Assembly: GCA_028717055.1 (NCBI GenBank)
Contig: JAQUOO010000001.1
Location: forward strand, 1 to 35,767
Reading direction: 5' to 3'
Length of the DNA stretch: 35,767 bases
From: Candidatus Omnitrophota bacterium
Lineage (GTDB): Bacteria > Omnitrophota > Gorgyraeia > Gygaellales > Profunditerraquicolaceae
In this document: positions 1-35,767 of the stretch, piece by piece
Layout: each line of letters opens with the position of its first letter
Position numbering within the stretch: position 1 is the stretch's first letter
Notes under the pieces: generated by a model
What the model saw: the letters and a program-made list of their open reading frames with translations, nothing else
What the model was told of the DNA's origin: nothing
The model's database searches: none
Program-made: the position numbers and the translations under genes

Positions 1-2
1 CG

Positions 3-239
3 CAGTTTCAAGGCGGAGCAGGGATTCAATCAGCCCAGTTAGTGAATTCCAAAGGCGTAAAGTCTGTTCTAACCGGGAATGTCGGACCCAACGCATTTCA
101 AACATTAAGTGCAGCAGGTATCCAGATTTATACCGGCGTTTCCGGTACGGTTAAAGAAGCTGTTGAATCATATAAGAACGGGAAATTAAAAATTACCGAA
201 AGCCCAAGCGTCGGTTCAAAGTTCGGAATGGGAAAGTAG
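3..239 (+). CDS. NifB/NifX-family (FeMo-cofactor-binding fold, COG1433-like) small protein, 5' end cut by window edge
   Basis: The frame is open from nt 3 ([45 protein letters not shown]...), so the listed GTG at 42 is internal. The GNVGPNAF and AAGI-x-hY patterns are typical of this family. The neighbouring genes are MinD-type Fe-S ATPases. Confidence 0.6.
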
Positions 240-244
240 CCGCT

Positions 245-856
245 TTGGAAGAAGATCTTTTAGCGAATCATAAGCGCTATTTAGAGCGCAAAGCCTTATA
301 TAGCAGTCTTGGTTATGATGTCGATAAGGAGCGGGCCTTCATTTTAGATAAGGCTCAGCCTCTTTACGGCGATATCCTTGAAGCCGGGACGGGCAAGGGT
401 CATTTTGCGCTTGAGTTGGCAAAGGCAGGGTATAGTTTTATTACCTTCGATATCTCGGAAACCGAGCAGGCTTTTGCGAAACTGAATCTTCGTTACTTTG
501 GTTTTGAAAAGCAAGTTGATTTCCGTATCGAAAACGGAGAGACATTAAGCTTCAAAGATAAAAGTTTCGACGTAGTCTTTTCTGTCAATACCCTCCATCA
601 TTTAACCAATCCTTATAAGGTCATCGATGAGCTTTTGCGCGTGCTTTCTTTTAAGGGAAAGTTTGTCTTAAGCGACTTTACTCAAAAAGGTTTGGCACTC
701 ATGGATAAAATCCACGCCAGCGAAGGCAACAAGCACGAGGTCGGCAAGACCACATTATTCGATGTAGAGAAATATTTAACGGGAAAAGGGTTTAGAGTTA
801 CTAAAGCAAGCAGTAAATTTCAGGATGTTTTAATCGCCTATCACCAATTAATATGA
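245..856 (+). CDS. class I SAM-dependent methyltransferase
   Basis: 203-aa ORF with a TTG start. Motif I is DILEAGTGKGHFALELA, followed by FDIS and VFSVNTLHH. Its stop overlaps the start of the next gene. Confidence 0.75.
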   Translation: MEEDLLANHKRYLERKALYSSLGYDVDKERAFILDKAQPLYGDILEAGTGKGHFALELAKAGYSFITFDISETEQAFAKLNLRYFGFEKQVDFRIENGETLSFKDKSFDVVFSVNTLHHLTNPYKVIDELLRVLSFKGKFVLSDFTQKGLALMDKIHASEGNKHEVGKTTLFDVEKYLTGKGFRVTKASSKFQDVLIAYHQLI

Positions 857-1722
857 TCATTTCAATTGCCAGCGGAAAAGGTGGGACAGGAAAGACTACG
901 GTTGCGGTTAACTTGGCGCTGTCGCTTAAGAACATTCAGCTTCTTGATTGCGACGTCGAAGAGCCCAATGCGCACCTTTTTATTCAACCGCGCATCAAAG
1001 AAGAATTAAAAGCTTATATTCCCGTGCCGGAAGTTAACGAAGCAAAATGTAACTATTGCGGAAAGTGTCGCGAAGTCTGCGCCTATCATGCGATTGCTGT
1101 ATTACCGGGAAACGAATGCAAAAAGGGTAATGTTTTGATTTTCCCGCATCTTTGCCATGGCTGCGGCGCCTGCAGTTTACTGTGTCCTCAATCGGCAATC
1201 AAGGAAGTCAATAAAGAGATCGGTGTTATAGAAATCGGCGAGAAAGATAATATACAGTTTGTCCATGGATGTCTTAATATCGGTGAGGCAATGTCTCCAC
1301 CCTTGATCAGGCAGGTTAAAAAATATATTAATCCTACAAGGACAGTGATTATCGATGCTCCTCCAGGAACATCTTGTCCCGTAATTACTGCGGTTAAAGG
1401 AAGCGATTTCTGTGTTCTGGTGACAGAGCCTACACCTTTTGGCCTGAATGACCTGATTCTGGCGGTTGAGGTATTACGAAAGTTGCAGATACCGTTTGGC
1501 GTATTCATTAATCGCAGCGATATCGGAGACGGTAAGGTTGATAACTATTGTGAGGAAGAGAATATTCCTATTTTGATGAAAATTCCATTTAGCAGAGAAA
1601 TAGCGGTTAGTTACTCCGAAGGTGTACCTATTGTAAAAAAAGACAGCTTATATCAGGATAAATTTATTAACATGTATATTAATATCTGTACAATAATAAA
1701 TGAAGCAAATAGTCGTCATTAG
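853..1722 (+). CDS. MinD/ParA-superfamily P-loop ATPase with inserted 2x[4Fe-4S] ferredoxin domain (COG1149-like)
   Basis: Deviant Walker A SGKGGTGKTT at the N-terminus. Two Cys motifs are present: CNYCGKCREVC and CHGCGACSLLCP. Walker B-like VIIDAPPG. Confidence 0.8.
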   Translation: MIISIASGKGGTGKTTVAVNLALSLKNIQLLDCDVEEPNAHLFIQPRIKEELKAYIPVPEVNEAKCNYCGKCREVCAYHAIAVLPGNECKKGNVLIFPHLCHGCGACSLLCPQSAIKEVNKEIGVIEIGEKDNIQFVHGCLNIGEAMSPPLIRQVKKYINPTRTVIIDAPPGTSCPVITAVKGSDFCVLVTEPTPFGLNDLILAVEVLRKLQIPFGVFINRSDIGDGKVDNYCEEENIPILMKIPFSREIAVSYSEGVPIVKKDSLYQDKFINMYINICTIINEANSRH

Positions 1723-2551
1723 CGGAAAAGGTGGAACAGGAAAAACCGTGCTCAGCGGTTCTCTTGCTGCGTTAGCCAATAATAAGATCATGGTTGATTG
1801 CGACGTAGATGCCGCAGATCTGCATCTTTTATTGCATCCTAAAGTTAAAGAGCGCCATGAATTTAAAAGCGGCCAGACCGCACTTATCGACAGGAAGCTT
1901 TGTAAGAGATGCGGCAAATGCATTCCCGTATGCAGATTTGGGGCCATAAAGGATGATTTTACAATTGAACGCTTTTCATGCGAAGGCTGTGGCCTTTGCA
2001 GTCTTATCTGTCCCCATAAGGCTATTCGCATGGAAGAAGATGTGGCCGGGGAGTGGTTTGTTTCCGATACCCAATACGGACCTTTCGTTCATGCTAAACT
2101 CGGTATAGCTGAGGAAAATTCCGGGAAGCTGGTAGCAAAAATAAGGCAGATTGCTAAAGAGATCGCAGAGAAAAAGGCGCTTGATTATGTAATCATTGAC
2201 GGGCCTCCCGGGATAGGATGTCCTGTAATAGCCTCATTGTCAGGTGTTGACTGCGCTTTAATCGTAACTGAACCTACGCTTTCCGGCCTACATGATGCCC
2301 AAAGGGTTAGGGAGGTAGCAAAGCATTTTAATATTTCGGTTAATCTTGTCGTAAATAAATATGATTTGAATCTAGGCATTGCAGAAAAGATTGAGGCGTT
2401 TTGCAGGGAGCAAGGTATTCCGGTTTTGGGTAGGATTGCTTTTGACAAGAAGATTGTCGAAGCGCTCGTAAAAGGGAAGACAGTAGTTGAGCATATTTCC
2501 TCCCCGGTAGCGGAAGAAATAAAGAATATCTGGGAGCAGCTAAAGAGTTGA
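1700..2551 (+). CDS. second MinD/ParA-superfamily ATPase with ferredoxin insert (paralog of the previous gene)
   Basis: SGKGGTGKTV Walker A, Cys motifs CKRCGKCIPVC and CEGCGLCSLICP, and VIIDGPPGIGCP. Overlaps the upstream paralog by 23 nt. Confidence 0.8.
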   Translation: MKQIVVISGKGGTGKTVLSGSLAALANNKIMVDCDVDAADLHLLLHPKVKERHEFKSGQTALIDRKLCKRCGKCIPVCRFGAIKDDFTIERFSCEGCGLCSLICPHKAIRMEEDVAGEWFVSDTQYGPFVHAKLGIAEENSGKLVAKIRQIAKEIAEKKALDYVIIDGPPGIGCPVIASLSGVDCALIVTEPTLSGLHDAQRVREVAKHFNISVNLVVNKYDLNLGIAEKIEAFCREQGIPVLGRIAFDKKIVEALVKGKTVVEHISSPVAEEIKNIWEQLKS

Positions 2552-2554
2552 TCC

Positions 2555-3532
2555 ATGTTAAATACGAAGCAGCGCGACATCCATATATTGCGGTATTTCT
2601 CTTCCTTTATAAGCGTTTCGGAAGGTAAGATTATAAATATAACCGACCCTAAGCTTACATTTTGCCCTCTTGCCAGCCATCTCTATAAGGGGTTTACAAC
2701 AGCAGACAAGATGGATAAGGAAGCGCTTAAACGCGAAATCAAGAAAGCCATAGGATCTAAAATCAAAGATTTCGGTTTTTTTACTTCTAGGAGGATATTT
2801 TCAGCTAAAGATGTAGCCATCCCATACGGCGCTTCCGAAATGTTGATGTTTGCTTTAAACAAGAAAACTATAGATGTCGCCGTGATTGTTTGCGATGGAG
2901 CCGGAACAATAATAACCGATAGAGGAGATATCGCGCAAGGGGTAGGGGCGCGGATGAATAGCCTTCTTATGACTTCTCCGATAAAAGAAATTCAAGACCA
3001 TCTTAAGCGCGCCGGATGTTATTTAATCTTTGAAAATGCCTTTATTGATCAGGTTAAAGGAGTAGAGAAAGCCATTCAATCTGAACATAAAAGAATAGCG
3101 GTTACGGTTTGCGGACATGATTCCAATAAACTTAAAACGATCAGAGAGTTAGAATTTCCAAGGACCTCTATTACGATTCTTTCTGTTTGTACCACGGGTA
3201 TAAGTGAAGCGAATGTGCGGGAAATCAAAGATTATGCGGATATCGTCTGGAGCTGCGCATCGCTGGATATCAGGGAAACTGTTGGCTCGGCAGCTTTATT
3301 ACAGATTTCAAAACAGATACCAATATTTGCTTTAACTCAAAAGGGCGTGGATCTTGTGGTCGCCTATGCTCAAGATGGTGAGCCTTTGCGGGAATTAAAC
3401 AAGAGAAAACAATATCTAATATCTCTTGAACCAGGATTCTGTAAAATAAAGTTAGGCAATACGAATAATTATTTGCGCGAGGAAAAGCTCCCGGTTTTAC
3501 CGGAGGTGAATTTTGCTTTGGCAGGCGCATAA
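2555..3532 (+). CDS. hypothetical protein, possibly DUF2099 / methanogenesis-marker-8-like
   Basis: 325-aa ORF. The stretch VAVIVCDGAGTIITDRGDIAQGVGARMNSLLMTSP resembles what I recall of the DUF2099 family. This is from memory only and has not been checked by any search. Confidence 0.35.
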   Translation: MLNTKQRDIHILRYFSSFISVSEGKIINITDPKLTFCPLASHLYKGFTTADKMDKEALKREIKKAIGSKIKDFGFFTSRRIFSAKDVAIPYGASEMLMFALNKKTIDVAVIVCDGAGTIITDRGDIAQGVGARMNSLLMTSPIKEIQDHLKRAGCYLIFENAFIDQVKGVEKAIQSEHKRIAVTVCGHDSNKLKTIRELEFPRTSITILSVCTTGISEANVREIKDYADIVWSCASLDIRETVGSAALLQISKQIPIFALTQKGVDLVVAYAQDGEPLRELNKRKQYLISLEPGFCKIKLGNTNNYLREEKLPVLPEVNFALAGA

Positions 3533-3564
3533 GATTAGAGGATGGGTTTTAATGGGGTGCGATC

Positions 3565-3951
3565 ATGATAAAGAAAAGTACTGTTGCTGAATATCCGCAA
3601 GAGGTAATCGATTTAATTAATAATAAGCAATATTTCGGACGGATGAATGACCCTGTAAGTTCTTCCTATTTAAAGGGGCCGTGCGGGGATGCGATGGAGT
3701 TCTACTTGGTAATTGAAAAAAATAGAATTACTGAGATTAAATATTATACCGATGGATGCCAAGCAACGCGTGCATGTGCGGCAATGGTGGCGAAACTGGC
3801 TAGTGGCAAAAGCATAAAAGATGCGCTTTCGATTTCCTCGGGGGAGATTATCGCAAAACTAAAAGGCCTTCCGGAAGATCATTTGCACTGTTCGATTCTT
3901 TCGGTGAGCACGCTTTACCGTGCAATAGCGGATTATTTATTAAAGAAATGA
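3565..3951 (+). CDS. IscU/NifU N-terminal-like Fe-S cluster scaffold protein
   Basis: Three spaced Cys residues in the family-typical context: GPCGDAMEFYL, YYTDGCQATRACA and HLHCSILS. Confidence 0.7.
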   Translation: MIKKSTVAEYPQEVIDLINNKQYFGRMNDPVSSSYLKGPCGDAMEFYLVIEKNRITEIKYYTDGCQATRACAAMVAKLASGKSIKDALSISSGEIIAKLKGLPEDHLHCSILSVSTLYRAIADYLLKK

Positions 3952-4604
3952 TTATAACTAAACAAAAAACCATAGAAGAAATATCTGACTATGTCAAAAA
4001 CGATTCAGCTATATTTCTAATAGGTTGCGCTATCTGCGCAACTACCTGTAAAACTGGGGGAGAAACTGAGGTAAAACGGTTATCTGAGATTTTAATCAGC
4101 AAAGGAAAAGATGTAACTGGATGGGGTGTTTTGAACCCGGCCTGCTATTTACTGGAGTCAAAAAAACTTCTTAGGCGCAAAGAGAAAGAAATAGCTGCGG
4201 CAGATTCGATTATTAGCCTTGCCTGTGGCGGAGGAACACAGGCGATAGCAGAAATAATCAAAAAGCCGGTATACCCGGCTAATGACACTTTGTTTCAGGG
4301 AGAAATAGTCCGGCTTTCTCCGCAAGAGGATCGTTTTGAGAAGCAATGTCTTATGTGCGGAGAATGCATAGTCGGTATTACCGGCGGAATATGCCCGGTA
4401 ACGCGTTGTCCAAAAGGGCTGCGTAGCGGGCCTTGTGGTGGCGTTAATAAAGGGAAATGCGAGGTTGACTCTGACCGGGATTGCGCTTGGGTACTTATTT
4501 ATAATAAATTAAAAGAGCTCGGGCAGATTGAGAATCTGGGTATATTAGGCGGTTTAAGGGATTATCGCAACGAGAGGAACTACGTCTTAATTAATAAACG
4601 TTAA
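3948..4604 (+). CDS. Cys-rich protein with methylenetetrahydrofolate-reductase C-terminal-like (MTHFR_C / MetV-like) domain
   Basis: The motif CPVTRCPKGLRSGPCGGVNKGKCEV...CAW matches the CPK-x-L-x-NGPCGG signature of this domain. Its start overlaps the stop of the upstream gene. Confidence 0.55.
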   Translation: MIITKQKTIEEISDYVKNDSAIFLIGCAICATTCKTGGETEVKRLSEILISKGKDVTGWGVLNPACYLLESKKLLRRKEKEIAAADSIISLACGGGTQAIAEIIKKPVYPANDTLFQGEIVRLSPQEDRFEKQCLMCGECIVGITGGICPVTRCPKGLRSGPCGGVNKGKCEVDSDRDCAWVLIYNKLKELGQIENLGILGGLRDYRNERNYVLINKR

Positions 4605-4743
4605 TGCAATGAAGAAGAAAATGGATGTAAAGGAAAATGAGATTAAGAGTTAAGCATATGCCGGTTAGTCCTGGATGCGACAGGAACCAAAGTCTGCAGG
4701 GAGAATTTATGAGCATAGTGAATAAAATAGAGGGATTCGTTAA

Positions 4744-5457
4744 GTGAAAATAAAAATAATTGCTACAGGTTCCAGTAAGTTAGAACGTTTTATCCATAGG
4801 TGGGGTGTTTCATTTTTGATAGGCGACAATCTATTGTTTGATACTTTTGGCGACCCAGGCGTTCTTCTGAATAATATGCGGAAATTTAACGTTGATGCAG
4901 TCAGAATTAAGCATATAGTTTTATCTCATGATGACTGGGACCATATTTCAGGTTTATGGTATCTGCTCCCGAATCATAAAGATATTACAGTTTATATCTG
5001 CCCTGGATTTCAGCAGGAGATAAAAAGGAGAATTGCCTCATTCGGAGTGCGCGTGGTTGAAGTTGAGCCGTTTACCGAAATTAAAGAAGATGTGTTTTCC
5101 AGCGGTCAAATCGAAACTTCATGCGCTGGAAGGACTATTTTTGAACAAGCCCTGGTCATAAAATTCTTGAATAACTTGAGTATTATTACTGGATGTGCTC
5201 ATCCCGGGATTGTTAATATTATGGATATGGTCAAAGATCACTTTCAAAAAGAACATATTTATTCCGTTCTGGGAGGATTGCATTTAAAAGACAATCCGCG
5301 TGAAGTAAACTTAGAGATAATTGAAAAGCTGCACGGGTTTGGTATCCGTAAGATTGTTCCTATGCATTGTACCGGTAAATACGCAACAAAGATTATACGA
5401 GACCGGTTTGGATACGGTTTTGTGCGGATTAAAGAAGGAGATGCGATAGAGCTATGA
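4744..5457 (+). CDS. metallo-beta-lactamase-fold hydrolase (COG1237-like)
   Basis: GTG start with GAGGGA 9 nt upstream. Contains HIVLSHDDWDHISG (an HxHxDH-type motif) and a later GCAHPG. Confidence 0.65.
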   Translation: MKIKIIATGSSKLERFIHRWGVSFLIGDNLLFDTFGDPGVLLNNMRKFNVDAVRIKHIVLSHDDWDHISGLWYLLPNHKDITVYICPGFQQEIKRRIASFGVRVVEVEPFTEIKEDVFSSGQIETSCAGRTIFEQALVIKFLNNLSIITGCAHPGIVNIMDMVKDHFQKEHIYSVLGGLHLKDNPREVNLEIIEKLHGFGIRKIVPMHCTGKYATKIIRDRFGYGFVRIKEGDAIEL

Positions 5458-5642
5458 ATAAGATAGTGAACATTGATGAAGGGGTGTGCGTTGGTTGCGG
5501 AGTATGTGTAGAACTTTGTCCCAGGAAGATTTTGTATATCGATGGAAAAAGCGGAAAATGTAAAGTAACAGATGAATCGAAATGCGACCGCCTGCGCGGA
5601 TGCGAAAAGGCTTGTCCGGTCAGTGCCATTAAGATTATTTAG
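5454..5642 (+). CDS. small 2x[4Fe-4S]-type ferredoxin
   Basis: 62 aa, with CVGCGVCVELCP and a second C...C..C.KACP cluster. Its start overlaps the upstream stop. Confidence 0.8.
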   Translation: MNKIVNIDEGVCVGCGVCVELCPRKILYIDGKSGKCKVTDESKCDRLRGCEKACPVSAIKII

Positions 5643-5669
5643 CTGGGTAGGCATAAAAGGAGGAAACAC

Positions 5670-6068
5670 ATGAAAGGATTTAAAGCTAATATCGAAAAAG
5701 ATACCTTAGCAAACAAAAAGTTCCGTAAAGTGTTATACACCGGGAAATACAGCCAGTTGGTGTTGATGAGCCTTTGTCCTAGGGAAGAAATCGGTATGGA
5801 AACTCACCCGGAAAATGATCAATTTTTTCGCTTCGAGGAAGGAGAGGGTAAAGTAATTATTGACGGCAGTGAATATGAAGTCAGCGATGGCGTAGCAGTG
5901 GTTGTGCCAGCCGGAGCTAAGCACAATATTATAAATACATCGGATTCAAAAGAATTAAAACTCTATACCATCTATTCTCCTGCACATCACAAAGATGGTA
6001 TAGTTAGAGAAACAAAGCAAGAAGCTGAAGCTAATGAAGCAGAATTTGACGGTAAAACTACAGAATAG
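5670..6068 (+). CDS. cupin domain protein
   Basis: GMETHPENDQFF...VVVPAGAKHNIINT is a two-motif cupin signature. AGGAGG lies upstream of the ATG. Confidence 0.7.
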   Translation: MKGFKANIEKDTLANKKFRKVLYTGKYSQLVLMSLCPREEIGMETHPENDQFFRFEEGEGKVIIDGSEYEVSDGVAVVVPAGAKHNIINTSDSKELKLYTIYSPAHHKDGIVRETKQEAEANEAEFDGKTTE

Positions 6069-6178
6069 GGGAGTCTAATTTTTTCAGGCAACCCGCTTTT
6101 ATTACGAGAAAGACCCCTCAAGTTAAATAAGAGACTTAATTTTCAAAAAGCTTGGGAGTTATAAAGTTAAATTGGGGA

Positions 6179-6250
6179 AGGATTAATTAAGTAGGATTAG
6201 GTCCGGTTAAGTCTGGTTAAGTTTATAGCAACAAATACGAACAGGATTAA
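6179..6250 (+). repeat. short direct repeats in a 300-nt non-coding gap (AGGATTA x3; GGTTAAGT x2 in tandem)
   Basis: AGGATTAA at 6179-6186, AGGATTA at 6193-6199 and AGGATTAA at 6243-6250. GGTTAAGT at 6205-6212 and 6215-6222, with a 10-nt period. Confidence 0.35.
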
Positions 6251-6255
6251 GACTT

Positions 6256-6281
6256 GGGTTCGACCCCCGTCAGGTAGCCCA
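6256..6281 (+). other. tRNA 3'-end-like fragment (T-loop-like GGGTTCGACCCCC ... CCA), not an intact tRNA
   Basis: GGGTTCGACCCCC at 6256-6268, followed by CAGGTAGC and CCA ending at 6281. The T-stem pairs poorly, and the matching 5' acceptor strand (CTACCTG) is not found upstream. Confidence 0.25.
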
Positions 6282-6340
6282 TTTTTCTTTCGGCCATTTT
6301 TGGGCGAAATAAACATAAGGTCCTGAAGGAAAAGTCAAAG

Positions 6341-6382
6341 AGTTAGAAAGTTAGAAATTACAACTTGACATACTTTCTAACT
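6341..6382. promoter_or_regulatory. inverted repeat (candidate operator) bracketing the -35 box of the TA promoter
   Basis: AGTTAGAAAGT at 6341-6351 is the exact reverse complement of ACTTTCTAACT at 6372-6382. GTTAGAAA also occurs twice in tandem. Confidence 0.5.
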
Positions 6383-6393
6383 TATGTTAAACT
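6365..6393 (+). promoter_or_regulatory. sigma70-like promoter for the AbrB/RelE-type TA pair
   Basis: TTGACA at 6365-6370, a 17-nt spacer, then TAAACT at 6388-6393. This lies about 20 nt upstream of the GGAGGTG RBS and the ATG at 6413. Confidence 0.5.
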
Positions 6394-6412
6394 TCTCTCG
6401 GAGGTGAAAAAG

Positions 6413-6679
6413 ATGACTATTACAAAGCTAAAAGCCAAGAATCAGATTACCCTGCCTAGCGCAATCGTAAAGAGGCTGCGCCTTAAGCCGGAAGAGTTGT
6501 TTACAGTGGATATTGAGGCGAATTATATCAAGCTTATGCCTGTTGAGGTGGCGCCCCGCCGCTATGCCGCCGAAGAACTGAAAGCGATTGATCGGATTGT
6601 GCAGAAAGAAAAAGGTAAGGCCAAGGTATTTAAAGCTGGTAAAGAATTCTCCGAATACGTCAAAAAACTGACTAAATGA
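6413..6679 (+). CDS. AbrB/MazE/SpoVT-family antitoxin
   Basis: MTITKLKAKNQITLPSAIVKRLRLKPEELFTV is a swapped-hairpin AbrB-type N-terminus. I prefer the ATG at 6413 (RBS GGAGGTG) to the listed TTG at 6365, because that TTG is the -35 box. Overlaps the downstream toxin gene by 4 nt. Confidence 0.7.
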   Translation: MTITKLKAKNQITLPSAIVKRLRLKPEELFTVDIEANYIKLMPVEVAPRRYAAEELKAIDRIVQKEKGKAKVFKAGKEFSEYVKKLTK

Positions 6680-6957
6680 AGCAAATTATTCCGCTTTCTT
6701 CGTTTGAGCGAGCCGCAAAGAAATTATCCTCATTTGATCAAAGTCAGCTTGCCGATAGTTTAGAAGATTTCAATAATTTTGTAATTACCGGCCAAGCGCC
6801 TGTTGGTTTTGGTTTCAAGAAGATAAACCATGATAAATATGAGTTTCGAGTCGGCTTAAGGCTTCGTATTGTAGTGAAGCTGGAAGGCAATATATATTAC
6901 CTGGTTTTAGCAGGTAGCCACGATGAGGTAAAGCGCTATCTGCGTAAATATCGGTAA
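6676..6957 (+). CDS. RelE/ParE-superfamily toxin
   Basis: 93 aa. The pattern KKL...YEFRVGLRLRIVVKLEGNIYYLVLAGSHDEV is typical of RelE/ParE-like toxins. Translationally coupled to the antitoxin. Confidence 0.6.
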   Translation: MKQIIPLSSFERAAKKLSSFDQSQLADSLEDFNNFVITGQAPVGFGFKKINHDKYEFRVGLRLRIVVKLEGNIYYLVLAGSHDEVKRYLRKYR

Positions 6958-7036
6958 GGTAAATTTTGCAGATGGTCGGTTAATGAGGGTGATCCATGAA
7001 TTATCGGAGAGATGGTTTATAACACATGGAAGGGCT

Positions 7037-8197
7037 ATGCAGAACATCCTTTTTGAAAAAGAAAAAATCGGTGAACTGGAGCTGAAAAACCGTTTCTTAA
7101 TGTCCGCAGGGACAGGTACCTGGAATGCCGATCAGGATAACATTCCGCATGACGGCGACGGCTATATCCATTTTGAGATCGCCAGTGGCGGGGTGGCGAT
7201 GGTTATAAGCGGCGGCTTAAATGTCAGCCCTTCCGGGGTTAGTACTTCCCATTCCGGGATGTTCGCCGATGACAGAAGCGCCCCTTTTATGAGCATCTTC
7301 GCCAAAAGAATTAAGGATGGCGGAGCCCTTGCCTGTCTTCAGATATCTCATGGAGGGATGTGGGCCTGGAAATATGCTAAAAAAAGAAATATCGCTCCTT
7401 TTGCTCCTTCATTCATTGTTGACGCCGAATTAGGCGATTACAGTGTTTCCAGGAGAATAGATTTGCCTGCTACCGAGGGGCAAATATGCGAATTGATAGA
7501 AGCCTACGGTAACGCGGCGTTGCGGGCTAAAAAATGCGGTTTTGACGCGGTGGAAGTGCATGCCGCGCATGAGGCGTTGTTATCTCAAATGCTGTCGCCT
7601 GTTTCTAACATACGCAAGGATAAATGGGGCGGTAGTGTAGAAAACCGCGCCAGATTCCATATTGAAGTCCTACGTAATATTCGTAGCAAAGTCGGCAAGA
7701 GCTTCCCAGTGATAATGAAGCTGGGGGTTAAAGATATGCTGGAGGGTGGGCTTTCGTTTGAGGATGGAGTCGCTGCAGCTAAGATAATCGTTGAAAAGGG
7801 CGGCGTTGATGCTATCGAGGTAAGCCAGGGCTTAAGCCCGGGCTTATTGGATTTTGCGTATTCTTCGATGCGGACCGGAATTACGCGTTTAGAAAACGAG
7901 GGGTATTACCGCCATTGGGCAAAGCTGGTTAAAGGCGCCATAAGCCATACAGGTGCAAAAGTCATCATGCAGGGAGGCCTTAGGTCTTTTGAATTGATGC
8001 AGGAAGTTATCGAAAAGAAAGAAGCGGATTTTGTTTCCATGTGCCGGCCGTATATATGCGAGAGCGCGATTATAAAAAGATGGATGGGCTCCGACAGGAA
8101 AAAATCTGCCTGTATATCCTGCAATAAATGTATTATAAGGGCATATACCGAAGGCAAGAAACTCGAATGTGTGCTAAAGTCAGGCAATGGGGGATAA
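7037..8197 (+). CDS. Old-Yellow-Enzyme / 2,4-dienoyl-CoA-reductase-like NADH:flavin oxidoreductase (divergent)
   Basis: FDAVEVHAAHEALLSQMLSPVSNIRKDKWGGSVENRARF matches the OYE core. A C-terminal CISCNKC is present. The ATG at 7037 (RBS GGAAGGG) is preferred to the listed ATG at 6983. Confidence 0.65.
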   Translation: MQNILFEKEKIGELELKNRFLMSAGTGTWNADQDNIPHDGDGYIHFEIASGGVAMVISGGLNVSPSGVSTSHSGMFADDRSAPFMSIFAKRIKDGGALACLQISHGGMWAWKYAKKRNIAPFAPSFIVDAELGDYSVSRRIDLPATEGQICELIEAYGNAALRAKKCGFDAVEVHAAHEALLSQMLSPVSNIRKDKWGGSVENRARFHIEVLRNIRSKVGKSFPVIMKLGVKDMLEGGLSFEDGVAAAKIIVEKGGVDAIEVSQGLSPGLLDFAYSSMRTGITRLENEGYYRHWAKLVKGAISHTGAKVIMQGGLRSFELMQEVIEKKEADFVSMCRPYICESAIIKRWMGSDRKKSACISCNKCIIRAYTEGKKLECVLKSGNGG

Positions 8198-8231
8198 ATT
8201 GTAAGATTTCCTTTTTTAGGATAAAACTACT

Positions 8232-9425
8232 ATGAAAAACAAAGAAGGCCGTGTTTTTTCTTTCGGGCTTTTTATAGCGGATATGATATATAGCCAGGAG
8301 CCGCAAGATGCCTTGCCGGATGAGTTCCTGGGTATAAAAAGGGCCCGGGGCGATAACGCGATAGTCGCTGTTCCCGCGGAGTGGATCGCGCAGGCCCTTG
8401 ACGCATTAAAGAAGAAGGGCGTTCCTATCGGGACCAATTTTGGCGGTCCGGCTAACGCCATGGTTTCTGTATTGGCTGCGCTTACGCCAAAAGCAAAAAT
8501 TACTTTGATCGCTTTCTGCGGCAATGACGAGGCAGGCCGGGCCAATATCGTTTATTTGGAAAGGTTGGGCGTAGATACGCATGTCCTAAGAGAGTCAATG
8601 CGGACAGGCGAGGTTTCCGCCTGCAATTTAATCCGTAATTTGGGCTCTGCGAAAGATTTTACCATCTACTTGACGCCCGCAGAAGAATTCTGTTATTCCA
8701 AATGGATACCGGGAGACCTGAAAGAGCAGGACATAGTGCATTTAGGAGGGCTAGACCTCATCTTTTGTCCTAACGGCCTGCCCGAGAAGGAAAAGCGGGC
8801 AAAATATAAGAAAAATATCGATGAGATGGTCAAGATATCCCGCATGGCCCGCCAGAATGGCGCGATCGTAGTGGCAGATTTTTTCATGCAAGACCCGGGT
8901 TTTTGGGAAATGGTCCCGGACAGTTTTTTTAAAGATGTCAATGCGGCAAAACCGGGCATTGCGCAGGCATTGCCTATTTATAACAGCCGCCATAAGAACG
9001 ATCCGATAAAACTGGATGTTTCAGACCCGCAACGGCTGATGAAAAAATGCAGGCAGGAGCTTTTCAATATCCAGGACTTTTTATTAAAGCTTGGGTTTGG
9101 GGCGGTATTCATGACGTTGGATGTGGGCGGTTCAATCATTTCCGCCCAGGAAGGCAGCATCTTCGGCAAGGTTCCTTCAAGGCACGTCCCGGTTATTCCG
9201 GCCGGAAAATTTGTGGACGGTACCGGTTGTGGAGACGCTTTTGCAGCCGGAATTATTTACGGCATACGTGAAGGCCAGGATATGTTTGATACTGCCTGTT
9301 TTGCCTCTGCCGTAGGCAGCCTTATTGCCGAGCGCGTAGGAGTTACTATCGAGGAGCAATATACAGGGCAGGGAAAATGGCTGCCGGTGGTTCAGAAAAG
9401 GTTACTCCAGCGCGACGAGGTATAA
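8232..9425 (+). CDS. PfkB-family carbohydrate/nucleoside kinase
   Basis: C-terminal PfkB signature DGTGCGDAFAAGIIYG, and N-terminal FSFGLFIADMIY. Confidence 0.65.
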   Translation: MKNKEGRVFSFGLFIADMIYSQEPQDALPDEFLGIKRARGDNAIVAVPAEWIAQALDALKKKGVPIGTNFGGPANAMVSVLAALTPKAKITLIAFCGNDEAGRANIVYLERLGVDTHVLRESMRTGEVSACNLIRNLGSAKDFTIYLTPAEEFCYSKWIPGDLKEQDIVHLGGLDLIFCPNGLPEKEKRAKYKKNIDEMVKISRMARQNGAIVVADFFMQDPGFWEMVPDSFFKDVNAAKPGIAQALPIYNSRHKNDPIKLDVSDPQRLMKKCRQELFNIQDFLLKLGFGAVFMTLDVGGSIISAQEGSIFGKVPSRHVPVIPAGKFVDGTGCGDAFAAGIIYGIREGQDMFDTACFASAVGSLIAERVGVTIEEQYTGQGKWLPVVQKRLLQRDEV

Positions 9426-9616
9426 AATTCCTGAAACCGCAGTTCCTCTTGTTTTTCCGCGTAATTAGTCTATAATACATACCTATAGAAACAGAGAGGC
9501 TCCTCTTCATTACATACGAGAGGGGCTAAAATTTTATTTCGCCCGCCTGAAACTCCCTATTGTTTTTGTCTCTAATACCGGGTAGAGACGAGCTTTTTTA
9601 TTGAGGATTTTATCGC

Positions 9617-10114
9617 ATGCCTAAATTCTCAAAATACATAAAACGCGCGAAAGAATTGGGCGCAAAAGAGGCCAGGGCCATTCCGGTTAAAACCATAGTT
9701 GTCGCGGAATGGGTAAGGATGAAATGCCAGTTTGGCTGCGATGGGTTCGGCCAATCTTTAACCTGTCCGCCATATTCACCGGTTCCCGAATTAACCCGCC
9801 GTATGCTAACGTATTATAAGTATGCGTTGCTTGTTCATGGCGATGAATACTCGGATATCCATTCCCTTATCCCTGGATTAGAACGGGAAATATTTCTGGA
9901 CGGATACTTTAAGGCTTTTGGAATGGGCGCAGGACCTTGTAATCTTTGCGCAAAATGCGCCAAATTCTGCCGCCATCCGGATAAAACAAGGCCGTCTATG
10001 GAGGCCTGTGGTATAGATGTCTATACAACCGTAAGGTCTAATGGATTTCCGATTAAAGTGTTAAATACGCCGGGTTGCAAAGGCAACTACTACGGGATTG
10101 TATTGATTGAATAA
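9617..10114 (+). CDS. DUF2284-like predicted metal-binding protein
   Basis: VRMKCQFGCDGFGQSLTCPPYSP plus a later CNLCAKCAKFC, the conserved Cys pattern I associate with DUF2284. Confidence 0.55.
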   Translation: MPKFSKYIKRAKELGAKEARAIPVKTIVVAEWVRMKCQFGCDGFGQSLTCPPYSPVPELTRRMLTYYKYALLVHGDEYSDIHSLIPGLEREIFLDGYFKAFGMGAGPCNLCAKCAKFCRHPDKTRPSMEACGIDVYTTVRSNGFPIKVLNTPGCKGNYYGIVLIE

Positions 10115-10146
10115 TAATTGAAGGCGCAAGCTAAAAAGGGATAGGT

Positions 10147-10896
10147 ATGAAGAATTCTTTATGCAAGAAGAACTATAAAATTACTACCAGAAATTGGTTT
10201 AACCGTTGGTCAAATAAATATGACCAGACCTTGGGAAGAATCGGCTTTCACAGGGAATTGCTGGATTTAGTGGTGAGGAGTAGTAAGGTTAAGGATTGCG
10301 ATAAGGTTTTGGATATCGGCTGCGGTACGGGATTGCTTAGCTTGAGGTTATTGCAGAAAGCCGGTTGCTCCATTACCGGCATTGATATTTCCGAGGAGAT
10401 GCTCGCAATATTTAAAGGCAAAATAAAAGAGTCAGGTTTAGAGCAAAAAATCGAATCCAGGTTAATGGATATCGATTCACTTAATTTCAAGAACAACACA
10501 TTTGATGCGGCGGTGTCTTCCGTTGTTCTGCATCATTTGAAGGATAAGCCCAAGGCATTAAAGAAAATATATAAACTTCTTAAGCCGGGAGGGCTTTTTG
10601 TCATCGGCGAAGTTGATATGGATTCTACCGGCAGCCATGCTGACACGAAGAGGCTTCAACGTATGTTACGCGTTTTAGAACAAGAATGGATCCCGGCATT
10701 AAGAGATGCGGGCGTTGAAGCTTTTGCGCAGATGTATAGCAATGGGATAAAGCATATTTTGAATCAAGGCGAGTATTGCTTAAGCCTCAAACAATGGGCT
10801 GCGATTTGCAGGAAAGCGGGCTTTAGCCGGGTTACTATTAAGAGGGTTCCGCATTATAAATGTTTTGGCGTAGTGGTAGCTAAGAAGCCCGGATAG
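10147..10896 (+). CDS. class I SAM-dependent methyltransferase
   Basis: Motif I VLDIGCGTGLLSLRL, then GIDISEEML and AAVSSVVLHHL. Confidence 0.75.
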   Translation: MKNSLCKKNYKITTRNWFNRWSNKYDQTLGRIGFHRELLDLVVRSSKVKDCDKVLDIGCGTGLLSLRLLQKAGCSITGIDISEEMLAIFKGKIKESGLEQKIESRLMDIDSLNFKNNTFDAAVSSVVLHHLKDKPKALKKIYKLLKPGGLFVIGEVDMDSTGSHADTKRLQRMLRVLEQEWIPALRDAGVEAFAQMYSNGIKHILNQGEYCLSLKQWAAICRKAGFSRVTIKRVPHYKCFGVVVAKKPG

Positions 10897-10901
10897 AATA
10901 G

Positions 10902-11240
10902 AGGCTTCTTCTTTTGAAATACGGCGCTAATATCAATGCCAGACGCGTTGATGACGGCTCAACGCCTTTGTATATCGCAGCATTCAAGAGCGGTAAAAAG
11001 GGTCATGTCGAAGCAGCGAGGGTTCTTCTTGAGAATAACGCGGATGTTAATATGAAGGCAAACAACGGATCAACCGCGCTTTCGGTCGCCATATTTCGCA
11101 ATAATACCGGGATGATAGATCTATTGCGTCGATATGGAGCAAAACAGGGAATGGTGAATAAACGGGGAACGAAAAACCGTCCGGATTTTGAAGCCTATGA
11201 TCGCAATAGCGGTTGCAGGTCTTTTTACGTGTTTGACTGA
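10902..11240 (+). pseudogene. 5'-truncated ankyrin-repeat gene remnant
   Basis: The frame opens right after a TAG at 10899-10901 and starts mid-repeat (RLLLLKYGANINARRVDDGSTPLYIAA...). It has no ATG, only a TTG at 10914, and retains about 2.5 ankyrin repeats. Confidence 0.5.
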
Positions 11241-11376
11241 AATAAAAATATAGCAGCGTCTATTTTTAGGCCTATCTATCGCTCTATCTGCGCAGTATCA
11301 CCGTTTTTTAAAGAAGAAATTCTACTATTGTAAGTGTTAGGGTTCGAAAAAACGTACACCGCCAAAGAGTTTTTTG

Positions 11377-11405
11377 TTGAAACAATTTAGTTTCTATAGT
11401 AAAAT
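11377..11405 (+). promoter_or_regulatory. possible sigma70-like promoter upstream of the porin gene
   Basis: TTGAAA at 11377-11382, a 17-nt spacer, then TAAAAT at 11400-11405. It lies only about 10 nt before the GTG start, so the transcript would be nearly leaderless, which lowers confidence. Confidence 0.3.
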
Positions 11406-11414
11406 ATCCAAACA

Positions 11415-12818
11415 GTGAGTGCTGAAAATAAGATCTGGATAGAAATTAAAGGACAGCTTTCTAGAAGCAGAAGAGTTGTCCTATTTTTTTCTCTTCTAAA
11501 CGCAATATTGTTAGTTTCGATAGCTTATGGCGCTCCAGTCGAATACGCCTCCGGGCAGAAAAATTCATGGTTTTCTTCCTGGTTCAGACAGGATACCCTT
11601 ACGGGGAATTGGGGAGGCCTGCGCAGCGATCTTGCGGGCAAGGGGATGGCTTTTTCTGCAAATTTCACTACGGACATTCTTGGCAATCCTGTTGGAGGCC
11701 TGGATCAGGCTGCCAGATATGCCGGCTTTTTGCAGGTTACGGCTGCGTTAGACCTTGAGAAGATAGCTTCCCTTAAAGGGTGGGCCTTGACCGCAACCAA
11801 CTACCTGGCTTCGGGAAGGAACCTTTCCAGTATAATCGGCAATTTCTATGGAGTTCAGGAGATTTATGCTTCCGGCGACTACTATTTTGGGATTTTAGAC
11901 CTTTCGGTAACGCTGCCGGGAGATAAAGTTATTTTAGAGGCGGGCCGGCTTTTTGCCGGCGATGTTTTTGCCACTTCTCCTTTGTGGCAATACTATGTAG
12001 GCGCCATCAATAGCAATATAATTTCTCTTTCCGGTAATATCTTTTTTCCTCATTTCCAGGTAGCAGCTTGGGGCGCGCGAGCCACCTATGAACCTGATAA
12101 GCAATGGCAGTTTGTCGGAGGCATCTATAATGCTGATCCAGCAGTCGGGAATTCGGATAAGCATGGTCTCGATTTCAATTTTGATACTGATCATGGTTAC
12201 TTGGCGATTGGCCAGTTAAGTTATAAACATCATCAGGAGCGCCAGGAAACAGGCCTTCCGGGAAGCGCTACTTTTGGAGGATACTATGAAAGTAGCAAAT
12301 TTACCGGTATTGCCGACTCAAGCCGGACTTGGCGGGGCAACTACGGATTCTATTTCATAATGGATCAAATGATTTACCGCGGCGATTGGCCGGAGTTCGA
12401 CGGGCCTTCGCATTTAAGTTCGGGAGCCAGATATTCTGAAAAAGTTAAGCATCCTTATTATCAGCAGAATGCTCAATTTGCAGACCGGCCTGTGGGATTA
12501 ACTGCCTGGTGGGCAGCATACCTTGCTCCGCAAAAAGATATAAACACCCAGACCTATCAGCTTGCCGCAGGATTGGTTTATCAAGGGTTGCCGCCTAACC
12601 GAAACCGCGATGTCACTGCTTTTTGCGTTATCTACGGTAATTTCAGCGATAAGCTTTCCGGCCAGGATGCCGAAACAGTGTTGGAACTCAATCATAGGTT
12701 TCAAATCAGCCCTTGGTGTTACATCACTCCGGATATCCAGTATATTTTTAATCCTAACGGCCAGCATAATATAGATAATGCCCTGGTTTTGGGCGCGGAA
12801 GCTAGTTTTAATTTTTAG
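11415..12818 (+). CDS. OprB-family carbohydrate-selective outer-membrane porin
   Basis: Signal peptide (RRVVLFFSLLNAILLVSIAYGAP), the OprB-typical GNWGGLRSDLAGKGM, and a C-terminal aromatic end (EASFNF). Confidence 0.7.
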   Translation: MSAENKIWIEIKGQLSRSRRVVLFFSLLNAILLVSIAYGAPVEYASGQKNSWFSSWFRQDTLTGNWGGLRSDLAGKGMAFSANFTTDILGNPVGGLDQAARYAGFLQVTAALDLEKIASLKGWALTATNYLASGRNLSSIIGNFYGVQEIYASGDYYFGILDLSVTLPGDKVILEAGRLFAGDVFATSPLWQYYVGAINSNIISLSGNIFFPHFQVAAWGARATYEPDKQWQFVGGIYNADPAVGNSDKHGLDFNFDTDHGYLAIGQLSYKHHQERQETGLPGSATFGGYYESSKFTGIADSSRTWRGNYGFYFIMDQMIYRGDWPEFDGPSHLSSGARYSEKVKHPYYQQNAQFADRPVGLTAWWAAYLAPQKDINTQTYQLAAGLVYQGLPPNRNRDVTAFCVIYGNFSDKLSGQDAETVLELNHRFQISPWCYITPDIQYIFNPNGQHNIDNALVLGAEASFNF

Positions 12819-12832
12819 CGAGGAGGCTGGGA

Positions 12833-14386
12833 ATGAAAATAGGTTTAAGAAGGAAAATCAGGATAACTTTAATTTATCTGGCGGGTTTCCTGAGTTTGTT
12901 CTTTTTGGTTTCCTGCGGGCATTTAAATATCTCCAAGGCTTCTTCTCTTCGTCCGGTTTGCTCTCTTACCGCGCCTGGCCTTACCAATAATCCGACATGG
13001 GATATCATCGCTACTAACAGGCAGCCATTACTTTCATTTTTTAACGCTAAGGGCGGGATAGGCCAGAGGACTTATATTATTCAGCTGGATACGGCGGAAA
13101 CTTTTAACAGTAATAATTTCATTCAATACACAAAAGTCCCGGAGGCAAGCAAATATATTAGCGCTAAACTGGTTGATAAAAATAACTTATTGCTTGATAA
13201 CACAAGATATTACTGGCGCGTCCGGGCAGTGGATTCAGCCGGCAACTTGGGTCCTTGGGGAAGATCGCGTTTTTATGTAAATACCAAATCCGATGATGAA
13301 TTTATGGAATTAGTCAGGATACCCGTGAAGGGCGTTGAAGTCTCCAGCGGAGACAATCTTAAAAATATCAGCGATATTGATGACCCGGGCCAGGTTAGTT
13401 TCTGGCAGTCAACTCCTCCGGGTGAGCCCGCGCAGTGGGTAAAGTTTGATTTAGGGCAAGAGACGCAGGTCTCCAGGATTTGGATGCTCTCTAACACTGA
13501 CGGGACCGGAGACGGATGGCTTAAGGATTTTGTCTGGCAAGCTAGCGATGACGCGGATAAATGGGTTGATATTGAAGGCGCAACCATTAGAAATAATGAT
13601 ACCTATAGGAATATCATTGATATAACTCCGGTTAAAACGCGGTATCTCAGGTTATTCATTAAAGACTGGCATGGTTATGCTCCGCAGATTAACGCAATTA
13701 TTCTGTATTCACCGGGCAAGCCGCCTGTTCCCGATGCGCCGGAAGGAGATTATGTTTTGATCGTGGGTAACCAGATGAACGGTTTTACTTTTACCGAATT
13801 GGCCCGGGAAGTCGAAAGCTTGGGGTTAGGCTTAAAAACTCTGACTGTGCCTTGCCATGAGGTTTCTCTGGCGATGCTTGAGCGATTAAAGAATAAGCCG
13901 GTGGCGATCATCTTAAGCGGAAATAACGCGGACTATCCTAATATGCCGATGTTTGAGTTTAACGGCGAATATGAGATTATCCGGCGCAGCGATATACCGA
14001 TATTGGGTATCTGCTGCGGACATCAACAGTTAGCGATGGCCTACGGTTTTACCTATGCCAACAGTATGGGCTGGCCGGATATCTCCAGCATGGAAAAACC
14101 TCAAGCTCGGCAAAAAATAAAGATTATCAAAAATGATCCGATCTTTAGAGATATACCTGACCCGTTTGAAGGAGCCGAGATTCATGGATGGTCGATAGGC
14201 TATCTGCCGGAAGGATTTGAGGTTATTGCCCAGTCTGAGTATATCCAGGCCGTAAGGAATACCTCCCGGTTTATTTATGGCGAACAGTTCCACGCCGAGA
14301 TCAGGGTTGCTTATAATCAGGCTAAGCCATATCTGTTTAATTTCCTAAAGATGGCCAAAGAGAGAAGTACGGTTAATAAACCTTAA
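12833..14386 (+). CDS. lipoprotein with Ig/FN3-like region, F5/8-type-C (discoidin) domain and C-terminal class I glutamine amidotransferase (peptidase C26-like) domain
   Basis: Lipobox FLVSC. YYWRVRAVDSAGNLGPW (FN3-like). SFWQS...QWVKFDLGQETQVSRIWM (discoidin-like). GATase1 nucleophile elbow LGICCGHQQLA and His/Glu pair in GEQFHAE. Confidence 0.6.
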   Translation: MKIGLRRKIRITLIYLAGFLSLFFLVSCGHLNISKASSLRPVCSLTAPGLTNNPTWDIIATNRQPLLSFFNAKGGIGQRTYIIQLDTAETFNSNNFIQYTKVPEASKYISAKLVDKNNLLLDNTRYYWRVRAVDSAGNLGPWGRSRFYVNTKSDDEFMELVRIPVKGVEVSSGDNLKNISDIDDPGQVSFWQSTPPGEPAQWVKFDLGQETQVSRIWMLSNTDGTGDGWLKDFVWQASDDADKWVDIEGATIRNNDTYRNIIDITPVKTRYLRLFIKDWHGYAPQINAIILYSPGKPPVPDAPEGDYVLIVGNQMNGFTFTELAREVESLGLGLKTLTVPCHEVSLAMLERLKNKPVAIILSGNNADYPNMPMFEFNGEYEIIRRSDIPILGICCGHQQLAMAYGFTYANSMGWPDISSMEKPQARQKIKIIKNDPIFRDIPDPFEGAEIHGWSIGYLPEGFEVIAQSEYIQAVRNTSRFIYGEQFHAEIRVAYNQAKPYLFNFLKMAKERSTVNKP

Positions 14387-14395
14387 GGAGGAATT

Positions 14396-15802
14396 ATGTT
14401 ACATATCCGTAAAAAGCCGCATGAAACTAAAGAGGTTAAGGAGCTATTGGATCCGTTATATGGCGTAGTAGCGTTGGGCAAAGATATACCTAAATACAAA
14501 ATACCGGAAAAAGAGATGCCGGCTGCCATGGCCTATCGCATTGTCCGCGACGAGTTGATTCTTGACGGCAATTCCCGTCAGAATCTCGCCACTTTCTGCA
14601 CGACATATGTTGAGCCTGAAGCCCAACAGTTGATGACCGATTGTGTAGATAAGAATATGATTGATAAAGATGAGTATCCTCAGACTGCAGAGATCGAATG
14701 CCGCTGTGTCCATATTTTAGCCGATCTTTGGAATTCTCCAGAGGCTTCCTCTACTATAGGATGCTCTACCACCGGTTCAAGCGAGGCGGCGATGTTAGGA
14801 GGGTTAGCTTTGAAATGGCAATGGCGCAAGAAACGCCGGGCCGCTGGGAAAAGCGCGGAAAAGCCGAATTTAATTACCGGCCCTGTGCAGATCTGTTGGC
14901 ATAAGTTTTGCCGCTATTGGGATATAGAAATCAGGGAAATACCCATGGAAGGTGATAGGTATTTAATGAATGCCGAAGAAGTATTAAAGCGTTGTGATGA
15001 AAATACCATTGGTGTTGTTCCTACGTTAGGGGTTACTTTTACCGGCCAGTATGAGCCGGTCAGGGAAATAAGCCAGGCTTTGGACGGGCTGCAGAAAAAA
15101 ACCGGCTTGGATATCCCTATCCATGTGGACGCGGCAAGCGGCGGTTTCCTGGCGCCGTTTCTTTCTCCGGATTTGGTTTGGGATTTTCGCTTGGGCCGCG
15201 TAAAATCCATTAACGCCTCCGGGCACAAATTCGGCCTAGCGCCCTTAGGCGTGGGTTGGGTGGTCTGGAGAGACAAAGAAGACCTGCCGGAGGAGCTTAT
15301 TTTTAACGTCAACTATCTCGGCGGCAATATGCCGACTTTCGCGCTTAACTTTTCCCGTCCGGGAGGGGAGATTATCGCGCAGTATTATAATTTTCTGCGC
15401 TTGGGCAAAGAAGGTTATTATAAGATACAAAAGGCCTGCCAGGATGTGGCGGTTTATCTTGCCGGCCAGATCGCCAAGATGGGGCCTTTTGAGATTATAT
15501 ATGACGGCAAGGACGGGATTCCCGCTCTTTGTTGGAAATTAAAAGATGGTAAAAAATACGACTTTACCCTTTTTGATGTTGCCGACCGCCTGCGTTCGCG
15601 CGGCTGGCTGGTCCCGGCCTATTCGATGCCGGCAAACAGGCAGGACCTCATAATCCAGCGTATCCTGGTGCGCCGCGGATTCAGCCGCGATCTAGCGTCG
15701 TTATTGCTGGATGACCTGGAGCGCGCCCTGGAACATTTTAATCAACACCCGGTTGCCAAACCATTGACCGAAAAAGAGGCCGGAGGATTTAAACACAGTT
15801 AA
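14396..15802 (+). CDS. gadB: glutamate decarboxylase (PLP-dependent, group II)
   Basis: 468 aa with end-to-end Gad-like sequence. PLP-lysine motif [14 protein letters not shown]-terminal [24 protein letters not shown]. Confidence 0.85.
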
Positions 15803-15814
15803 GCCGGAGGGAAT

Positions 15815-17257
15815 ATGACAAAATCGAAAATGACCGTTTTTACCATGGCGATGATGACATCCGCGGCGATAATGAGTTTGCGCGGCCTGCCGATGATCGC
15901 CAAAGAGGAATTCACCTTATTCTTCTATATCGGATTTGCCACCTTTCTGTTTTTAATTCCTGCGGCGCTAGTGGCTGCGGAGCTGGGCGGGATGTTCGGC
16001 GAAGAAGAAGGGGGTGTGTATACTTGGGTCAAAGAAGCCTTTGGTAAGCGCTTGGGTTTCGTGGCGATTTGGCTGCAGTGGGTGCAAAATGTGGTCTGGT
16101 ATCCTACTGTGCTGGCCTTTGCCGCGGCTACCTTTTCATATGTTATCGGCGTTGACAAATTAGCCAACAGCGGTATTTACACCGGGTTATTTTGCATTAT
16201 CTTTTACTGGCTGGCAACTTGGATTTCAATGCGCGGCGGAAACTTGATTGAGTGTATTACCAGCTATGGATTTGTAGCGGGTTCTATTTTGCCGGCGCTG
16301 GTCTTATTGTTGCTGGCGGTGGTTTGGATGATGCAGGGTAATGCAATAGGATTTCAACACCTGCCGGCGGCGCAGGGAGCGGTGGATGTGGTAGTTAATA
16401 ATCAGGTGCATCCGCGCCTGTTCCCGCATATGAGCGGATTAAGCAATATCGCTTTTCTTTCCGGCGTGCTTCTGCTTTTTGCCGGAGTGGAGGTGCATGC
16501 GGTAAGCGCCAACAGGATGGCGCGGCCGCAATCGCAATATCCTTTAGCCTTGCTTCTTACTTCTATAATTGTCTTTGTTCTCTTTACCTTAGGCGCTTTT
16601 GCCATCGCCGCGATTATGCCGTATAATGATATCAATGTTGAGTCCGGGCTACTGCAGGCGTTTCAAACAGTATTTAACCGCGTAAATATGCCTTGGGGCG
16701 TTTCATTAGTGGGTATCCTGGTAATGTTCGGGGCGCTGGCCAGCGTAACTTCCTGGATTGTCGGCCCCAGCCGCGGTTTATTGAAGACCGCGCAGGACGG
16801 CCTGCTTCCCGCTTTTTGGGCCAAGACTAACGCGCAAGGGGTGCAAGTAAATATACTTTTGGTGCAGGCGGTTATCGTTACCGTGCTTTCCGGTATCTAC
16901 TTTATTACCAAGAATGTCAGCGTGGCATTTTTTCTGATTAGCGCGATGACGATTACTCTCTATCTGATTATGTACGGCTTGATGTATGCCGCCGGAATTT
17001 GTTTGCGCTATAAACGCCCTGACCTGACGCGTAAATTCCGCGTTCCCGGAGGCGCGGCGGGGATGTGGACAGCCGGATTGGTGGGGATTGGCGGGGTGGC
17101 CTTTTCATTTATTGTAGCTTTTTTCCCGCCTTCGCAGCTGCCGGTAGGCGACCCGGCGCAGTATGTGCTTTTGGTGGCAGGAGGGACAGTAATCTTTAGC
17201 GCGATACCGTTCTTTATCAAAGGTTCCTTGAGCGCGAAAAATATCCCCGCTTCCTAA
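15815..17257 (+). CDS. gadC: APC-family glutamate:GABA antiporter
   Basis: 480-aa polytopic membrane protein (about 12 TM) placed 12 nt after the decarboxylase gene. The N-terminal FTMAMMTSAAIMSLRGLP is GadC-like. Confidence 0.7.
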   Translation: MTKSKMTVFTMAMMTSAAIMSLRGLPMIAKEEFTLFFYIGFATFLFLIPAALVAAELGGMFGEEEGGVYTWVKEAFGKRLGFVAIWLQWVQNVVWYPTVLAFAAATFSYVIGVDKLANSGIYTGLFCIIFYWLATWISMRGGNLIECITSYGFVAGSILPALVLLLLAVVWMMQGNAIGFQHLPAAQGAVDVVVNNQVHPRLFPHMSGLSNIAFLSGVLLLFAGVEVHAVSANRMARPQSQYPLALLLTSIIVFVLFTLGAFAIAAIMPYNDINVESGLLQAFQTVFNRVNMPWGVSLVGILVMFGALASVTSWIVGPSRGLLKTAQDGLLPAFWAKTNAQGVQVNILLVQAVIVTVLSGIYFITKNVSVAFFLISAMTITLYLIMYGLMYAAGICLRYKRPDLTRKFRVPGGAAGMWTAGLVGIGGVAFSFIVAFFPPSQLPVGDPAQYVLLVAGGTVIFSAIPFFIKGSLSAKNIPAS

Positions 17258-17300
17258 AAAATAAAAGGTATTGGTTTACGAAGCGCAAGAGGGCGGGTTT

Positions 17301-18170
17301 ATGGAAAAAATTAAAACGGGCAAAGCAGACAGCATTAAGCGCATGAAGCTCTACCGGTATCCTGAACGCGTTTACAATGAAATCAGCGCGGCAGGATATG
17401 GAAAAGACGCCTTGCTTAAAGAAAAAGATATCAGGCTCTTTGACCAGTATCATTATCTGGGCACTGATGTGGTTGAGGATGCTATTAATTTCCTGGAGGC
17501 CGGCCTTCAAAGCAGGCTGATCGAGATTGGTTCAGGTTTAGGTGGCCCGGCAAGGTATCTGGCGGAGAAAGCAGGCTGCCGTGTGACTGCCGTCGAGCTC
17601 CAGCCGGATTTAAACCAGATCGCCTCTTCTTTGACAAAACGTTGCGGCTTATCCGGACTCGTGGAGCACTTTTGCGGGGATATCCTGGAATTCCCGGAAG
17701 ATGGCGGTAATTTCGATGCCGCGGTAAGCTGGCTGGCGATTTTACATATCCCGGACCGGCAAGCTCTTTTAAAGAAATGTTTTAATATTTTAAAACCAGC
17801 GGGCAAGGTTTTCTTTGAGGATTACTGCAAACTTGGAGAATTCAGCCCGGAAGAGGAAAAGATATTACGCGAGGATGTCCAGTGCCCGTATCTGCCCACG
17901 ACAGAGGAATACAAACGCCAGCTTATCGAGAACGGCTTTACGGATGTCAAGCTAGAGGATAAAACAGCCTGCTGGAGTGATTTTGTCAGGGGGCGCGTGG
18001 AGAAATTCATTGAAAACCGCCTTTGTTACGCCAAACTGCACGGTAACGAGGTCGCCGACGGAATGGAAGATTTCTATAAAAAGATATCACAGCTTTTTCA
18101 TAAAGGTAACCTCGGAGGAGTAAGGATAACCGCAGTTAAACCTGATGCTTACCTAAAGCGGCGTAGATAA
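17301..18170 (+). CDS. class I SAM-dependent methyltransferase
   Basis: LIEIGSGLGGPARYLAEKAGCRVTAVEL (motif I and post-I). The ATG at 17301 with an upstream GAGGG is preferred to the listed TTG at 17271. Confidence 0.7.
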   Translation: MEKIKTGKADSIKRMKLYRYPERVYNEISAAGYGKDALLKEKDIRLFDQYHYLGTDVVEDAINFLEAGLQSRLIEIGSGLGGPARYLAEKAGCRVTAVELQPDLNQIASSLTKRCGLSGLVEHFCGDILEFPEDGGNFDAAVSWLAILHIPDRQALLKKCFNILKPAGKVFFEDYCKLGEFSPEEEKILREDVQCPYLPTTEEYKRQLIENGFTDVKLEDKTACWSDFVRGRVEKFIENRLCYAKLHGNEVADGMEDFYKKISQLFHKGNLGGVRITAVKPDAYLKRRR

Positions 18171-18189
18171 GTAGCCAGAGGATCTTCAA

Positions 18190-18218
18190 TTGACGAAGTG
18201 TGTCTTGGGGTATACAAT
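18190..18218 (+). promoter_or_regulatory. sigma70-like promoter in the AT-rich gap before hsdR
   Basis: TTGACG at 18190-18195, a 17-nt spacer, then TACAAT at 18213-18218. Confidence 0.35.
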
Positions 18219-18353
18219 AATCCTTTATTGACCACAAAAACCATCTTCAGTCCACTAATGTATCGGTATGATAATTTATGGCAACAAAATTAATCACAAT
18301 AAATTAAGCAGAGTGGTATTGTTTACAAATAAACTATTCGTTAATAGCTAAGG

Positions 18354-18383
18354 CCTTCGTCAAAAAAAGACGAAGGTTTTATT
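18354..18383 (+). terminator. rho-independent terminator-like hairpin
   Basis: CCTTCGTC (18354-18361), a 7-A loop, GACGAAGG (18369-18376), then TTTTATT. The stem is 8 bp and perfect. Confidence 0.6.
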
Positions 18384-18398
18384 GTTTATAAGGGATTT

Positions 18399-21077
18399 AT
18401 GAGTGAAGCCGAAGCAAGGCAGGTTATTGATGGGTTATTAAGAGAAGCAGGTTGGATTATTCAAGATGTCCGTAAGATTAATCTTTCTGCGGGCAAGGGA
18501 GTCGCTATCCGCGAATTTCCCACCAAATCCGGCCCGGCCGATTACCTGCTTTTTGTCGACCGCAAAGCCATCGGCACCGTGGAAGCCAAAGCCGAAGGCA
18601 CCACGCTTTTAGGCGTGGCCGAGCAAACCGCCCGCTACAACGCTTCCATCCCGGAGAACCTGCCGCACGTTGACGATGTTCTTCCTTTTGCCTATGAATC
18701 CACCGGCATTGAAACCTTTTTCCGCAGCCAGCGCGATCCCGATCCCCGTTCCCGCCGCGTCTTTGCCTTCCATACCCCGGAAACCTTGGCCGCCTGGATC
18801 GACGAGCCGGAAACTCTGCGCCAACGCCTGCGCGAACTGCCGCCTTTAGAATCCTATAATCTGCGCCAGTGCCAGATTGAAGCCATTAACCATCTGGAAG
18901 TTTCCCTGCATGACAACCGCCCCCGCGCGCTCCTGCAAATGGCCACCGGCAGCGGCAAAACTTACACCGCCATCAGTGAGATCTATCGGCTGATTAAATT
19001 CGCCCAAGCCAAACGCGTGCTTTTCCTGGTTGACCGCTGTTCTCTCGGCCGCCAGGTCAAAAAAGAATTCCAGAACTACATCCCTTTTGACGACAACCGC
19101 GCTTTTACCGATCTCTATATCGTCCAGCACATGACCACCAACGTCTTTGACCAGGACGCCAAAGTCTGCATCACCACCATCCAGCGCCTTTTCTCCATGC
19201 TCAAAGGCGATCAGGATCTGGACGCCAGCCTCGAAGAACGCTCGCTCTATGAATCCACTTCTCCCGACATCGACCCCCAGGCCGTCAAATTCCGGGGCAA
19301 AATCCCCATTGAAACCTTTGATTTCATCATCGTTGACGAATGCCACCGCTCCATCTATAACCTCTGGCGCCAGGTTCTGGAATACTTTGATTCCTTTATC
19401 ATCGGCCTTACCGCCACTCCTTCAAACCAGACCATCGGCTTCTTTAATAAGAACCTGGTTATGGAATACGACCACAACCGGGCAGTGGCGGATAAAGTCA
19501 ACGTCGGCTTTGACGTTTACCGCATCCGCACCCAGACCACGGAAGAGGGCGGTAAAATTCCCTCCGGATTTTACGTGGACAAACGCGACAAACAAACCCG
19601 CCAGGTGCGCTGGGAAAAACTGGATCAAGACCTGGATTACACCCCGGACCAGCTTGACCGCAGCATCGTGGTCAAAGACCAGATCCGCACGGTCATCCGC
19701 GAGTTTAAGGAAAAACTTTTTACGGAAATTTTCCCCGGCCGCAGCGAAGTCCCCAAAACCCTGATTTTTGCCAAAGACGACAGCCACGCCGAGGACATTA
19801 CCGGGATTGTGCGCGAAGAATTCGGCAAAGGCAATGATTTCTGCAAGAAAATCACCTACCGCACCCAGGAAAATACCGATGACCTGATCGCCGCCTTCCG
19901 CAACAGCTACAATCCCCGGATTGCCGTAACCGTGGACATGATTTCCACCGGCACGGATATCAAGCCCCTGGAATGTATCTTATTCATGCGGGACGTCAAA
20001 TCCGCGGTCTATTTCGAGCAGATGAAAGGCCGCGGCACCCGGGTGATTGATTCCGACGACTTGCTGACCGTAACTCCCGACGCCAAAGCCAAGACGCATT
20101 TTGTTATTGTCGACGCCGTCGGCGTCTGCGAAAGCGAGAAGAGCCAGACCACCACCCTTGACCGTCAGAAAAGCGTGCCTACGCCCAAGCTTCTGAACAA
20201 TGTCGCCATCGGCATCCGGGATAACGATACCCTGTCCAGCTTGGCGGCGCGTTTATCCCGTTTAAACCTGGAATTAGAAGAAAGAGACATCCAGCGGATC
20301 AAAGAAGTATCCGGCGGCAAGACTTTAACCAATATCGTCAACGATTTGATGTCCGTGCTCGACCCGGATATTGCCCTGGATCGGGAAAAAGCCTGCGCTC
20401 CGTTTGATCAACCGGATTTTCGTGATTTGCTTACCGCTTTACAAACCAAGTCCGAGCAAACCATTGACACCACCACCGTGGATACAGTTATCCAATCCGG
20501 ATTTGACCAGCAAGCCCGGGAAAAAGCCTCATCCCTGGTTAAGAAATTCGAGCAGTTTATCGCCGAAAACAAAGATAAAATCACCGCTTTGCAGATTATC
20601 TACAATCTGCCTTACAAAAAACGCCACATCACCTATGAAGAGATCCGCGACTTAGCCGAGAAGATCGAAATGCCGCCTTACGGTTTTACCACCGATGCCC
20701 TCTGGCAGGCCTATCAGCAATTAGAAAAATCCAAAGTCCGCCCGGCTTCGATTCAGAAACAATTAACCGACATTATCTCGTTGGTTCGTTTTGCCACCCA
20801 CAAAGAAGAAGTCCTGGAGCCGTTCAAAGAACACGTCGAGCACCATTTCCAGGAATGGCTGAAAAACCAGCAAACTCTGGGTAAAACCTTTACCGCAAGG
20901 CAAATCCAATGGCTGACCATGATCTGCGACCACATCGCCGGTTCCGGCAGCCTGGCCAAACAAGATTTTCTTCTGCCGCCCTTTAGCGGCAGCGGCGGGA
21001 TTATTAAAGCGCAGGAAGTATTTGGGGATGAGTTGGATGAGGTAATTGAGGAGTTGAATACGGAGTTGGTGGGGTAA
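18399..21077 (+). CDS. hsdR: Type I restriction enzyme R subunit (nuclease, SF2 helicase and EcoEI_R_C-like tail)
   Basis: N-terminal PD-(D/E)xK region (ADYLLFVD...GTVEAKAEG). Helicase motif I QMATGSGKT and motif II IIVDECHR. C-terminal QIQWLTMICDHIAGSG...GGIIKAQEVFG. Confidence 0.9.
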   Translation: MSEAEARQVIDGLLREAGWIIQDVRKINLSAGKGVAIREFPTKSGPADYLLFVDRKAIGTVEAKAEGTTLLGVAEQTARYNASIPENLPHVDDVLPFAYESTGIETFFRSQRDPDPRSRRVFAFHTPETLAAWIDEPETLRQRLRELPPLESYNLRQCQIEAINHLEVSLHDNRPRALLQMATGSGKTYTAISEIYRLIKFAQAKRVLFLVDRCSLGRQVKKEFQNYIPFDDNRAFTDLYIVQHMTTNVFDQDAKVCITTIQRLFSMLKGDQDLDASLEERSLYESTSPDIDPQAVKFRGKIPIETFDFIIVDECHRSIYNLWRQVLEYFDSFIIGLTATPSNQTIGFFNKNLVMEYDHNRAVADKVNVGFDVYRIRTQTTEEGGKIPSGFYVDKRDKQTRQVRWEKLDQDLDYTPDQLDRSIVVKDQIRTVIREFKEKLFTEIFPGRSEVPKTLIFAKDDSHAEDITGIVREEFGKGNDFCKKITYRTQENTDDLIAAFRNSYNPRIAVTVDMISTGTDIKPLECILFMRDVKSAVYFEQMKGRGTRVIDSDDLLTVTPDAKAKTHFVIVDAVGVCESEKSQTTTLDRQKSVPTPKLLNNVAIGIRDNDTLSSLAARLSRLNLELEERDIQRIKEVSGGKTLTNIVNDLMSVLDPDIALDREKACAPFDQPDFRDLLTALQTKSEQTIDTTTVDTVIQSGFDQQAREKASSLVKKFEQFIAENKDKITALQIIYNLPYKKRHITYEEIRDLAEKIEMPPYGFTTDALWQAYQQLEKSKVRPASIQKQLTDIISLVRFATHKEEVLEPFKEHVEHHFQEWLKNQQTLGKTFTARQIQWLTMICDHIAGSGSLAKQDFLLPPFSGSGGIIKAQEVFGDELDEVIEELNTELVG

Positions 21078-21136
21078 AAGTTAGAAAACATCTATGGGTA
21101 TAAGATGTTTAAGGAAAGTAGTTTCTTAACATAAAA

Positions 21137-23998
21137 ATGATAGAAAATTTACTTGATCATTTTAGAAAAATTTGGGGCAAACGGCAGCTAGTTTTATACA
21201 TTATTTTTTGTTTGATTGTTTTGGTAGCTCTTTGGGTAATTCTGTTAGATGTTTCAATGCCAAGCGGTTTTATTGATTATTTGCTATTGGTTGCCGCGTT
21301 CATAATTTTATTACCGGTTTTCTTCTTATTTTCTAATGAGCTAAAAAAGGAAAATATTTGGCATGCTCATTCTTGGTGTTATTATGTTATTCGGTTATTA
21401 GTTTTCACCCCAATATTATATTTTATCTATAAACTTTGTAAACTGGGTTGGCATTCTATATCTGCGTATTCTATTTTTATATTTGCTGCTCCTGTTTGGT
21501 TAATTACGTTTATATTTTATAAAAATATCAGAATAGAATTTGGTGATAAATGGATTTTTGCTCCAGATTCAGTTGGTAAAAATGGCGATAAATTCAATTT
21601 TAAAAGCTCATCAGAACGTATTGCTAACAGAATCATTAACGATGATTCATCTCTAAAGGTATATCTACTTGATGGTAGCCAAGGTTACGGTAAATCATCT
21701 TATGCCAGAATGATAGTGGAATCTTTAGGAAATCCTAAGGATGTTCTTTATACCTATGTTTCTTTAACGGAAACCAATGAAGAAAACGATTTGAGTAAGC
21801 TATTTGAAGAACGCTGGGAAATAACGTTAGCAGAGAGGTATCCTAGGATTTGTTCTGGTTGTTTTGATGGTATTGCAGAAATTATTCGTATTCCAGAAAC
21901 GCGGTTTTCGTTAAAGGATTTGTTTATAATCTTTAAATATATAGATTTCCCAATTAATAAAACTAAAGTGATAGAAAACAAATCCGAATCTAGTGCTGTT
22001 AAATATTGCTCAGAAAAGAATGCAAGATTATTTAGATGCGTTTCTAAAATACATGAGAAAGTGTGGGCAATTGTTTTTGATGAAGTTGATCGCGCATTGC
22101 CACGAGAAATTTACCGATTAGTAGAAATTGTTGAGCGATTTAAATACCTAGAGGCAGGGGAATTTCCAGTTAAACTGCGGTTTTTTATTTGTGTATCTCG
22201 TGAGAGGCTTGATGGAATATTTGAGGATGTTAAAGAGACTAATGATAAGCCATTAGGCGGATTCATTAAGGACTTCTTCGATTTAAAAAATCAAGATACT
22301 ATTATTTCTCTTCCTCTTGTTTCCTTCAAGAAACGTTGGCAATTCGTAAGAGGACTACTCAAGAATATCTATAAAAATGGACATGAGCTATCTGTATATA
22401 AAAATACTATGATTTTTTCGGGTATTTCTAATACCGTTGCGAATTTACTGACTTCTGAACAATCTTTACAGGTTGCAATTAAATTATTATGCGAGGAATC
22501 TCCCAGGGTAGCAAAGAAATGTATTAATTCAGCATCTTTTTGGAATGGTGTGTTTTTTAAAAAAGGTGCGGTTGGATATATCTATATACGTTTCAGCGAT
22601 CTTGTTTTAATGGAATATATACGAACTCGATATAAATTTCTGTGGAATTTTATGGAAAAGACTATTGAGCAAATACTCCCTGAGGAAAATGAAGATAAGA
22701 AATTATTTGATATGAATGACTATAAAACTAGGCTTAGAATAGAAGAGACTACGGCTGCAGCTTTTGGTACTTCAAAGCAAACATTATCTCCCCAACAGAA
22801 ATTAGCAGGTTGGATTAGAGAATATTATCCTGGAATAGAAGAGAAACTTTTAGATAGAGCAATACAAATTTTTACCGCAGCAGCTTTTTGTTATATCCAG
22901 TATTTTGATACTTCTCCACGCGCCGTAGTAGGAAACTCTCTTGGAAACGGATGGAATCTATATAGATATCTTAGTTTAAGTGGGGACTATTATGAATTTG
23001 ATAAATTAGAAATGTGGTATTTAGAACATAAAAACAAAGAGATCGGAGGCGGAGGTGTTTTTGCAAAGGTTAAAAGTTCAAAGGATTTAATACGTTATGC
23101 TTTAAATATTTGCCAAATTAAAGATGTTCCCCCAAGAGTTTTATTAGATACGGCTAAAGAGTTATGGAGTAGGCTAAGATCAAAAAGAATTAAATTTTCC
23201 AAATATAATTATCATGATAATAGTTTTAGGGTAACCTCTATTGCTAGAATTCCCCCGTTGCTTTATTTAATACTCCGAGATGAGAAAAAACCGATTGCTG
23301 AAAGTAATGAAGCTGAAGAAGCTATTAAATTATTCATCGATATTCTTCGTTCACAAGATGTCGAAATTGAGCTTAAATTGTCTTTACTAGAATACATTAA
23401 GTCCTACGAGGTAATTGGCAGGCCTTATGGTCCGGAGATGCACATTTTATTTTATAAGAACCTATTAAATACAGAATATGGGAATGAAGTTAAAACTGCC
23501 TATAGCTATGTTTTTGATGATTTTAAAAAAAGATATTTAGACAATAAAAATAATAATATTTATGAATTAGAAGGAAATGCTTTATATGTTTTATATAATA
23601 TTTGGTCAGGAGAAAAGAATGGGCAGGAAATAAATAGAATTCACGAAATAGCTGAAAGGTTTCTTGATAAGGACAAAGAAACCATATTGAAACTTTGGAG
23701 TTGCCTAAAAGACCCTCAAGAGCTTAGCGTTGATATCAAAGATGTTATAAAACCAAATTCATTTAATATATTTCTTTTTGTTGATCTTGATAAATTAATT
23801 GAAGCGACAGATGTCGCAATTAAAAAAGGCAACCCTGCGTTTTCTGAAAAAGTTGAAAAATACAGAAGCCTTTCTTTAACAGGGAGGTTAAAGGTAGAAA
23901 CGCTTATTATACCAAAAGAAGATACACTTAGAAGTTTCATAAACAGTCTTTTAAAAAAAAGAAATCAATCGGATGATGGCTATGAGCAAAGAAATTAA
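21137..23998 (+). CDS. KAP-family P-loop NTPase with four N-terminal transmembrane helices
   Basis: Four hydrophobic helices within residues about 18-128. Walker A LLDGSQGYGKSSYARM (nt 21674-21700). Walker B VWAIVFDEVDRALPREIYRLVEIVERFKYL, matching the KAP hhhhDD/ExDR signature. The C-terminal 600 aa or so look alpha-helical and match nothing I recognise. A hand-counted sample at 21201-21300 is 34% GC. Confidence 0.65.
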   Translation: MIENLLDHFRKIWGKRQLVLYIIFCLIVLVALWVILLDVSMPSGFIDYLLLVAAFIILLPVFFLFSNELKKENIWHAHSWCYYVIRLLVFTPILYFIYKLCKLGWHSISAYSIFIFAAPVWLITFIFYKNIRIEFGDKWIFAPDSVGKNGDKFNFKSSSERIANRIINDDSSLKVYLLDGSQGYGKSSYARMIVESLGNPKDVLYTYVSLTETNEENDLSKLFEERWEITLAERYPRICSGCFDGIAEIIRIPETRFSLKDLFIIFKYIDFPINKTKVIENKSESSAVKYCSEKNARLFRCVSKIHEKVWAIVFDEVDRALPREIYRLVEIVERFKYLEAGEFPVKLRFFICVSRERLDGIFEDVKETNDKPLGGFIKDFFDLKNQDTIISLPLVSFKKRWQFVRGLLKNIYKNGHELSVYKNTMIFSGISNTVANLLTSEQSLQVAIKLLCEESPRVAKKCINSASFWNGVFFKKGAVGYIYIRFSDLVLMEYIRTRYKFLWNFMEKTIEQILPEENEDKKLFDMNDYKTRLRIEETTAAAFGTSKQTLSPQQKLAGWIREYYPGIEEKLLDRAIQIFTAAAFCYIQYFDTSPRAVVGNSLGNGWNLYRYLSLSGDYYEFDKLEMWYLEHKNKEIGGGGVFAKVKSSKDLIRYALNICQIKDVPPRVLLDTAKELWSRLRSKRIKFSKYNYHDNSFRVTSIARIPPLLYLILRDEKKPIAESNEAEEAIKLFIDILRSQDVEIELKLSLLEYIKSYEVIGRPYGPEMHILFYKNLLNTEYGNEVKTAYSYVFDDFKKRYLDNKNNNIYELEGNALYVLYNIWSGEKNGQEINRIHEIAERFLDKDKETILKLWSCLKDPQELSVDIKDVIKPNSFNIFLFVDLDKLIEATDVAIKKGNPAFSEKVEKYRSLSLTGRLKVETLIIPKEDTLRSFINSLLKKRNQSDDGYEQRN

Positions 23999-24665
23999 TA
24001 TAGTTATTTTATGGAATATTTTTTGTAATGCCTTACCACAGGTTATATCTTTTTTAGCGGGGTTTTTCACCGCCATATTTGCCCAGCCAATCAGGGAAAT
24101 GTTATTTAAACCTTGTTTGGAATTAAGTTTTAACAACACTAATGATTTTATATCTTTGACTCCAGAAAGTGGGCGCATGGAAGGTAAGCCAGCGCAATTT
24201 AAAGCTTATTATATAAGAGTAAAAGTAACTAATAATAAAAATATAACAGCCCAAAATTGTAAGGCTTATTTAGTTAATATAGAGAAACTAAATACTGAGA
24301 GCATTTTTAAATCAACCATTTATTGTGATAGTATACCTTTAGCATGGTCTTGTCAGAATATCGGAGAACAGTATGAAGGAATTAATATTAATAAAGGTGT
24401 AAATCAATTTGTAGATATTGTTACCACCAGGCATCTTGTTACTGAGGGGGATATATTTTATCCCAAAATGCAACAGCCAGATAATTCTGATATTCTATAT
24501 CCACAGATTAAATTATTGCCATTTAGGTATGAAAGTATATTTAAAGAGAAAGGAACTTTTCGTTTTACTATTCAAGTAACTTCCGCGAATGCCGATCCGC
24601 GTAATATTAGAATTGTATTGGTTTGGAATGGTAAGTGGGATAAGTTTGATGTATTACAAGGTTAG
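23973..24665 (+). CDS. membrane-anchored hypothetical protein (single N-terminal TM, beta-rich body)
   Basis: Candidate ATGs at 23973, 23976 and 23982 all overlap the end of the KAP gene (stop at 23996-23998), which suggests translational coupling. TM segment VILWNIFCNALPQVISFLAGFFTAIFA. No recognisable motif. Confidence 0.5.
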   Translation: MMAMSKEINIVILWNIFCNALPQVISFLAGFFTAIFAQPIREMLFKPCLELSFNNTNDFISLTPESGRMEGKPAQFKAYYIRVKVTNNKNITAQNCKAYLVNIEKLNTESIFKSTIYCDSIPLAWSCQNIGEQYEGININKGVNQFVDIVTTRHLVTEGDIFYPKMQQPDNSDILYPQIKLLPFRYESIFKEKGTFRFTIQVTSANADPRNIRIVLVWNGKWDKFDVLQG

Positions 24666-24763
24666 GCAACGCAATCCATGACGATAAAAGCTATTTAAAA
24701 AGAAATTAGTATTGAATCCGTTATATGTTGAAAGTCGTTTGGCATTATTGAAAAGGGATAGAG

Positions 24764-25882
24764 ATGCACAAGAAGTGTACTCTTTGCGGTAGTGAGATAA
24801 TAAAAGAGAATGATTCTGAAGAGCATGTCATTCCACAGGCAATAGGTGGACGTTTAACGGTAAAAGGTTTTATCTGTAAAGGATGTAATGGTAAGAGTGG
24901 ACAAGAGTGGGATGCAGTTTTAGCTAAGCAGTTAAATCCCTTGTCATTGTTTTTCGGTATAAAGCGTGAACGTGGGCAAGCCCCTTCTCAAAAGTTCCCA
25001 ACATCTACTGGTGGAGAATTTGAACATCATACTGATGGCAGTCTTTCTTTAGTGAAACCGGAATTCCATGTTAGGAAAGTTGATGGTAAAACGGAGATAA
25101 AGATTGTTGCGCGTTCAGATAAAGAATTAAACCGATTATTAAAAGGGCTGAAAAAGAAATATCCTCAAGTTAATATTGGAGATTTAAAAGCTAAAGCAAC
25201 TCATGAAACAATCCATCCTGATGGGTTCTTCCACTATAAGCTGAATGCTGGCGGTGAGAAGGCTGGTAGATCTCTTGTTAAAACAGCAATTGCTTTTGCG
25301 TATAGCATGGGTATTCCAATATCTCATTATGCAGATGCTTTAAGATATTTGAAAGAAAATAAATGCAACCCGCCGTTCGGTTATTATTCACAAGATGTAT
25401 TAATTAAACGTCCTATTGGTATTCCATTGCATTGCGTTGCGATTATCGGTGATCCGGAAGTGAAGCTTCTTTTATGTTATATAGAATATTTTTGCTTTGA
25501 GAGAGTAGTTATTTGTTTATCTGAACAATATGAAGGAGAAAAAATATCTAAACTTCACGCTTTAGATCCCGTATCTGGGGAGAGCATAGATATTGGTATT
25601 GATTTCCCTATTAAAGATTTAAAGGTTAAAGACTTATATGAGTATAAACTTTTTTCTCCACAAATGGTAGAGGAAGCTTTAGGTAATGTTATCGGCCCGC
25701 GCTTGAAAATAAAGCAAGATCAGGAGAGGAATGAAGTGATCGATAGGGCTATAAATACAGCTATTAAAAATAGCGGTTGTAAACCAGGAGAACCTTTTAC
25801 GGCGGAGCATATTAAGAAGATGGCCGATAATATTGCAGCGCAGATGCTGCCGTATATTATTCATATAAGAACGCGAAAATAA
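24764..25882 (+). CDS. HNH endonuclease domain protein with about 300-aa uncharacterised C-terminal region
   Basis: N-terminal CTLCGSEI...SEEHVIPQAIGGR...FICKGCNGKSG (nt 24776-24889) gives CxxC ... EH ... CxxCN, an HNH beta-beta-alpha-Me finger. Its stop at 25880-25882 is 1 nt before the hsdS ATG. Confidence 0.7.
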   Translation: MHKKCTLCGSEIIKENDSEEHVIPQAIGGRLTVKGFICKGCNGKSGQEWDAVLAKQLNPLSLFFGIKRERGQAPSQKFPTSTGGEFEHHTDGSLSLVKPEFHVRKVDGKTEIKIVARSDKELNRLLKGLKKKYPQVNIGDLKAKATHETIHPDGFFHYKLNAGGEKAGRSLVKTAIAFAYSMGIPISHYADALRYLKENKCNPPFGYYSQDVLIKRPIGIPLHCVAIIGDPEVKLLLCYIEYFCFERVVICLSEQYEGEKISKLHALDPVSGESIDIGIDFPIKDLKVKDLYEYKLFSPQMVEEALGNVIGPRLKIKQDQERNEVIDRAINTAIKNSGCKPGEPFTAEHIKKMADNIAAQMLPYIIHIRTRK

Positions 25883-25883
25883 G

Positions 25884-27143
25884 ATGACCGATTGCGTTAA
25901 ACTTAATGAAATAGGGACGATTTATTCTGGGGGAACACCTAGAACGAGTGTCACTAAATATTGGGATGGTAATATTGTTTGGGTGACTCCGAAAGATCTT
26001 AGTGAGGTAACATCTGTCTCTATAATAGATTCAACTCGGAAACTCACTAAATTGGGATTAAAAGAATCTTCTGCACAATTAATCCCCGCAGGTTCCGTGG
26101 TTCTTTCAAGTCGTGCCCCTATAGGATACGTTGCAATTGTTGATGTTGATTTTGCTACTAATCAGGGATGTAAATCAATAAAACCAGTAGCGTCCATCTA
26201 CAATAGATATGTTTATTACTATTTAAAATCGCAGACAAAAGAATTAAATCAACGTGGAAGCGGCACAACTTTTCTTGAACTATCAAAAGCTGCATTCTCA
26301 AATTTTGAGATTCCTATTTGTCCTCTTTTAGAACAAAAACGTATTGTCGCCAAGATTGAAAGTTTGTTTTCGCGGCTGGATAGCGCCAAGGATTCGCTGG
26401 AGCGTGTGCGCCAGGAGATCAAGCGCTATCGCCAGTCAGTGCTTAAATCGGCGTTTGAGGGGAAGTTAACGGGAAGCGTTAAATTTGAAATAAAGAAAAT
26501 ATGTGATGTAGGAGAAGTTATTACTGGTAATACCCCAAGTAAGAGAAGAAAAGATTATTATGGCGGTGATGTAAATTTCTTTAAGCCGACAGACCTTAAT
26601 GCTGGGATATTGATGTATGGCTCGCGAGAGAAATTGTCTAAGTTAGGTCTAGAAGAGGGGAGATTTGCCAAGGCTGGCTCAGTTTTGGTGACATGTATTG
26701 GTGCAACTATAGGGAAAACAGCTTTTATGAATGAAGACGGAGCCTTTAATCAGCAGATAAACGCTGTGATTCCACAGAAAGAGATAAGCGGAAAGTATCT
26801 TTATTATTTCTTTATTTCAAAAGGTTTTCAGGACGCGTTGATTGAAGGAGCGTCCTCAACAACTATGCCAATCATTAACAAAACAAGATTTGAAAATCTT
26901 ATTGTTTCTATTTGTGATCTTAAGCAACAGATTAAGATAGTGGAATCTATTGAGTCTCGTTTTGAACGGTCTAAGACATTGGAAGAAGCGGTCGAGCAAG
27001 GCATAACGAAAATTGAGCAACTAAAACAGAGTATCTTAAAGAAAGCCTTCGAAGGCAAGCTGGTTGAACCCGATCCAAATGATGAACCGGTGGAGCTATT
27101 ACTAGAGAGAATACAGAAAGAAAAGAATAAAATAAATTTTTAA
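25884..27143 (+). CDS. hsdS: Type I restriction-modification specificity subunit
   Basis: Two target-recognition halves, each followed by the conserved helical repeat: LLEQKRIVAKIESLFSRLD...RQSVLKSAFEGKL and DLKQQIKIVESIESRFE...KQSILKKAFEGKLV. Confidence 0.9.
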   Translation: MTDCVKLNEIGTIYSGGTPRTSVTKYWDGNIVWVTPKDLSEVTSVSIIDSTRKLTKLGLKESSAQLIPAGSVVLSSRAPIGYVAIVDVDFATNQGCKSIKPVASIYNRYVYYYLKSQTKELNQRGSGTTFLELSKAAFSNFEIPICPLLEQKRIVAKIESLFSRLDSAKDSLERVRQEIKRYRQSVLKSAFEGKLTGSVKFEIKKICDVGEVITGNTPSKRRKDYYGGDVNFFKPTDLNAGILMYGSREKLSKLGLEEGRFAKAGSVLVTCIGATIGKTAFMNEDGAFNQQINAVIPQKEISGKYLYYFFISKGFQDALIEGASSTTMPIINKTRFENLIVSICDLKQQIKIVESIESRFERSKTLEEAVEQGITKIEQLKQSILKKAFEGKLVEPDPNDEPVELLLERIQKEKNKINF

Positions 27144-27147
27144 TATT

Positions 27148-27576
27148 ATGGTTTCAGAGGAATACGAAAAAATTAATATCGCAGTTTCTTTGCTGGAAAC
27201 AGCTTGTAAATTATACAAAAAAGATGACTTTTTTGCTGTAATTAATCTCGCTGGAGCGAGTGAAGAGATCCTGGGTAAATATCTTAAGGCGAGAGGTAAA
27301 AAGAATGCATTAGAGTCGGATCGAGAAGCGCTTGTAGCAATAAATAAATATTTTGGGAAAGATTTAACCAATGAGAAAGCCACAATAATTTTAAATTATG
27401 TAAAGAATGCACTTAAACATTATAATGGGATAGACGATAGTGATAAGTTCATTTTAATGGATGCCCAAAGTGATTCTTCGTATTTACTTGTTAGAGCCTT
27501 AACTAATCTCTGGAGACTAGAGATGGAGTTAACTCCCATAATGAATGAAGTGTGGGAGATGATTGAGAAACGATAA
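27148..27576 (+). CDS. small alpha-helical protein, HEPN-like (non-canonical KNALKH in place of R-x4-H)
   Basis: 142 aa, starting 4 nt after the hsdS stop. AVINLAGASEEILGKYLKARG resembles the HEPN a-x-E-x-x-L-K helix. NYVKNALKH is at nt 27403-27420. This is a weak, motif-level call only. Confidence 0.35.
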   Translation: MVSEEYEKINIAVSLLETACKLYKKDDFFAVINLAGASEEILGKYLKARGKKNALESDREALVAINKYFGKDLTNEKATIILNYVKNALKHYNGIDDSDKFILMDAQSDSSYLLVRALTNLWRLEMELTPIMNEVWEMIEKR

Positions 27577-27602
27577 CGCTAGAGTGAGTAATGAGTAGTT
27601 CT

Positions 27603-27680
27603 ATGAGCGAGAATGAAATAGTCCAAAAGGTATGGAATTATTGCGATGTGCTGCGGGATGACGGGGCAGAAGAAATATAA
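27603..27680 (+). pseudogene. relic copy 1 of the hsdM 5' end (first 21 codons, then divergence and a stop)
   Basis: MSENEIVQKVWNYCDVLRDDG is identical in protein to the live hsdM N-terminus at 30400. There are 5 nt differences in 63 nt, all at synonymous third positions. Similarity ends at codon 22 and a TAA follows at 27678-27680. Confidence 0.85.
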
Positions 27681-27732
27681 ACGTATTTTAGATTGAAACC
27701 TATTTAATTATAAGTAGTTATGGCAAGAAATT

Positions 27733-27760
27733 ATTTATGTAAACTATAGTTTACATAAAT
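27733..27760. repeat. perfect 28-bp palindrome
   Basis: ATTTATGTAAACTA|TAGTTTACATAAAT, with exact 14+14 dyad symmetry. It ends 6 nt before the ATG at 27767. Confidence 0.9.
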
Positions 27761-27766
27761 TTCATT

Positions 27767-28251
27767 GTGCAAATTATGACGGTTGAATATACTACACAAT
27801 ATAGCGATTCTTCAAATTGGTTTAGACAGGCCAGAGAAATGTTTATTGTTTCTAAAATTCTTCGGGATGATTTTATGAACAGAAGAAAGAATCCCCCGAA
27901 GACGGAAGAAATGTTGGAATGTAGCGCGGGATTGCTTAAAGGGGCGATGTTCTTCTTAGGCTTATCGATAGAGAATGCTTTAAAAGGGTTTATATCAGAA
28001 TCGCGCCGAATGGAAGATTCCCCCGGAGTCATAATCTACGCAAATTAGCGACTTCGGCAAAGCAAAATCTTTCTCGCGAAGAACTTGTTTTATTAGATCG
28101 CCTGACGGTCTATATCAAGTGGGCAGGGAAATACCATATTCCGCTGGAGAAAGACGCTGATCAATTGAACACGTCGTTAAGGATGACTGTTCCTAATGAT
28201 TTCCGGATGGCAGAAAAATTGTTGATAGGTATGAAAGTATTTGGTGATTAA
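27767..28251 (+). pseudogene. HEPN-domain gene (classical PF05168-like) interrupted by a frameshift
   Basis: Frame A reads ...GLSIENALKGFISESRRMEDSP and stops at 28046-28048. The -1 frame continues with RSHNLRKLATSAKQNLSREELVLLDRLTVYIKWAGKYHIP...FGD and stops at 28249-28251. Together these give the HEPN pattern a-E-x-a-L-K ... H-x-L-x-x-L ... W-x-x-[RK]-Y. A C5 run at 28020-28024 is the likely indel site. Confidence 0.6.
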
Positions 28252-28336
28252 AACCAAAAAACGCTTTTGGGCGATTTCTTGAGAATTCTGTTAGATTTAT
28301 CGGTTCTGCGCGTCTATTGTTGTGGAGGCATAAACA

Positions 28337-28873
28337 ATGGACCAGCGCAAGCCAAATCGCCTAAAAGGTTACGATTATTCGCAGAATGGGTATTATTTTG
28401 TAACGATTTGCACGTATGGCAGGCAGGAATGGTTTGGGAAAATATCAAATGGGGATATGGAATTGAATACAAACGGTTGTATTGTATCCGCGTGTTGGAA
28501 TGATTTACCGAATCATTATCGGAATGTCGAATTGGATGAATTTATTGTAATGCCAAACCATGTGCATGGGATTATTGGGATTAATAATGTAGGGAACGGT
28601 TTGAAACCGTTCCCTACAACGGATCAATTAATACCATCCAAAACAAAAAACCACGGATTATCGGAAATTATCCGCGGATTAAAAACGTTTTCGTCACGGC
28701 GAATTAATGGAACAATTGAATCCGGCAATAAATTCCATTGGCAGAAATCGTTTTACGACCATATTATTCGGAATGAATTGTCGTTGAACCGCATTCGTGA
28801 ATATATTGTTAATAATCCAAGAAATTGGAACGAAGATGAGGAAAATATTTTTAAGGATAAGGGGAATTCATGA
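28337..28873 (+). CDS. IS200/IS605-type Y1 (HUH) transposase, RayT / REP-associated-like
   Basis: NRLKGYDYSQNGYYFVTICT, HUH motif MPNHVHGII, and the catalytic-Tyr region WQKSFYDHIIR. Solo gene with no tnpB. Confidence 0.75.
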   Translation: MDQRKPNRLKGYDYSQNGYYFVTICTYGRQEWFGKISNGDMELNTNGCIVSACWNDLPNHYRNVELDEFIVMPNHVHGIIGINNVGNGLKPFPTTDQLIPSKTKNHGLSEIIRGLKTFSSRRINGTIESGNKFHWQKSFYDHIIRNELSLNRIREYIVNNPRNWNEDEENIFKDKGNS

Positions 28874-28923
28874 GTGAAAATGAAATAGTCCAAAAAGTCT
28901 GGAATTACTGTATTATATTTTAG
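28870..28923 (+). pseudogene. relic copy 2 of the hsdM 5' end (first 14 codons)
   Basis: MSENEIVQKVWNYC followed by IIF and a stop. There are 3 nt differences from the live gene in 42 nt, all at synonymous third positions. Its ATG overlaps the transposase stop (ATGA). Confidence 0.8.
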
Positions 28924-28966
28924 TTGGGTCGTTACTAATGTGGTGATATAAGGGATCGAGATTAAT

Positions 28967-29746
28967 ATGGTTCAGGAAGCTGTGTGGCGATGGAATGTAA
29001 ATGATATTTGGCAGAGCTTTTCATCAATGTATCAGGAGATGGCTTTTTCTGATACAGCAACTAATACTATTGAGAGGTACCATCATTTAAGCGCGTGCCT
29101 TTTGTTTGGCGGGTGCGCTATTGAGTCTTTTTTGAATTCGAATATGAGAACTCATCTTAAGAAAAGCGAAGAATTGGAAGATAACGTGATCAAGCTGCTT
29201 CGCTATACCGCATTGCGTAAGAAGATTGAATCTTGGCCATCTGATATTTGCGGAGTCACAATCGACAAACAAGATCTAGATATCTTGCTAGAATTCCTTG
29301 ATCTCCGCAATGAAGTAACGCATAGAAAACGTAAGGATCATTCTTTATATAAAGAACTTGATGAAATATCTCCCATTAATTTTTTAGAAGCTGTGCAAAG
29401 AACATTTGTGCAGTTTTATTATGGACAGGGCAATTCTTTCCCTTATTGGTTACTTGGATGGAATTTTGTGGGGATGAATAGTGATTATACACATCCATGT
29501 TTAATGAATAACCAGCAATTTAAATATGCTTTGAATAGCATGGGGTTTAGAGTTCCCGCTAGTGACTATGGCGCTGCTAATGCATGGGAAGAAGAGAATA
29601 TGAAGGGGGTCGAAGCATTTTCCAGGTTGAAAAGAGATTATTACCTTAAAGCTCCGGATATAGAGCCGAAGAGTAAAATGTTTCACCGAGCTCCAAGATT
29701 ATGCAAGCGTTGGTGGGATAAGCAGCTTATTCTAGGGATAGATTAA
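28967..29746 (+). CDS. HEPN-domain protein with canonical R-x4-H motif
   Basis: 259 aa. GGCAIESFLNS helix and LDLRNEVTHRK (RNEVTH at nt 29306-29323), which matches the R-[NHQD]-x3-H signature of HEPN RNases. Confidence 0.55.
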   Translation: MVQEAVWRWNVNDIWQSFSSMYQEMAFSDTATNTIERYHHLSACLLFGGCAIESFLNSNMRTHLKKSEELEDNVIKLLRYTALRKKIESWPSDICGVTIDKQDLDILLEFLDLRNEVTHRKRKDHSLYKELDEISPINFLEAVQRTFVQFYYGQGNSFPYWLLGWNFVGMNSDYTHPCLMNNQQFKYALNSMGFRVPASDYGAANAWEEENMKGVEAFSRLKRDYYLKAPDIEPKSKMFHRAPRLCKRWWDKQLILGID

Positions 29747-29848
29747 TGTTTAAGAATTTCGGAGGCAAAGATACTTGAGGATACAGATGATTAATGGTTT
29801 GATAAAATTGAGCAGTTAAAAAGGCAAAACTCAAACAAAGGAGGGGCT

Positions 29849-30148
29849 GTGACTAAAGATAATAATGATTTAAAAAAGAAATTCCTTTCAGTGCTAAAAA
29901 TCATTGAAAGAATGCAGGATACAGAAACGAAAAACTTTATCAATAGAAATAATGGTGTCCCGATAGGCGTGGTCATGGGGGCAATGCACTATTTTGATAT
30001 GAAGGAGGTGCACGAAGTAGTAAGCGATATGTTGCAGTGTTTCGAGATTAAATTATCAAAATATTGCTTGACGCTTCCAAGTCCTGTTGATCAAACGAGT
30101 GAAACAGCTTTCTTGAGAACATGCGTTCTGCAAAAACGTAAAGATTGA
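29849..30148 (+). CDS. hypothetical small protein
   Basis: 99-aa ORF with a GTG start and AGGAGG 5 nt upstream. No recognisable motif. Confidence 0.4.
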   Translation: MTKDNNDLKKKFLSVLKIIERMQDTETKNFINRNNGVPIGVVMGAMHYFDMKEVHEVVSDMLQCFEIKLSKYCLTLPSPVDQTSETAFLRTCVLQKRKD

Positions 30149-30346
30149 TATCTGATTGTTATGGTAAACACGCATTAGTTGATTGGTTATCTCTAATTGT
30201 GGGTTTTTGTTTTAAAGCTGTAATTAAAACCATGGGAGGAGAAATGCTATATCAAACTTTAACATGTGGGGGCGCCCTGGCCCGACTATTAATCTTTGGG
30301 GGCAGCCAATGTTAATGATGCGCGTTAGCCAAGAAGGGCCAGAGCT

Positions 30347-30370
30347 AGGGTTCGATTCCCTTTGCCTCCA
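30347..30370 (+). other. tRNA/tmRNA 3'-end-like fragment (T-arm plus acceptor 3' strand), not an intact RNA gene
   Basis: AGGGTTCGATTCCCT (30347-30361) contains the canonical GGTTCGATTCC T-loop. It is followed by TTGCCTCC and A, with no encoded CCA. CTGGCCC (30277-30283) pairs with GGGCCAG (30336-30342) just upstream. It lies 30 nt before hsdM. Confidence 0.4.
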
Positions 30371-30399
30371 TTAATTTAGACAATTTAATAAGGATATGT

Positions 30400-31860
30400 A
30401 TGAGCGAAAATGAAATAGTCCAAAAGGTCTGGAATTACTGCGATGTTCTGCGGGATGATGGGGTCAGCTACGGCGATTATGTGGAGCAGTTGACCTATTT
30501 GCTGTTCCTGAAAATGTCCGATGAGCGGGATGAGTTGTTTCATGACAGCGAGATTCCGGCGAAGTATGACTGGAGGTCGCTTAAGAAACTGGAAGGCGAG
30601 CCGCTGGAGGGGCATTATATCACGGTGTTGCGGGAGTTGGGCAAACAGAAGGGGATTATCGGCAGGATTTTTAGCAAATCCCAGAATAAGATCCAGGATC
30701 CGGCTAAGCTGAAGCGGTTGATCAATATGATCGACGCCGAGAAATGGCTGGGGTTGGATATTGATATCAAGGGCGTGATTTATGAAGGGTTGCTGGAGAA
30801 GAATGCCCAGGATACCAAAGGCGGCGCCGGGCAGTATTTTACTCCCCGGCCTTTGATCAAGGCTATGGTGGAAGTGATGAAACCGCAATCGGGCATGAAG
30901 ATTTGCGATCCGGCTTGCGGCACCGGCGGGTTTTTGTTGAGTGCTTTTGATTATGTGATCAAGAATAATCCCGCCTTGTCCAAAGGCGGTAAGGAATTTA
31001 TGGTTAATGAGGCGTTGTATGGTGTGGATATCGTGGAATCGGTTGCCCGGTTGTGCGCAATGAATATGTATCTGCATGGAATCGGCTCCAAGCGCTGTCC
31101 GGTAGAAATGGCGGATTCTTTAGCGGCGAAAGGCAGCGAGCATTTTGACCTGGTCTTGACCAATCCGCCGTTCGGCAAGAAGAGTTCGACCACGGTTATC
31201 GCTGAAGACGGCAAGGCGGTGAAAGAAAAAGATTCCTATGAGCGCGATGATTTCTGGACCACGACTTCAAACAAGCAGCTGAATTTTGTCCAGCATATCG
31301 CCTCGATCCTGAAAGTCCACGGCCGGGCTGCGGTAGTGGTTCCGGATAACGTTTTATTTGAGGGCGGGGCAGGAGAGACGGTAAGAAGGAAGCTCCTGCA
31401 TGATTTTGACCTGCATACCATTTTGCGCCTGCCCACCGGTATTTTCTACGCCCAGGGAGTCAAGGCCAACGTGATCTTCTTCGACAAGAAGCCGGCGCAG
31501 GAAAAGCCCCGGACGTCCAAAATTTGGTTCTACGACCTGCGCACCAATAAACATTTTACCTTAAAAGAGAACACGCTAAAGTTCGAGGACCTGGCGGACT
31601 TCATTAAATGCTACAATCCGGACAACTGGGCCAAACGCAAAGAAAGCGAACGTTTTAAAGCGTATGATTATAACGAAATCCTCAAGCGCGACAAAGTAAG
31701 CCTGGACATCTTCTGGCTGAAAGACGAATCGCTGGAAGATTTAGAGAATCTGCCTGATCCTGATGAAATAGCTGAGGATATTGTGAAAGATCTAGAATCT
31801 GCGTTGGAGGAATTTAGTGGAGTATTGGAGGATTTAAAGATAAAGAAAGATAAGAAATAG
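30400..31860 (+). CDS. hsdM: Type I restriction-modification N6-adenine DNA methyltransferase subunit
   Basis: HsdM N-terminal helix MSENEIVQKVWNYCDVLRDDG. Motif I ICDPACGTGGFL and motif IV LVLTNPPFGKK. RBS AAGGA. Confidence 0.9.
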   Translation: MSENEIVQKVWNYCDVLRDDGVSYGDYVEQLTYLLFLKMSDERDELFHDSEIPAKYDWRSLKKLEGEPLEGHYITVLRELGKQKGIIGRIFSKSQNKIQDPAKLKRLINMIDAEKWLGLDIDIKGVIYEGLLEKNAQDTKGGAGQYFTPRPLIKAMVEVMKPQSGMKICDPACGTGGFLLSAFDYVIKNNPALSKGGKEFMVNEALYGVDIVESVARLCAMNMYLHGIGSKRCPVEMADSLAAKGSEHFDLVLTNPPFGKKSSTTVIAEDGKAVKEKDSYERDDFWTTTSNKQLNFVQHIASILKVHGRAAVVVPDNVLFEGGAGETVRRKLLHDFDLHTILRLPTGIFYAQGVKANVIFFDKKPAQEKPRTSKIWFYDLRTNKHFTLKENTLKFEDLADFIKCYNPDNWAKRKESERFKAYDYNEILKRDKVSLDIFWLKDESLEDLENLPDPDEIAEDIVKDLESALEEFSGVLEDLKIKKDKK

Positions 31861-31955
31861 ATCTTCGTTAGATTTTGCCTTTCCCTGCGTCTATTGAGTA
31901 GAGGCAGAAAAGAATGTTTATCTAAACAGCACTGGGAAAAGTAATTAGAAAAGAC

Positions 31956-31984
31956 TTGTAAACTATGACACCTAGTGTTATACT
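31956..31984 (+). promoter_or_regulatory. sigma70-like promoter for the downstream TA pair
   Basis: TTGTAA at 31956-31961, a 17-nt spacer containing ACAC-n3-GTGT, then TATACT at 31979-31984. Confidence 0.45.
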
Positions 31985-32001
31985 TTAGATGGAAAGGCAG
32001 T

Positions 32002-32376
32002 ATGAGGTATTTAAAGAATAACAGGTTTCAAAGAGATTTAAAAAACAATGGTTTGGATGACGAGAACTTAGAATCAGTATTAGACGATATTTTTGACGGC
32101 AGGGCAACACCGTTAGGAAGCAAGTTTTACAAGATTCGCGGGGCGAAAGAAGGGAAAGGTAAAAGAAGCGGGTTTAGAACCTTATTTTTCTGGAAAAAAG
32201 AGAAAATTATAGTTTTTTGTTTATTGTTCGCCAAGAATGAACAAGATAACTTAACTTCGGATGAAAAGAAAGTACTTAAAATTCTATCCAACGAATACGA
32301 TAAGTTGACAGATGGAGAAATTCAGCGGTTGATCAATGAGAAAACATTTACGGAGATTGGATATGTTAAGAAATAA
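32002..32376 (+). CDS. RelE/HigB-like addiction-module toxin (COG4737/DUF1044-like)
   Basis: The ATG at 32002 (RBS GGAAAGG) is preferred to the listed GTG at 31975, which lies inside the promoter. GSKFYKIRGAKEGKGKRSGFRTLFFWKKEKIIVFCLLFAKNEQDNL is characteristic of this family. Confidence 0.6.
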   Translation: MRYLKNNRFQRDLKNNGLDDENLESVLDDIFDGRATPLGSKFYKIRGAKEGKGKRSGFRTLFFWKKEKIIVFCLLFAKNEQDNLTSDEKKVLKILSNEYDKLTDGEIQRLINEKTFTEIGYVKK

Positions 32377-32686
32377 AAATAGTCATTCAAAAGTTATGGA
32401 TATGGTTGAAGAGGACCTGCATGCCATAAATAAGATCAAGGATACTTCTGAAAGCATTAGAAAGTTTAACAAGATTAGATATCTACCTCCGAAGCATTTC
32501 ACAAAAAACGATATAGTCAAAATTAGGTCAAATCTACACGTGAGCCAAGCGGTATTCGCTTTTCTTTTGAATGCCAGCGAAAGCACTGTTAAGAAATGGG
32601 AACTGGGCGCCAAGGAGCCCGGAGGCGCGAATGCCAGGTTATTGCAGATTATTGAAAAAAGGGGAGTTGAGATATTGAAAGTTTGA
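32363..32686 (+). CDS. XRE/HTH antitoxin (COG2944-like)
   Basis: C-terminal HTH LHVSQAVFAFLLNASESTVKKWELGAKEPGGANARLL. The ATG at 32363 overlaps the end of the toxin gene by 14 nt. The listed ATG at 32336 is also possible. Confidence 0.6.
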   Translation: MLRNKNSHSKVMDMVEEDLHAINKIKDTSESIRKFNKIRYLPPKHFTKNDIVKIRSNLHVSQAVFAFLLNASESTVKKWELGAKEPGGANARLLQIIEKRGVEILKV

Positions 32687-32868
32687 TGCCTTGTTTTAAC
32701 AAAAAAATAGGCCAAGCCTAAACTAAGTAATACTTTTGTTTATAGAAGTTTTTCCGAATTTAGGAGATTAATTATGAAACAATGCTATGAGCCATTATTC
32801 GAGAATTGTGTGCCTAAATAAGATTAAGTAGAAGCCTACTAATTTCTAAGAAAAGGAGATTTTATACA

Positions 32869-33615
32869 ATGGATATTCCACGCATATTCAACATTACTGA
32901 GAGTGCTCACCGCATACACAATCCGATCACAGCTGATAAGCTTGCCACTCTGGGCGCGGCGCTGCGTATGGAGCCGGGGGCCAGGATTCTTGACCTTGGC
33001 AGCGGTTCGGGGGAGATGTTGTGCACTTGGGCACGTGACTATGGTATCACCGGCATCGGTGTCGATATGAGCCAGTTGTTTACCGAGCAAGCGAAACTCC
33101 GCGCTAAAGAGCTCGGTGTTGCCGATAAAGTAAAATTCATCCATGGCGATGCCGCTGGTTATGTTTCTAATGAGAAAGTTGACGTAGCAGCCTGTGTCGG
33201 TGCCACTTGGATCGGCGGAGGAGTCAGCGGCACGATTGAACTTCTGGCGCAAAGCCTGCGTGCCGGAGGGATTATCCTTATCGGCGAGCCTTACTGGCGG
33301 CAATTACCGCCGACAGAAGATGTTGCCAAGAGGTGTCTTGCCCACTCAATCTCGGATTTTCTAATGCTTCCGGAACTTCTTGCGTCTTTCGGCAGCCTTG
33401 GTTATGACGTCGTGGAAATGATTCTGGCAGACCAAGATGGTTGGGACAGGTATGAGGCGGCTAAATGGCTCACTATGCGTCGCTGGCTGGAAGCTAATCC
33501 CGGCGACGAGCTAGCCAAAGAAGTTCGAGATCAATTGACTTCGGAACCCAAGCGCTACGCCGCTTACACGCGTGAATACCTGGGTTGGGGCGTATTTGCT
33601 TTGATGGCGCGGTGA
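32869..33615 (+). CDS. class I SAM-dependent methyltransferase
   Basis: Motif I ILDLGSGSGEMLC, then GVDMS and IHGDAAG. RBS AAAGGAG. Confidence 0.75.
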   Translation: MDIPRIFNITESAHRIHNPITADKLATLGAALRMEPGARILDLGSGSGEMLCTWARDYGITGIGVDMSQLFTEQAKLRAKELGVADKVKFIHGDAAGYVSNEKVDVAACVGATWIGGGVSGTIELLAQSLRAGGIILIGEPYWRQLPPTEDVAKRCLAHSISDFLMLPELLASFGSLGYDVVEMILADQDGWDRYEAAKWLTMRRWLEANPGDELAKEVRDQLTSEPKRYAAYTREYLGWGVFALMAR

Positions 33616-33699
33616 TTTATTGGCGGAAATAAAGAAGATGGTTATATTTTTTTAAACTAAGTGCCGCTTCTGGGACTACATTCTTCAAGGATGGTCTAA

Positions 33700-34116
33700 A
33701 TGAGCGTTTATATTTATTGCATAAAAGAAAATTATCGTTACCAGTCGTCGCTAACCGGCCATGAATTTGAGAATGACTGGTTTAAGCTGGCTCCGGATGG
33801 CATGGTGACAGTGAAGGGGTCGTATTCTAGGGGTTATGCCTGGGATGGATGCAGCCCGAAGTTCAAGATAAAAGACATCTACATAGGCGTTCCCGAGGCA
33901 GTGTTAAATTTTGGCACCGGGCAAAGCAAAACTTATTATGCTTCTTTGGTCCACGACGTATTCTATCAATTCAGTAAAAAAGTCAGGCCATTTATCAGGC
34001 GCAGGCAAGTTGACCGGGAATTCTACGCGATTCTAAAAAGAGATAATTTCAGGTTTGCCCCGCTTTATTACTTTTTCGTTCGCGCATTTGGCTGGATATG
34101 GTGGTATAGAAAATAA
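33700..34116 (+). CDS. DUF1353-like protein
   Basis: GYAWDGCSPKF ... ASLVHDVFYQ resembles the W-DG-S-P / HD-x-x-Y pattern I recall for DUF1353. Confidence 0.4.
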   Translation: MSVYIYCIKENYRYQSSLTGHEFENDWFKLAPDGMVTVKGSYSRGYAWDGCSPKFKIKDIYIGVPEAVLNFGTGQSKTYYASLVHDVFYQFSKKVRPFIRRRQVDREFYAILKRDNFRFAPLYYFFVRAFGWIWWYRK

Positions 34117-34188
34117 AGCCAAGGGGAGTTCTGTTATTTATAACAAATAAAATTCACAATCGCCTAAGAAAACTAACGAGCACAACTA

Positions 34189-35322
34189 TTGAAATCTAAC
34201 AGATTATCCATAATTTCATCTCTTCTCATTTTTACCTTATGCGTTGCGCAGCCAATTGCGCAGGCGCAAGATCTTTATCCTGCCAAAGTAAAAGATATCT
34301 CCGATAGGGCCTACGGCCCCGAGGTTGCCAAACTTCTTGATTCCGCGAAACATTCCATCACTATATCGATGTATACTCTAAGCGTAGCCGCCAAAGAGCC
34401 CAATCCGCTGTCGCTTTTATTAAAAGATCTTCTGCAGGCGCGTTTACGCGGCGTTGCGGTTACGCTCTATCTCAATACGCGTTTCAATTACGATGCCGAC
34501 GTCCGCAAAAACATCGAAGAGAACCCTTCACTTAAGAAACTGCGGGATGCCGGATGCGTTATCCAACTGATATCCCGTAATCGCCGGCTTCATGACAAGC
34601 TTATAATCGTGGATAGCCGCTATGTGGTTGAAGGCAGCACCAATTGGTCGCTGTCAGCGCTTATGAATAATTTCGAATCAGCCACGCTGATAGATTCTCC
34701 GGAATTAGCTGGAGTCAAGCTCCAGCGCCTTGCTACTTTGCCTACGGTGCTTGATGATGCTAAAGCTAAAATTCCTCCTAAGCCGATCTATCTTGAAGGG
34801 TTACCCGCACAGATACATCTATCCGAGGTTCTTATTACCGGCAAACAATATTTTGCAGCAATGCTCAAGCGTGGAGATGAGCGTCTGATGGATACTTATT
34901 TGCTCCTAAAGGCTCACGCGGAATCCTCGGGCGAGCAGGAATTCTTCGTGGACCTGGAATCATTTGGTTTAAGTTTAGGTTTACCCTTGGAGTGGGACTA
35001 TACCGCCCTGCGTCGTCAATCAATTAGGGCTTTGAAAGAGCTCCAGAAACGCTACGGTTTGGTAAAAGTATCTTTCTTTTATGGCAGAGACGCGCGTGTT
35101 ATAATGACGGATACTCCGGGCGCGGTATTTCCGATAGATAGCGATATAGCCAAACCGGATCTTAAGCTAAAACATTCAGTGCGAGCGAAGTTCTTGCGCC
35201 TTATAACAGCTTATCTTGCGTCTAAGGGCGAGGATGCGGCAAAGATTACGGATGTCGAGCTTGCCGGGCGTTTTGGCTGCAGCAAGTGGACAATTGCCGA
35301 TGCCCGGAAAGATATAAAGTAG
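34189..35322 (+). CDS. secreted phospholipase-D-superfamily protein with a single HKD motif (Nuc-like) and a C-terminal HTH-like region
   Basis: TTG start. Signal peptide LSIISSLLIFTLCVAQPIAQAQ. HKD motif RLHDKLIIVDSRYVVEGSTNWS. C-terminal LAGRFGCSKWTIADARKDI. Confidence 0.6.
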   Translation: MKSNRLSIISSLLIFTLCVAQPIAQAQDLYPAKVKDISDRAYGPEVAKLLDSAKHSITISMYTLSVAAKEPNPLSLLLKDLLQARLRGVAVTLYLNTRFNYDADVRKNIEENPSLKKLRDAGCVIQLISRNRRLHDKLIIVDSRYVVEGSTNWSLSALMNNFESATLIDSPELAGVKLQRLATLPTVLDDAKAKIPPKPIYLEGLPAQIHLSEVLITGKQYFAAMLKRGDERLMDTYLLLKAHAESSGEQEFFVDLESFGLSLGLPLEWDYTALRRQSIRALKELQKRYGLVKVSFFYGRDARVIMTDTPGAVFPIDSDIAKPDLKLKHSVRAKFLRLITAYLASKGEDAAKITDVELAGRFGCSKWTIADARKDIK

Positions 35323-35342
35323 CGGATTGCTTTAATTAAAAT

Positions 35343-35699
35343 ATGCCAAAATTAAAATCCGGTAATATTTACTCAAAAATTCCCACCACAAAAGATAGAG
35401 AAATATTCCAGACGCTTTTGTGGGATAAAAAGCTTAAGATTGAGCGGATTGTTTCCTGCGGCCAGTTTACGGAAAAAGGAAAGTGGCTTAAAGATGCGCA
35501 TGCTGAATGGGTGATGGTATTAAAGGGCGCGGCTAAATTAAGATTTCAAAAAGATGGCTGTTTAATTAAGCTAAAAGCAGGGGATTATATTCTAATCCCG
35601 GCGAATACCGCGCACCGGGTGGAATGGACTGCTTTGCGCAAGACGATTTGGCTGGCAATTCATATCAGCGTCGAACCGGAAGGAGAAAAACATGCTTAA
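35343..35699 (+). CDS. cupin domain protein
   Basis: HAEWVMVLKGAAKL...GDYILIPANTAHRVE, a two-motif cupin. Confidence 0.65.
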   Translation: MPKLKSGNIYSKIPTTKDREIFQTLLWDKKLKIERIVSCGQFTEKGKWLKDAHAEWVMVLKGAAKLRFQKDGCLIKLKAGDYILIPANTAHRVEWTALRKTIWLAIHISVEPEGEKHA

Positions 35700-35767
35700 A
35701 CAATTCAATGCCGGAAGTTGCTACTCCTATGTTTTAAGTTCAAAAGAAGAGGCCCTGGTGATTGATC
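35692..35767 (+). CDS. probable MBL-fold (glyoxalase-II-like) protein, 3' end cut by window edge
   Basis: MLKQFNAGSCYSYVLSSKEEALVID resembles the N-terminal beta-strands of hydroxyacylglutathione-hydrolase-like proteins. Only 25 codons are visible. Confidence 0.3.
   Translation, partial: MLKQFNAGSCYSYVLSSKEEALVID

Follow-up and report, generated by a model that had tools for sequence, protein, structure and literature searches.

Probably autonomous candidate defence genes in a low-GC cargo region nested within a Type I restriction-modification operon of a Candidatus Omnitrophota bacterium

In P-loop NTPases of the KAP family, two or four transmembrane (TM) helices reportedly interrupt the NTPase domain. 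QatABCD comprises a QatA-type KAP NTPase, QatB, the QueC-like QatC and the TatD protein QatD, while PrrC and RloC, embedded in restriction-modification (R-M) loci, are ABC-type ATPases fused to a C-terminal anticodon nuclease. PifA, a KAP-family protein without TM helices, is responsible for the F-plasmid exclusion of phage T7, a single-gene abortive defence acting at the level of the membrane. Proteins combining TM helices, a KAP NTPase and a C-terminus of unknown function, namely EF_KAP and its relatives, are single-gene antiphage defences that require both Walker B and the C-terminal region (PLoS Biol 2026, PMC13552941). Type I R-M loci are also documented to harbour independent defence genes, including PrrC and, in VPI-2 of V. 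cholerae, TgvAB, a pattern described as 'guilt by embedding' (Payne et al. 2024). The HNH_5 His-Me finger nucleases include the uncharacterised 'group 8' (Jablonska et al. 2017).

The window, meaning the whole stretch of DNA analysed here, comprises 35,767 nucleotides from a Candidatus Omnitrophota bacterium (GCA_028717055.1, JAQUOO010000001.1:1-35767). It contains a split Type I R-M operon, hsdR...hsdS...hsdM, in which a low-GC cargo region of ~9.3 kb (21078-30399) is nested, with all genes and ORFs on the plus strand. The left conserved anchor is hsdR (18399-21077), a Type I restriction subunit with an EcoEI-type C-terminus (Pfam EcoEI_R_C, 1e-43; ResIII, 3e-39), and the right one is hsdM (30400-31860; Pfam N6_Mtase, 1e-73; HsdM_N). 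Between them lies hsdS (25884-27143), with two target-recognition domains (Pfam Methylase_S, 8e-50, two stretches). The interval from 21137 to 25882 holds gene 1 (21137-23998), for a 953-aa membrane-anchored P-loop NTPase assigned to the KAP family through its homologues, gene 2 (23973-24665), for a protein of 230 aa (NCBI: 227 aa), and gene 3 (24764-25882), for a 372-aa HNH_5 nuclease. The original prediction had proposed that these genes form a single defence system. The interval is probably better read as several single-gene modules, each autonomous and separately acquired, which form the first part of an R-M-embedded cargo of candidate defence genes.

The physical description of the locus was reproduced throughout, with ORF coordinates, gaps and the gene 1/gene 2 overlap all as claimed. 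The fall in GC after hsdR was recounted exactly, at 57/100 for 18601-18700 and 34/100 for 21201-21300. A 59-nt spacer (21078-21136) follows hsdR and does contain the 8-bp hairpin described (21086-21110), though this hairpin is weak (MFE -9.2 kcal/mol, z = -1.95) and shows no conservation in the sister locus L002. The operon-like packing is likewise genuine: the gene 2 ATG lies 26 nt inside the end of gene 1, 98 nt separate gene 2 from gene 3, and the gene 3 stop precedes the hsdS ATG by 1 nt. This tight packing, seen in the window and in the identical assembly L109, is compatible with ad hoc cooperation here. Terminator-like sites were not found between hsdR and gene 1 or among the three genes, and because the three genes are also co-directional, they are probably transcribed together with hsdR. 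GC content is 0.32, 0.32 and 0.37 in genes 1, 2 and 3, compared with 0.52 in hsdR, 0.38 in hsdS, 0.49 in hsdM and 0.43 over the whole contig, and the low-GC stretch extends past 25882 up to the hsdM start at 30400. The three genes exist as described and form cargo of foreign composition within the Type I hsd operon. A second cargo stretch occupies the hsdS-hsdM spacer (27148-30399), encompassing a 142-aa ORF, a RAYT-type Y1 transposase (28337-28873), a 259-aa ORF (28967-29746), two hsdM 5' remnants (27589-27666 and 28870-28910) and a tmRNA-like relic (30268-30373).

Gene 1 carries the KAP-type motifs originally noted, Walker A (GSQGYGKSS, aa 180-188) and Walker B (FDEVDRA, aa 314-320), which bound the NTPase core (21674-22096); residues G183, G185, K186, S187, S188, D315 and E316 are invariant among 46 family sequences. 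Four TM segments, marked by hydropathy peaks at aa 18-36, 48-66, 83-101 and 108-126, form a bundle (aa 18-126; 21188-21514), which confirms that the helices stand at the N-terminus and not inside the NTPase domain. No hydrophobic segment follows Walker A in this protein, including the stretch between Walker A and Walker B, and 37/46 family members share this layout, with two to four segments ahead of Walker A and none beyond it. Gene 1 therefore lacks the inserted TM helices of the KAP family, a feature from which PifA departs too. The window protein alone scores 16.8 bits (E 0.0044) for KAP_NTPase (PF07693), below the Pfam threshold of 20, but 34/46 homologues of full length do match (E <= 1e-3; best E 3e-17), supporting the predicted KAP membership at the family level, by transitivity. 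Homologues are ~950 aa long and collinear over their full length, and the clade is small, sharply bounded (198 representatives in 1.84 billion proteins) and patchily distributed. It occurs in Omnitrophica, Patescibacteria and other bacteria with small genomes.

The C-terminal module of gene 1 (aa ~446-939; 22472-23953) is private to this family and has no sequence match in Pfam or PDB. Its boundary is indicated by recurrent split-gene variants, L022 among them, which break at profile positions 435-447; fragmented copies of the gene occur in L011, L016 and L026. Identity between the window protein and its counterpart in L002 is 86% in the NTPase core (aa 176-345), 33% in the TM region and 43% in the C-terminal region. 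We infer that the C-terminal module is a sensor/effector region. The gene has no conserved neighbour (117 neighbours, 92 Pfam families), large serine recombinases lie within four genes of it in six loci, integrases flank it on both sides in L024, and no homologue was found on a plasmid.

By architecture, gene 1 belongs with the EF_KAP class, joining TM helices, a KAP NTPase and a large C-terminal region without known domain in one polypeptide, as a single gene with no conserved partner and with links to recombinases and mobile islands. It differs from EF_KAP and its relatives in that its four TM segments all come before the NTPase, with no helix placed inside that domain, in that the C-terminal module of about 500-600 aa is private to the 198-representative clade, and in its small-genome hosts. 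With PifA it shares the KAP-type P-loop, and the PADLOC PifA model (PDLC02361) is weakly matched by 21/46 family members (homologues 15-24 bits; window protein 11.6 bits, E 0.018). These matches, however, fall largely in the Walker A region (profile positions 15-69 of 720), and gene 1 has TM helices. Identification as PifA was rejected for want of a full-length model match, and membership of QatABCD was rejected too, the window protein having no QatA match and its close homologue P0002 reaching only 14 bits; neither QueC nor TatD appears among the top 25 of the 92 neighbour families. Family membership and guilt by association suggest that gene 1 is a stand-alone candidate defence protein.

The sister Omnitrophica locus L002, the closest relative of the window locus, is instructive for the history of the other two genes, both of which are absent there. 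Its order is hsdR (86%), KAP (51%), hsdS, six different genes and hsdM (89%), the percentages being amino acid identities. DNA conservation between the two loci ends at the hsdR stop codon, and hsdS aligns only over its conserved central and distal regions. Only 13 nt separate the stop of the L002 KAP gene from the ATG of hsdS, which directly follows it, so that on sequence comparison genes 2 and 3 represent an indel between the window and L002. The left junction of this indel abolished the original KAP stop codon: the closest homologues, P0002 and P0003, terminate in ...LLK and ...LSK, whereas the window protein runs on as KRNQSDDGYEQRN. This read-through into inserted DNA adds 14 codons and a stop (23954-23998), and the added stretch contains the gene 2 ATG. 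Since the extension is absent from the closest homologues, the gene 1/gene 2 overlap looks like an insertion scar and not a designed coupling.

The proposed unity of NTPase sensor, membrane partner and HNH effector did not survive a survey of 114 homologue loci, in which no pair of the three genes co-occurs. Profile HMMs run against six-frame translations gave no cross-hits among the families in 26 gene-1, 65 gene-2 and 23 gene-3 loci, and tblastn gave the same null outcome. Informative flanks were available at 22 gene-1 loci (at least 2 kb downstream) and at 15 gene-2 and 18 gene-3 loci (at least 3 kb upstream), many metagenomic gene-2 contigs being short, which limits the test. The sole repeat of the trio, L109, was rejected as an independent instance, being 100% identical to the window and a re-assembly of the same contig. 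Genes 1, 2 and 3 belong to three separate protein families, each found elsewhere without the other two and each with a fixed stand-alone architecture. The statement that the trio corresponds to no named system held, as none of the three window proteins hits PADLOC v2 at E <= 0.01.

Gene 3 has the expected HNH finger with some 300 further residues. It matches Pfam HNH_5 (PF14279; 49.3 bits, cut-off 27.5) over aa 5-57 (24776-24934), with C8, H21, C38, C41 and N42 invariant in the family and C5 and E20 kept in at least 90% of its sequences. The clear finger, with its Cys4 zinc ligands and invariant catalytic His and Asn, is shared with HNH_5, while the ~310-aa remainder sets gene 3 apart: the AF2 model is confident (pLDDT 91.9), yet no Foldseek match was obtained at E <= 1e-3 in PDB or BFVD, and Pfam contains no domain beyond HNH_5. 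Identity with PtuB or another PADLOC HNH component was rejected, no member of the family being matched by PADLOC. A McrA/GmrSD-like Type IV enzyme was also rejected, a recognisable modified-base reader and DUF262/DUF1524 being absent, and any likeness would be functional only. The family is widespread and solitary, with more than 262 homologue clusters. Its members adjoin Mrr_cat and DUF4365 genes in Aeromonas, accompany Type I R-M and MazEF on an Acetobacter plasmid and Type ISP R-M with a PIN toxin-antitoxin (TA) pair on a P. syringae plasmid, and occur in a ParB-MTase/SIR2 island. Judged by these sequence features, gene 3 is an HNH nuclease of a solitary family often found beside restriction genes.

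For gene 2, the description as a single-pass membrane protein without recognisable domain was borne out: it has one N-terminal TM helix, and no family was matched in Pfam, NCBIfam, PHROG or PADLOC. The AF2 model (pLDDT 92.9) places a helix at residues 5-44 followed by strands, and fold matches are restricted to weak generic beta-sandwiches (TM-score 0.2-0.4). No neighbour is conserved (148 neighbours, 124 families). The model suggests a stand-alone, membrane-tethered beta-sandwich protein.

It is unlikely that the three genes lie outside defence altogether and are housed in the hsd spacer only because insertions are tolerated there; on that view gene 1 would encode an NTPase for signalling or assembly at the membrane, gene 2 a protein of the envelope, and gene 3 an HNH endonuclease of the homing type, acting selfishly. 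Several contexts make non-defence roles possible: some gene 1 homologues in Rickettsiales show conserved, housekeeping-looking synteny, in several genomes a gene 2 homologue is flanked by rmuC and recJ, and a gene 3 homologue is inserted singly amid housekeeping and metabolic genes in Psychrobacter. A further gene 3 homologue adjoins a group II intron in Paraglaciecola, and the transposase and repeat scars within the same hsd spacer also suit tolerated insertion. Against this, antiphage members of the gene 1 class have been experimentally validated, and R-M, TA or recombinase genes recur in the neighbourhood of genes 1 and 3 and of the three closest gene 2 relatives. Neither an intron nor an intein accompanies gene 3, which carries a conserved extra domain of 310 aa, and none of the three genes was found in GenBank phages.

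The setting between hsd genes invites comparison with known R-M-embedded defence genes, which it resembles in its foreign co-directional genes and in a methylase-less nuclease beside a Type I enzyme. It differs in that the three proteins are not homologous to the PrrC, RloC or GmrSD/TgvAB models, and in that at least three unrelated single-gene modules and a transposase occupy two spacers. A PrrC-like guardian role for gene 1, kept inactive by the Hsd complex and firing on phage anti-restriction with genes 2 and 3 as passengers, is distinctly improbable. PrrC itself provides the precedent, as an NTPase found almost only within Type I R-M loci, and two independent lineages have gene 1 next to Type I R-M genes: it stands first after hsdR in both Omnitrophica loci (the window and L002) and directly after hsdS, across a 7-nt gap, in the Saccharibacteria locus L007 (hsdR-hsdM-hsdS-KAP). 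These are, however, only 2 independent lineages of about 24, most homologues having no R-M gene within four genes, and the membrane anchor fits an autonomous PifA-like mode better. Identity with PrrC or RloC was rejected, for although the location fits, neither PADLOC model was matched by the three proteins or their families. Similarly improbable is a broader proposal in which the gene 1 family would be dedicated to guarding Type I enzymes in bacteria with small genomes (Omnitrophica, Patescibacteria), bound to the membrane and wired to Hsd like PrrC, firing there when phage anti-restriction proteins disable R-M and using the hypervariable C-terminal module as decoy or sensor; in a weaker variant, the adjacent HNH nuclease could additionally have been recruited as an ad hoc effector in this lineage.

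That the trio forms one membrane-associated system, with the KAP protein detecting either an infection or a failure of restriction, the membrane protein of 230 aa as adaptor and the HNH protein as effector, is highly improbable, since the co-directional packing, overlap, 1-nt spacing, lack of intervening terminators, repetition in L109 and common sensor-NTPase-plus-nuclease design that favour it are set against the missing co-occurrence, the KAP gene standing alone in L002, the sequence identity of L109, the read-through origin of the overlap and the stand-alone architecture of each family.

With the genes read as separately arrived, autonomous modules, gene 1 would act as a switch, a KAP NTPase anchored in the membrane. 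Its conserved P-loop core would drive an antiphage response mounted there by this one protein, and the fast-diverging TM bundle and the private C-terminal module of ~500 aa would serve in sensing or execution. Models for this mode would be PifA of the F plasmid and the proteins, validated in 2026, that join TM helices and a KAP NTPase to a C-terminus of unknown function. Gene 3 would be a solitary HNH DNA nuclease whose large unique domain may limit cutting to non-self DNA, such as modified DNA, and it would thereby complement the methylation-sensitive Type I enzyme, by analogy with TgvAB, GmrSD and BrxU, which do so within R-M and BREX loci elsewhere. Gene 2 would be a membrane-tethered hitch-hiker in the same islet. 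Islets of this kind, in which autonomous candidate defence genes are embedded in R-M loci, are already known, and for the cargo genes of this Omnitrophota operon a role in second-line defence is plausible.

The R-M locus of the window consists of hsdR (18399-21077), hsdS (25884-27143) and hsdM (30400-31860), with three ORFs lying between the first two: gene 1, a KAP-type NTPase of 953 aa (21137-23998); gene 2, a membrane-anchored protein of 230 aa (23973-24665); and gene 3, an HNH nuclease of 372 aa (24764-25882). The original prediction described these ORFs accurately, with matching coordinates, and its hand GC counts of 57/100 and 34/100 were reproduced exactly. GC stands at 0.52 in hsdR and 0.49 in hsdM, against 0.38 in hsdS, 0.37 in gene 3, and 0.32 in both gene 1 and gene 2. 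The low-GC block begins at the hsdR stop and, continuing past genes 1-3, ends where hsdM starts (30400); hsdS, two ORFs of 142 and 259 aa, a RAYT-type Y1 transposase, and repeat scars also fall inside it. Because the block reaches hsdM, genes 1-3 are the leading half of ~9.3 kb of cargo, meaning genes in the spacers between hsd genes, in a split operon hsdR ... hsdS ... hsdM. Relative to the contig mean of 0.43, hsdR and hsdM lie above and the intervening cargo (0.32-0.39) below, so the R-M anchors and the cargo both deviate from the composition of this genome, the former upwards and the latter downwards. The hsdR-proximal hairpin was rejected as a regulatory element, being weak and not conserved, and a promoter and terminator scan returned no more sites than shuffled sequence.

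The original prediction read genes 1-3 as a single new three-gene defence system. This reading is now highly improbable, since the three families were never found together across the homologue loci gathered (26 for gene 1, 65 for gene 2, and 23 for gene 3), an outcome that the original prediction had itself named as refuting it. Searches with tblastn using the window proteins found no locus carrying two of the three, and profile HMMs run against six-frame translations of the same loci likewise found no co-occurrence apart from L109, a 100%-identical re-assembly of window 21046-26399. Flanks were adequate for this test, with at least 2 kb downstream in 22 gene 1 loci and at least 3 kb upstream in 15 gene 2 loci and 18 gene 3 loci. 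Neither all-vs-all clustering of 838 neighbour ORFs nor Pfam scanning of the neighbours revealed a conserved partner for gene 1 (117 neighbours spread over 92 families) or gene 2 (148 over 124); the best partner signal was RmuC upstream of gene 2, in 7/65 loci. Genes 2 and 3, which never occur together outside the window sequence, may have arrived jointly or separately.

Independent defence genes embedded in Type I R-M, BREX, and DISARM operons are an established pattern, exemplified by PrrC and TgvAB, and a "guilt by embedding" survey reported 3,231 embedded protein families. The window locus is a new instance of this pattern, not a new kind of system. What survives of the earlier claim is that genes 1-3 are plausible R-M-embedded accessory defence candidates; their union into one joint system does not, given the lack of co-occurrence. 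PADLOC v2 yielded no match at E <= 0.01 for genes 1-3 or the other cargo ORFs, leaving the three window proteins unmatched to its named systems, in keeping with the original prediction. Scans of the window proteins with PADLOC, NCBIfam, and PHROGs gave nothing meaningful, and PDB sequence-profile searches with all three families returned noise only.

The closest relative of the locus is L002, a sister Omnitrophica locus with amino-acid identities of 86% for hsdR and 89% for hsdM, which identify it as this R-M locus carried by a relative. There, hsdR is followed by KAP (51% identity), hsdS, six unrelated genes, and finally hsdM; only 13 nt separate the KAP stop from the hsdS ATG, with genes 2 and 3 absent. 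DNA similarity between window and L002 stops exactly at the hsdR stop codon and restarts at the hsdM start. Gene 1 of the window carries a 14-residue C-terminal extension, missing in its homologues P0002 and P0003, and the gene 2 ATG falls within it; for these reasons the gene 1/gene 2 overlap is best read, from sequence comparison, as the probable scar of an insertion that took away the original stop codon. The overlap carries no weight as a sign of translational coupling. The hsdS-hsdM cargo of L002 (6866-11160), six genes including the Abi-like Hypoth_Ymh and Fic, is wholly different from that of the window, so the hsd spacers behave as cargo-swapping hot spots. Fic also comes after the KAP gene in L003 and L004.

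The second cargo stretch carries further traces of exchange. The first 41-78 nt of hsdM (ATGAGCGAAAATGAAATAGTCCAAAAGGTCTGGAATTACTG...) are present three times in direct orientation with 87-95% identity (27589-27666, 28870-28910, and 30386-30463), and bracket two inserted cassettes that carry the RAYT transposase and the 259-aa ORF, respectively. These bracketing repeats, together with an extra hsdM-5' remnant in L002 (9819-9873), suggest that recombination at the start of hsdM inserted DNA serially or exchanged cassettes. The RAYT/REP-associated Y1 transposase-like ORF (28337-28873, + strand) matches NCBIfam REP_Tyr_transpos at 1e-18, below the cut-off, and its Pfam Y1_Tnp match is confined to aa 104-160. 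Within it, a palindrome at 28588-28618 with a perfect 14-bp stem (TGTAGGGAACGGTTTCAAACCGTTCCCTACA) may reflect a REP-like element or an interrupted gene. A tmRNA-like relic of 106 nt (30268-30373, + strand), 27 nt upstream of the hsdM ATG, keeps the 5' acceptor strand and the 3' T-arm/acceptor (AGGGUUCGAUUCCCUUUGCCUCCA), with ~300 nt of the tmRNA body gone. It scores 23.3 bits against Rfam RF00023 (gathering score 47, E 3.4e-6), receives no ARAGORN call, and may be an ssrA-derived attachment-site remnant. Directly after hsdM, a RelE-family toxin ORF (31975-32686 region, + strand; Pfam RelE 4e-24) widens the defence/TA character of the neighbourhood, and an overlapping 116-aa ORF at 32336-32686 could encode its antitoxin.

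Assignment of gene 1 to the KAP NTPases holds at the level of the family, with 34 of 46 full-length homologues matching Pfam KAP_NTPase (best E 3e-17), whereas the window protein alone, at 16.8 bits, remains under the threshold of 20. The predicted Walker motifs and N-terminal TM segments are confirmed: Walker A and Walker B residues are invariant in the family, and the four hydrophobic segments of gene 1 all precede Walker A with none after it, a layout common to 37/46 members. An exhaustive search of 1.84 billion representatives with the gene 1 profile gave 198 matches at E <= 1e-3, of which 144 reach E <= 1e-30; ~70 matches are collinear over a full length of 900-1020 aa. A small and sharply bounded family with a fixed architecture emerges. 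Split versions recur, one set of ~420 aa spanning profile positions 17-435 and the other, of ~500 aa, 447-945; the two genes of such a pair overlap by 4 nt in L022 (9890-12645). P0266, P0270, P0273, P0288, and other homologues are split forms of this kind, separating TM and NTPase from the C-terminal part. The break always falls near profile positions 435-447, placing a domain boundary near residue 440, and recurring natural two-gene versions suggest an ability of the halves to function in trans. Between window and sister locus, gene 1 identity is 86% in the NTPase core, 33% in the TM bundle, and 43% in the C-terminal module, a contrast that would fit a conserved engine whose sensor or effector parts evolve fast. 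This contrast was rejected as proof of diversifying selection, with which it is consistent, a similar gradient being present family-wide.

Gene 1 homologues occur in Omnitrophica, Saccharibacteria and other Patescibacteria, Elusimicrobia-related groups, and Rickettsiales MAGs, with none on plasmids, in GenBank phages, or in IMG/VR. They adjoin Type I R-M genes in the Omnitrophica loci and in the Saccharibacteria locus L007 (hsdR-hsdM-hsdS-KAP, 7-nt gap). Large serine recombinases lie at most 4 genes away in 6 loci, integrases flank the homologue on either side in L024, and further neighbours include N6_N4 methylases, AAA_21, a Schlafen-type helicase, and some housekeeping genes. Copies are fragmented in L011, L016, and L026.

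A 2026 study (PMC13552941) found potent antiphage defence by single proteins that combine TM helices, a KAP NTPase, and a large C-terminal region devoid of domains; they were discovered via linkage to serine recombinases, and their defence needs Walker B and the C-terminal region. Gene 1 fits this class in architecture and context and forms a distinct clade, marked by a private C-terminal module and by a four-TM bundle that places every TM segment at the N-terminus. The clade is new within a class whose antiphage function appeared in 2026, and a defence role for gene 1 itself is modestly favoured. PifA is a classical KAP defence with a membrane site of action. The PADLOC PifA model was matched weakly by 21/46 family members (window protein, 11.6 bits), mostly in the Walker A region, and these matches are treated as superfamily kinship, not PifA membership.

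Gene 3 retains the HNH finger originally proposed, with HNH_5 at 49.3 bits and invariant Cys4, His, and Asn residues. Its family comprises >262 homologue clusters of about 370-380 aa, mostly in Proteobacteria and uniform in architecture, and is solitary throughout the contexts examined. Homologues are flanked by an Mrr_cat endonuclease and a DUF4365 gene in Aeromonas, adjoin hsdS-hsdR-SprT-MazEF on an Acetobacter plasmid, have a Type ISP enzyme and a PIN toxin-antitoxin pair close by on a P. syringae plasmid, and sit inside a ParB-methylase/SIR2-like/M78-HTH island on a metagenomic contig. Others are found at the margin of a DUF927-primase element in Pseudomonas, beside a group II intron RT and integrases in Paraglaciecola, and amid housekeeping genes in Psychrobacter. 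In Paraglaciecola/Pseudomonas loci L092-L097 (about 7160-8000) and L103 (6630-8000), 0.85-1.4 kb without a called gene precedes gene 3 and could hold an unannotated small gene or RNA. The family is present on 21 plasmids and 6 IMG/VR contigs, the sole one of the three in either set, with none in GenBank phages. The confident AlphaFold2 model (pLDDT 91.9, pTM 0.86) places a mixed alpha/beta body and then a helical tail after the beta-beta-alpha finger; Foldseek against PDB and BFVD found nothing at E <= 1e-3, and PADLOC models matched none of 46 family members. A solitary, methylase-less nuclease accompanying restriction genes suggests a stand-alone restriction-like activity, in which the unique domain would impose non-self specificity, possibly paralleling modification-dependent enzymes embedded in R-M or BREX loci (TgvAB, BrxU). 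A defence function for gene 3 is conceivable, falling somewhat short of an even chance. As a widespread HNH nuclease whose confidently predicted fold is unmatched in PDB/BFVD, gene 3 reasonably counts as a candidate for a new restriction activity residing in a single protein.

Gene 2 has no family match in Pfam, NCBIfam, PHROGs, or PADLOC. Its family of about 47 clusters (38-69% identity) conserves the N-terminal helix, with C96, C118, D119, and W125 invariant. The AF2 model (pLDDT 92.9) comprises a long N-terminal helix (5-44) and a beta-sandwich, for which Foldseek returned only generic matches at TM-scores of 0.2-0.4 (arrestin/TXNIP N-domain, ApaG, Kir cytoplasmic domain); these were rejected as homology, the fold being generic and the scores low. 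The three closest members, in the window, L107, and L108, all adjoin restriction genes, with the orders Type ISP enzyme - gene 2 - 189 aa - GmrSD_N in L107 and hsdR-like - hsdS - hsdM - gene 2 - pP_pnuc_1 nuclease ... PLDc_2 in L108. More distant homologues occupy unrelated contexts, including RmuC upstream in 7 loci and RecJ downstream in 3, and searches of GenBank phages, plasmids, and IMG/VR found none. A defence role for gene 2 is rather doubtful. Genes 2 and 3 are uncharacterised families worth testing singly.

These results remove the new three-gene system as a false lead and replace it with three single-gene candidates, each separately testable. With conserved hsdR and hsdM flanking spacers of swapped cargo, and with duplicated hsdM 5' ends, the locus is a clean natural case of R-M operons serving as landing pads for defence genes. 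The distinct KAP clade widens a newly validated antiphage class to Omnitrophica and CPR bacteria, which are poor in known defence systems.

Follow-up and report, generated by a model that had tools for sequence, protein, structure and literature searches.

A recombination hotspot carrying three unrelated HEPN-type genes, probable RNases, between hsdS and hsdM of a Type I restriction-modification locus from an uncultured Omnitrophota bacterium

Introduction

PrrC of EcoprrI is the model for latent RNases that are guarded by a restriction-modification (R-M) complex. Embedded genes are frequent in Type I R-M systems, a pattern discussed as 'guilt by embedding' (Payne et al. 2024, bioRxiv 10.1101/2024.01.29.577857), and further cases are TgvAB of Vibrio cholerae VPI-2 (PMC11411939) and DarTG2 of EPEC (PMC12255303). 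At least 16 HEPN clades are linked to R-M, with solo HEPN genes in R-M operons that include ApeA, AbiU2, AbiJ solos, Ymh (PF09509), DUF4145 and EC042_2821/DUF3644 (Anantharaman et al. 2013, PMC3710099). One solo HEPN defence gene, HEC-08, is embedded in Hma, and its protection against phage requires the histidine of the Rx4-6H motif (bioRxiv 10.1101/2024.01.29.577857).

Here we describe a Type I R-M locus of an uncultured Omnitrophota bacterium in which the gap between hsdS and hsdM (the S-M gap) is a recombination hotspot with three unrelated HEPN-type genes, probable RNases. The window, meaning the whole analysed stretch of 35,767 nucleotides, is one MAG contig (Candidatus Omnitrophica) with R-M genes in the order hsdR-hsdS-hsdM. 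Its 3.25-kb S-M gap contains ORF142, a broken PF05168-like HEPN gene, a Y1 transposase gene, ORF259, ORF99 and relics of hsd genes:

18399-21077, + strand: hsdR, restriction subunit of the Type I system, forming the conserved left flank of the variable block (Pfam ResIII, EcoEI_R_C, HSDR_N; GC 0.52)
21137-25882, + strand: hsdR-hsdS cargo, comprising a 953-aa KAP-like P-loop protein (KAP_NTPase, weak, E 0.004), an unknown 230-aa ORF and a 372-aa HNH_5 nuclease (E 5e-13), all by Pfam
25884-27143, + strand: hsdS specificity subunit (Methylase_S, E 8e-50)
27148-27576, + strand: ORF142, AbiV-like HEPN-type protein with KNALKH at 27403-27420 (AF2, Foldseek, family alignment)
27603-27666, + strand: hsdM 5' relic 1, codons 1-21 (64 nt, 92% identity to nt 1-64 of the live hsdM)
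27667-27760, + strand: 66-nt spacer and perfect 28-bp palindrome (14+14, 27733-27760; sequence analysis)
27776-28251, + strand: HEPN158, 158-aa PF05168-like HEPN gene, pseudogene (in-silico repair, PF05168 match, DNA alignment)
28290-28319, + strand: promoter-like junction motif GTTAGATT-N13-GCGTCTATTG, 18 nt 5' of the Y1 start (motif search)
28337-28873, + strand: RAYT-like Y1 (HUH) transposase gene (Y1_Tnp E 3e-8; REP_Tyr_transpos 67.6 bits, cut-off 80)
28870-28910, + strand: hsdM 5' relic 2, codons 1-13 (41 nt, 95% identity to nt 1-41 of the live hsdM)
28967-29746, + strand: ORF259, N-terminal HEPN domain and conserved C-terminal domain of ~100 aa (AF2, Foldseek, Pfam)
29764-29821, + strand: relic of the hsdS 3' conserved region (84% identity to L009 hsdS 6457-6513)
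29849-30148, + strand: ORF99, orphan and doubtful gene, in frame with the hsdS relic (ORF list)
30268-30373, + strand: tmRNA-end-like element, 27 nt 5' of hsdM (Rfam RF00023, 23.3 bits, gathering score 47, E 1.8e-6)
30400-31860, + strand: live hsdM, right conserved flank (N6_Mtase E 1e-73, HsdM_N; GC 0.49)

With the embedded Type I R-M defence genes (those of Payne et al., TgvAB, DarTG2 and prrC in EcoprrI), this locus shares same-strand nesting between hsd genes, mostly defence or toxin functions and high variability among related systems; it differs in that its cargo families lie outside Pfam and PADLOC-DB v2 and that several cassettes are stacked. Unlike in Payne et al. 2024, whose subject was not the mechanism of embedding, hsdM-5' and hsdS-3' relics here expose the recombination history. 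Like the R-M-linked solo HEPN families and HEC-08, the encoded proteins are small, carry R[N]xxxH and have no ABC ATPase or MNT partner, and with the former they share a place within R-M operons and a proposed RNA-targeting second-line defence. An earlier note on this DNA had taken the lack of such partners as a departure from known arrangements, which does not stand given the documented solo HEPN genes in R-M operons (PMC3710099) and HEC-08 within Hma. The differences lie elsewhere: in ApeA a 300-aa N-terminal beta-rich domain precedes HEPN, whereas in ORF259 HEPN is N-terminal and an unknown domain of 100 aa comes after it; ORF142, which is AbiV-like, is a minimal HEPN in which K replaces R; and all Pfam matches are below threshold. 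PrrC and RloC likewise are encoded as HEPN nucleases within Type I hsd loci, but for the present proteins a physical coupling to the R-M complex, and with it a PrrC-like latency, would be pure analogy. The N-terminal domain of ORF259 is structurally closest to HepT-MntA pairs (6m6w, 7bxo, 8xeh), yet no nucleotidyltransferase gene adjoins any of the three HEPN ORFs. Integron arrays are similar in that promoter-poor, co-oriented single-gene cassettes are stacked serially at one site with repeated boundary sequences; here, however, integrase and attC are both missing, the repeats are flanking-gene fragments of variable length, and exchange appears to use general homologous recombination.

Results

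The S-M gap is variable among related loci

We compared the window with 80 related genome loci from several phyla, 63 of which supplied S-M gap statistics. The R-S-M order recurs across phyla in 57-63 of the 80. The gap measures at least 500 nt in 54 of 63 loci and less than 100 nt in 8 (median 2.3 kb, maximum 6.4 kb), and its cargo, with 131 ORFs, covers 66 Pfam families, mainly defence and toxin genes, among them Fic, SLFN_AlbA_2 (Schlafen), AbiEii/AbiEi, AAA_15/21 with RloB, Mrr, PIN, DarT with Macro, RVT, GmrSD and Ymh. Gene-tight cassettes are common to different loci: a Fic cassette is 97% identical between L089 and L010, a Ymh cassette 93% between L090 and L009, the block 28945-29751 around ORF259 86% identical to L001, and the block from relic 1 through the palindrome to the HEPN gene 84.5% identical to L088/L089.

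The near-isogenic locus L107 matches the window at 96-99% in the upstream gene and hsdR and at 92.7% in hsdM, whereas the entire stretch from the hsdR stop to the hsdM ATG differs; its cargo includes Ymh and a weak DUF4145 match, both HEPN families, plus two relics. Within hsdR, identity to L107 falls from 98.5-100% to 90-95% at ~19267, and this step, a recombination breakpoint, is the sequence signature of an import by homologous recombination. The window's hsdR-hsdS cargo (GC 0.32-0.37) was not found in L107 or L009-L012, hsdS matches its relatives at the DNA level only in the central and 3' conserved regions, and hsdM homology to relatives begins between ATG-1 and ATG-9. GC is 0.49-0.52 in hsdR and hsdM versus 0.32-0.40 across the whole middle. 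The earlier note's proposal of a hotspot or cassette array at the S-M junction is supported because 54 of 63 loci have at least 500 nt of cargo, L107 carries different cargo and gene-tight cassettes are shared; the check for cassette variation in related loci did not refute it. The features which that note listed were all recovered in place, and the GC counts behind its claim of AT-richness relative to hsdM (32/100 and 55/100) were reproduced exactly.

Truncated hsd gene ends lie between the cassettes

Two hsdM-5' relics lie between the HEPN genes, and one hsdS-3' relic lies between ORF259 and ORF99. Similarity of relic 1 to hsdM starts at 27589; all five of its differences from the live gene and both of those in relic 2 are synonymous (7/7 in the window), and a degenerate hsdM-start pattern has three matches in the window versus none in 100 shuffles. 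Such relics are found in no fewer than 13 loci from genomes and 5 from metagenomes, where they start at the ATG, span 41-495 nt and commonly carry non-synonymous changes. All are below 500 nt of the 1461 nt of hsdM, a short-5' bias that random illegitimate joins do not explain and that counts against our preferred explanation. The hsdS relic, a third scar overlooked in the earlier note, is 76-79% identical to the hsdS 3' ends of L001, L011, L088 and L090, and the window's own hsdS also matches. These relics are best read as recombination scars and may still serve as homology anchors.

The truncation junction of relic 1 is also present in L088/L089 and L107, with the palindrome 100% identical in L088, L089 and L107 and its flanks 73-84% identical; relic 1, spacer and palindrome are inherited as a single block, and the cargo ahead of it differs in L088/L089 and L107. 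The perfect conservation of the palindrome, to which our preferred explanation gives no role, counts against that explanation. Since this block is inherited together and the hsdS relic splits the third unit, the partition into three units each closed by an hsdM start, as the earlier note had it, is not the natural one.

Among the small elements, GTTAGATT-N13-GCGTCTATTG has 7 matches in 1.45 Mb, every one on the + strand directly 5' of a gene start, and one copy lies at 31867-31896, past the hsdM stop. ORF99 has no family match and is a singleton cluster among ~15 billion proteins. What had been called a tRNA-like fragment is present as an element, but it matches joined 5' and 3' tmRNA ends below threshold: it retains both acceptor strands (5' and 3'), the long helix and the T-arm but lacks the interior. 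ARAGORN called no tRNA or tmRNA in the window, and the element was found in none of the relatives.

HEPN affinity of the three ORFs is plausible

ORF142 starts 4 nt past the hsdS stop. Its AF2 model (pLDDT 84.6) has AbiV and archaeal/Thermus HEPN proteins as best Foldseek matches, with weak E-values, and it matches no Pfam or PADLOC family. Across 1035 family representatives the motif is [R 60%/K 39%]-N-x-x-K-H with invariant K and H, and the invariant polar residues N83, K90, H91, R116 and N120 cluster. ORF142 itself carries K at the position of the catalytic R, and its relatives lie mostly outside R-M loci, with 9 viral contigs among them; both points count against our preferred explanation. 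A homologue in L005 adjoins a Y1 gene.

ORF259 is modelled with a pLDDT of 92.6, and its best Foldseek matches come from the HepT/HEPN toxins, with a probability of 0.97 and a target-normalised TM of 0.56; its C-terminal domain (~100 aa) has no structural match. The RNEVTH motif at 29306-29323 corresponds to R114/H119, of which R114 is near-invariant and H119 invariant in the family, and the invariant polar residues R114, E116 and H119 cluster. Family members match HEPN_Apea (13/40) and RiboL-PSP (5/40). Relatives of ORF259 occur in defence-island contexts, and some lie outside R-M loci.

HEPN158, the frameshifted classical HEPN gene of the earlier note, is indeed present, and DNA alignment now places the lesion at one missing G in the run 27986-27988; because of this 1-nt deletion it is a pseudogene. 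The first in-silico repair matched PF05168 at E 0.0015 and 19.1 bits, below the gathering score of 22, and the corrected repair is 81% identical, gapless and over the full length, to the intact 158-aa homologue P0078. PF05168 is matched by 4 of 7 family members, and homologues occur in S-M gaps of R-S-M loci. The family has no conserved Rx4-6H, which, like the pseudogene status here, counts against our preferred explanation. Many PF05168 proteins are non-catalytic.

Overall, HEPN affinity of all three ORFs is plausible, and the check for HEPN architecture by fold prediction leaves the idea standing. The claim of three HEPN-type ORFs is weakened by the K of ORF142 and the lack of a conserved Rx4-6H in the HEPN158 family. 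The E-x-x-L-[KN] helix said to be common to them is real, with residues invariant within each family, but the families are not shown to be related (profile-profile probability <3%). All assignments fall under curated thresholds, with Pfam bits below gathering scores and Foldseek E-values of 0.17-2.5, and the three families do not recur in S-M gaps of the 80 genome loci; both results count against the preferred explanation.

Discussion

We consider it probable that the 3.25 kb is a cargo bay in an R-M hotspot and that its intact HEPN proteins are putative stand-alone RNase effectors. In this clade of loci the hotspot would take in everything between the end of hsdR and the beginning of hsdM, with cargo, then hsdS, then further cargo, and small co-oriented gene-tight defence or toxin cassettes would be gained, lost and reshuffled among related loci. 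The vehicle would be homologous recombination in the conserved hsd genes, together with occasional imprecise joins, to which the truncated 5' ends of hsdM and 3' ends of hsdS between cassettes may be due. ORF142 and ORF259 are most likely stand-alone RNase effectors by prediction. Expressed together with the R-M genes, they would shut down translation once a cell is infected and so provide a second line of defence or an abortive one. We infer this activity and defence role, and likewise how and in what order the recombination took place.

Compatible with this explanation, as an added mechanism, is an integrase-free, RecA-driven cassette array in which hsdM-start copies are working parts as well as scars, a possibility we take seriously while leaning against it. 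In this scheme the opening 40-100 nt of hsdM, repeated directly on either side of the cargo, would allow the cargo to loop out as a circle. One homologous crossover would then carry it into the start of any related hsdM, and a double crossover between relic and hsdM would offer another route, by replacement. One relic1/spacer/palindrome junction follows three upstream cargos (ORF142, an LRAT-like gene and a 187-aa ORF) and precedes two different genes (HEPN158 and an AAA_14/DUF4143 gene), and therefore exchanges happened on both of its sides; every complete case has another hsdM start after the relic-led cargo, and relic lengths are far below the expectation for random truncation. However, a homologous stretch of 41-64 nt with 85-95% identity makes a poor RecA substrate, the L088 relics are decaying, with stop codons and a frameshift, and non-synonymous changes are common elsewhere. 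Neither circular forms nor pairs of empty and occupied alleles that differ by exactly one repeat-flanked unit were found, and block boundaries at the ATG are expected in any model because hsdM starts are so conserved. Building of the stack by the Y1 (HUH) transposase and palindromes, with unit 2 of the earlier note (palindrome, HEPN158, Y1 gene and relic 2) as an IS200/IS605- or RAYT-type element that carries HEPN and captures hsdM ends, appears improbable. The gene is intact, with an HVH motif, a conserved Y and matches to Y1_Tnp and REP_Tyr_transpos; a perfect palindrome lies to the left of unit 2 and a second, a perfect 15+15 inverted repeat (28588-28618), within the Y1 gene, whose stop overlaps the relic 2 ATG; and the L005 homologue of ORF142 also has a Y1 neighbour. 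Against this, the L088/L089 contigs and the L107 gap have the relic-palindrome module without the Y1 gene, the most similar Y1 copy (L010, 79% nt identity) sits outside hsd genes in a block of which the HEPN gene is no part, the search for a matching right-end hairpin was negative, and the NCBIfam score is under the equivalog cut-off. The element is, moreover, followed by hsdM nt 1, where simple insertion predicts nt 65. Site-specific integration by a recombinase at an att-like site in the hsdM start or the tmRNA-like element, as for islands at ssrA or integron cassettes at attI, is very improbable: neither the window nor the top 25 Pfam families of the gap cargo include an integrase, resolvase or IntI, relics of 41-495 nt have no common crossover point, and the tmRNA-like element is missing from all relatives, even though inserted DNA lies between directly repeated gene ends, as at tRNA/tmRNA integration sites, the tmRNA-end-like element lies just 5' of hsdM and the 28-bp palindrome is perfectly conserved. 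We give almost no weight to an assembly chimera of co-existing metagenome strains. The source is a MAG contig, GC steps coincide with hsd gene borders, and an assembler could in principle be misled by repeated hsdM starts; but the repeats are merely 41-64 nt and differ at 2-5 positions, the same junctions occur in the independent assemblies L088, L089 and L107, all relatives show GC steps at gene borders, and the R-S-cargo-M order is that of more than 50 other loci.

A different question concerns the proteins themselves, which could have a HEPN fold without a nuclease or defence role, as nucleotide-binding proteins, regulators, antitoxin-like proteins or selfish passengers in a 'genomic sink'. 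We judge this rather unlikely. The K in the ORF142 motif, the missing Rx4-6H in a PF05168-type family of a kind often non-catalytic, the decay of one of the three HEPN genes to a pseudogene, the lack of PADLOC matches and the presence of homologues in non-defence contexts speak for it. Clustered invariant polar residues in the ORF142 and ORF259 families speak against it, as do the neighbours in related gaps, overwhelmingly defence or toxin genes, and the case of HEC-08, in which mutation of the motif histidine abolishes phage protection. Under the cargo-bay explanation that we prefer, the locus is a new example of a known habit, the nesting of defence genes inside restriction systems.

The hsd locus and its cargo

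The window, which is a complete metagenome-assembled contig, carries ordinary metabolic genes from nucleotide 1 to ~18 kb, and every gene from 18399 on lies on the + strand. The ORFs between 21137 and 30148 share that orientation and are nested among hsdR, hsdS, and hsdM, the arrangement that defines embedded genes. An earlier note had described the hsdS-hsdM (S-M) gap as three HEPN cassettes, each ended by an hsdM start. Every item of its feature list was found in the window and its GC counts were reproduced exactly; overall, the observation is confirmed and the interpretation supported in part.

Features of the hsd locus in the window
18399-21077, +, hsdR
21137-25882, +, hsdR-hsdS junction cargo: 953-aa KAP-like P-loop protein, overlapping 230-aa ORF, 372-aa HNH_5 nuclease
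25884-27143, +, hsdS
27148-27576, +, ORF142
27603-27666, relic 1, 92% identity to hsdM nt 1-64
27733-27760, palindrome ATTTATGTAAACTATAGTTTACATAAAT
27776-28251, +, unit-2 gene (HEPN158)
28290-28319, +, GTTAGATT-N13-GCGTCTATTG motif, 5' of the Y1 gene
28337-28873, +, Y1 transposase gene
28870-28910, relic 2, 95% identity to hsdM nt 1-41
28967-29746, +, ORF259
29764-29821, relic of the hsdS 3' conserved region
29849-30148, +, ORF99
30268-30373, +, tmRNA-end-like element, 106 nt
30400-31860, +, hsdM, then RelE/HigB-like toxin gene and HTH partner
31867-31896, +, GTTAGATT-N13-GCGTCTATTG motif, after the hsdM stop

GC content is 0.49-0.52 in hsdR and hsdM versus 0.32-0.40 across the whole middle (0.32-0.37 in the hsdR-hsdS cargo), a contrast that agrees with import by homologous recombination. 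The content of the hsdR-hsdS junction differs in relatives, with an OLD-like ATPase and UvrD in the related locus L090 and a D12 methyltransferase in the near-isogenic metagenome locus L107; this junction is a second cargo bay. Directly 3' of hsdM, at 31975-32686, a RelE/HigB-like toxin gene (PF06296, E 4e-24) overlaps an HTH/MqsA-like partner. The pair has a GC content of 0.36 and separates hsdM from a high-GC methyltransferase gene, which in locus L010 comes after a Y1 gene and not after the toxin/HTH pair. Pfam and profile searches of the window proteins found no integrase, and sigma-70 promoter and terminator scans gave nothing above shuffled expectation.

The element 27 nt upstream of hsdM, previously called a tRNA-like fragment, is present, but its sequence aligns with the two ends of tmRNA, 5' and 3', brought together; at 23.3 bits (E 1.8e-6) the match stays below the gathering score of 47. 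It has an acceptor stem with a G3:U pair, an intact T-arm, and a terminal ...CCUCCA followed by UUA; the tmRNA interior and D-loop-like part are missing, with 47 nt in place of the interior, and ARAGORN makes no call at this position. Absent from all related loci, the element could be a relic of an ssrA-type attachment site or a chance resemblance.

The S-M junction in related loci

We collected 80 loci encoding relatives of the window HsdM from species-representative genomes. In 63 of the 80 an hsdS precedes hsdM on the same strand, and in 57 an hsdR does. The gap between hsdS and hsdM measures less than 100 nt in 8 loci and 500 nt or more in 54, with a median of 2.3 kb and a maximum of 6.4 kb. 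The 131 larger + strand ORFs in these gaps match 66 Pfam families. After hsdS tails, the commonest are Fic, Schlafen AlbA_2, AbiEii/AbiEi, AAA_15/21 with RloB, Mrr, PIN, WYL, DarT with Macro, reverse transcriptase, and GmrSD. In this clade, whose members span many phyla, the junction is thus a bay that takes in defence and toxin genes generally, and the variation in cassettes that the earlier note had expected in related genomes does occur.

A close view of such variation comes from L107, a metagenome contig retrieved with the hsdM-start pattern. With the window it shares 96-99% identity in the upstream gene and hsdR and 92.7% in hsdM, and it differs throughout from the hsdR stop to the hsdM ATG. 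There it carries another hsdS (43% aa identity), six other cargo genes, and again two hsdM-start relics; the cargo includes a Ymh protein and a weak DUF4145 match, both HEPN families in the 2013 census (Anantharaman et al., PMC3710099). Identity between the two loci is 98.5-100% up to ~19266 and then 90-95% over the remainder of hsdR. The step at 19267 marks a homologous-recombination breakpoint, the footprint of an import of the whole variable block for which one crossover fell within hsdR.

Smaller pieces are also common to several loci as gene-tight blocks. Window positions 28945-29751, comprising ORF259 and 22 nt upstream, are 86% identical to locus L001, where the block comes after hsdS and a DUF2971 gene. 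Positions 27602-28335, which run from relic 1 through the spacer, the palindrome, and the HEPN gene to the junction motif, are 84.5% identical to the related contigs L088/L089, in which the block has a different gene 5' and a Fic gene instead of Y1 on its 3' side; that Fic gene is in turn 97% identical to one lying between a relic and hsdM in L010. L090 and locus L009 have a Ymh cassette in common (93% identity), in differing arrangements.

Relics of hsdM and hsdS

A degenerate hsdM-start pattern matches three times in the window versus zero times in 100 shuffles, and had no match in viral contigs. Relics of this kind occur in at least 13 genome loci and 5 metagenome loci; they start at the ATG and are 41-495 nt long. 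The window relics differ from the live hsdM at 7 nt, all synonymous and in third position, and they therefore derive from distinct, once-functional hsdM alleles rather than from decay of a duplicate in place. The relics of L088 contain stops and a frameshift, which makes them decaying scars and not coding elements.

The 3' end of hsdS has left a relic as well, between ORF259 and ORF99, which was missing from the earlier list; hsdS-3' relics were found in the window and in L090. ORF99, considered as a partner of ORF259, was ruled out in that role and is an orphan, the hsdS relic lying in between.

The window, L088/L089, and L107 all carry the junction of relic 1, spacer, and palindrome in one and the same structure, and each of the three has other genes on either side of it, which indicates that the junction was made once and then recombined on both sides. 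This history speaks against the proposal that each unit is closed by an hsdM start and points to relics that may still act as homology arms.

In Burkholderiales, loci L070 (5112-8368, 13139-14450, and 16553-17052) and L060 (11524-12300) hold many hsdM fragments, which flank the live hsdM on both sides and include internal and 3' pieces. Such patterns suggest scrambling of a more complex sort, or partial copies in tandem.

Palindrome, junction motif, and Y1 gene

The palindrome is a perfect 14+14 inverted repeat of 28 bp. It is 100% conserved in four contigs, with flanks 73-84% identical, and always comes after a 64-nt hsdM relic and a ~66-nt spacer, directly 5' of a cargo gene that is either HEPN158 or an AAA_14/DUF4143 gene. 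An RptR-type operator (TAGCTA repeats) was rejected as an identity for it, since there is no resemblance.

Copies of the two elements in related contigs
ATTTATGTAAACTATAGTTTACATAAAT: L088 5957-5984; L089 2818-2845; L107 2895-2922
GTTAGATT-N13-GCGTCTATTG, +: L010 11472 and 14762; L088 6515; L089 3376; L090 6540

The second element, GTTAGATT-N13-GCGTCTATTG (~30 nt), occurs exclusively on the + strand, each copy just 5' of the next gene. Where the called start is close it is 11-52 nt away, and the nearest ATG mostly ~18-20 nt; in several cases a GGAGG-like site and ATG come after the motif. The downstream genes are mutually unrelated (Y1, Fic, KilA-N, a RelE-like toxin, and the gene after hsdM). 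The motif has the look of a mobile promoter or operator, or of a site of joining.

The Y1 protein is a RAYT-like HUH transposase by its match to Y1_Tnp (E 3e-8) and the HVH and Y motifs in its sequence; against REP_Tyr_transpos it scores 67.6 bits, under the cut-off of 80. Homology blocks shared with relatives revealed no co-moving subterminal hairpins or REP arrays around the gene, and the block common to the window and L010 spans 28261-28849 only. Within the coding region, between the HUH and Tyr motifs, lies an inverted repeat whose two 15-nt arms pair perfectly around a loop of 1 nt (28588-28618). It is conserved base-for-base in L010 (15061-15090) save for the loop base, and the adjacent coding sequence has indels.

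Three HEPN-type candidates

ORF259 has 71 homologues, nearly all 255-262 aa long. Its motif RNEVTH is an Rx4-6H with a polar residue after R, and in an alignment of 40 homologues with identity down to 32%, H119, E53, and N57 are invariant and R114 near-invariant. The AF2 model (pLDDT 92.6) places a HEPN domain at the N-terminus, over residues 13-153, and after it a domain of ~100 aa with mixed alpha/beta structure. The N-terminal ~140 residues form an all-alpha up-down bundle like solved HEPN structures, and their best PDB matches are HepT/HEPN toxins, with probability up to 0.97 and TM scores of 0.56-0.61 normalised to target, at Foldseek E values of only 0.17-1. The window protein matches the Pfam families RiboL-PSP (E 0.035) and Apea (E 0.055), both under gathering; among 40 homologues, 13 match HEPN_Apea (best E 6.4e-5), 5 HEPN_RiboL-PSP, and 3 DUF3644. 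On this sequence and model evidence we accept ORF259 as a predicted HEPN protein with a conserved catalytic-type motif. Its C-terminal domain had no structural match in the PDB by Foldseek, the whole protein including this domain gave nothing meaningful against viral structures, and tblastn against plasmids found no match.

Three of seven contexts of ORF259 relatives are in or adjoin Type I R-M loci, and two more are in defence/TA islands. A conserved partner was ruled out, the upstream neighbours in the related loci L001-L004 being mutually unrelated. On contig L116 (1-14786), an ORF259 homologue begins 2 nt past the hsdR of another Type I system; in that system SIR2 and two TIR genes occupy the S-R gap. 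Beyond the homologue come KAP NTPase, T5orf172, Schlafen, and AbiEii genes, and the whole is a large defence island.

ORF142 is identical to NCBI protein PHY88_00140 from a Candidatus Omnitrophica bacterium MAG. It and five close relatives carry KNA[LIS]KH, K replacing the R of the motif in the window protein, and so depart from Rx4-6H. The close family is tiny; a profile search extended it to 1035 representative clusters, nearly all of 140-150 aa. In 70 members of this wider family the motif reads [R 60% / K 39%]-N-x-x-K-H (R in 42, K in 27), with its K and H invariant, N83, E40, R116, and N120 near-invariant, and position 39 acidic throughout (E in 61, D in 9). No Pfam model covers the family, and 3 of the 70 match HEPN_Apea, weakly. 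The AF2 model (pLDDT 84.6) has as top structural matches the AbiV HEPN RNase (9bj7) and the archaeal/Thermus HEPN proteins AF_0298, TT1696, and ST0689, all weak (E 0.23-2.4, probability ≤0.69, TM 0.34-0.48). A HEPN-like fold is the best reading of ORF142, short of proof. Its relatives lie mostly outside R-M loci. Nine IMG/VR viral or proviral contigs (L092-L100) encode relatives at 27-32% identity, and the family is therefore not confined to cellular R-M loci.

The frameshift reported in the middle HEPN gene is present and could be located: DNA alignment with L088 and L090 places a 1-nt deletion, a missing G, in the run 27986-27988, leaving the reading frame broken. After repair, the protein aligns without gaps to an intact 158-aa homologue (P0078) at 81% identity. 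The gene is a pseudogene here, unless the missing base is a sequencing error. The repaired protein matches PF05168 with E 0.0015 and 19.1 bits (Pfam cut-off 22), and four of seven family members match this HEPN model alone, all under the gathering score; the family alignment contains no conserved Rx4-6H. In each of its three longer contexts, the family member sits in the S-M gap of an R-S-M locus.

Profile-profile comparison of the three families gave probabilities of 0.4-2.4%, with no common ancestry demonstrable, and the alignments fell on the RNxxxH and ExxL[NK] helices. Profile searches of PDB sequences with the three families returned nothing significant, their HMMs matched only the window's own genes among 217 gap ORFs of the genome loci, and PADLOC, NCBIfam, and PHROGs gave no match for the three ORFs or ORF99. 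Whereas PrrC and RloC have an N-terminal ABC/Rad50-like ATPase fused to HEPN, profile searches found no P-loop domain in the 142-, 158-, and 259-aa proteins. HEPN-MNT pairs have an adjacent minimal nucleotidyltransferase gene, in contrast to this locus, where no NTP_transf_2/Polbeta domain was found among the ORFs of 27148-30399. ApeA likewise differs, having a ~300-aa beta-rich N-terminal domain and a C-terminal Apea-type HEPN, where ORF259 has its HEPN domain at the N-terminus. As RNases or defence effectors, the three proteins are candidates.

Origin of the embedded cassettes

At least 16 HEPN clades, solo proteins included, are linked to R-M operons, with a PrrC-like second-line role proposed (Anantharaman et al., PMC3710099). 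Embedded defence genes of the same orientation are common in Type I R-M, BREX, DISARM, and Hma systems, and HEC-08, a solo HEPN protein embedded in Hma, has been confirmed and requires its motif histidine (Payne et al. 2024, 10.1101/2024.01.29.577857). TgvAB (PMC11411939) and DarTG2 (PMC12255303) are experimentally studied examples embedded in Type I R-M. Genes of this kind are therefore known, and those of the window are uncharacterised additions. The origin of embedding has been left to a "genomic sink" idea (Payne et al. 2024, 10.1101/2024.01.29.577857), and our limited literature search found no description of recurrent hsd-gene relics as cassette boundaries or as evidence of exchange.

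Several accounts of how the stack arose were weighed. A chimera made by the assembly is unlikely because the same junctions appear in independent assemblies. Transposition by the Y1 protein is also unlikely, given that the palindrome module moves without Y1 (L088/L089 and L107) and that the closest Y1 copy, which is in L010, is not among the hsd genes but outside them. Site-specific integration of the cassettes fares no better: no recombinase was found in the window or among the top 25 Pfam families of the gap cargo, and relic lengths vary. Integrons likewise differ from this locus in having IntI and attC-bounded cassettes, whereas here there is no integrase and the boundaries are hsd fragments of variable length. 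The hsdM relics are all shorter than 500 nt of the 1461-nt gene, which random truncation does not account for. Their origin may lie in one of two histories, either repeated one-sided homologous and illegitimate joins, or circles bearing an hsdM-start fragment that integrate by single crossover.

We tentatively raise a further account, which we consider rather doubtful as it stands, of an integrase-free, R-M-anchored cassette array built on hsdM-start and hsdS-end anchors. Portable anchors of homology would be provided by the conserved opening 40-100 nt of hsdM and by the end portion of hsdS, and cargo with a truncated hsdM start on one side and the live one on the other would form a self-contained cassette. 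Host recombination could then, unaided, excise the cassette, transfer it, and insert it anew in any related Type I locus; in one module of this kind the perfectly conserved 28-bp palindrome would be a site of control or recombination.

Our analysis offers three uncharacterised HEPN-type candidates, of which the ORF259 family brings a new C-terminal domain, and a clade of R-S-M Type I loci, distributed across phyla, whose S-M junction is seldom empty. The scars in these loci, namely the hsdM-start and hsdS-end relics, the common junctions, and the hsdR identity step, make the exchange mechanism testable. Embedding in R-M, BREX, and Hma is now used to discover immune systems, and its origin is explained only vaguely; if true, the anchor array would explain how defence genes become embedded in immune systems.

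Follow-up and report, generated by a model that had tools for sequence, protein, structure and literature searches.

We report that two short copies of the hsdM 5' end, lying upstream of the intact gene in a type I restriction-modification operon, are probably non-functional scars that serial cassette gain has left behind, with each gain combining one homologous crossover in hsdM and one illegitimate join. The operon is chromosomal, belongs to a Candidatus Omnitrophota-like bacterium, and is laid out as hsdR-cargo-hsdS-cargo-hsdM within the window, i.e. the whole 35.8-kb stretch of DNA analysed (Table 1). While hsdR and hsdM are conserved bookends, the region between them is occupied by AT-rich, co-directional cargo genes of toxin- or defence-like type with fast turnover, and by a swappable hsdS. 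Specifically, the GC content is 29-41% in the middle compared with 48-56% in hsdR and hsdM, and the steps are sharp. NCBIfam assigns hsdR to the type I endonucleases (EcoAI/FtnUII-like), and DNA-level matches of hsdS to other loci are confined to the central and C-terminal conserved regions. The hsdM product is 90-97% identical to full-length homologues at the amino acid level, with the first 40 codons as the best-conserved block (89-90% nucleotide and 100% amino acid identity).

Table 1. Features of the hsd locus and their positions in the window.
Feature	Position	Strand	Description
hsdR	18399..21077	+	892 aa; left anchor of variable region; Pfam ResIII, Helicase_C, EcoEI_R_C, HSDR_N
Cargo between hsdR and hsdS	21137..25882	+	953-aa (weak KAP P-loop match), 230-aa and 372-aa HNH_5 nuclease; Pfam
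hsdS (specificity subunit)	25884..27143	+	419 aa; Pfam Methylase_S, two stretches
orf142	27148..27576	+	Cargo, immediately upstream of relic 1
Relic 1	27589..27666	+	hsdM ribosome-binding region and nt 1-64 (27603-27666)
Perfect 30-nt palindrome	27733..27762	.	TTATTTATGTAAACTATAGTTTACATAAAT; head of cassette after relic 1
Frameshifted HEPN-like pseudogene	27776..28250	+	Three-frame translation; joined protein sub-threshold Pfam HEPN, E 1.5e-3
REP-associated tyrosine transposase-like gene	28337..28873	+	178 aa; Pfam Y1_Tnp
Relic 2	28870..28910	+	hsdM nt 1-41
orf259	28967..29746	+	Cargo; widespread 259-aa family
Decayed hsdS C-terminal relic	29762..29821	+	EAKILEDTDD*WFDKIEQLK
orf99	29849..30148	+	Cargo
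tRNA-like element	30268..30373	+	27 nt before hsdM; comprises acceptor stem, long stem and T arm (GGTTCGA loop)
Live hsdM	30400..31860	+	486 aa; right anchor of variable region; Pfam N6_Mtase, HsdM_N

The three hsdM 5' copies of the original prediction are real, as they were recovered by MAFFT alignment, by a repeat finder (families D1/D2) and by blastn-short. Relic 1 is identical to live hsdM at 59 of 64 positions (E 4e-20), and the approximately 14 nt 5' of its start (27589-27602, the ribosome-binding region) are also similar to the sequence upstream of hsdM. Its differences are at nt 9, 30, 39, 48 and 60 (codons 3, 10, 13, 16 and 20), all of them synonymous third-position changes; past nt 64 it reads GCA GAA GAA ATA TAA, and the short ORF (27603-27680) has the C-terminal end GAEEI*. 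Relic 2 matches 39 of 41 positions (E 1.5e-13) and differs synonymously at nt 6 and 27 (codons 2 and 9). Its ATG overlaps the TGA of the Y1 transposase-like gene (ATGA), and its short ORF ends at the TAG at 28921-28923. Realignment revealed no missed indels and no missed non-synonymous differences in either relic. Seven of the eight synonymous differences claimed originally are thus clear, while the eighth, in codon 14 of relic 2 (TGC to TGT, nt 42 = 28911), is ambiguous: it is the first junction base, the T at 28911 can be assigned equally well to the unrelated downstream DNA, and TGT is present in some live alleles.

Just 18% of the single-base changes possible within the stretch of relic 1, and 14% of those within that of relic 2, are synonymous, so the probability that random mutation gives seven synonymous differences out of seven is approximately 3.5e-6, which makes the case stronger than the (1/3)^8 calculated at first. 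For comparison we took 15 live hsdM alleles, each with a distinct 5' end, from contigs of related Candidatus Omnitrophota. Their first 33 amino acids are identical, and the 24 variable sites comprise 22 third-position and two synonymous first-position sites. All seven clear relic differences fall at sites that are polymorphic among these alleles, with each relic base segregating, and because the differences coincide with this standing polymorphism the relics are pieces of other alleles, as was proposed. Moreover, among live alleles relic 1 is nearest to that of L007 (three differences; related loci are given L numbers) and has five differences to the neighbouring live hsdM. Drift after the hsdM start had been duplicated in tandem within this genome would account for same-strand direct repeats within 2.8 kb, but the synonymous-only statistics and the allele comparison effectively refute it, and we assign it a next to negligible chance. 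The DNA between the copies is in addition unrelated, with homologues in other loci, and decayed relics elsewhere carry amino acid changes (Q8P, R18W, Q30H, K9R, D19Y, V10I and V16L), in keeping with the earlier view that the copies are not decayed local duplicates.

If the relic ORFs (26 and 17 aa) were retained to serve the cargo genes as leader peptides or to couple their translation, this would also explain the lack of amino acid changes. Both relics keep the ribosome-binding region and ATG of hsdM, their hsdM-derived part is unchanged at the amino acid level, and in L010 a 248-aa cargo ORF continues in frame from one relic start. We nevertheless regard such a role as highly improbable, given that the ORFs in the window stop short of the start of the following gene by 95 and 43 nt, which leaves no coupling, and that their tails are mutually unrelated. 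Relics of other loci range from 30 to 128 nt and include non-conservative changes, and the non-synonymous changes in many of them argue that relics are not under coding selection; in the relic of the distant locus L079, six of six differences are synonymous.

The hsdR...hsdS...hsdM architecture with differing cargo is present in approximately 15 loci from independent assemblies, and 5'-anchored hsdM relics occur in at least eight loci other than the window. They lie upstream of live hsdM in L027 (two), L002/L009/L051/L056, L010 (two), L057, L036 and L079, while L004 has an isolated hsdM relic. Compared with the window, the near-isogenic L027 is wholly different in its middle. The left flank is 99-100% identical at the nucleotide level up to approximately 19260 inside hsdR, then 93-94% to the hsdR stop, homology is absent between 21071 and 30391, and for hsdM the identity is approximately 92%. 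This identity step indicates homologous replacement of the middle of the operon, with one crossover having fallen within hsdR.

The comparisons also provide a "before" state. In L017 a 282aa-193aa gene pair directly precedes full hsdM, and in L057 and L027 the homologous pair is followed by a truncated hsdM start, cargo and live hsdM, the loci being collinear up to hsdM nt 41-68. On the basis of this collinearity L017 is the "before" state for the relic-bearing L057 and L027. A corresponding state for the window's own two relics was searched for and not found. Together with the replaced middle of L027, the two states support repeated recombination that strands the previous hsdM start. The accompanying claim that each event delivered a cassette and stranded a start is supported with respect to the stranding; at least one import was not a neat cassette, as the hsdS-tail relic beside live hsdM means that at least one imported piece started inside an hsdS. 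This relic matches nt 1074-1130 of the L006 hsdS (blastn 84%, E 1e-9), and its translation was set against 11 HsdS C-termini. L010 has a further scar of the same kind, a 56-nt hsdR 3' relic. The stranded hsdM, hsdS and hsdR fragments are a record of cargo entry.

The window probably derives from metagenome assembly, and several related strains with different cargo are found together in a single sample (L007, L010, L027 and L051 are all from Ga0265297), and so a chimeric contig in which co-existing strains were joined through shared hsdM 5' sequence has to be considered. The longest exact run common to any two copies is, however, 20 nt (from the difference positions), which makes collapse of repeats by the assembler unlikely and is below the k-mer sizes that decide final contigs. 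A repeat-mediated mis-join would furthermore run on into hsdM and not into unrelated DNA, and therefore each junction between relic and unrelated DNA must exist in reads. With relic arrays of the same design in at least eight assemblies that are independent of each other, differing in project and assembler, we consider a chimera very unlikely.

Under serial cassette gain, each relic would once have been the start of a live hsdM gene that belonged to a different allele. DNA arriving from another hsd locus would bring cargo together with its own hsdM start and cut off the resident start, with a RecA-type homologous crossover in the hsdM body at one end and an illegitimate, microhomology-type join within the ~100 nt at the 5' end of the resident hsdM at the other. 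The two together would amount to homology-facilitated illegitimate recombination (HFIR). Only short relics would persist, since recombination with the live copy would delete direct repeats that are long, and long N-terminal hsdM fragments may be harmful, which would be another reason for the shortness of the relics. A cassette would also lie between two homology arms, formed by a relic on one side and the live 5' end on the other, allowing exchange of the cassette or its upstream context between strains by plain homologous recombination; such exchange would renew the allele sequence of the relic and so maintain its synonymous-only appearance. A 94-nt relic plus Fic cassette is found behind three different upstream contexts. 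For L010 and L002 the aligned block (94-nt relic, cassette and hsdM start) is 96.8% identical, and the six differences in the relic are all in nt 1-52 with none in nt 53-94, which suggests that a crossover took place within the relic.

With respect to the joins, relic 1 of L027 has hsdM nt 60 joined to the last ~60 nt of an hsdS via GATGAC(G), a microhomology spanning hsdM nt 55-61. Breakpoints across loci range from nt 30 to nt 210, with clusters at nt 39-44 (window relic 2, L004, L066 and L057) and nt 59-72. Two coinciding junctions among approximately nine in a 65-nt span are unsurprising (~0.4 by our own birthday estimate), yet three to four near nt 41 hint at a preferred site. This raises dedicated site-preferring insertion into the hsdM 5' end, the relics being the split target. 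The candidates are single-stranded elements mobilised by Y1/REP-type transposases, inserting 3' of TTAC/TTAT, or a recombinase of unknown kind with the conserved hsdM start as attachment site. The junctions at nt 41 (relic 2, matched by L004), 39-41 (L066) and 44 (L057) adjoin GGAATTAYTG, and a REP-type Y1 transposase gene is immediately 5' of relic 2. In the orf259 family, hsdM nt 1-41 is on the left of orf259 in the window, and a decayed hsdM nt 39-70 fragment follows the 88% identical homologue in L066, the pattern expected from a simple insertion at approximately nt 41. However, the right ends of the orf259 segment differ between the window and L066, showing that it is not a fixed-ended element, and the right-hand sequences of the nt-41 to nt-44 junctions are mutually unrelated. 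The identical palindrome after relics that break at nt 64 (window) and nt 66 (L027, 3' of its second relic) might likewise suggest an element, but among the fetched loci it has no copy beyond these two near-isogenic ones; in L027 a perfect TTGACA-N17-TATAAT is located just upstream of it. Considering also the scatter of the breakpoints, the plain microhomology join to an hsdS tail, the existence of hsdS and hsdR relics, the lack of an integrase in the window, and the fact that no terminal hairpins or shared ends were seen, we find site-preferring insertion unlikely.

Serial cassette gain can be compared with several known systems. Tandem arrays of integrative islands delimited by repeated tRNA/tmRNA gene ends and integron cassette arrays have co-directional cassettes, each bounded by the same short sequence, and an intact live target gene at one end. 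In contrast to these, no integrase or recombinase was found across the window, neither hairpin potential nor an attC-like hairpin is seen at the hsdM 5' end, and the repeat copies end variably (nt 41 and nt 64 here, nt 30-128 elsewhere) without a single core. Cassette exchange anchored in the flanks is reportedly known from the "minimal mobile elements" of Neisseria (said to be from Saunders and Snyder in 2002) and from the E. coli immigration control region (likewise, Sibley and Raleigh in 2004). As there, differing whole-gene cassettes reside between two conserved genes, with homologous recombination in the flanks and no dedicated recombinase, and the hsdR identity step is the expected footprint. 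Here, in contrast, the flanks are subunits of one enzyme with the third subunit, hsdS, in the swapped middle, and the exchanges are often untidy, leaving serial duplicated anchor ends. The locus is a variant of the known embedded-defence-gene loci, set apart by the scars that record cargo entry. An example of such a locus is EcoprrI, where the defence gene for PrrC is embedded in a type I restriction-modification operon. TgvAB of Vibrio cholerae VPI-2 are also defence genes inside such an operon (PMC11411939), and a preprint surveys embedded defence genes in type I operons (Payne et al. 2024, bioRxiv 10.1101/2024.01.29.577857); a search of it for the words "recombination", "remnant", "truncated" and "homologous" gave no match. 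A literature phrase search for hsdM fragments gave nothing comparable. Shared with these loci are non-hsd genes on the same strand between hsd genes, and toxin- or defence-type cargo in sister loci (Fic, AbiGi-like, Hypoth_Ymh, HEPN-like and KAP-like). AAA_14/DUF4143 and D12 methylase proteins are also among the cargo of the related loci. The differences are that up to nine genes are embedded here, that the order is hsdR-hsdS-hsdM, that cargo turns over completely between near-identical strains, and that stranded fragments mark its entry.

HFIR, i.e. one homologous anchor plus a 3-10 bp join, is documented in naturally transformable bacteria (PMC6382021, citing de Vries and Wackernagel 2002); it is known from laboratory demonstrations only, in competent Acinetobacter, Pseudomonas stutzeri and Streptococcus. 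The GATGAC(G) junction of L027 fits, whereas here the process is read from scars in uncultured bacteria. The pneumococcal ivr locus is a phase-variable type I system with silent partial hsdS copies (PMC7672463). Partial hsd copies beside the live operon act as recombination substrates in both cases, but ivr-type systems have inverted repeats within hsdS, an invertase and reversible specificity switching, while here the hsdM starts are direct repeats without an invertase, and their recombination with each other could have no outcome but loss of cargo.

PADLOC gave no match for the cargo of the window itself, and the genes between hsdR and hsdS (GC 29-36%) are missing from every related locus compared. 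No family match was obtained for orf142 (Pfam, PADLOC and NCBIfam) or orf99 (Pfam and PADLOC). Among the six orf142 homologues, one is outside any hsd locus and adjoins a Y1 transposase gene, and two further ones are on short contigs beside non-hsd genes. The orf259 product is probably a RiboL-PSP/Apea-type HEPN protein, judging from an RNEVTH motif seen by eye and weak Pfam matches to HEPN_RiboL-PSP and HEPN_Apea; it has 71 homologues in varied contexts, one of which is named RiboL-PSP-HEPN by UniRef. The Y1 transposase-like gene matches NCBIfam REP_Tyr_transpos below the cut-off (E 1e-18), and L002 holds a 75% identical copy downstream of hsdM, with the DNA homology ending at 28849. Y1 genes recur near related cargo (L002 and L063). 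Finally, the tRNA-like element matches only the ends of the Rfam tmRNA model (23 bits, E 1e-6, below the gathering score); a covariance model found no copy besides three homologous ones (window, L010 and L024), in which 7 of 33 pairs are compensatory.

Two extra copies of the hsdM start were recovered upstream of the live gene by MAFFT, a repeat finder and blastn-short alike, as the original prediction had it from inspection of the sequence. These truncated copies are referred to as relic 1 and relic 2 (see the table), and the likeness of relic 1 to the live gene extends approximately 14 nt further upstream, into the ribosome-binding region. Relative to live hsdM, relic 1 carries changes at nt 9, 30, 39, 48 and 60 and relic 2 at nt 6 and 27, all of which are synonymous and at third positions. 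It had been claimed that eight of eight differences are of this kind; seven are clear, while the eighth (codon 14, TGC to TGT) is ambiguous because base 28911 is the first base at the junction, and re-alignment revealed neither indels nor overlooked amino-acid changes, as had also been claimed. Since only 14-18% of the possible single-base changes in the relic codons are synonymous, seven out of seven would be expected under random mutation with P ~3.5e-6. The longest exact stretch common to any two of the three copies is 20 nt, and collapse by the assembler is therefore disfavoured.

Comparison with 15 distinct live hsdM 5' ends, which encode the first 33 amino acids identically, revealed 24 variable sites (22 third positions and two synonymous first positions). 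All seven relic differences fall at these sites, each with a base that is present in live alleles, and relic 1 is closest to the allele of the related locus L007, with three differences compared to five to the adjacent live gene. This agrees with the original prediction that the relics are remnants of distinct hsdM alleles. With no private change in 105 nt, the two relics look young or recently overwritten. Moreover, conservation within hsdM is highest in the first 40 codons (89-90% identity at the nucleotide level and 100% at the amino acid level), which constitute a natural homology block bordering the variable region.

Judged by the domains of HsdM, HsdS and HsdR, the operon encodes a type I restriction-modification system with predicted restriction and methylation activity; HsdR has both the helicase/translocase and the nuclease regions, and HsdS has two target-recognition domains (the Pfam Methylase_S stretches). 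An exact-protein look-up of HsdM gave no record. The first 18 kb of the window carry ordinary metabolic genes, and every large ORF between 18.4 and 35.7 kb is on the + strand. The ORF maps place nine cargo genes or pseudogenes, i.e. non-hsd genes, in the interval from hsdR to hsdM, each of them on the + strand. The GC content is 29-41% over 21.1-30.4 kb compared to 48-56% in hsdR and hsdM, and changes abruptly at the two gene ends. Scanning 26.9-30.5 kb for promoters and terminators showed no enrichment. The cargo gave no PADLOC match, and its HEPN matches were below threshold, while HNH_5 is present.

Features of the hsd operon and its surroundings in the window
Feature	Position	Strand	Remarks
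hsdR	18399-21077	+	ResIII, Helicase_C, HSDR_N, EcoEI_R_C; NCBIfam PRK11448, E 6e-122
Genes for 953-, 230- and 372-aa proteins	21137-25882	+	Weak KAP P-loop match; no match; N-terminal HNH_5, respectively
hsdS	25884-27143	+	Pfam Methylase_S, two stretches; NCBIfam type I specificity subunit
orf142	27148-27576	+	
Relic 1	27603-27666		hsdM nt 1-64, 59/64, E 4e-20 (blastn-short)
Relic 1 junction	27666/27667		
Perfect palindrome, 30 nt	27733-27762		TTATTTATGTAAACTATAGTTTACATAAAT
HEPN-like gene, frameshifted	27776-28250	+	Frameshift near 28010-28030
REP-type Y1 transposase-like gene	28337-28873	+	Its TGA overlaps the relic 2 ATG
Perfect palindrome, 15-bp stem	28588-28618		TGTAGGGAACGGTTT A AAACCGTTCCCTACA; GTAG start
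Relic 2	28870-28910		hsdM nt 1-41, 39/41, E 1.5e-13 (blastn-short)
Relic 2 junction	28910/28911		
orf259	28967-29746	+	Probably a HEPN protein
hsdS C-terminal conserved-region relic, decayed	29762-29821	+	EAKILEDTDD*WFDKIEQLK
orf99	29849-30148	+	
tRNA-like element	30268-30373	+	Conserved block from ~30220
hsdM	30400-31860	+	486 aa; Pfam N6_Mtase E 1e-73, HsdM_N E 2e-13
RelE-family toxin and MqsA/HTH-type antitoxin	31975-32686	+	Directly 3' of hsdM
Methyltransferase gene	Downstream of hsdM	+	
PLD-family (DrmC-like) protein gene	34189-35322	+	Matches DISARM DrmC models

Searching representative genomes and metagenomes with a degenerate hsdM start returned approximately 20 relevant loci (L0xx), and those that carry an organism name are from Candidatus Omnitrophota MAGs except for one labelled uncultured Planctomycetales; a scan of viral contigs for the hsdM start gave 0 matches. 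L007, L010, L027 and L051 all stem from sample Ga0265297. Coordinates in these loci are quoted in the orientation that places hsdM on the + strand; the scans gave L002, L003, L005, L006, L024, L027, L036, L051 and L061 as - strand, for which the tool coordinate equals locus length + 1 - quoted coordinate. The order hsdR, cargo, hsdS, cargo, hsdM is common to every locus of sufficient length, and the cargo varies from locus to locus (Fic, Hypoth_Ymh, AbiGi-like, AAA_14/DUF4143, D12 methylase and KAP-like NTPase). DNA homology between loci begins approximately 15 nt 5' of the hsdM ATG and stops at the hsdR stop, and in hsdS the DNA match is confined to the two conserved regions. For the window compared to L027, L024, L010, L051 and L007, the nucleotide identity is 80-96% in hsdR and 80-93% in hsdM, with an unrelated middle.

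The near-isogenic strain L027 (Ga0265297_10004792) occupies the same chromosomal site as the window. Identity is 99-100% over the left flank and the first half of hsdR and drops to 93-94% at ~19260, inside hsdR, and there is no homology over 21071-30391; hsdM is ~92% identical, and the L027 contig ends before any return on the right-hand side. The identity step inside hsdR together with the unrelated middle represents the footprint of a homologous replacement, in which the middle was exchanged with one crossover inside hsdR. We also note that in the methyltransferase gene at 17271-18170, positions 17467-17666 are 69% identical to L027 (oriented ~400-640) while the surroundings are 98-99% identical, and that L027 has an apparent short internal duplication in the counterpart of this stretch; either a quirk of the assembly or a minor patch of recombination may account for this.

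In other loci, too, relics upstream of a live hsdM are common, and mostly decayed. L027 has two, with breaks near nt 60 and nt 66, and one 94-nt relic is shared by L002, L009, L051, L056 and L010, with a Fic gene after it. L057 carries a 94-nt relic of the L002 type, interrupted at nt 44/71 by a 167-nt insert of which no other copy was found, L036 has a relic of ~59 nt, and L004 has the Fic cassette and hsdM nt 1-41, followed by unrelated genes. L010 has an additional, third hsdM start of ~30 nt, which contains a 1-nt insertion and continues in frame into a 248-aa cargo ORF (6237-6983); this ORF thus starts from the hsdM ribosome-binding site and ATG. In a more distant hsdR-hsdS-hsdM locus, L079 (ERZ25039602 contig_59029, 10001-13027), a 128-nt relic is followed by DUF2283, small ORFs and hsdM, and here six of six differences between relic and live gene are synonymous. 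Many relics in other loci have amino-acid changes (Q8P, R18W, Q30H, E3K, K9R, D19Y, V10I and V16L), and it is therefore not coding capacity that keeps the relics. A census of a protein collection gave 626 clusters of 46-79 aa with the HsdM N-terminus only (HsdM_N), which is not a clean relic count since many are frameshifted genes; only L079 from this census is a true relic array, and Jettenia and L078 were rejected as frameshifted genes or error-rich assemblies.

How a relic is formed can be followed by comparing loci with and without it. In L017 a pair of genes encoding 282 and 193 aa is directly followed by full hsdM, while in L057 and L027 a homologue of this pair is followed by a truncated hsdM start, other cargo and hsdM; collinearity with L017 extends to hsdM nt 41 in L057 and nt 68 in L027. 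In this comparison L017 represents the state before, and L057 and L027 the state after. In relic 1 of L027, hsdM (nt 1-60) passes into the final ~60 nt of an hsdS (score 22, shuffle maximum 14) at GATGAC(G), which is common to both parents; this microhomology is that of the L027 locus, and among the relics whose 3' DNA was compared with the hsdS tail only relic 1 of L027 gave a significant match. The window has its own stranded hsdS tail, the decayed C-terminal conserved region just upstream of orf99, and thus the block of orf99, tRNA-like element and hsdM came in together with another hsdS tail. Likewise, the hsdR 3' end recurs in L010 as a 56-nt copy at 3037-3092, 290 nt past the true hsdR stop, which mirrors the hsdM relics. 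From these stranded hsdS and hsdR ends it follows that the imported pieces are ragged-ended fragments of other hsd loci. The orf142 homologues gave no route to a before state for relic 1: L063 lies outside any hsd locus, and the other two examined, L064 and L065, are short contigs on which the neighbouring genes are not hsd genes and hsdM gave no match.

The simplest mechanism would be one homologous crossover within hsdM combined with one illegitimate join, as in homology-facilitated illegitimate recombination (HFIR), which is a laboratory phenomenon with 3-10 bp joins (PMC6382021). Survival best accounts for the shortness of the relics, as a long direct repeat would be deleted by recombination with the live copy. 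Together, the comparison of L017 with L057 and L027, the GATGAC(G) join and the stranded hsdS and hsdR ends uphold the suggestion in the original prediction that repeated recombination stranded earlier hsdM starts, and support a reading of the relics as scars which the turnover of cassettes by recombination has left in a cargo-laden type I operon.

Breakpoints span nt 30-210 of hsdM, and the junctions are concentrated at nt 39-44 and at nt 59-72, which raises the question of whether a site-preferring process generates the junctions. Junctions at nt 39-44 are found for relic 2 in the window and in L004, L057 and L066, and three to four of these adjoin TTAC/TTAT. Specifically, L066 has a decayed fragment of hsdM nt 39-70 (score 21, shuffle 95th percentile 15) after an 88% homologue of orf259; orf259 in the window has hsdM nt 1-41 on its left and the L066 homologue has nt 39-70 on its right, which resembles an insertion at approximately nt 41, and relic 2 is directly abutted by the Y1 transposase-like gene. 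However, the orf259 segment does not end alike on the right in the window, which keeps GTTTAAGAAT like the non-hsd locus L067, and in L066, and this is therefore not one fixed-ended element. Members of the orf259 family are found in varied contexts, mostly not hsd, of which only L066 is informative. The insert ends at the nt 39-44 junctions are mutually unrelated and no end hairpins were seen; nor does the hsdM-start repeat have hairpin potential, and the spread of breakpoints over nt 30-210 also speaks against site preference. Apart from the REP-type Y1 transposase-like gene, no integrase or recombinase was found in the window; the Pfam scan, which gave no integrase domain, covered its + strand ORFs of at least 90 aa other than two overlapping ones. 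We therefore regard a site-preferring process as improbable.

The relics themselves remain active in recombination. The 94-nt relic with its Fic cassette is found behind three different upstream contexts (a 299-aa gene, the tRNA-like element and a 193-aa gene). L010 and L002 are 96.8% identical over the aligned block, which comprises relic, Fic cassette and the start of hsdM, with six differing sites in relic nt 1-52 and none in nt 53-94, a skew that at uniform divergence has P ~0.007 by our own Poisson estimate. The confinement of the differences to nt 1-52 points to a crossover inside the 94-nt relic. A cassette is thus flanked by two homology arms, one being the relic and the other the 5' end of live hsdM. 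If relic-flanked cassettes spread with the relic as short arm, this would be a simple and general route for cargo between uncultured strains, and relic arrays could be used to mark, date and trace cassette gain in metagenomes.

A further-reaching possibility, which we hold to be rather unlikely, is that the conserved first ~120 nt of hsdM and the stranded copies make up a recombinase-free gene-capture platform, with the junction preferences (near nt 41 and nt 60-72) and the conserved tRNA-like element as its parts and not as accidents. In that case each cassette, having a relic to its left and the start of live hsdM to its right, would amount to a ready-made knock-in construct. Ordinary homologous recombination could carry it into any operon of this kind that is related, hsdM would never be inactivated, and the cassette would be transcribed through operon read-through; the tRNA-like element between hsdS and hsdM would possibly be an RNase P-type processing signal.

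Cassette turnover by recombination has relatives among known systems. Flank-anchored cassette exchange is exemplified by the minimal mobile elements of Neisseria and the immigration control region of E. coli, and is the closest known process: as in a minimal mobile element, conserved hsdR and hsdM flanks enclose differing content and a breakpoint lies inside hsdR. The L027 locus resembles HFIR in having a microhomology joint beside a homologous anchor. In contrast to an integron, no integrase was found among the ORFs scanned, and attC-like folding of the hsdM-start repeat was rejected (z-scores +0.2 to -1.1). An array of att-repeat islands would have one core, whereas the window copies end at nt 41 and 64, those in other loci end at nt 30, 44, 59, 60, 66, 94 and 128, and again there is no integrase. 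For IS200/IS605 or REP/RAYT elements the picture is mixed: TTAC/TTAT lies beside three to four junctions, but the insert ends are mutually unrelated, the right end of the orf259 segment varies and no end hairpins were seen. A phase-variable hsd shufflon has inverted repeats in hsdS copies and a site-specific invertase, and compared to this the window repeats are direct, in hsdM, and without a recombinase. Integron, att-repeat island array and hsdS shufflon thus each lack a defining feature. Taken together, the stranded hsd ends, the microhomology junction and the identity step in hsdR favour ordinary recombination among related operons, be it tidy or untidy, over a dedicated mobile element as the driving force.

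Genes embedded in type I operons are established, e.g. PrrC, TgvAB (PMC11411939) and those in the survey of Payne et al. 2024 (bioRxiv 10.1101/2024.01.29.577857). The window resembles these in having non-hsd genes among the hsd genes on the same strand, and sister-locus cargo includes Fic, AbiGi-like and Hypoth_Ymh, while an anti-phage role of the window cargo is putative. Recombination, remnants and truncated copies gave no occurrence in a term search of the survey, and a phrase search of the literature for hsdM fragments or remnants gave nothing comparable. Defence and toxin genes in restriction-modification operons are known, with their entry route and fast turnover largely undescribed, and the stranded hsdM starts of other alleles, the hsdS and hsdR tails, the microhomology junction and the identity step in hsdR provide a readable record of this process.

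Several additional elements were observed in and around the cargo. Copies of the tRNA-like element are present in L010 (7172-7287), before the 94-nt relic, and in L024 (oriented 8352-8467; tool coordinates 4909-5024, - strand), after hsdS. The element, which lies between hsdS and hsdM, combines an acceptor-type stem of 6-7 bp with a stem of 10 bp and a T arm whose loop reads GGTTCGA; the three copies have compensatory changes in seven of 33 pairs, and a fully conserved GTAATTAAAACCATRGGAGGAGAAATG is immediately upstream. It matches the two ends of tmRNA only (Rfam 23 bits, below threshold). ARAGORN predicted no tRNA or tmRNA, and Rfam gave no match of any kind in the window at gathering score. 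The element may be considered a candidate RNA processing signal.

The 30-nt palindrome recurs in L027 (oriented ~11259-11288), where a perfect TTGACA-N17-TATAAT is ahead of it, and had no occurrence in the other loci compared. In both it is positioned directly before the first gene after a relic. This gene differs between the two, the window having the HEPN-like pseudogene and L027 a gene for an AAA_14/DUF4143 ATPase; the promoter-like sequence upstream of the pseudogene appears degenerate compared to L027. The palindrome may be an operator. It is not the RptR operator sequence TAGCTA. The GTAG palindrome within the Y1 coding sequence sits between the HUH and tyrosine motifs and is 100% conserved in the L002 homologue (tool coordinates 387-415); with no further copies in the window, no REP family was detected.

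The genes encoding the 953-, 230- and 372-aa proteins form a tight operon that is absent from all related loci and, as for the cargo in general, gave no PADLOC match; it represents a candidate new embedded defence module. Finally, the DrmC-like gene is located 2 kb beyond the RelE/MqsA toxin-antitoxin pair, and thus defence or toxin-antitoxin genes flank the right side of the operon too.
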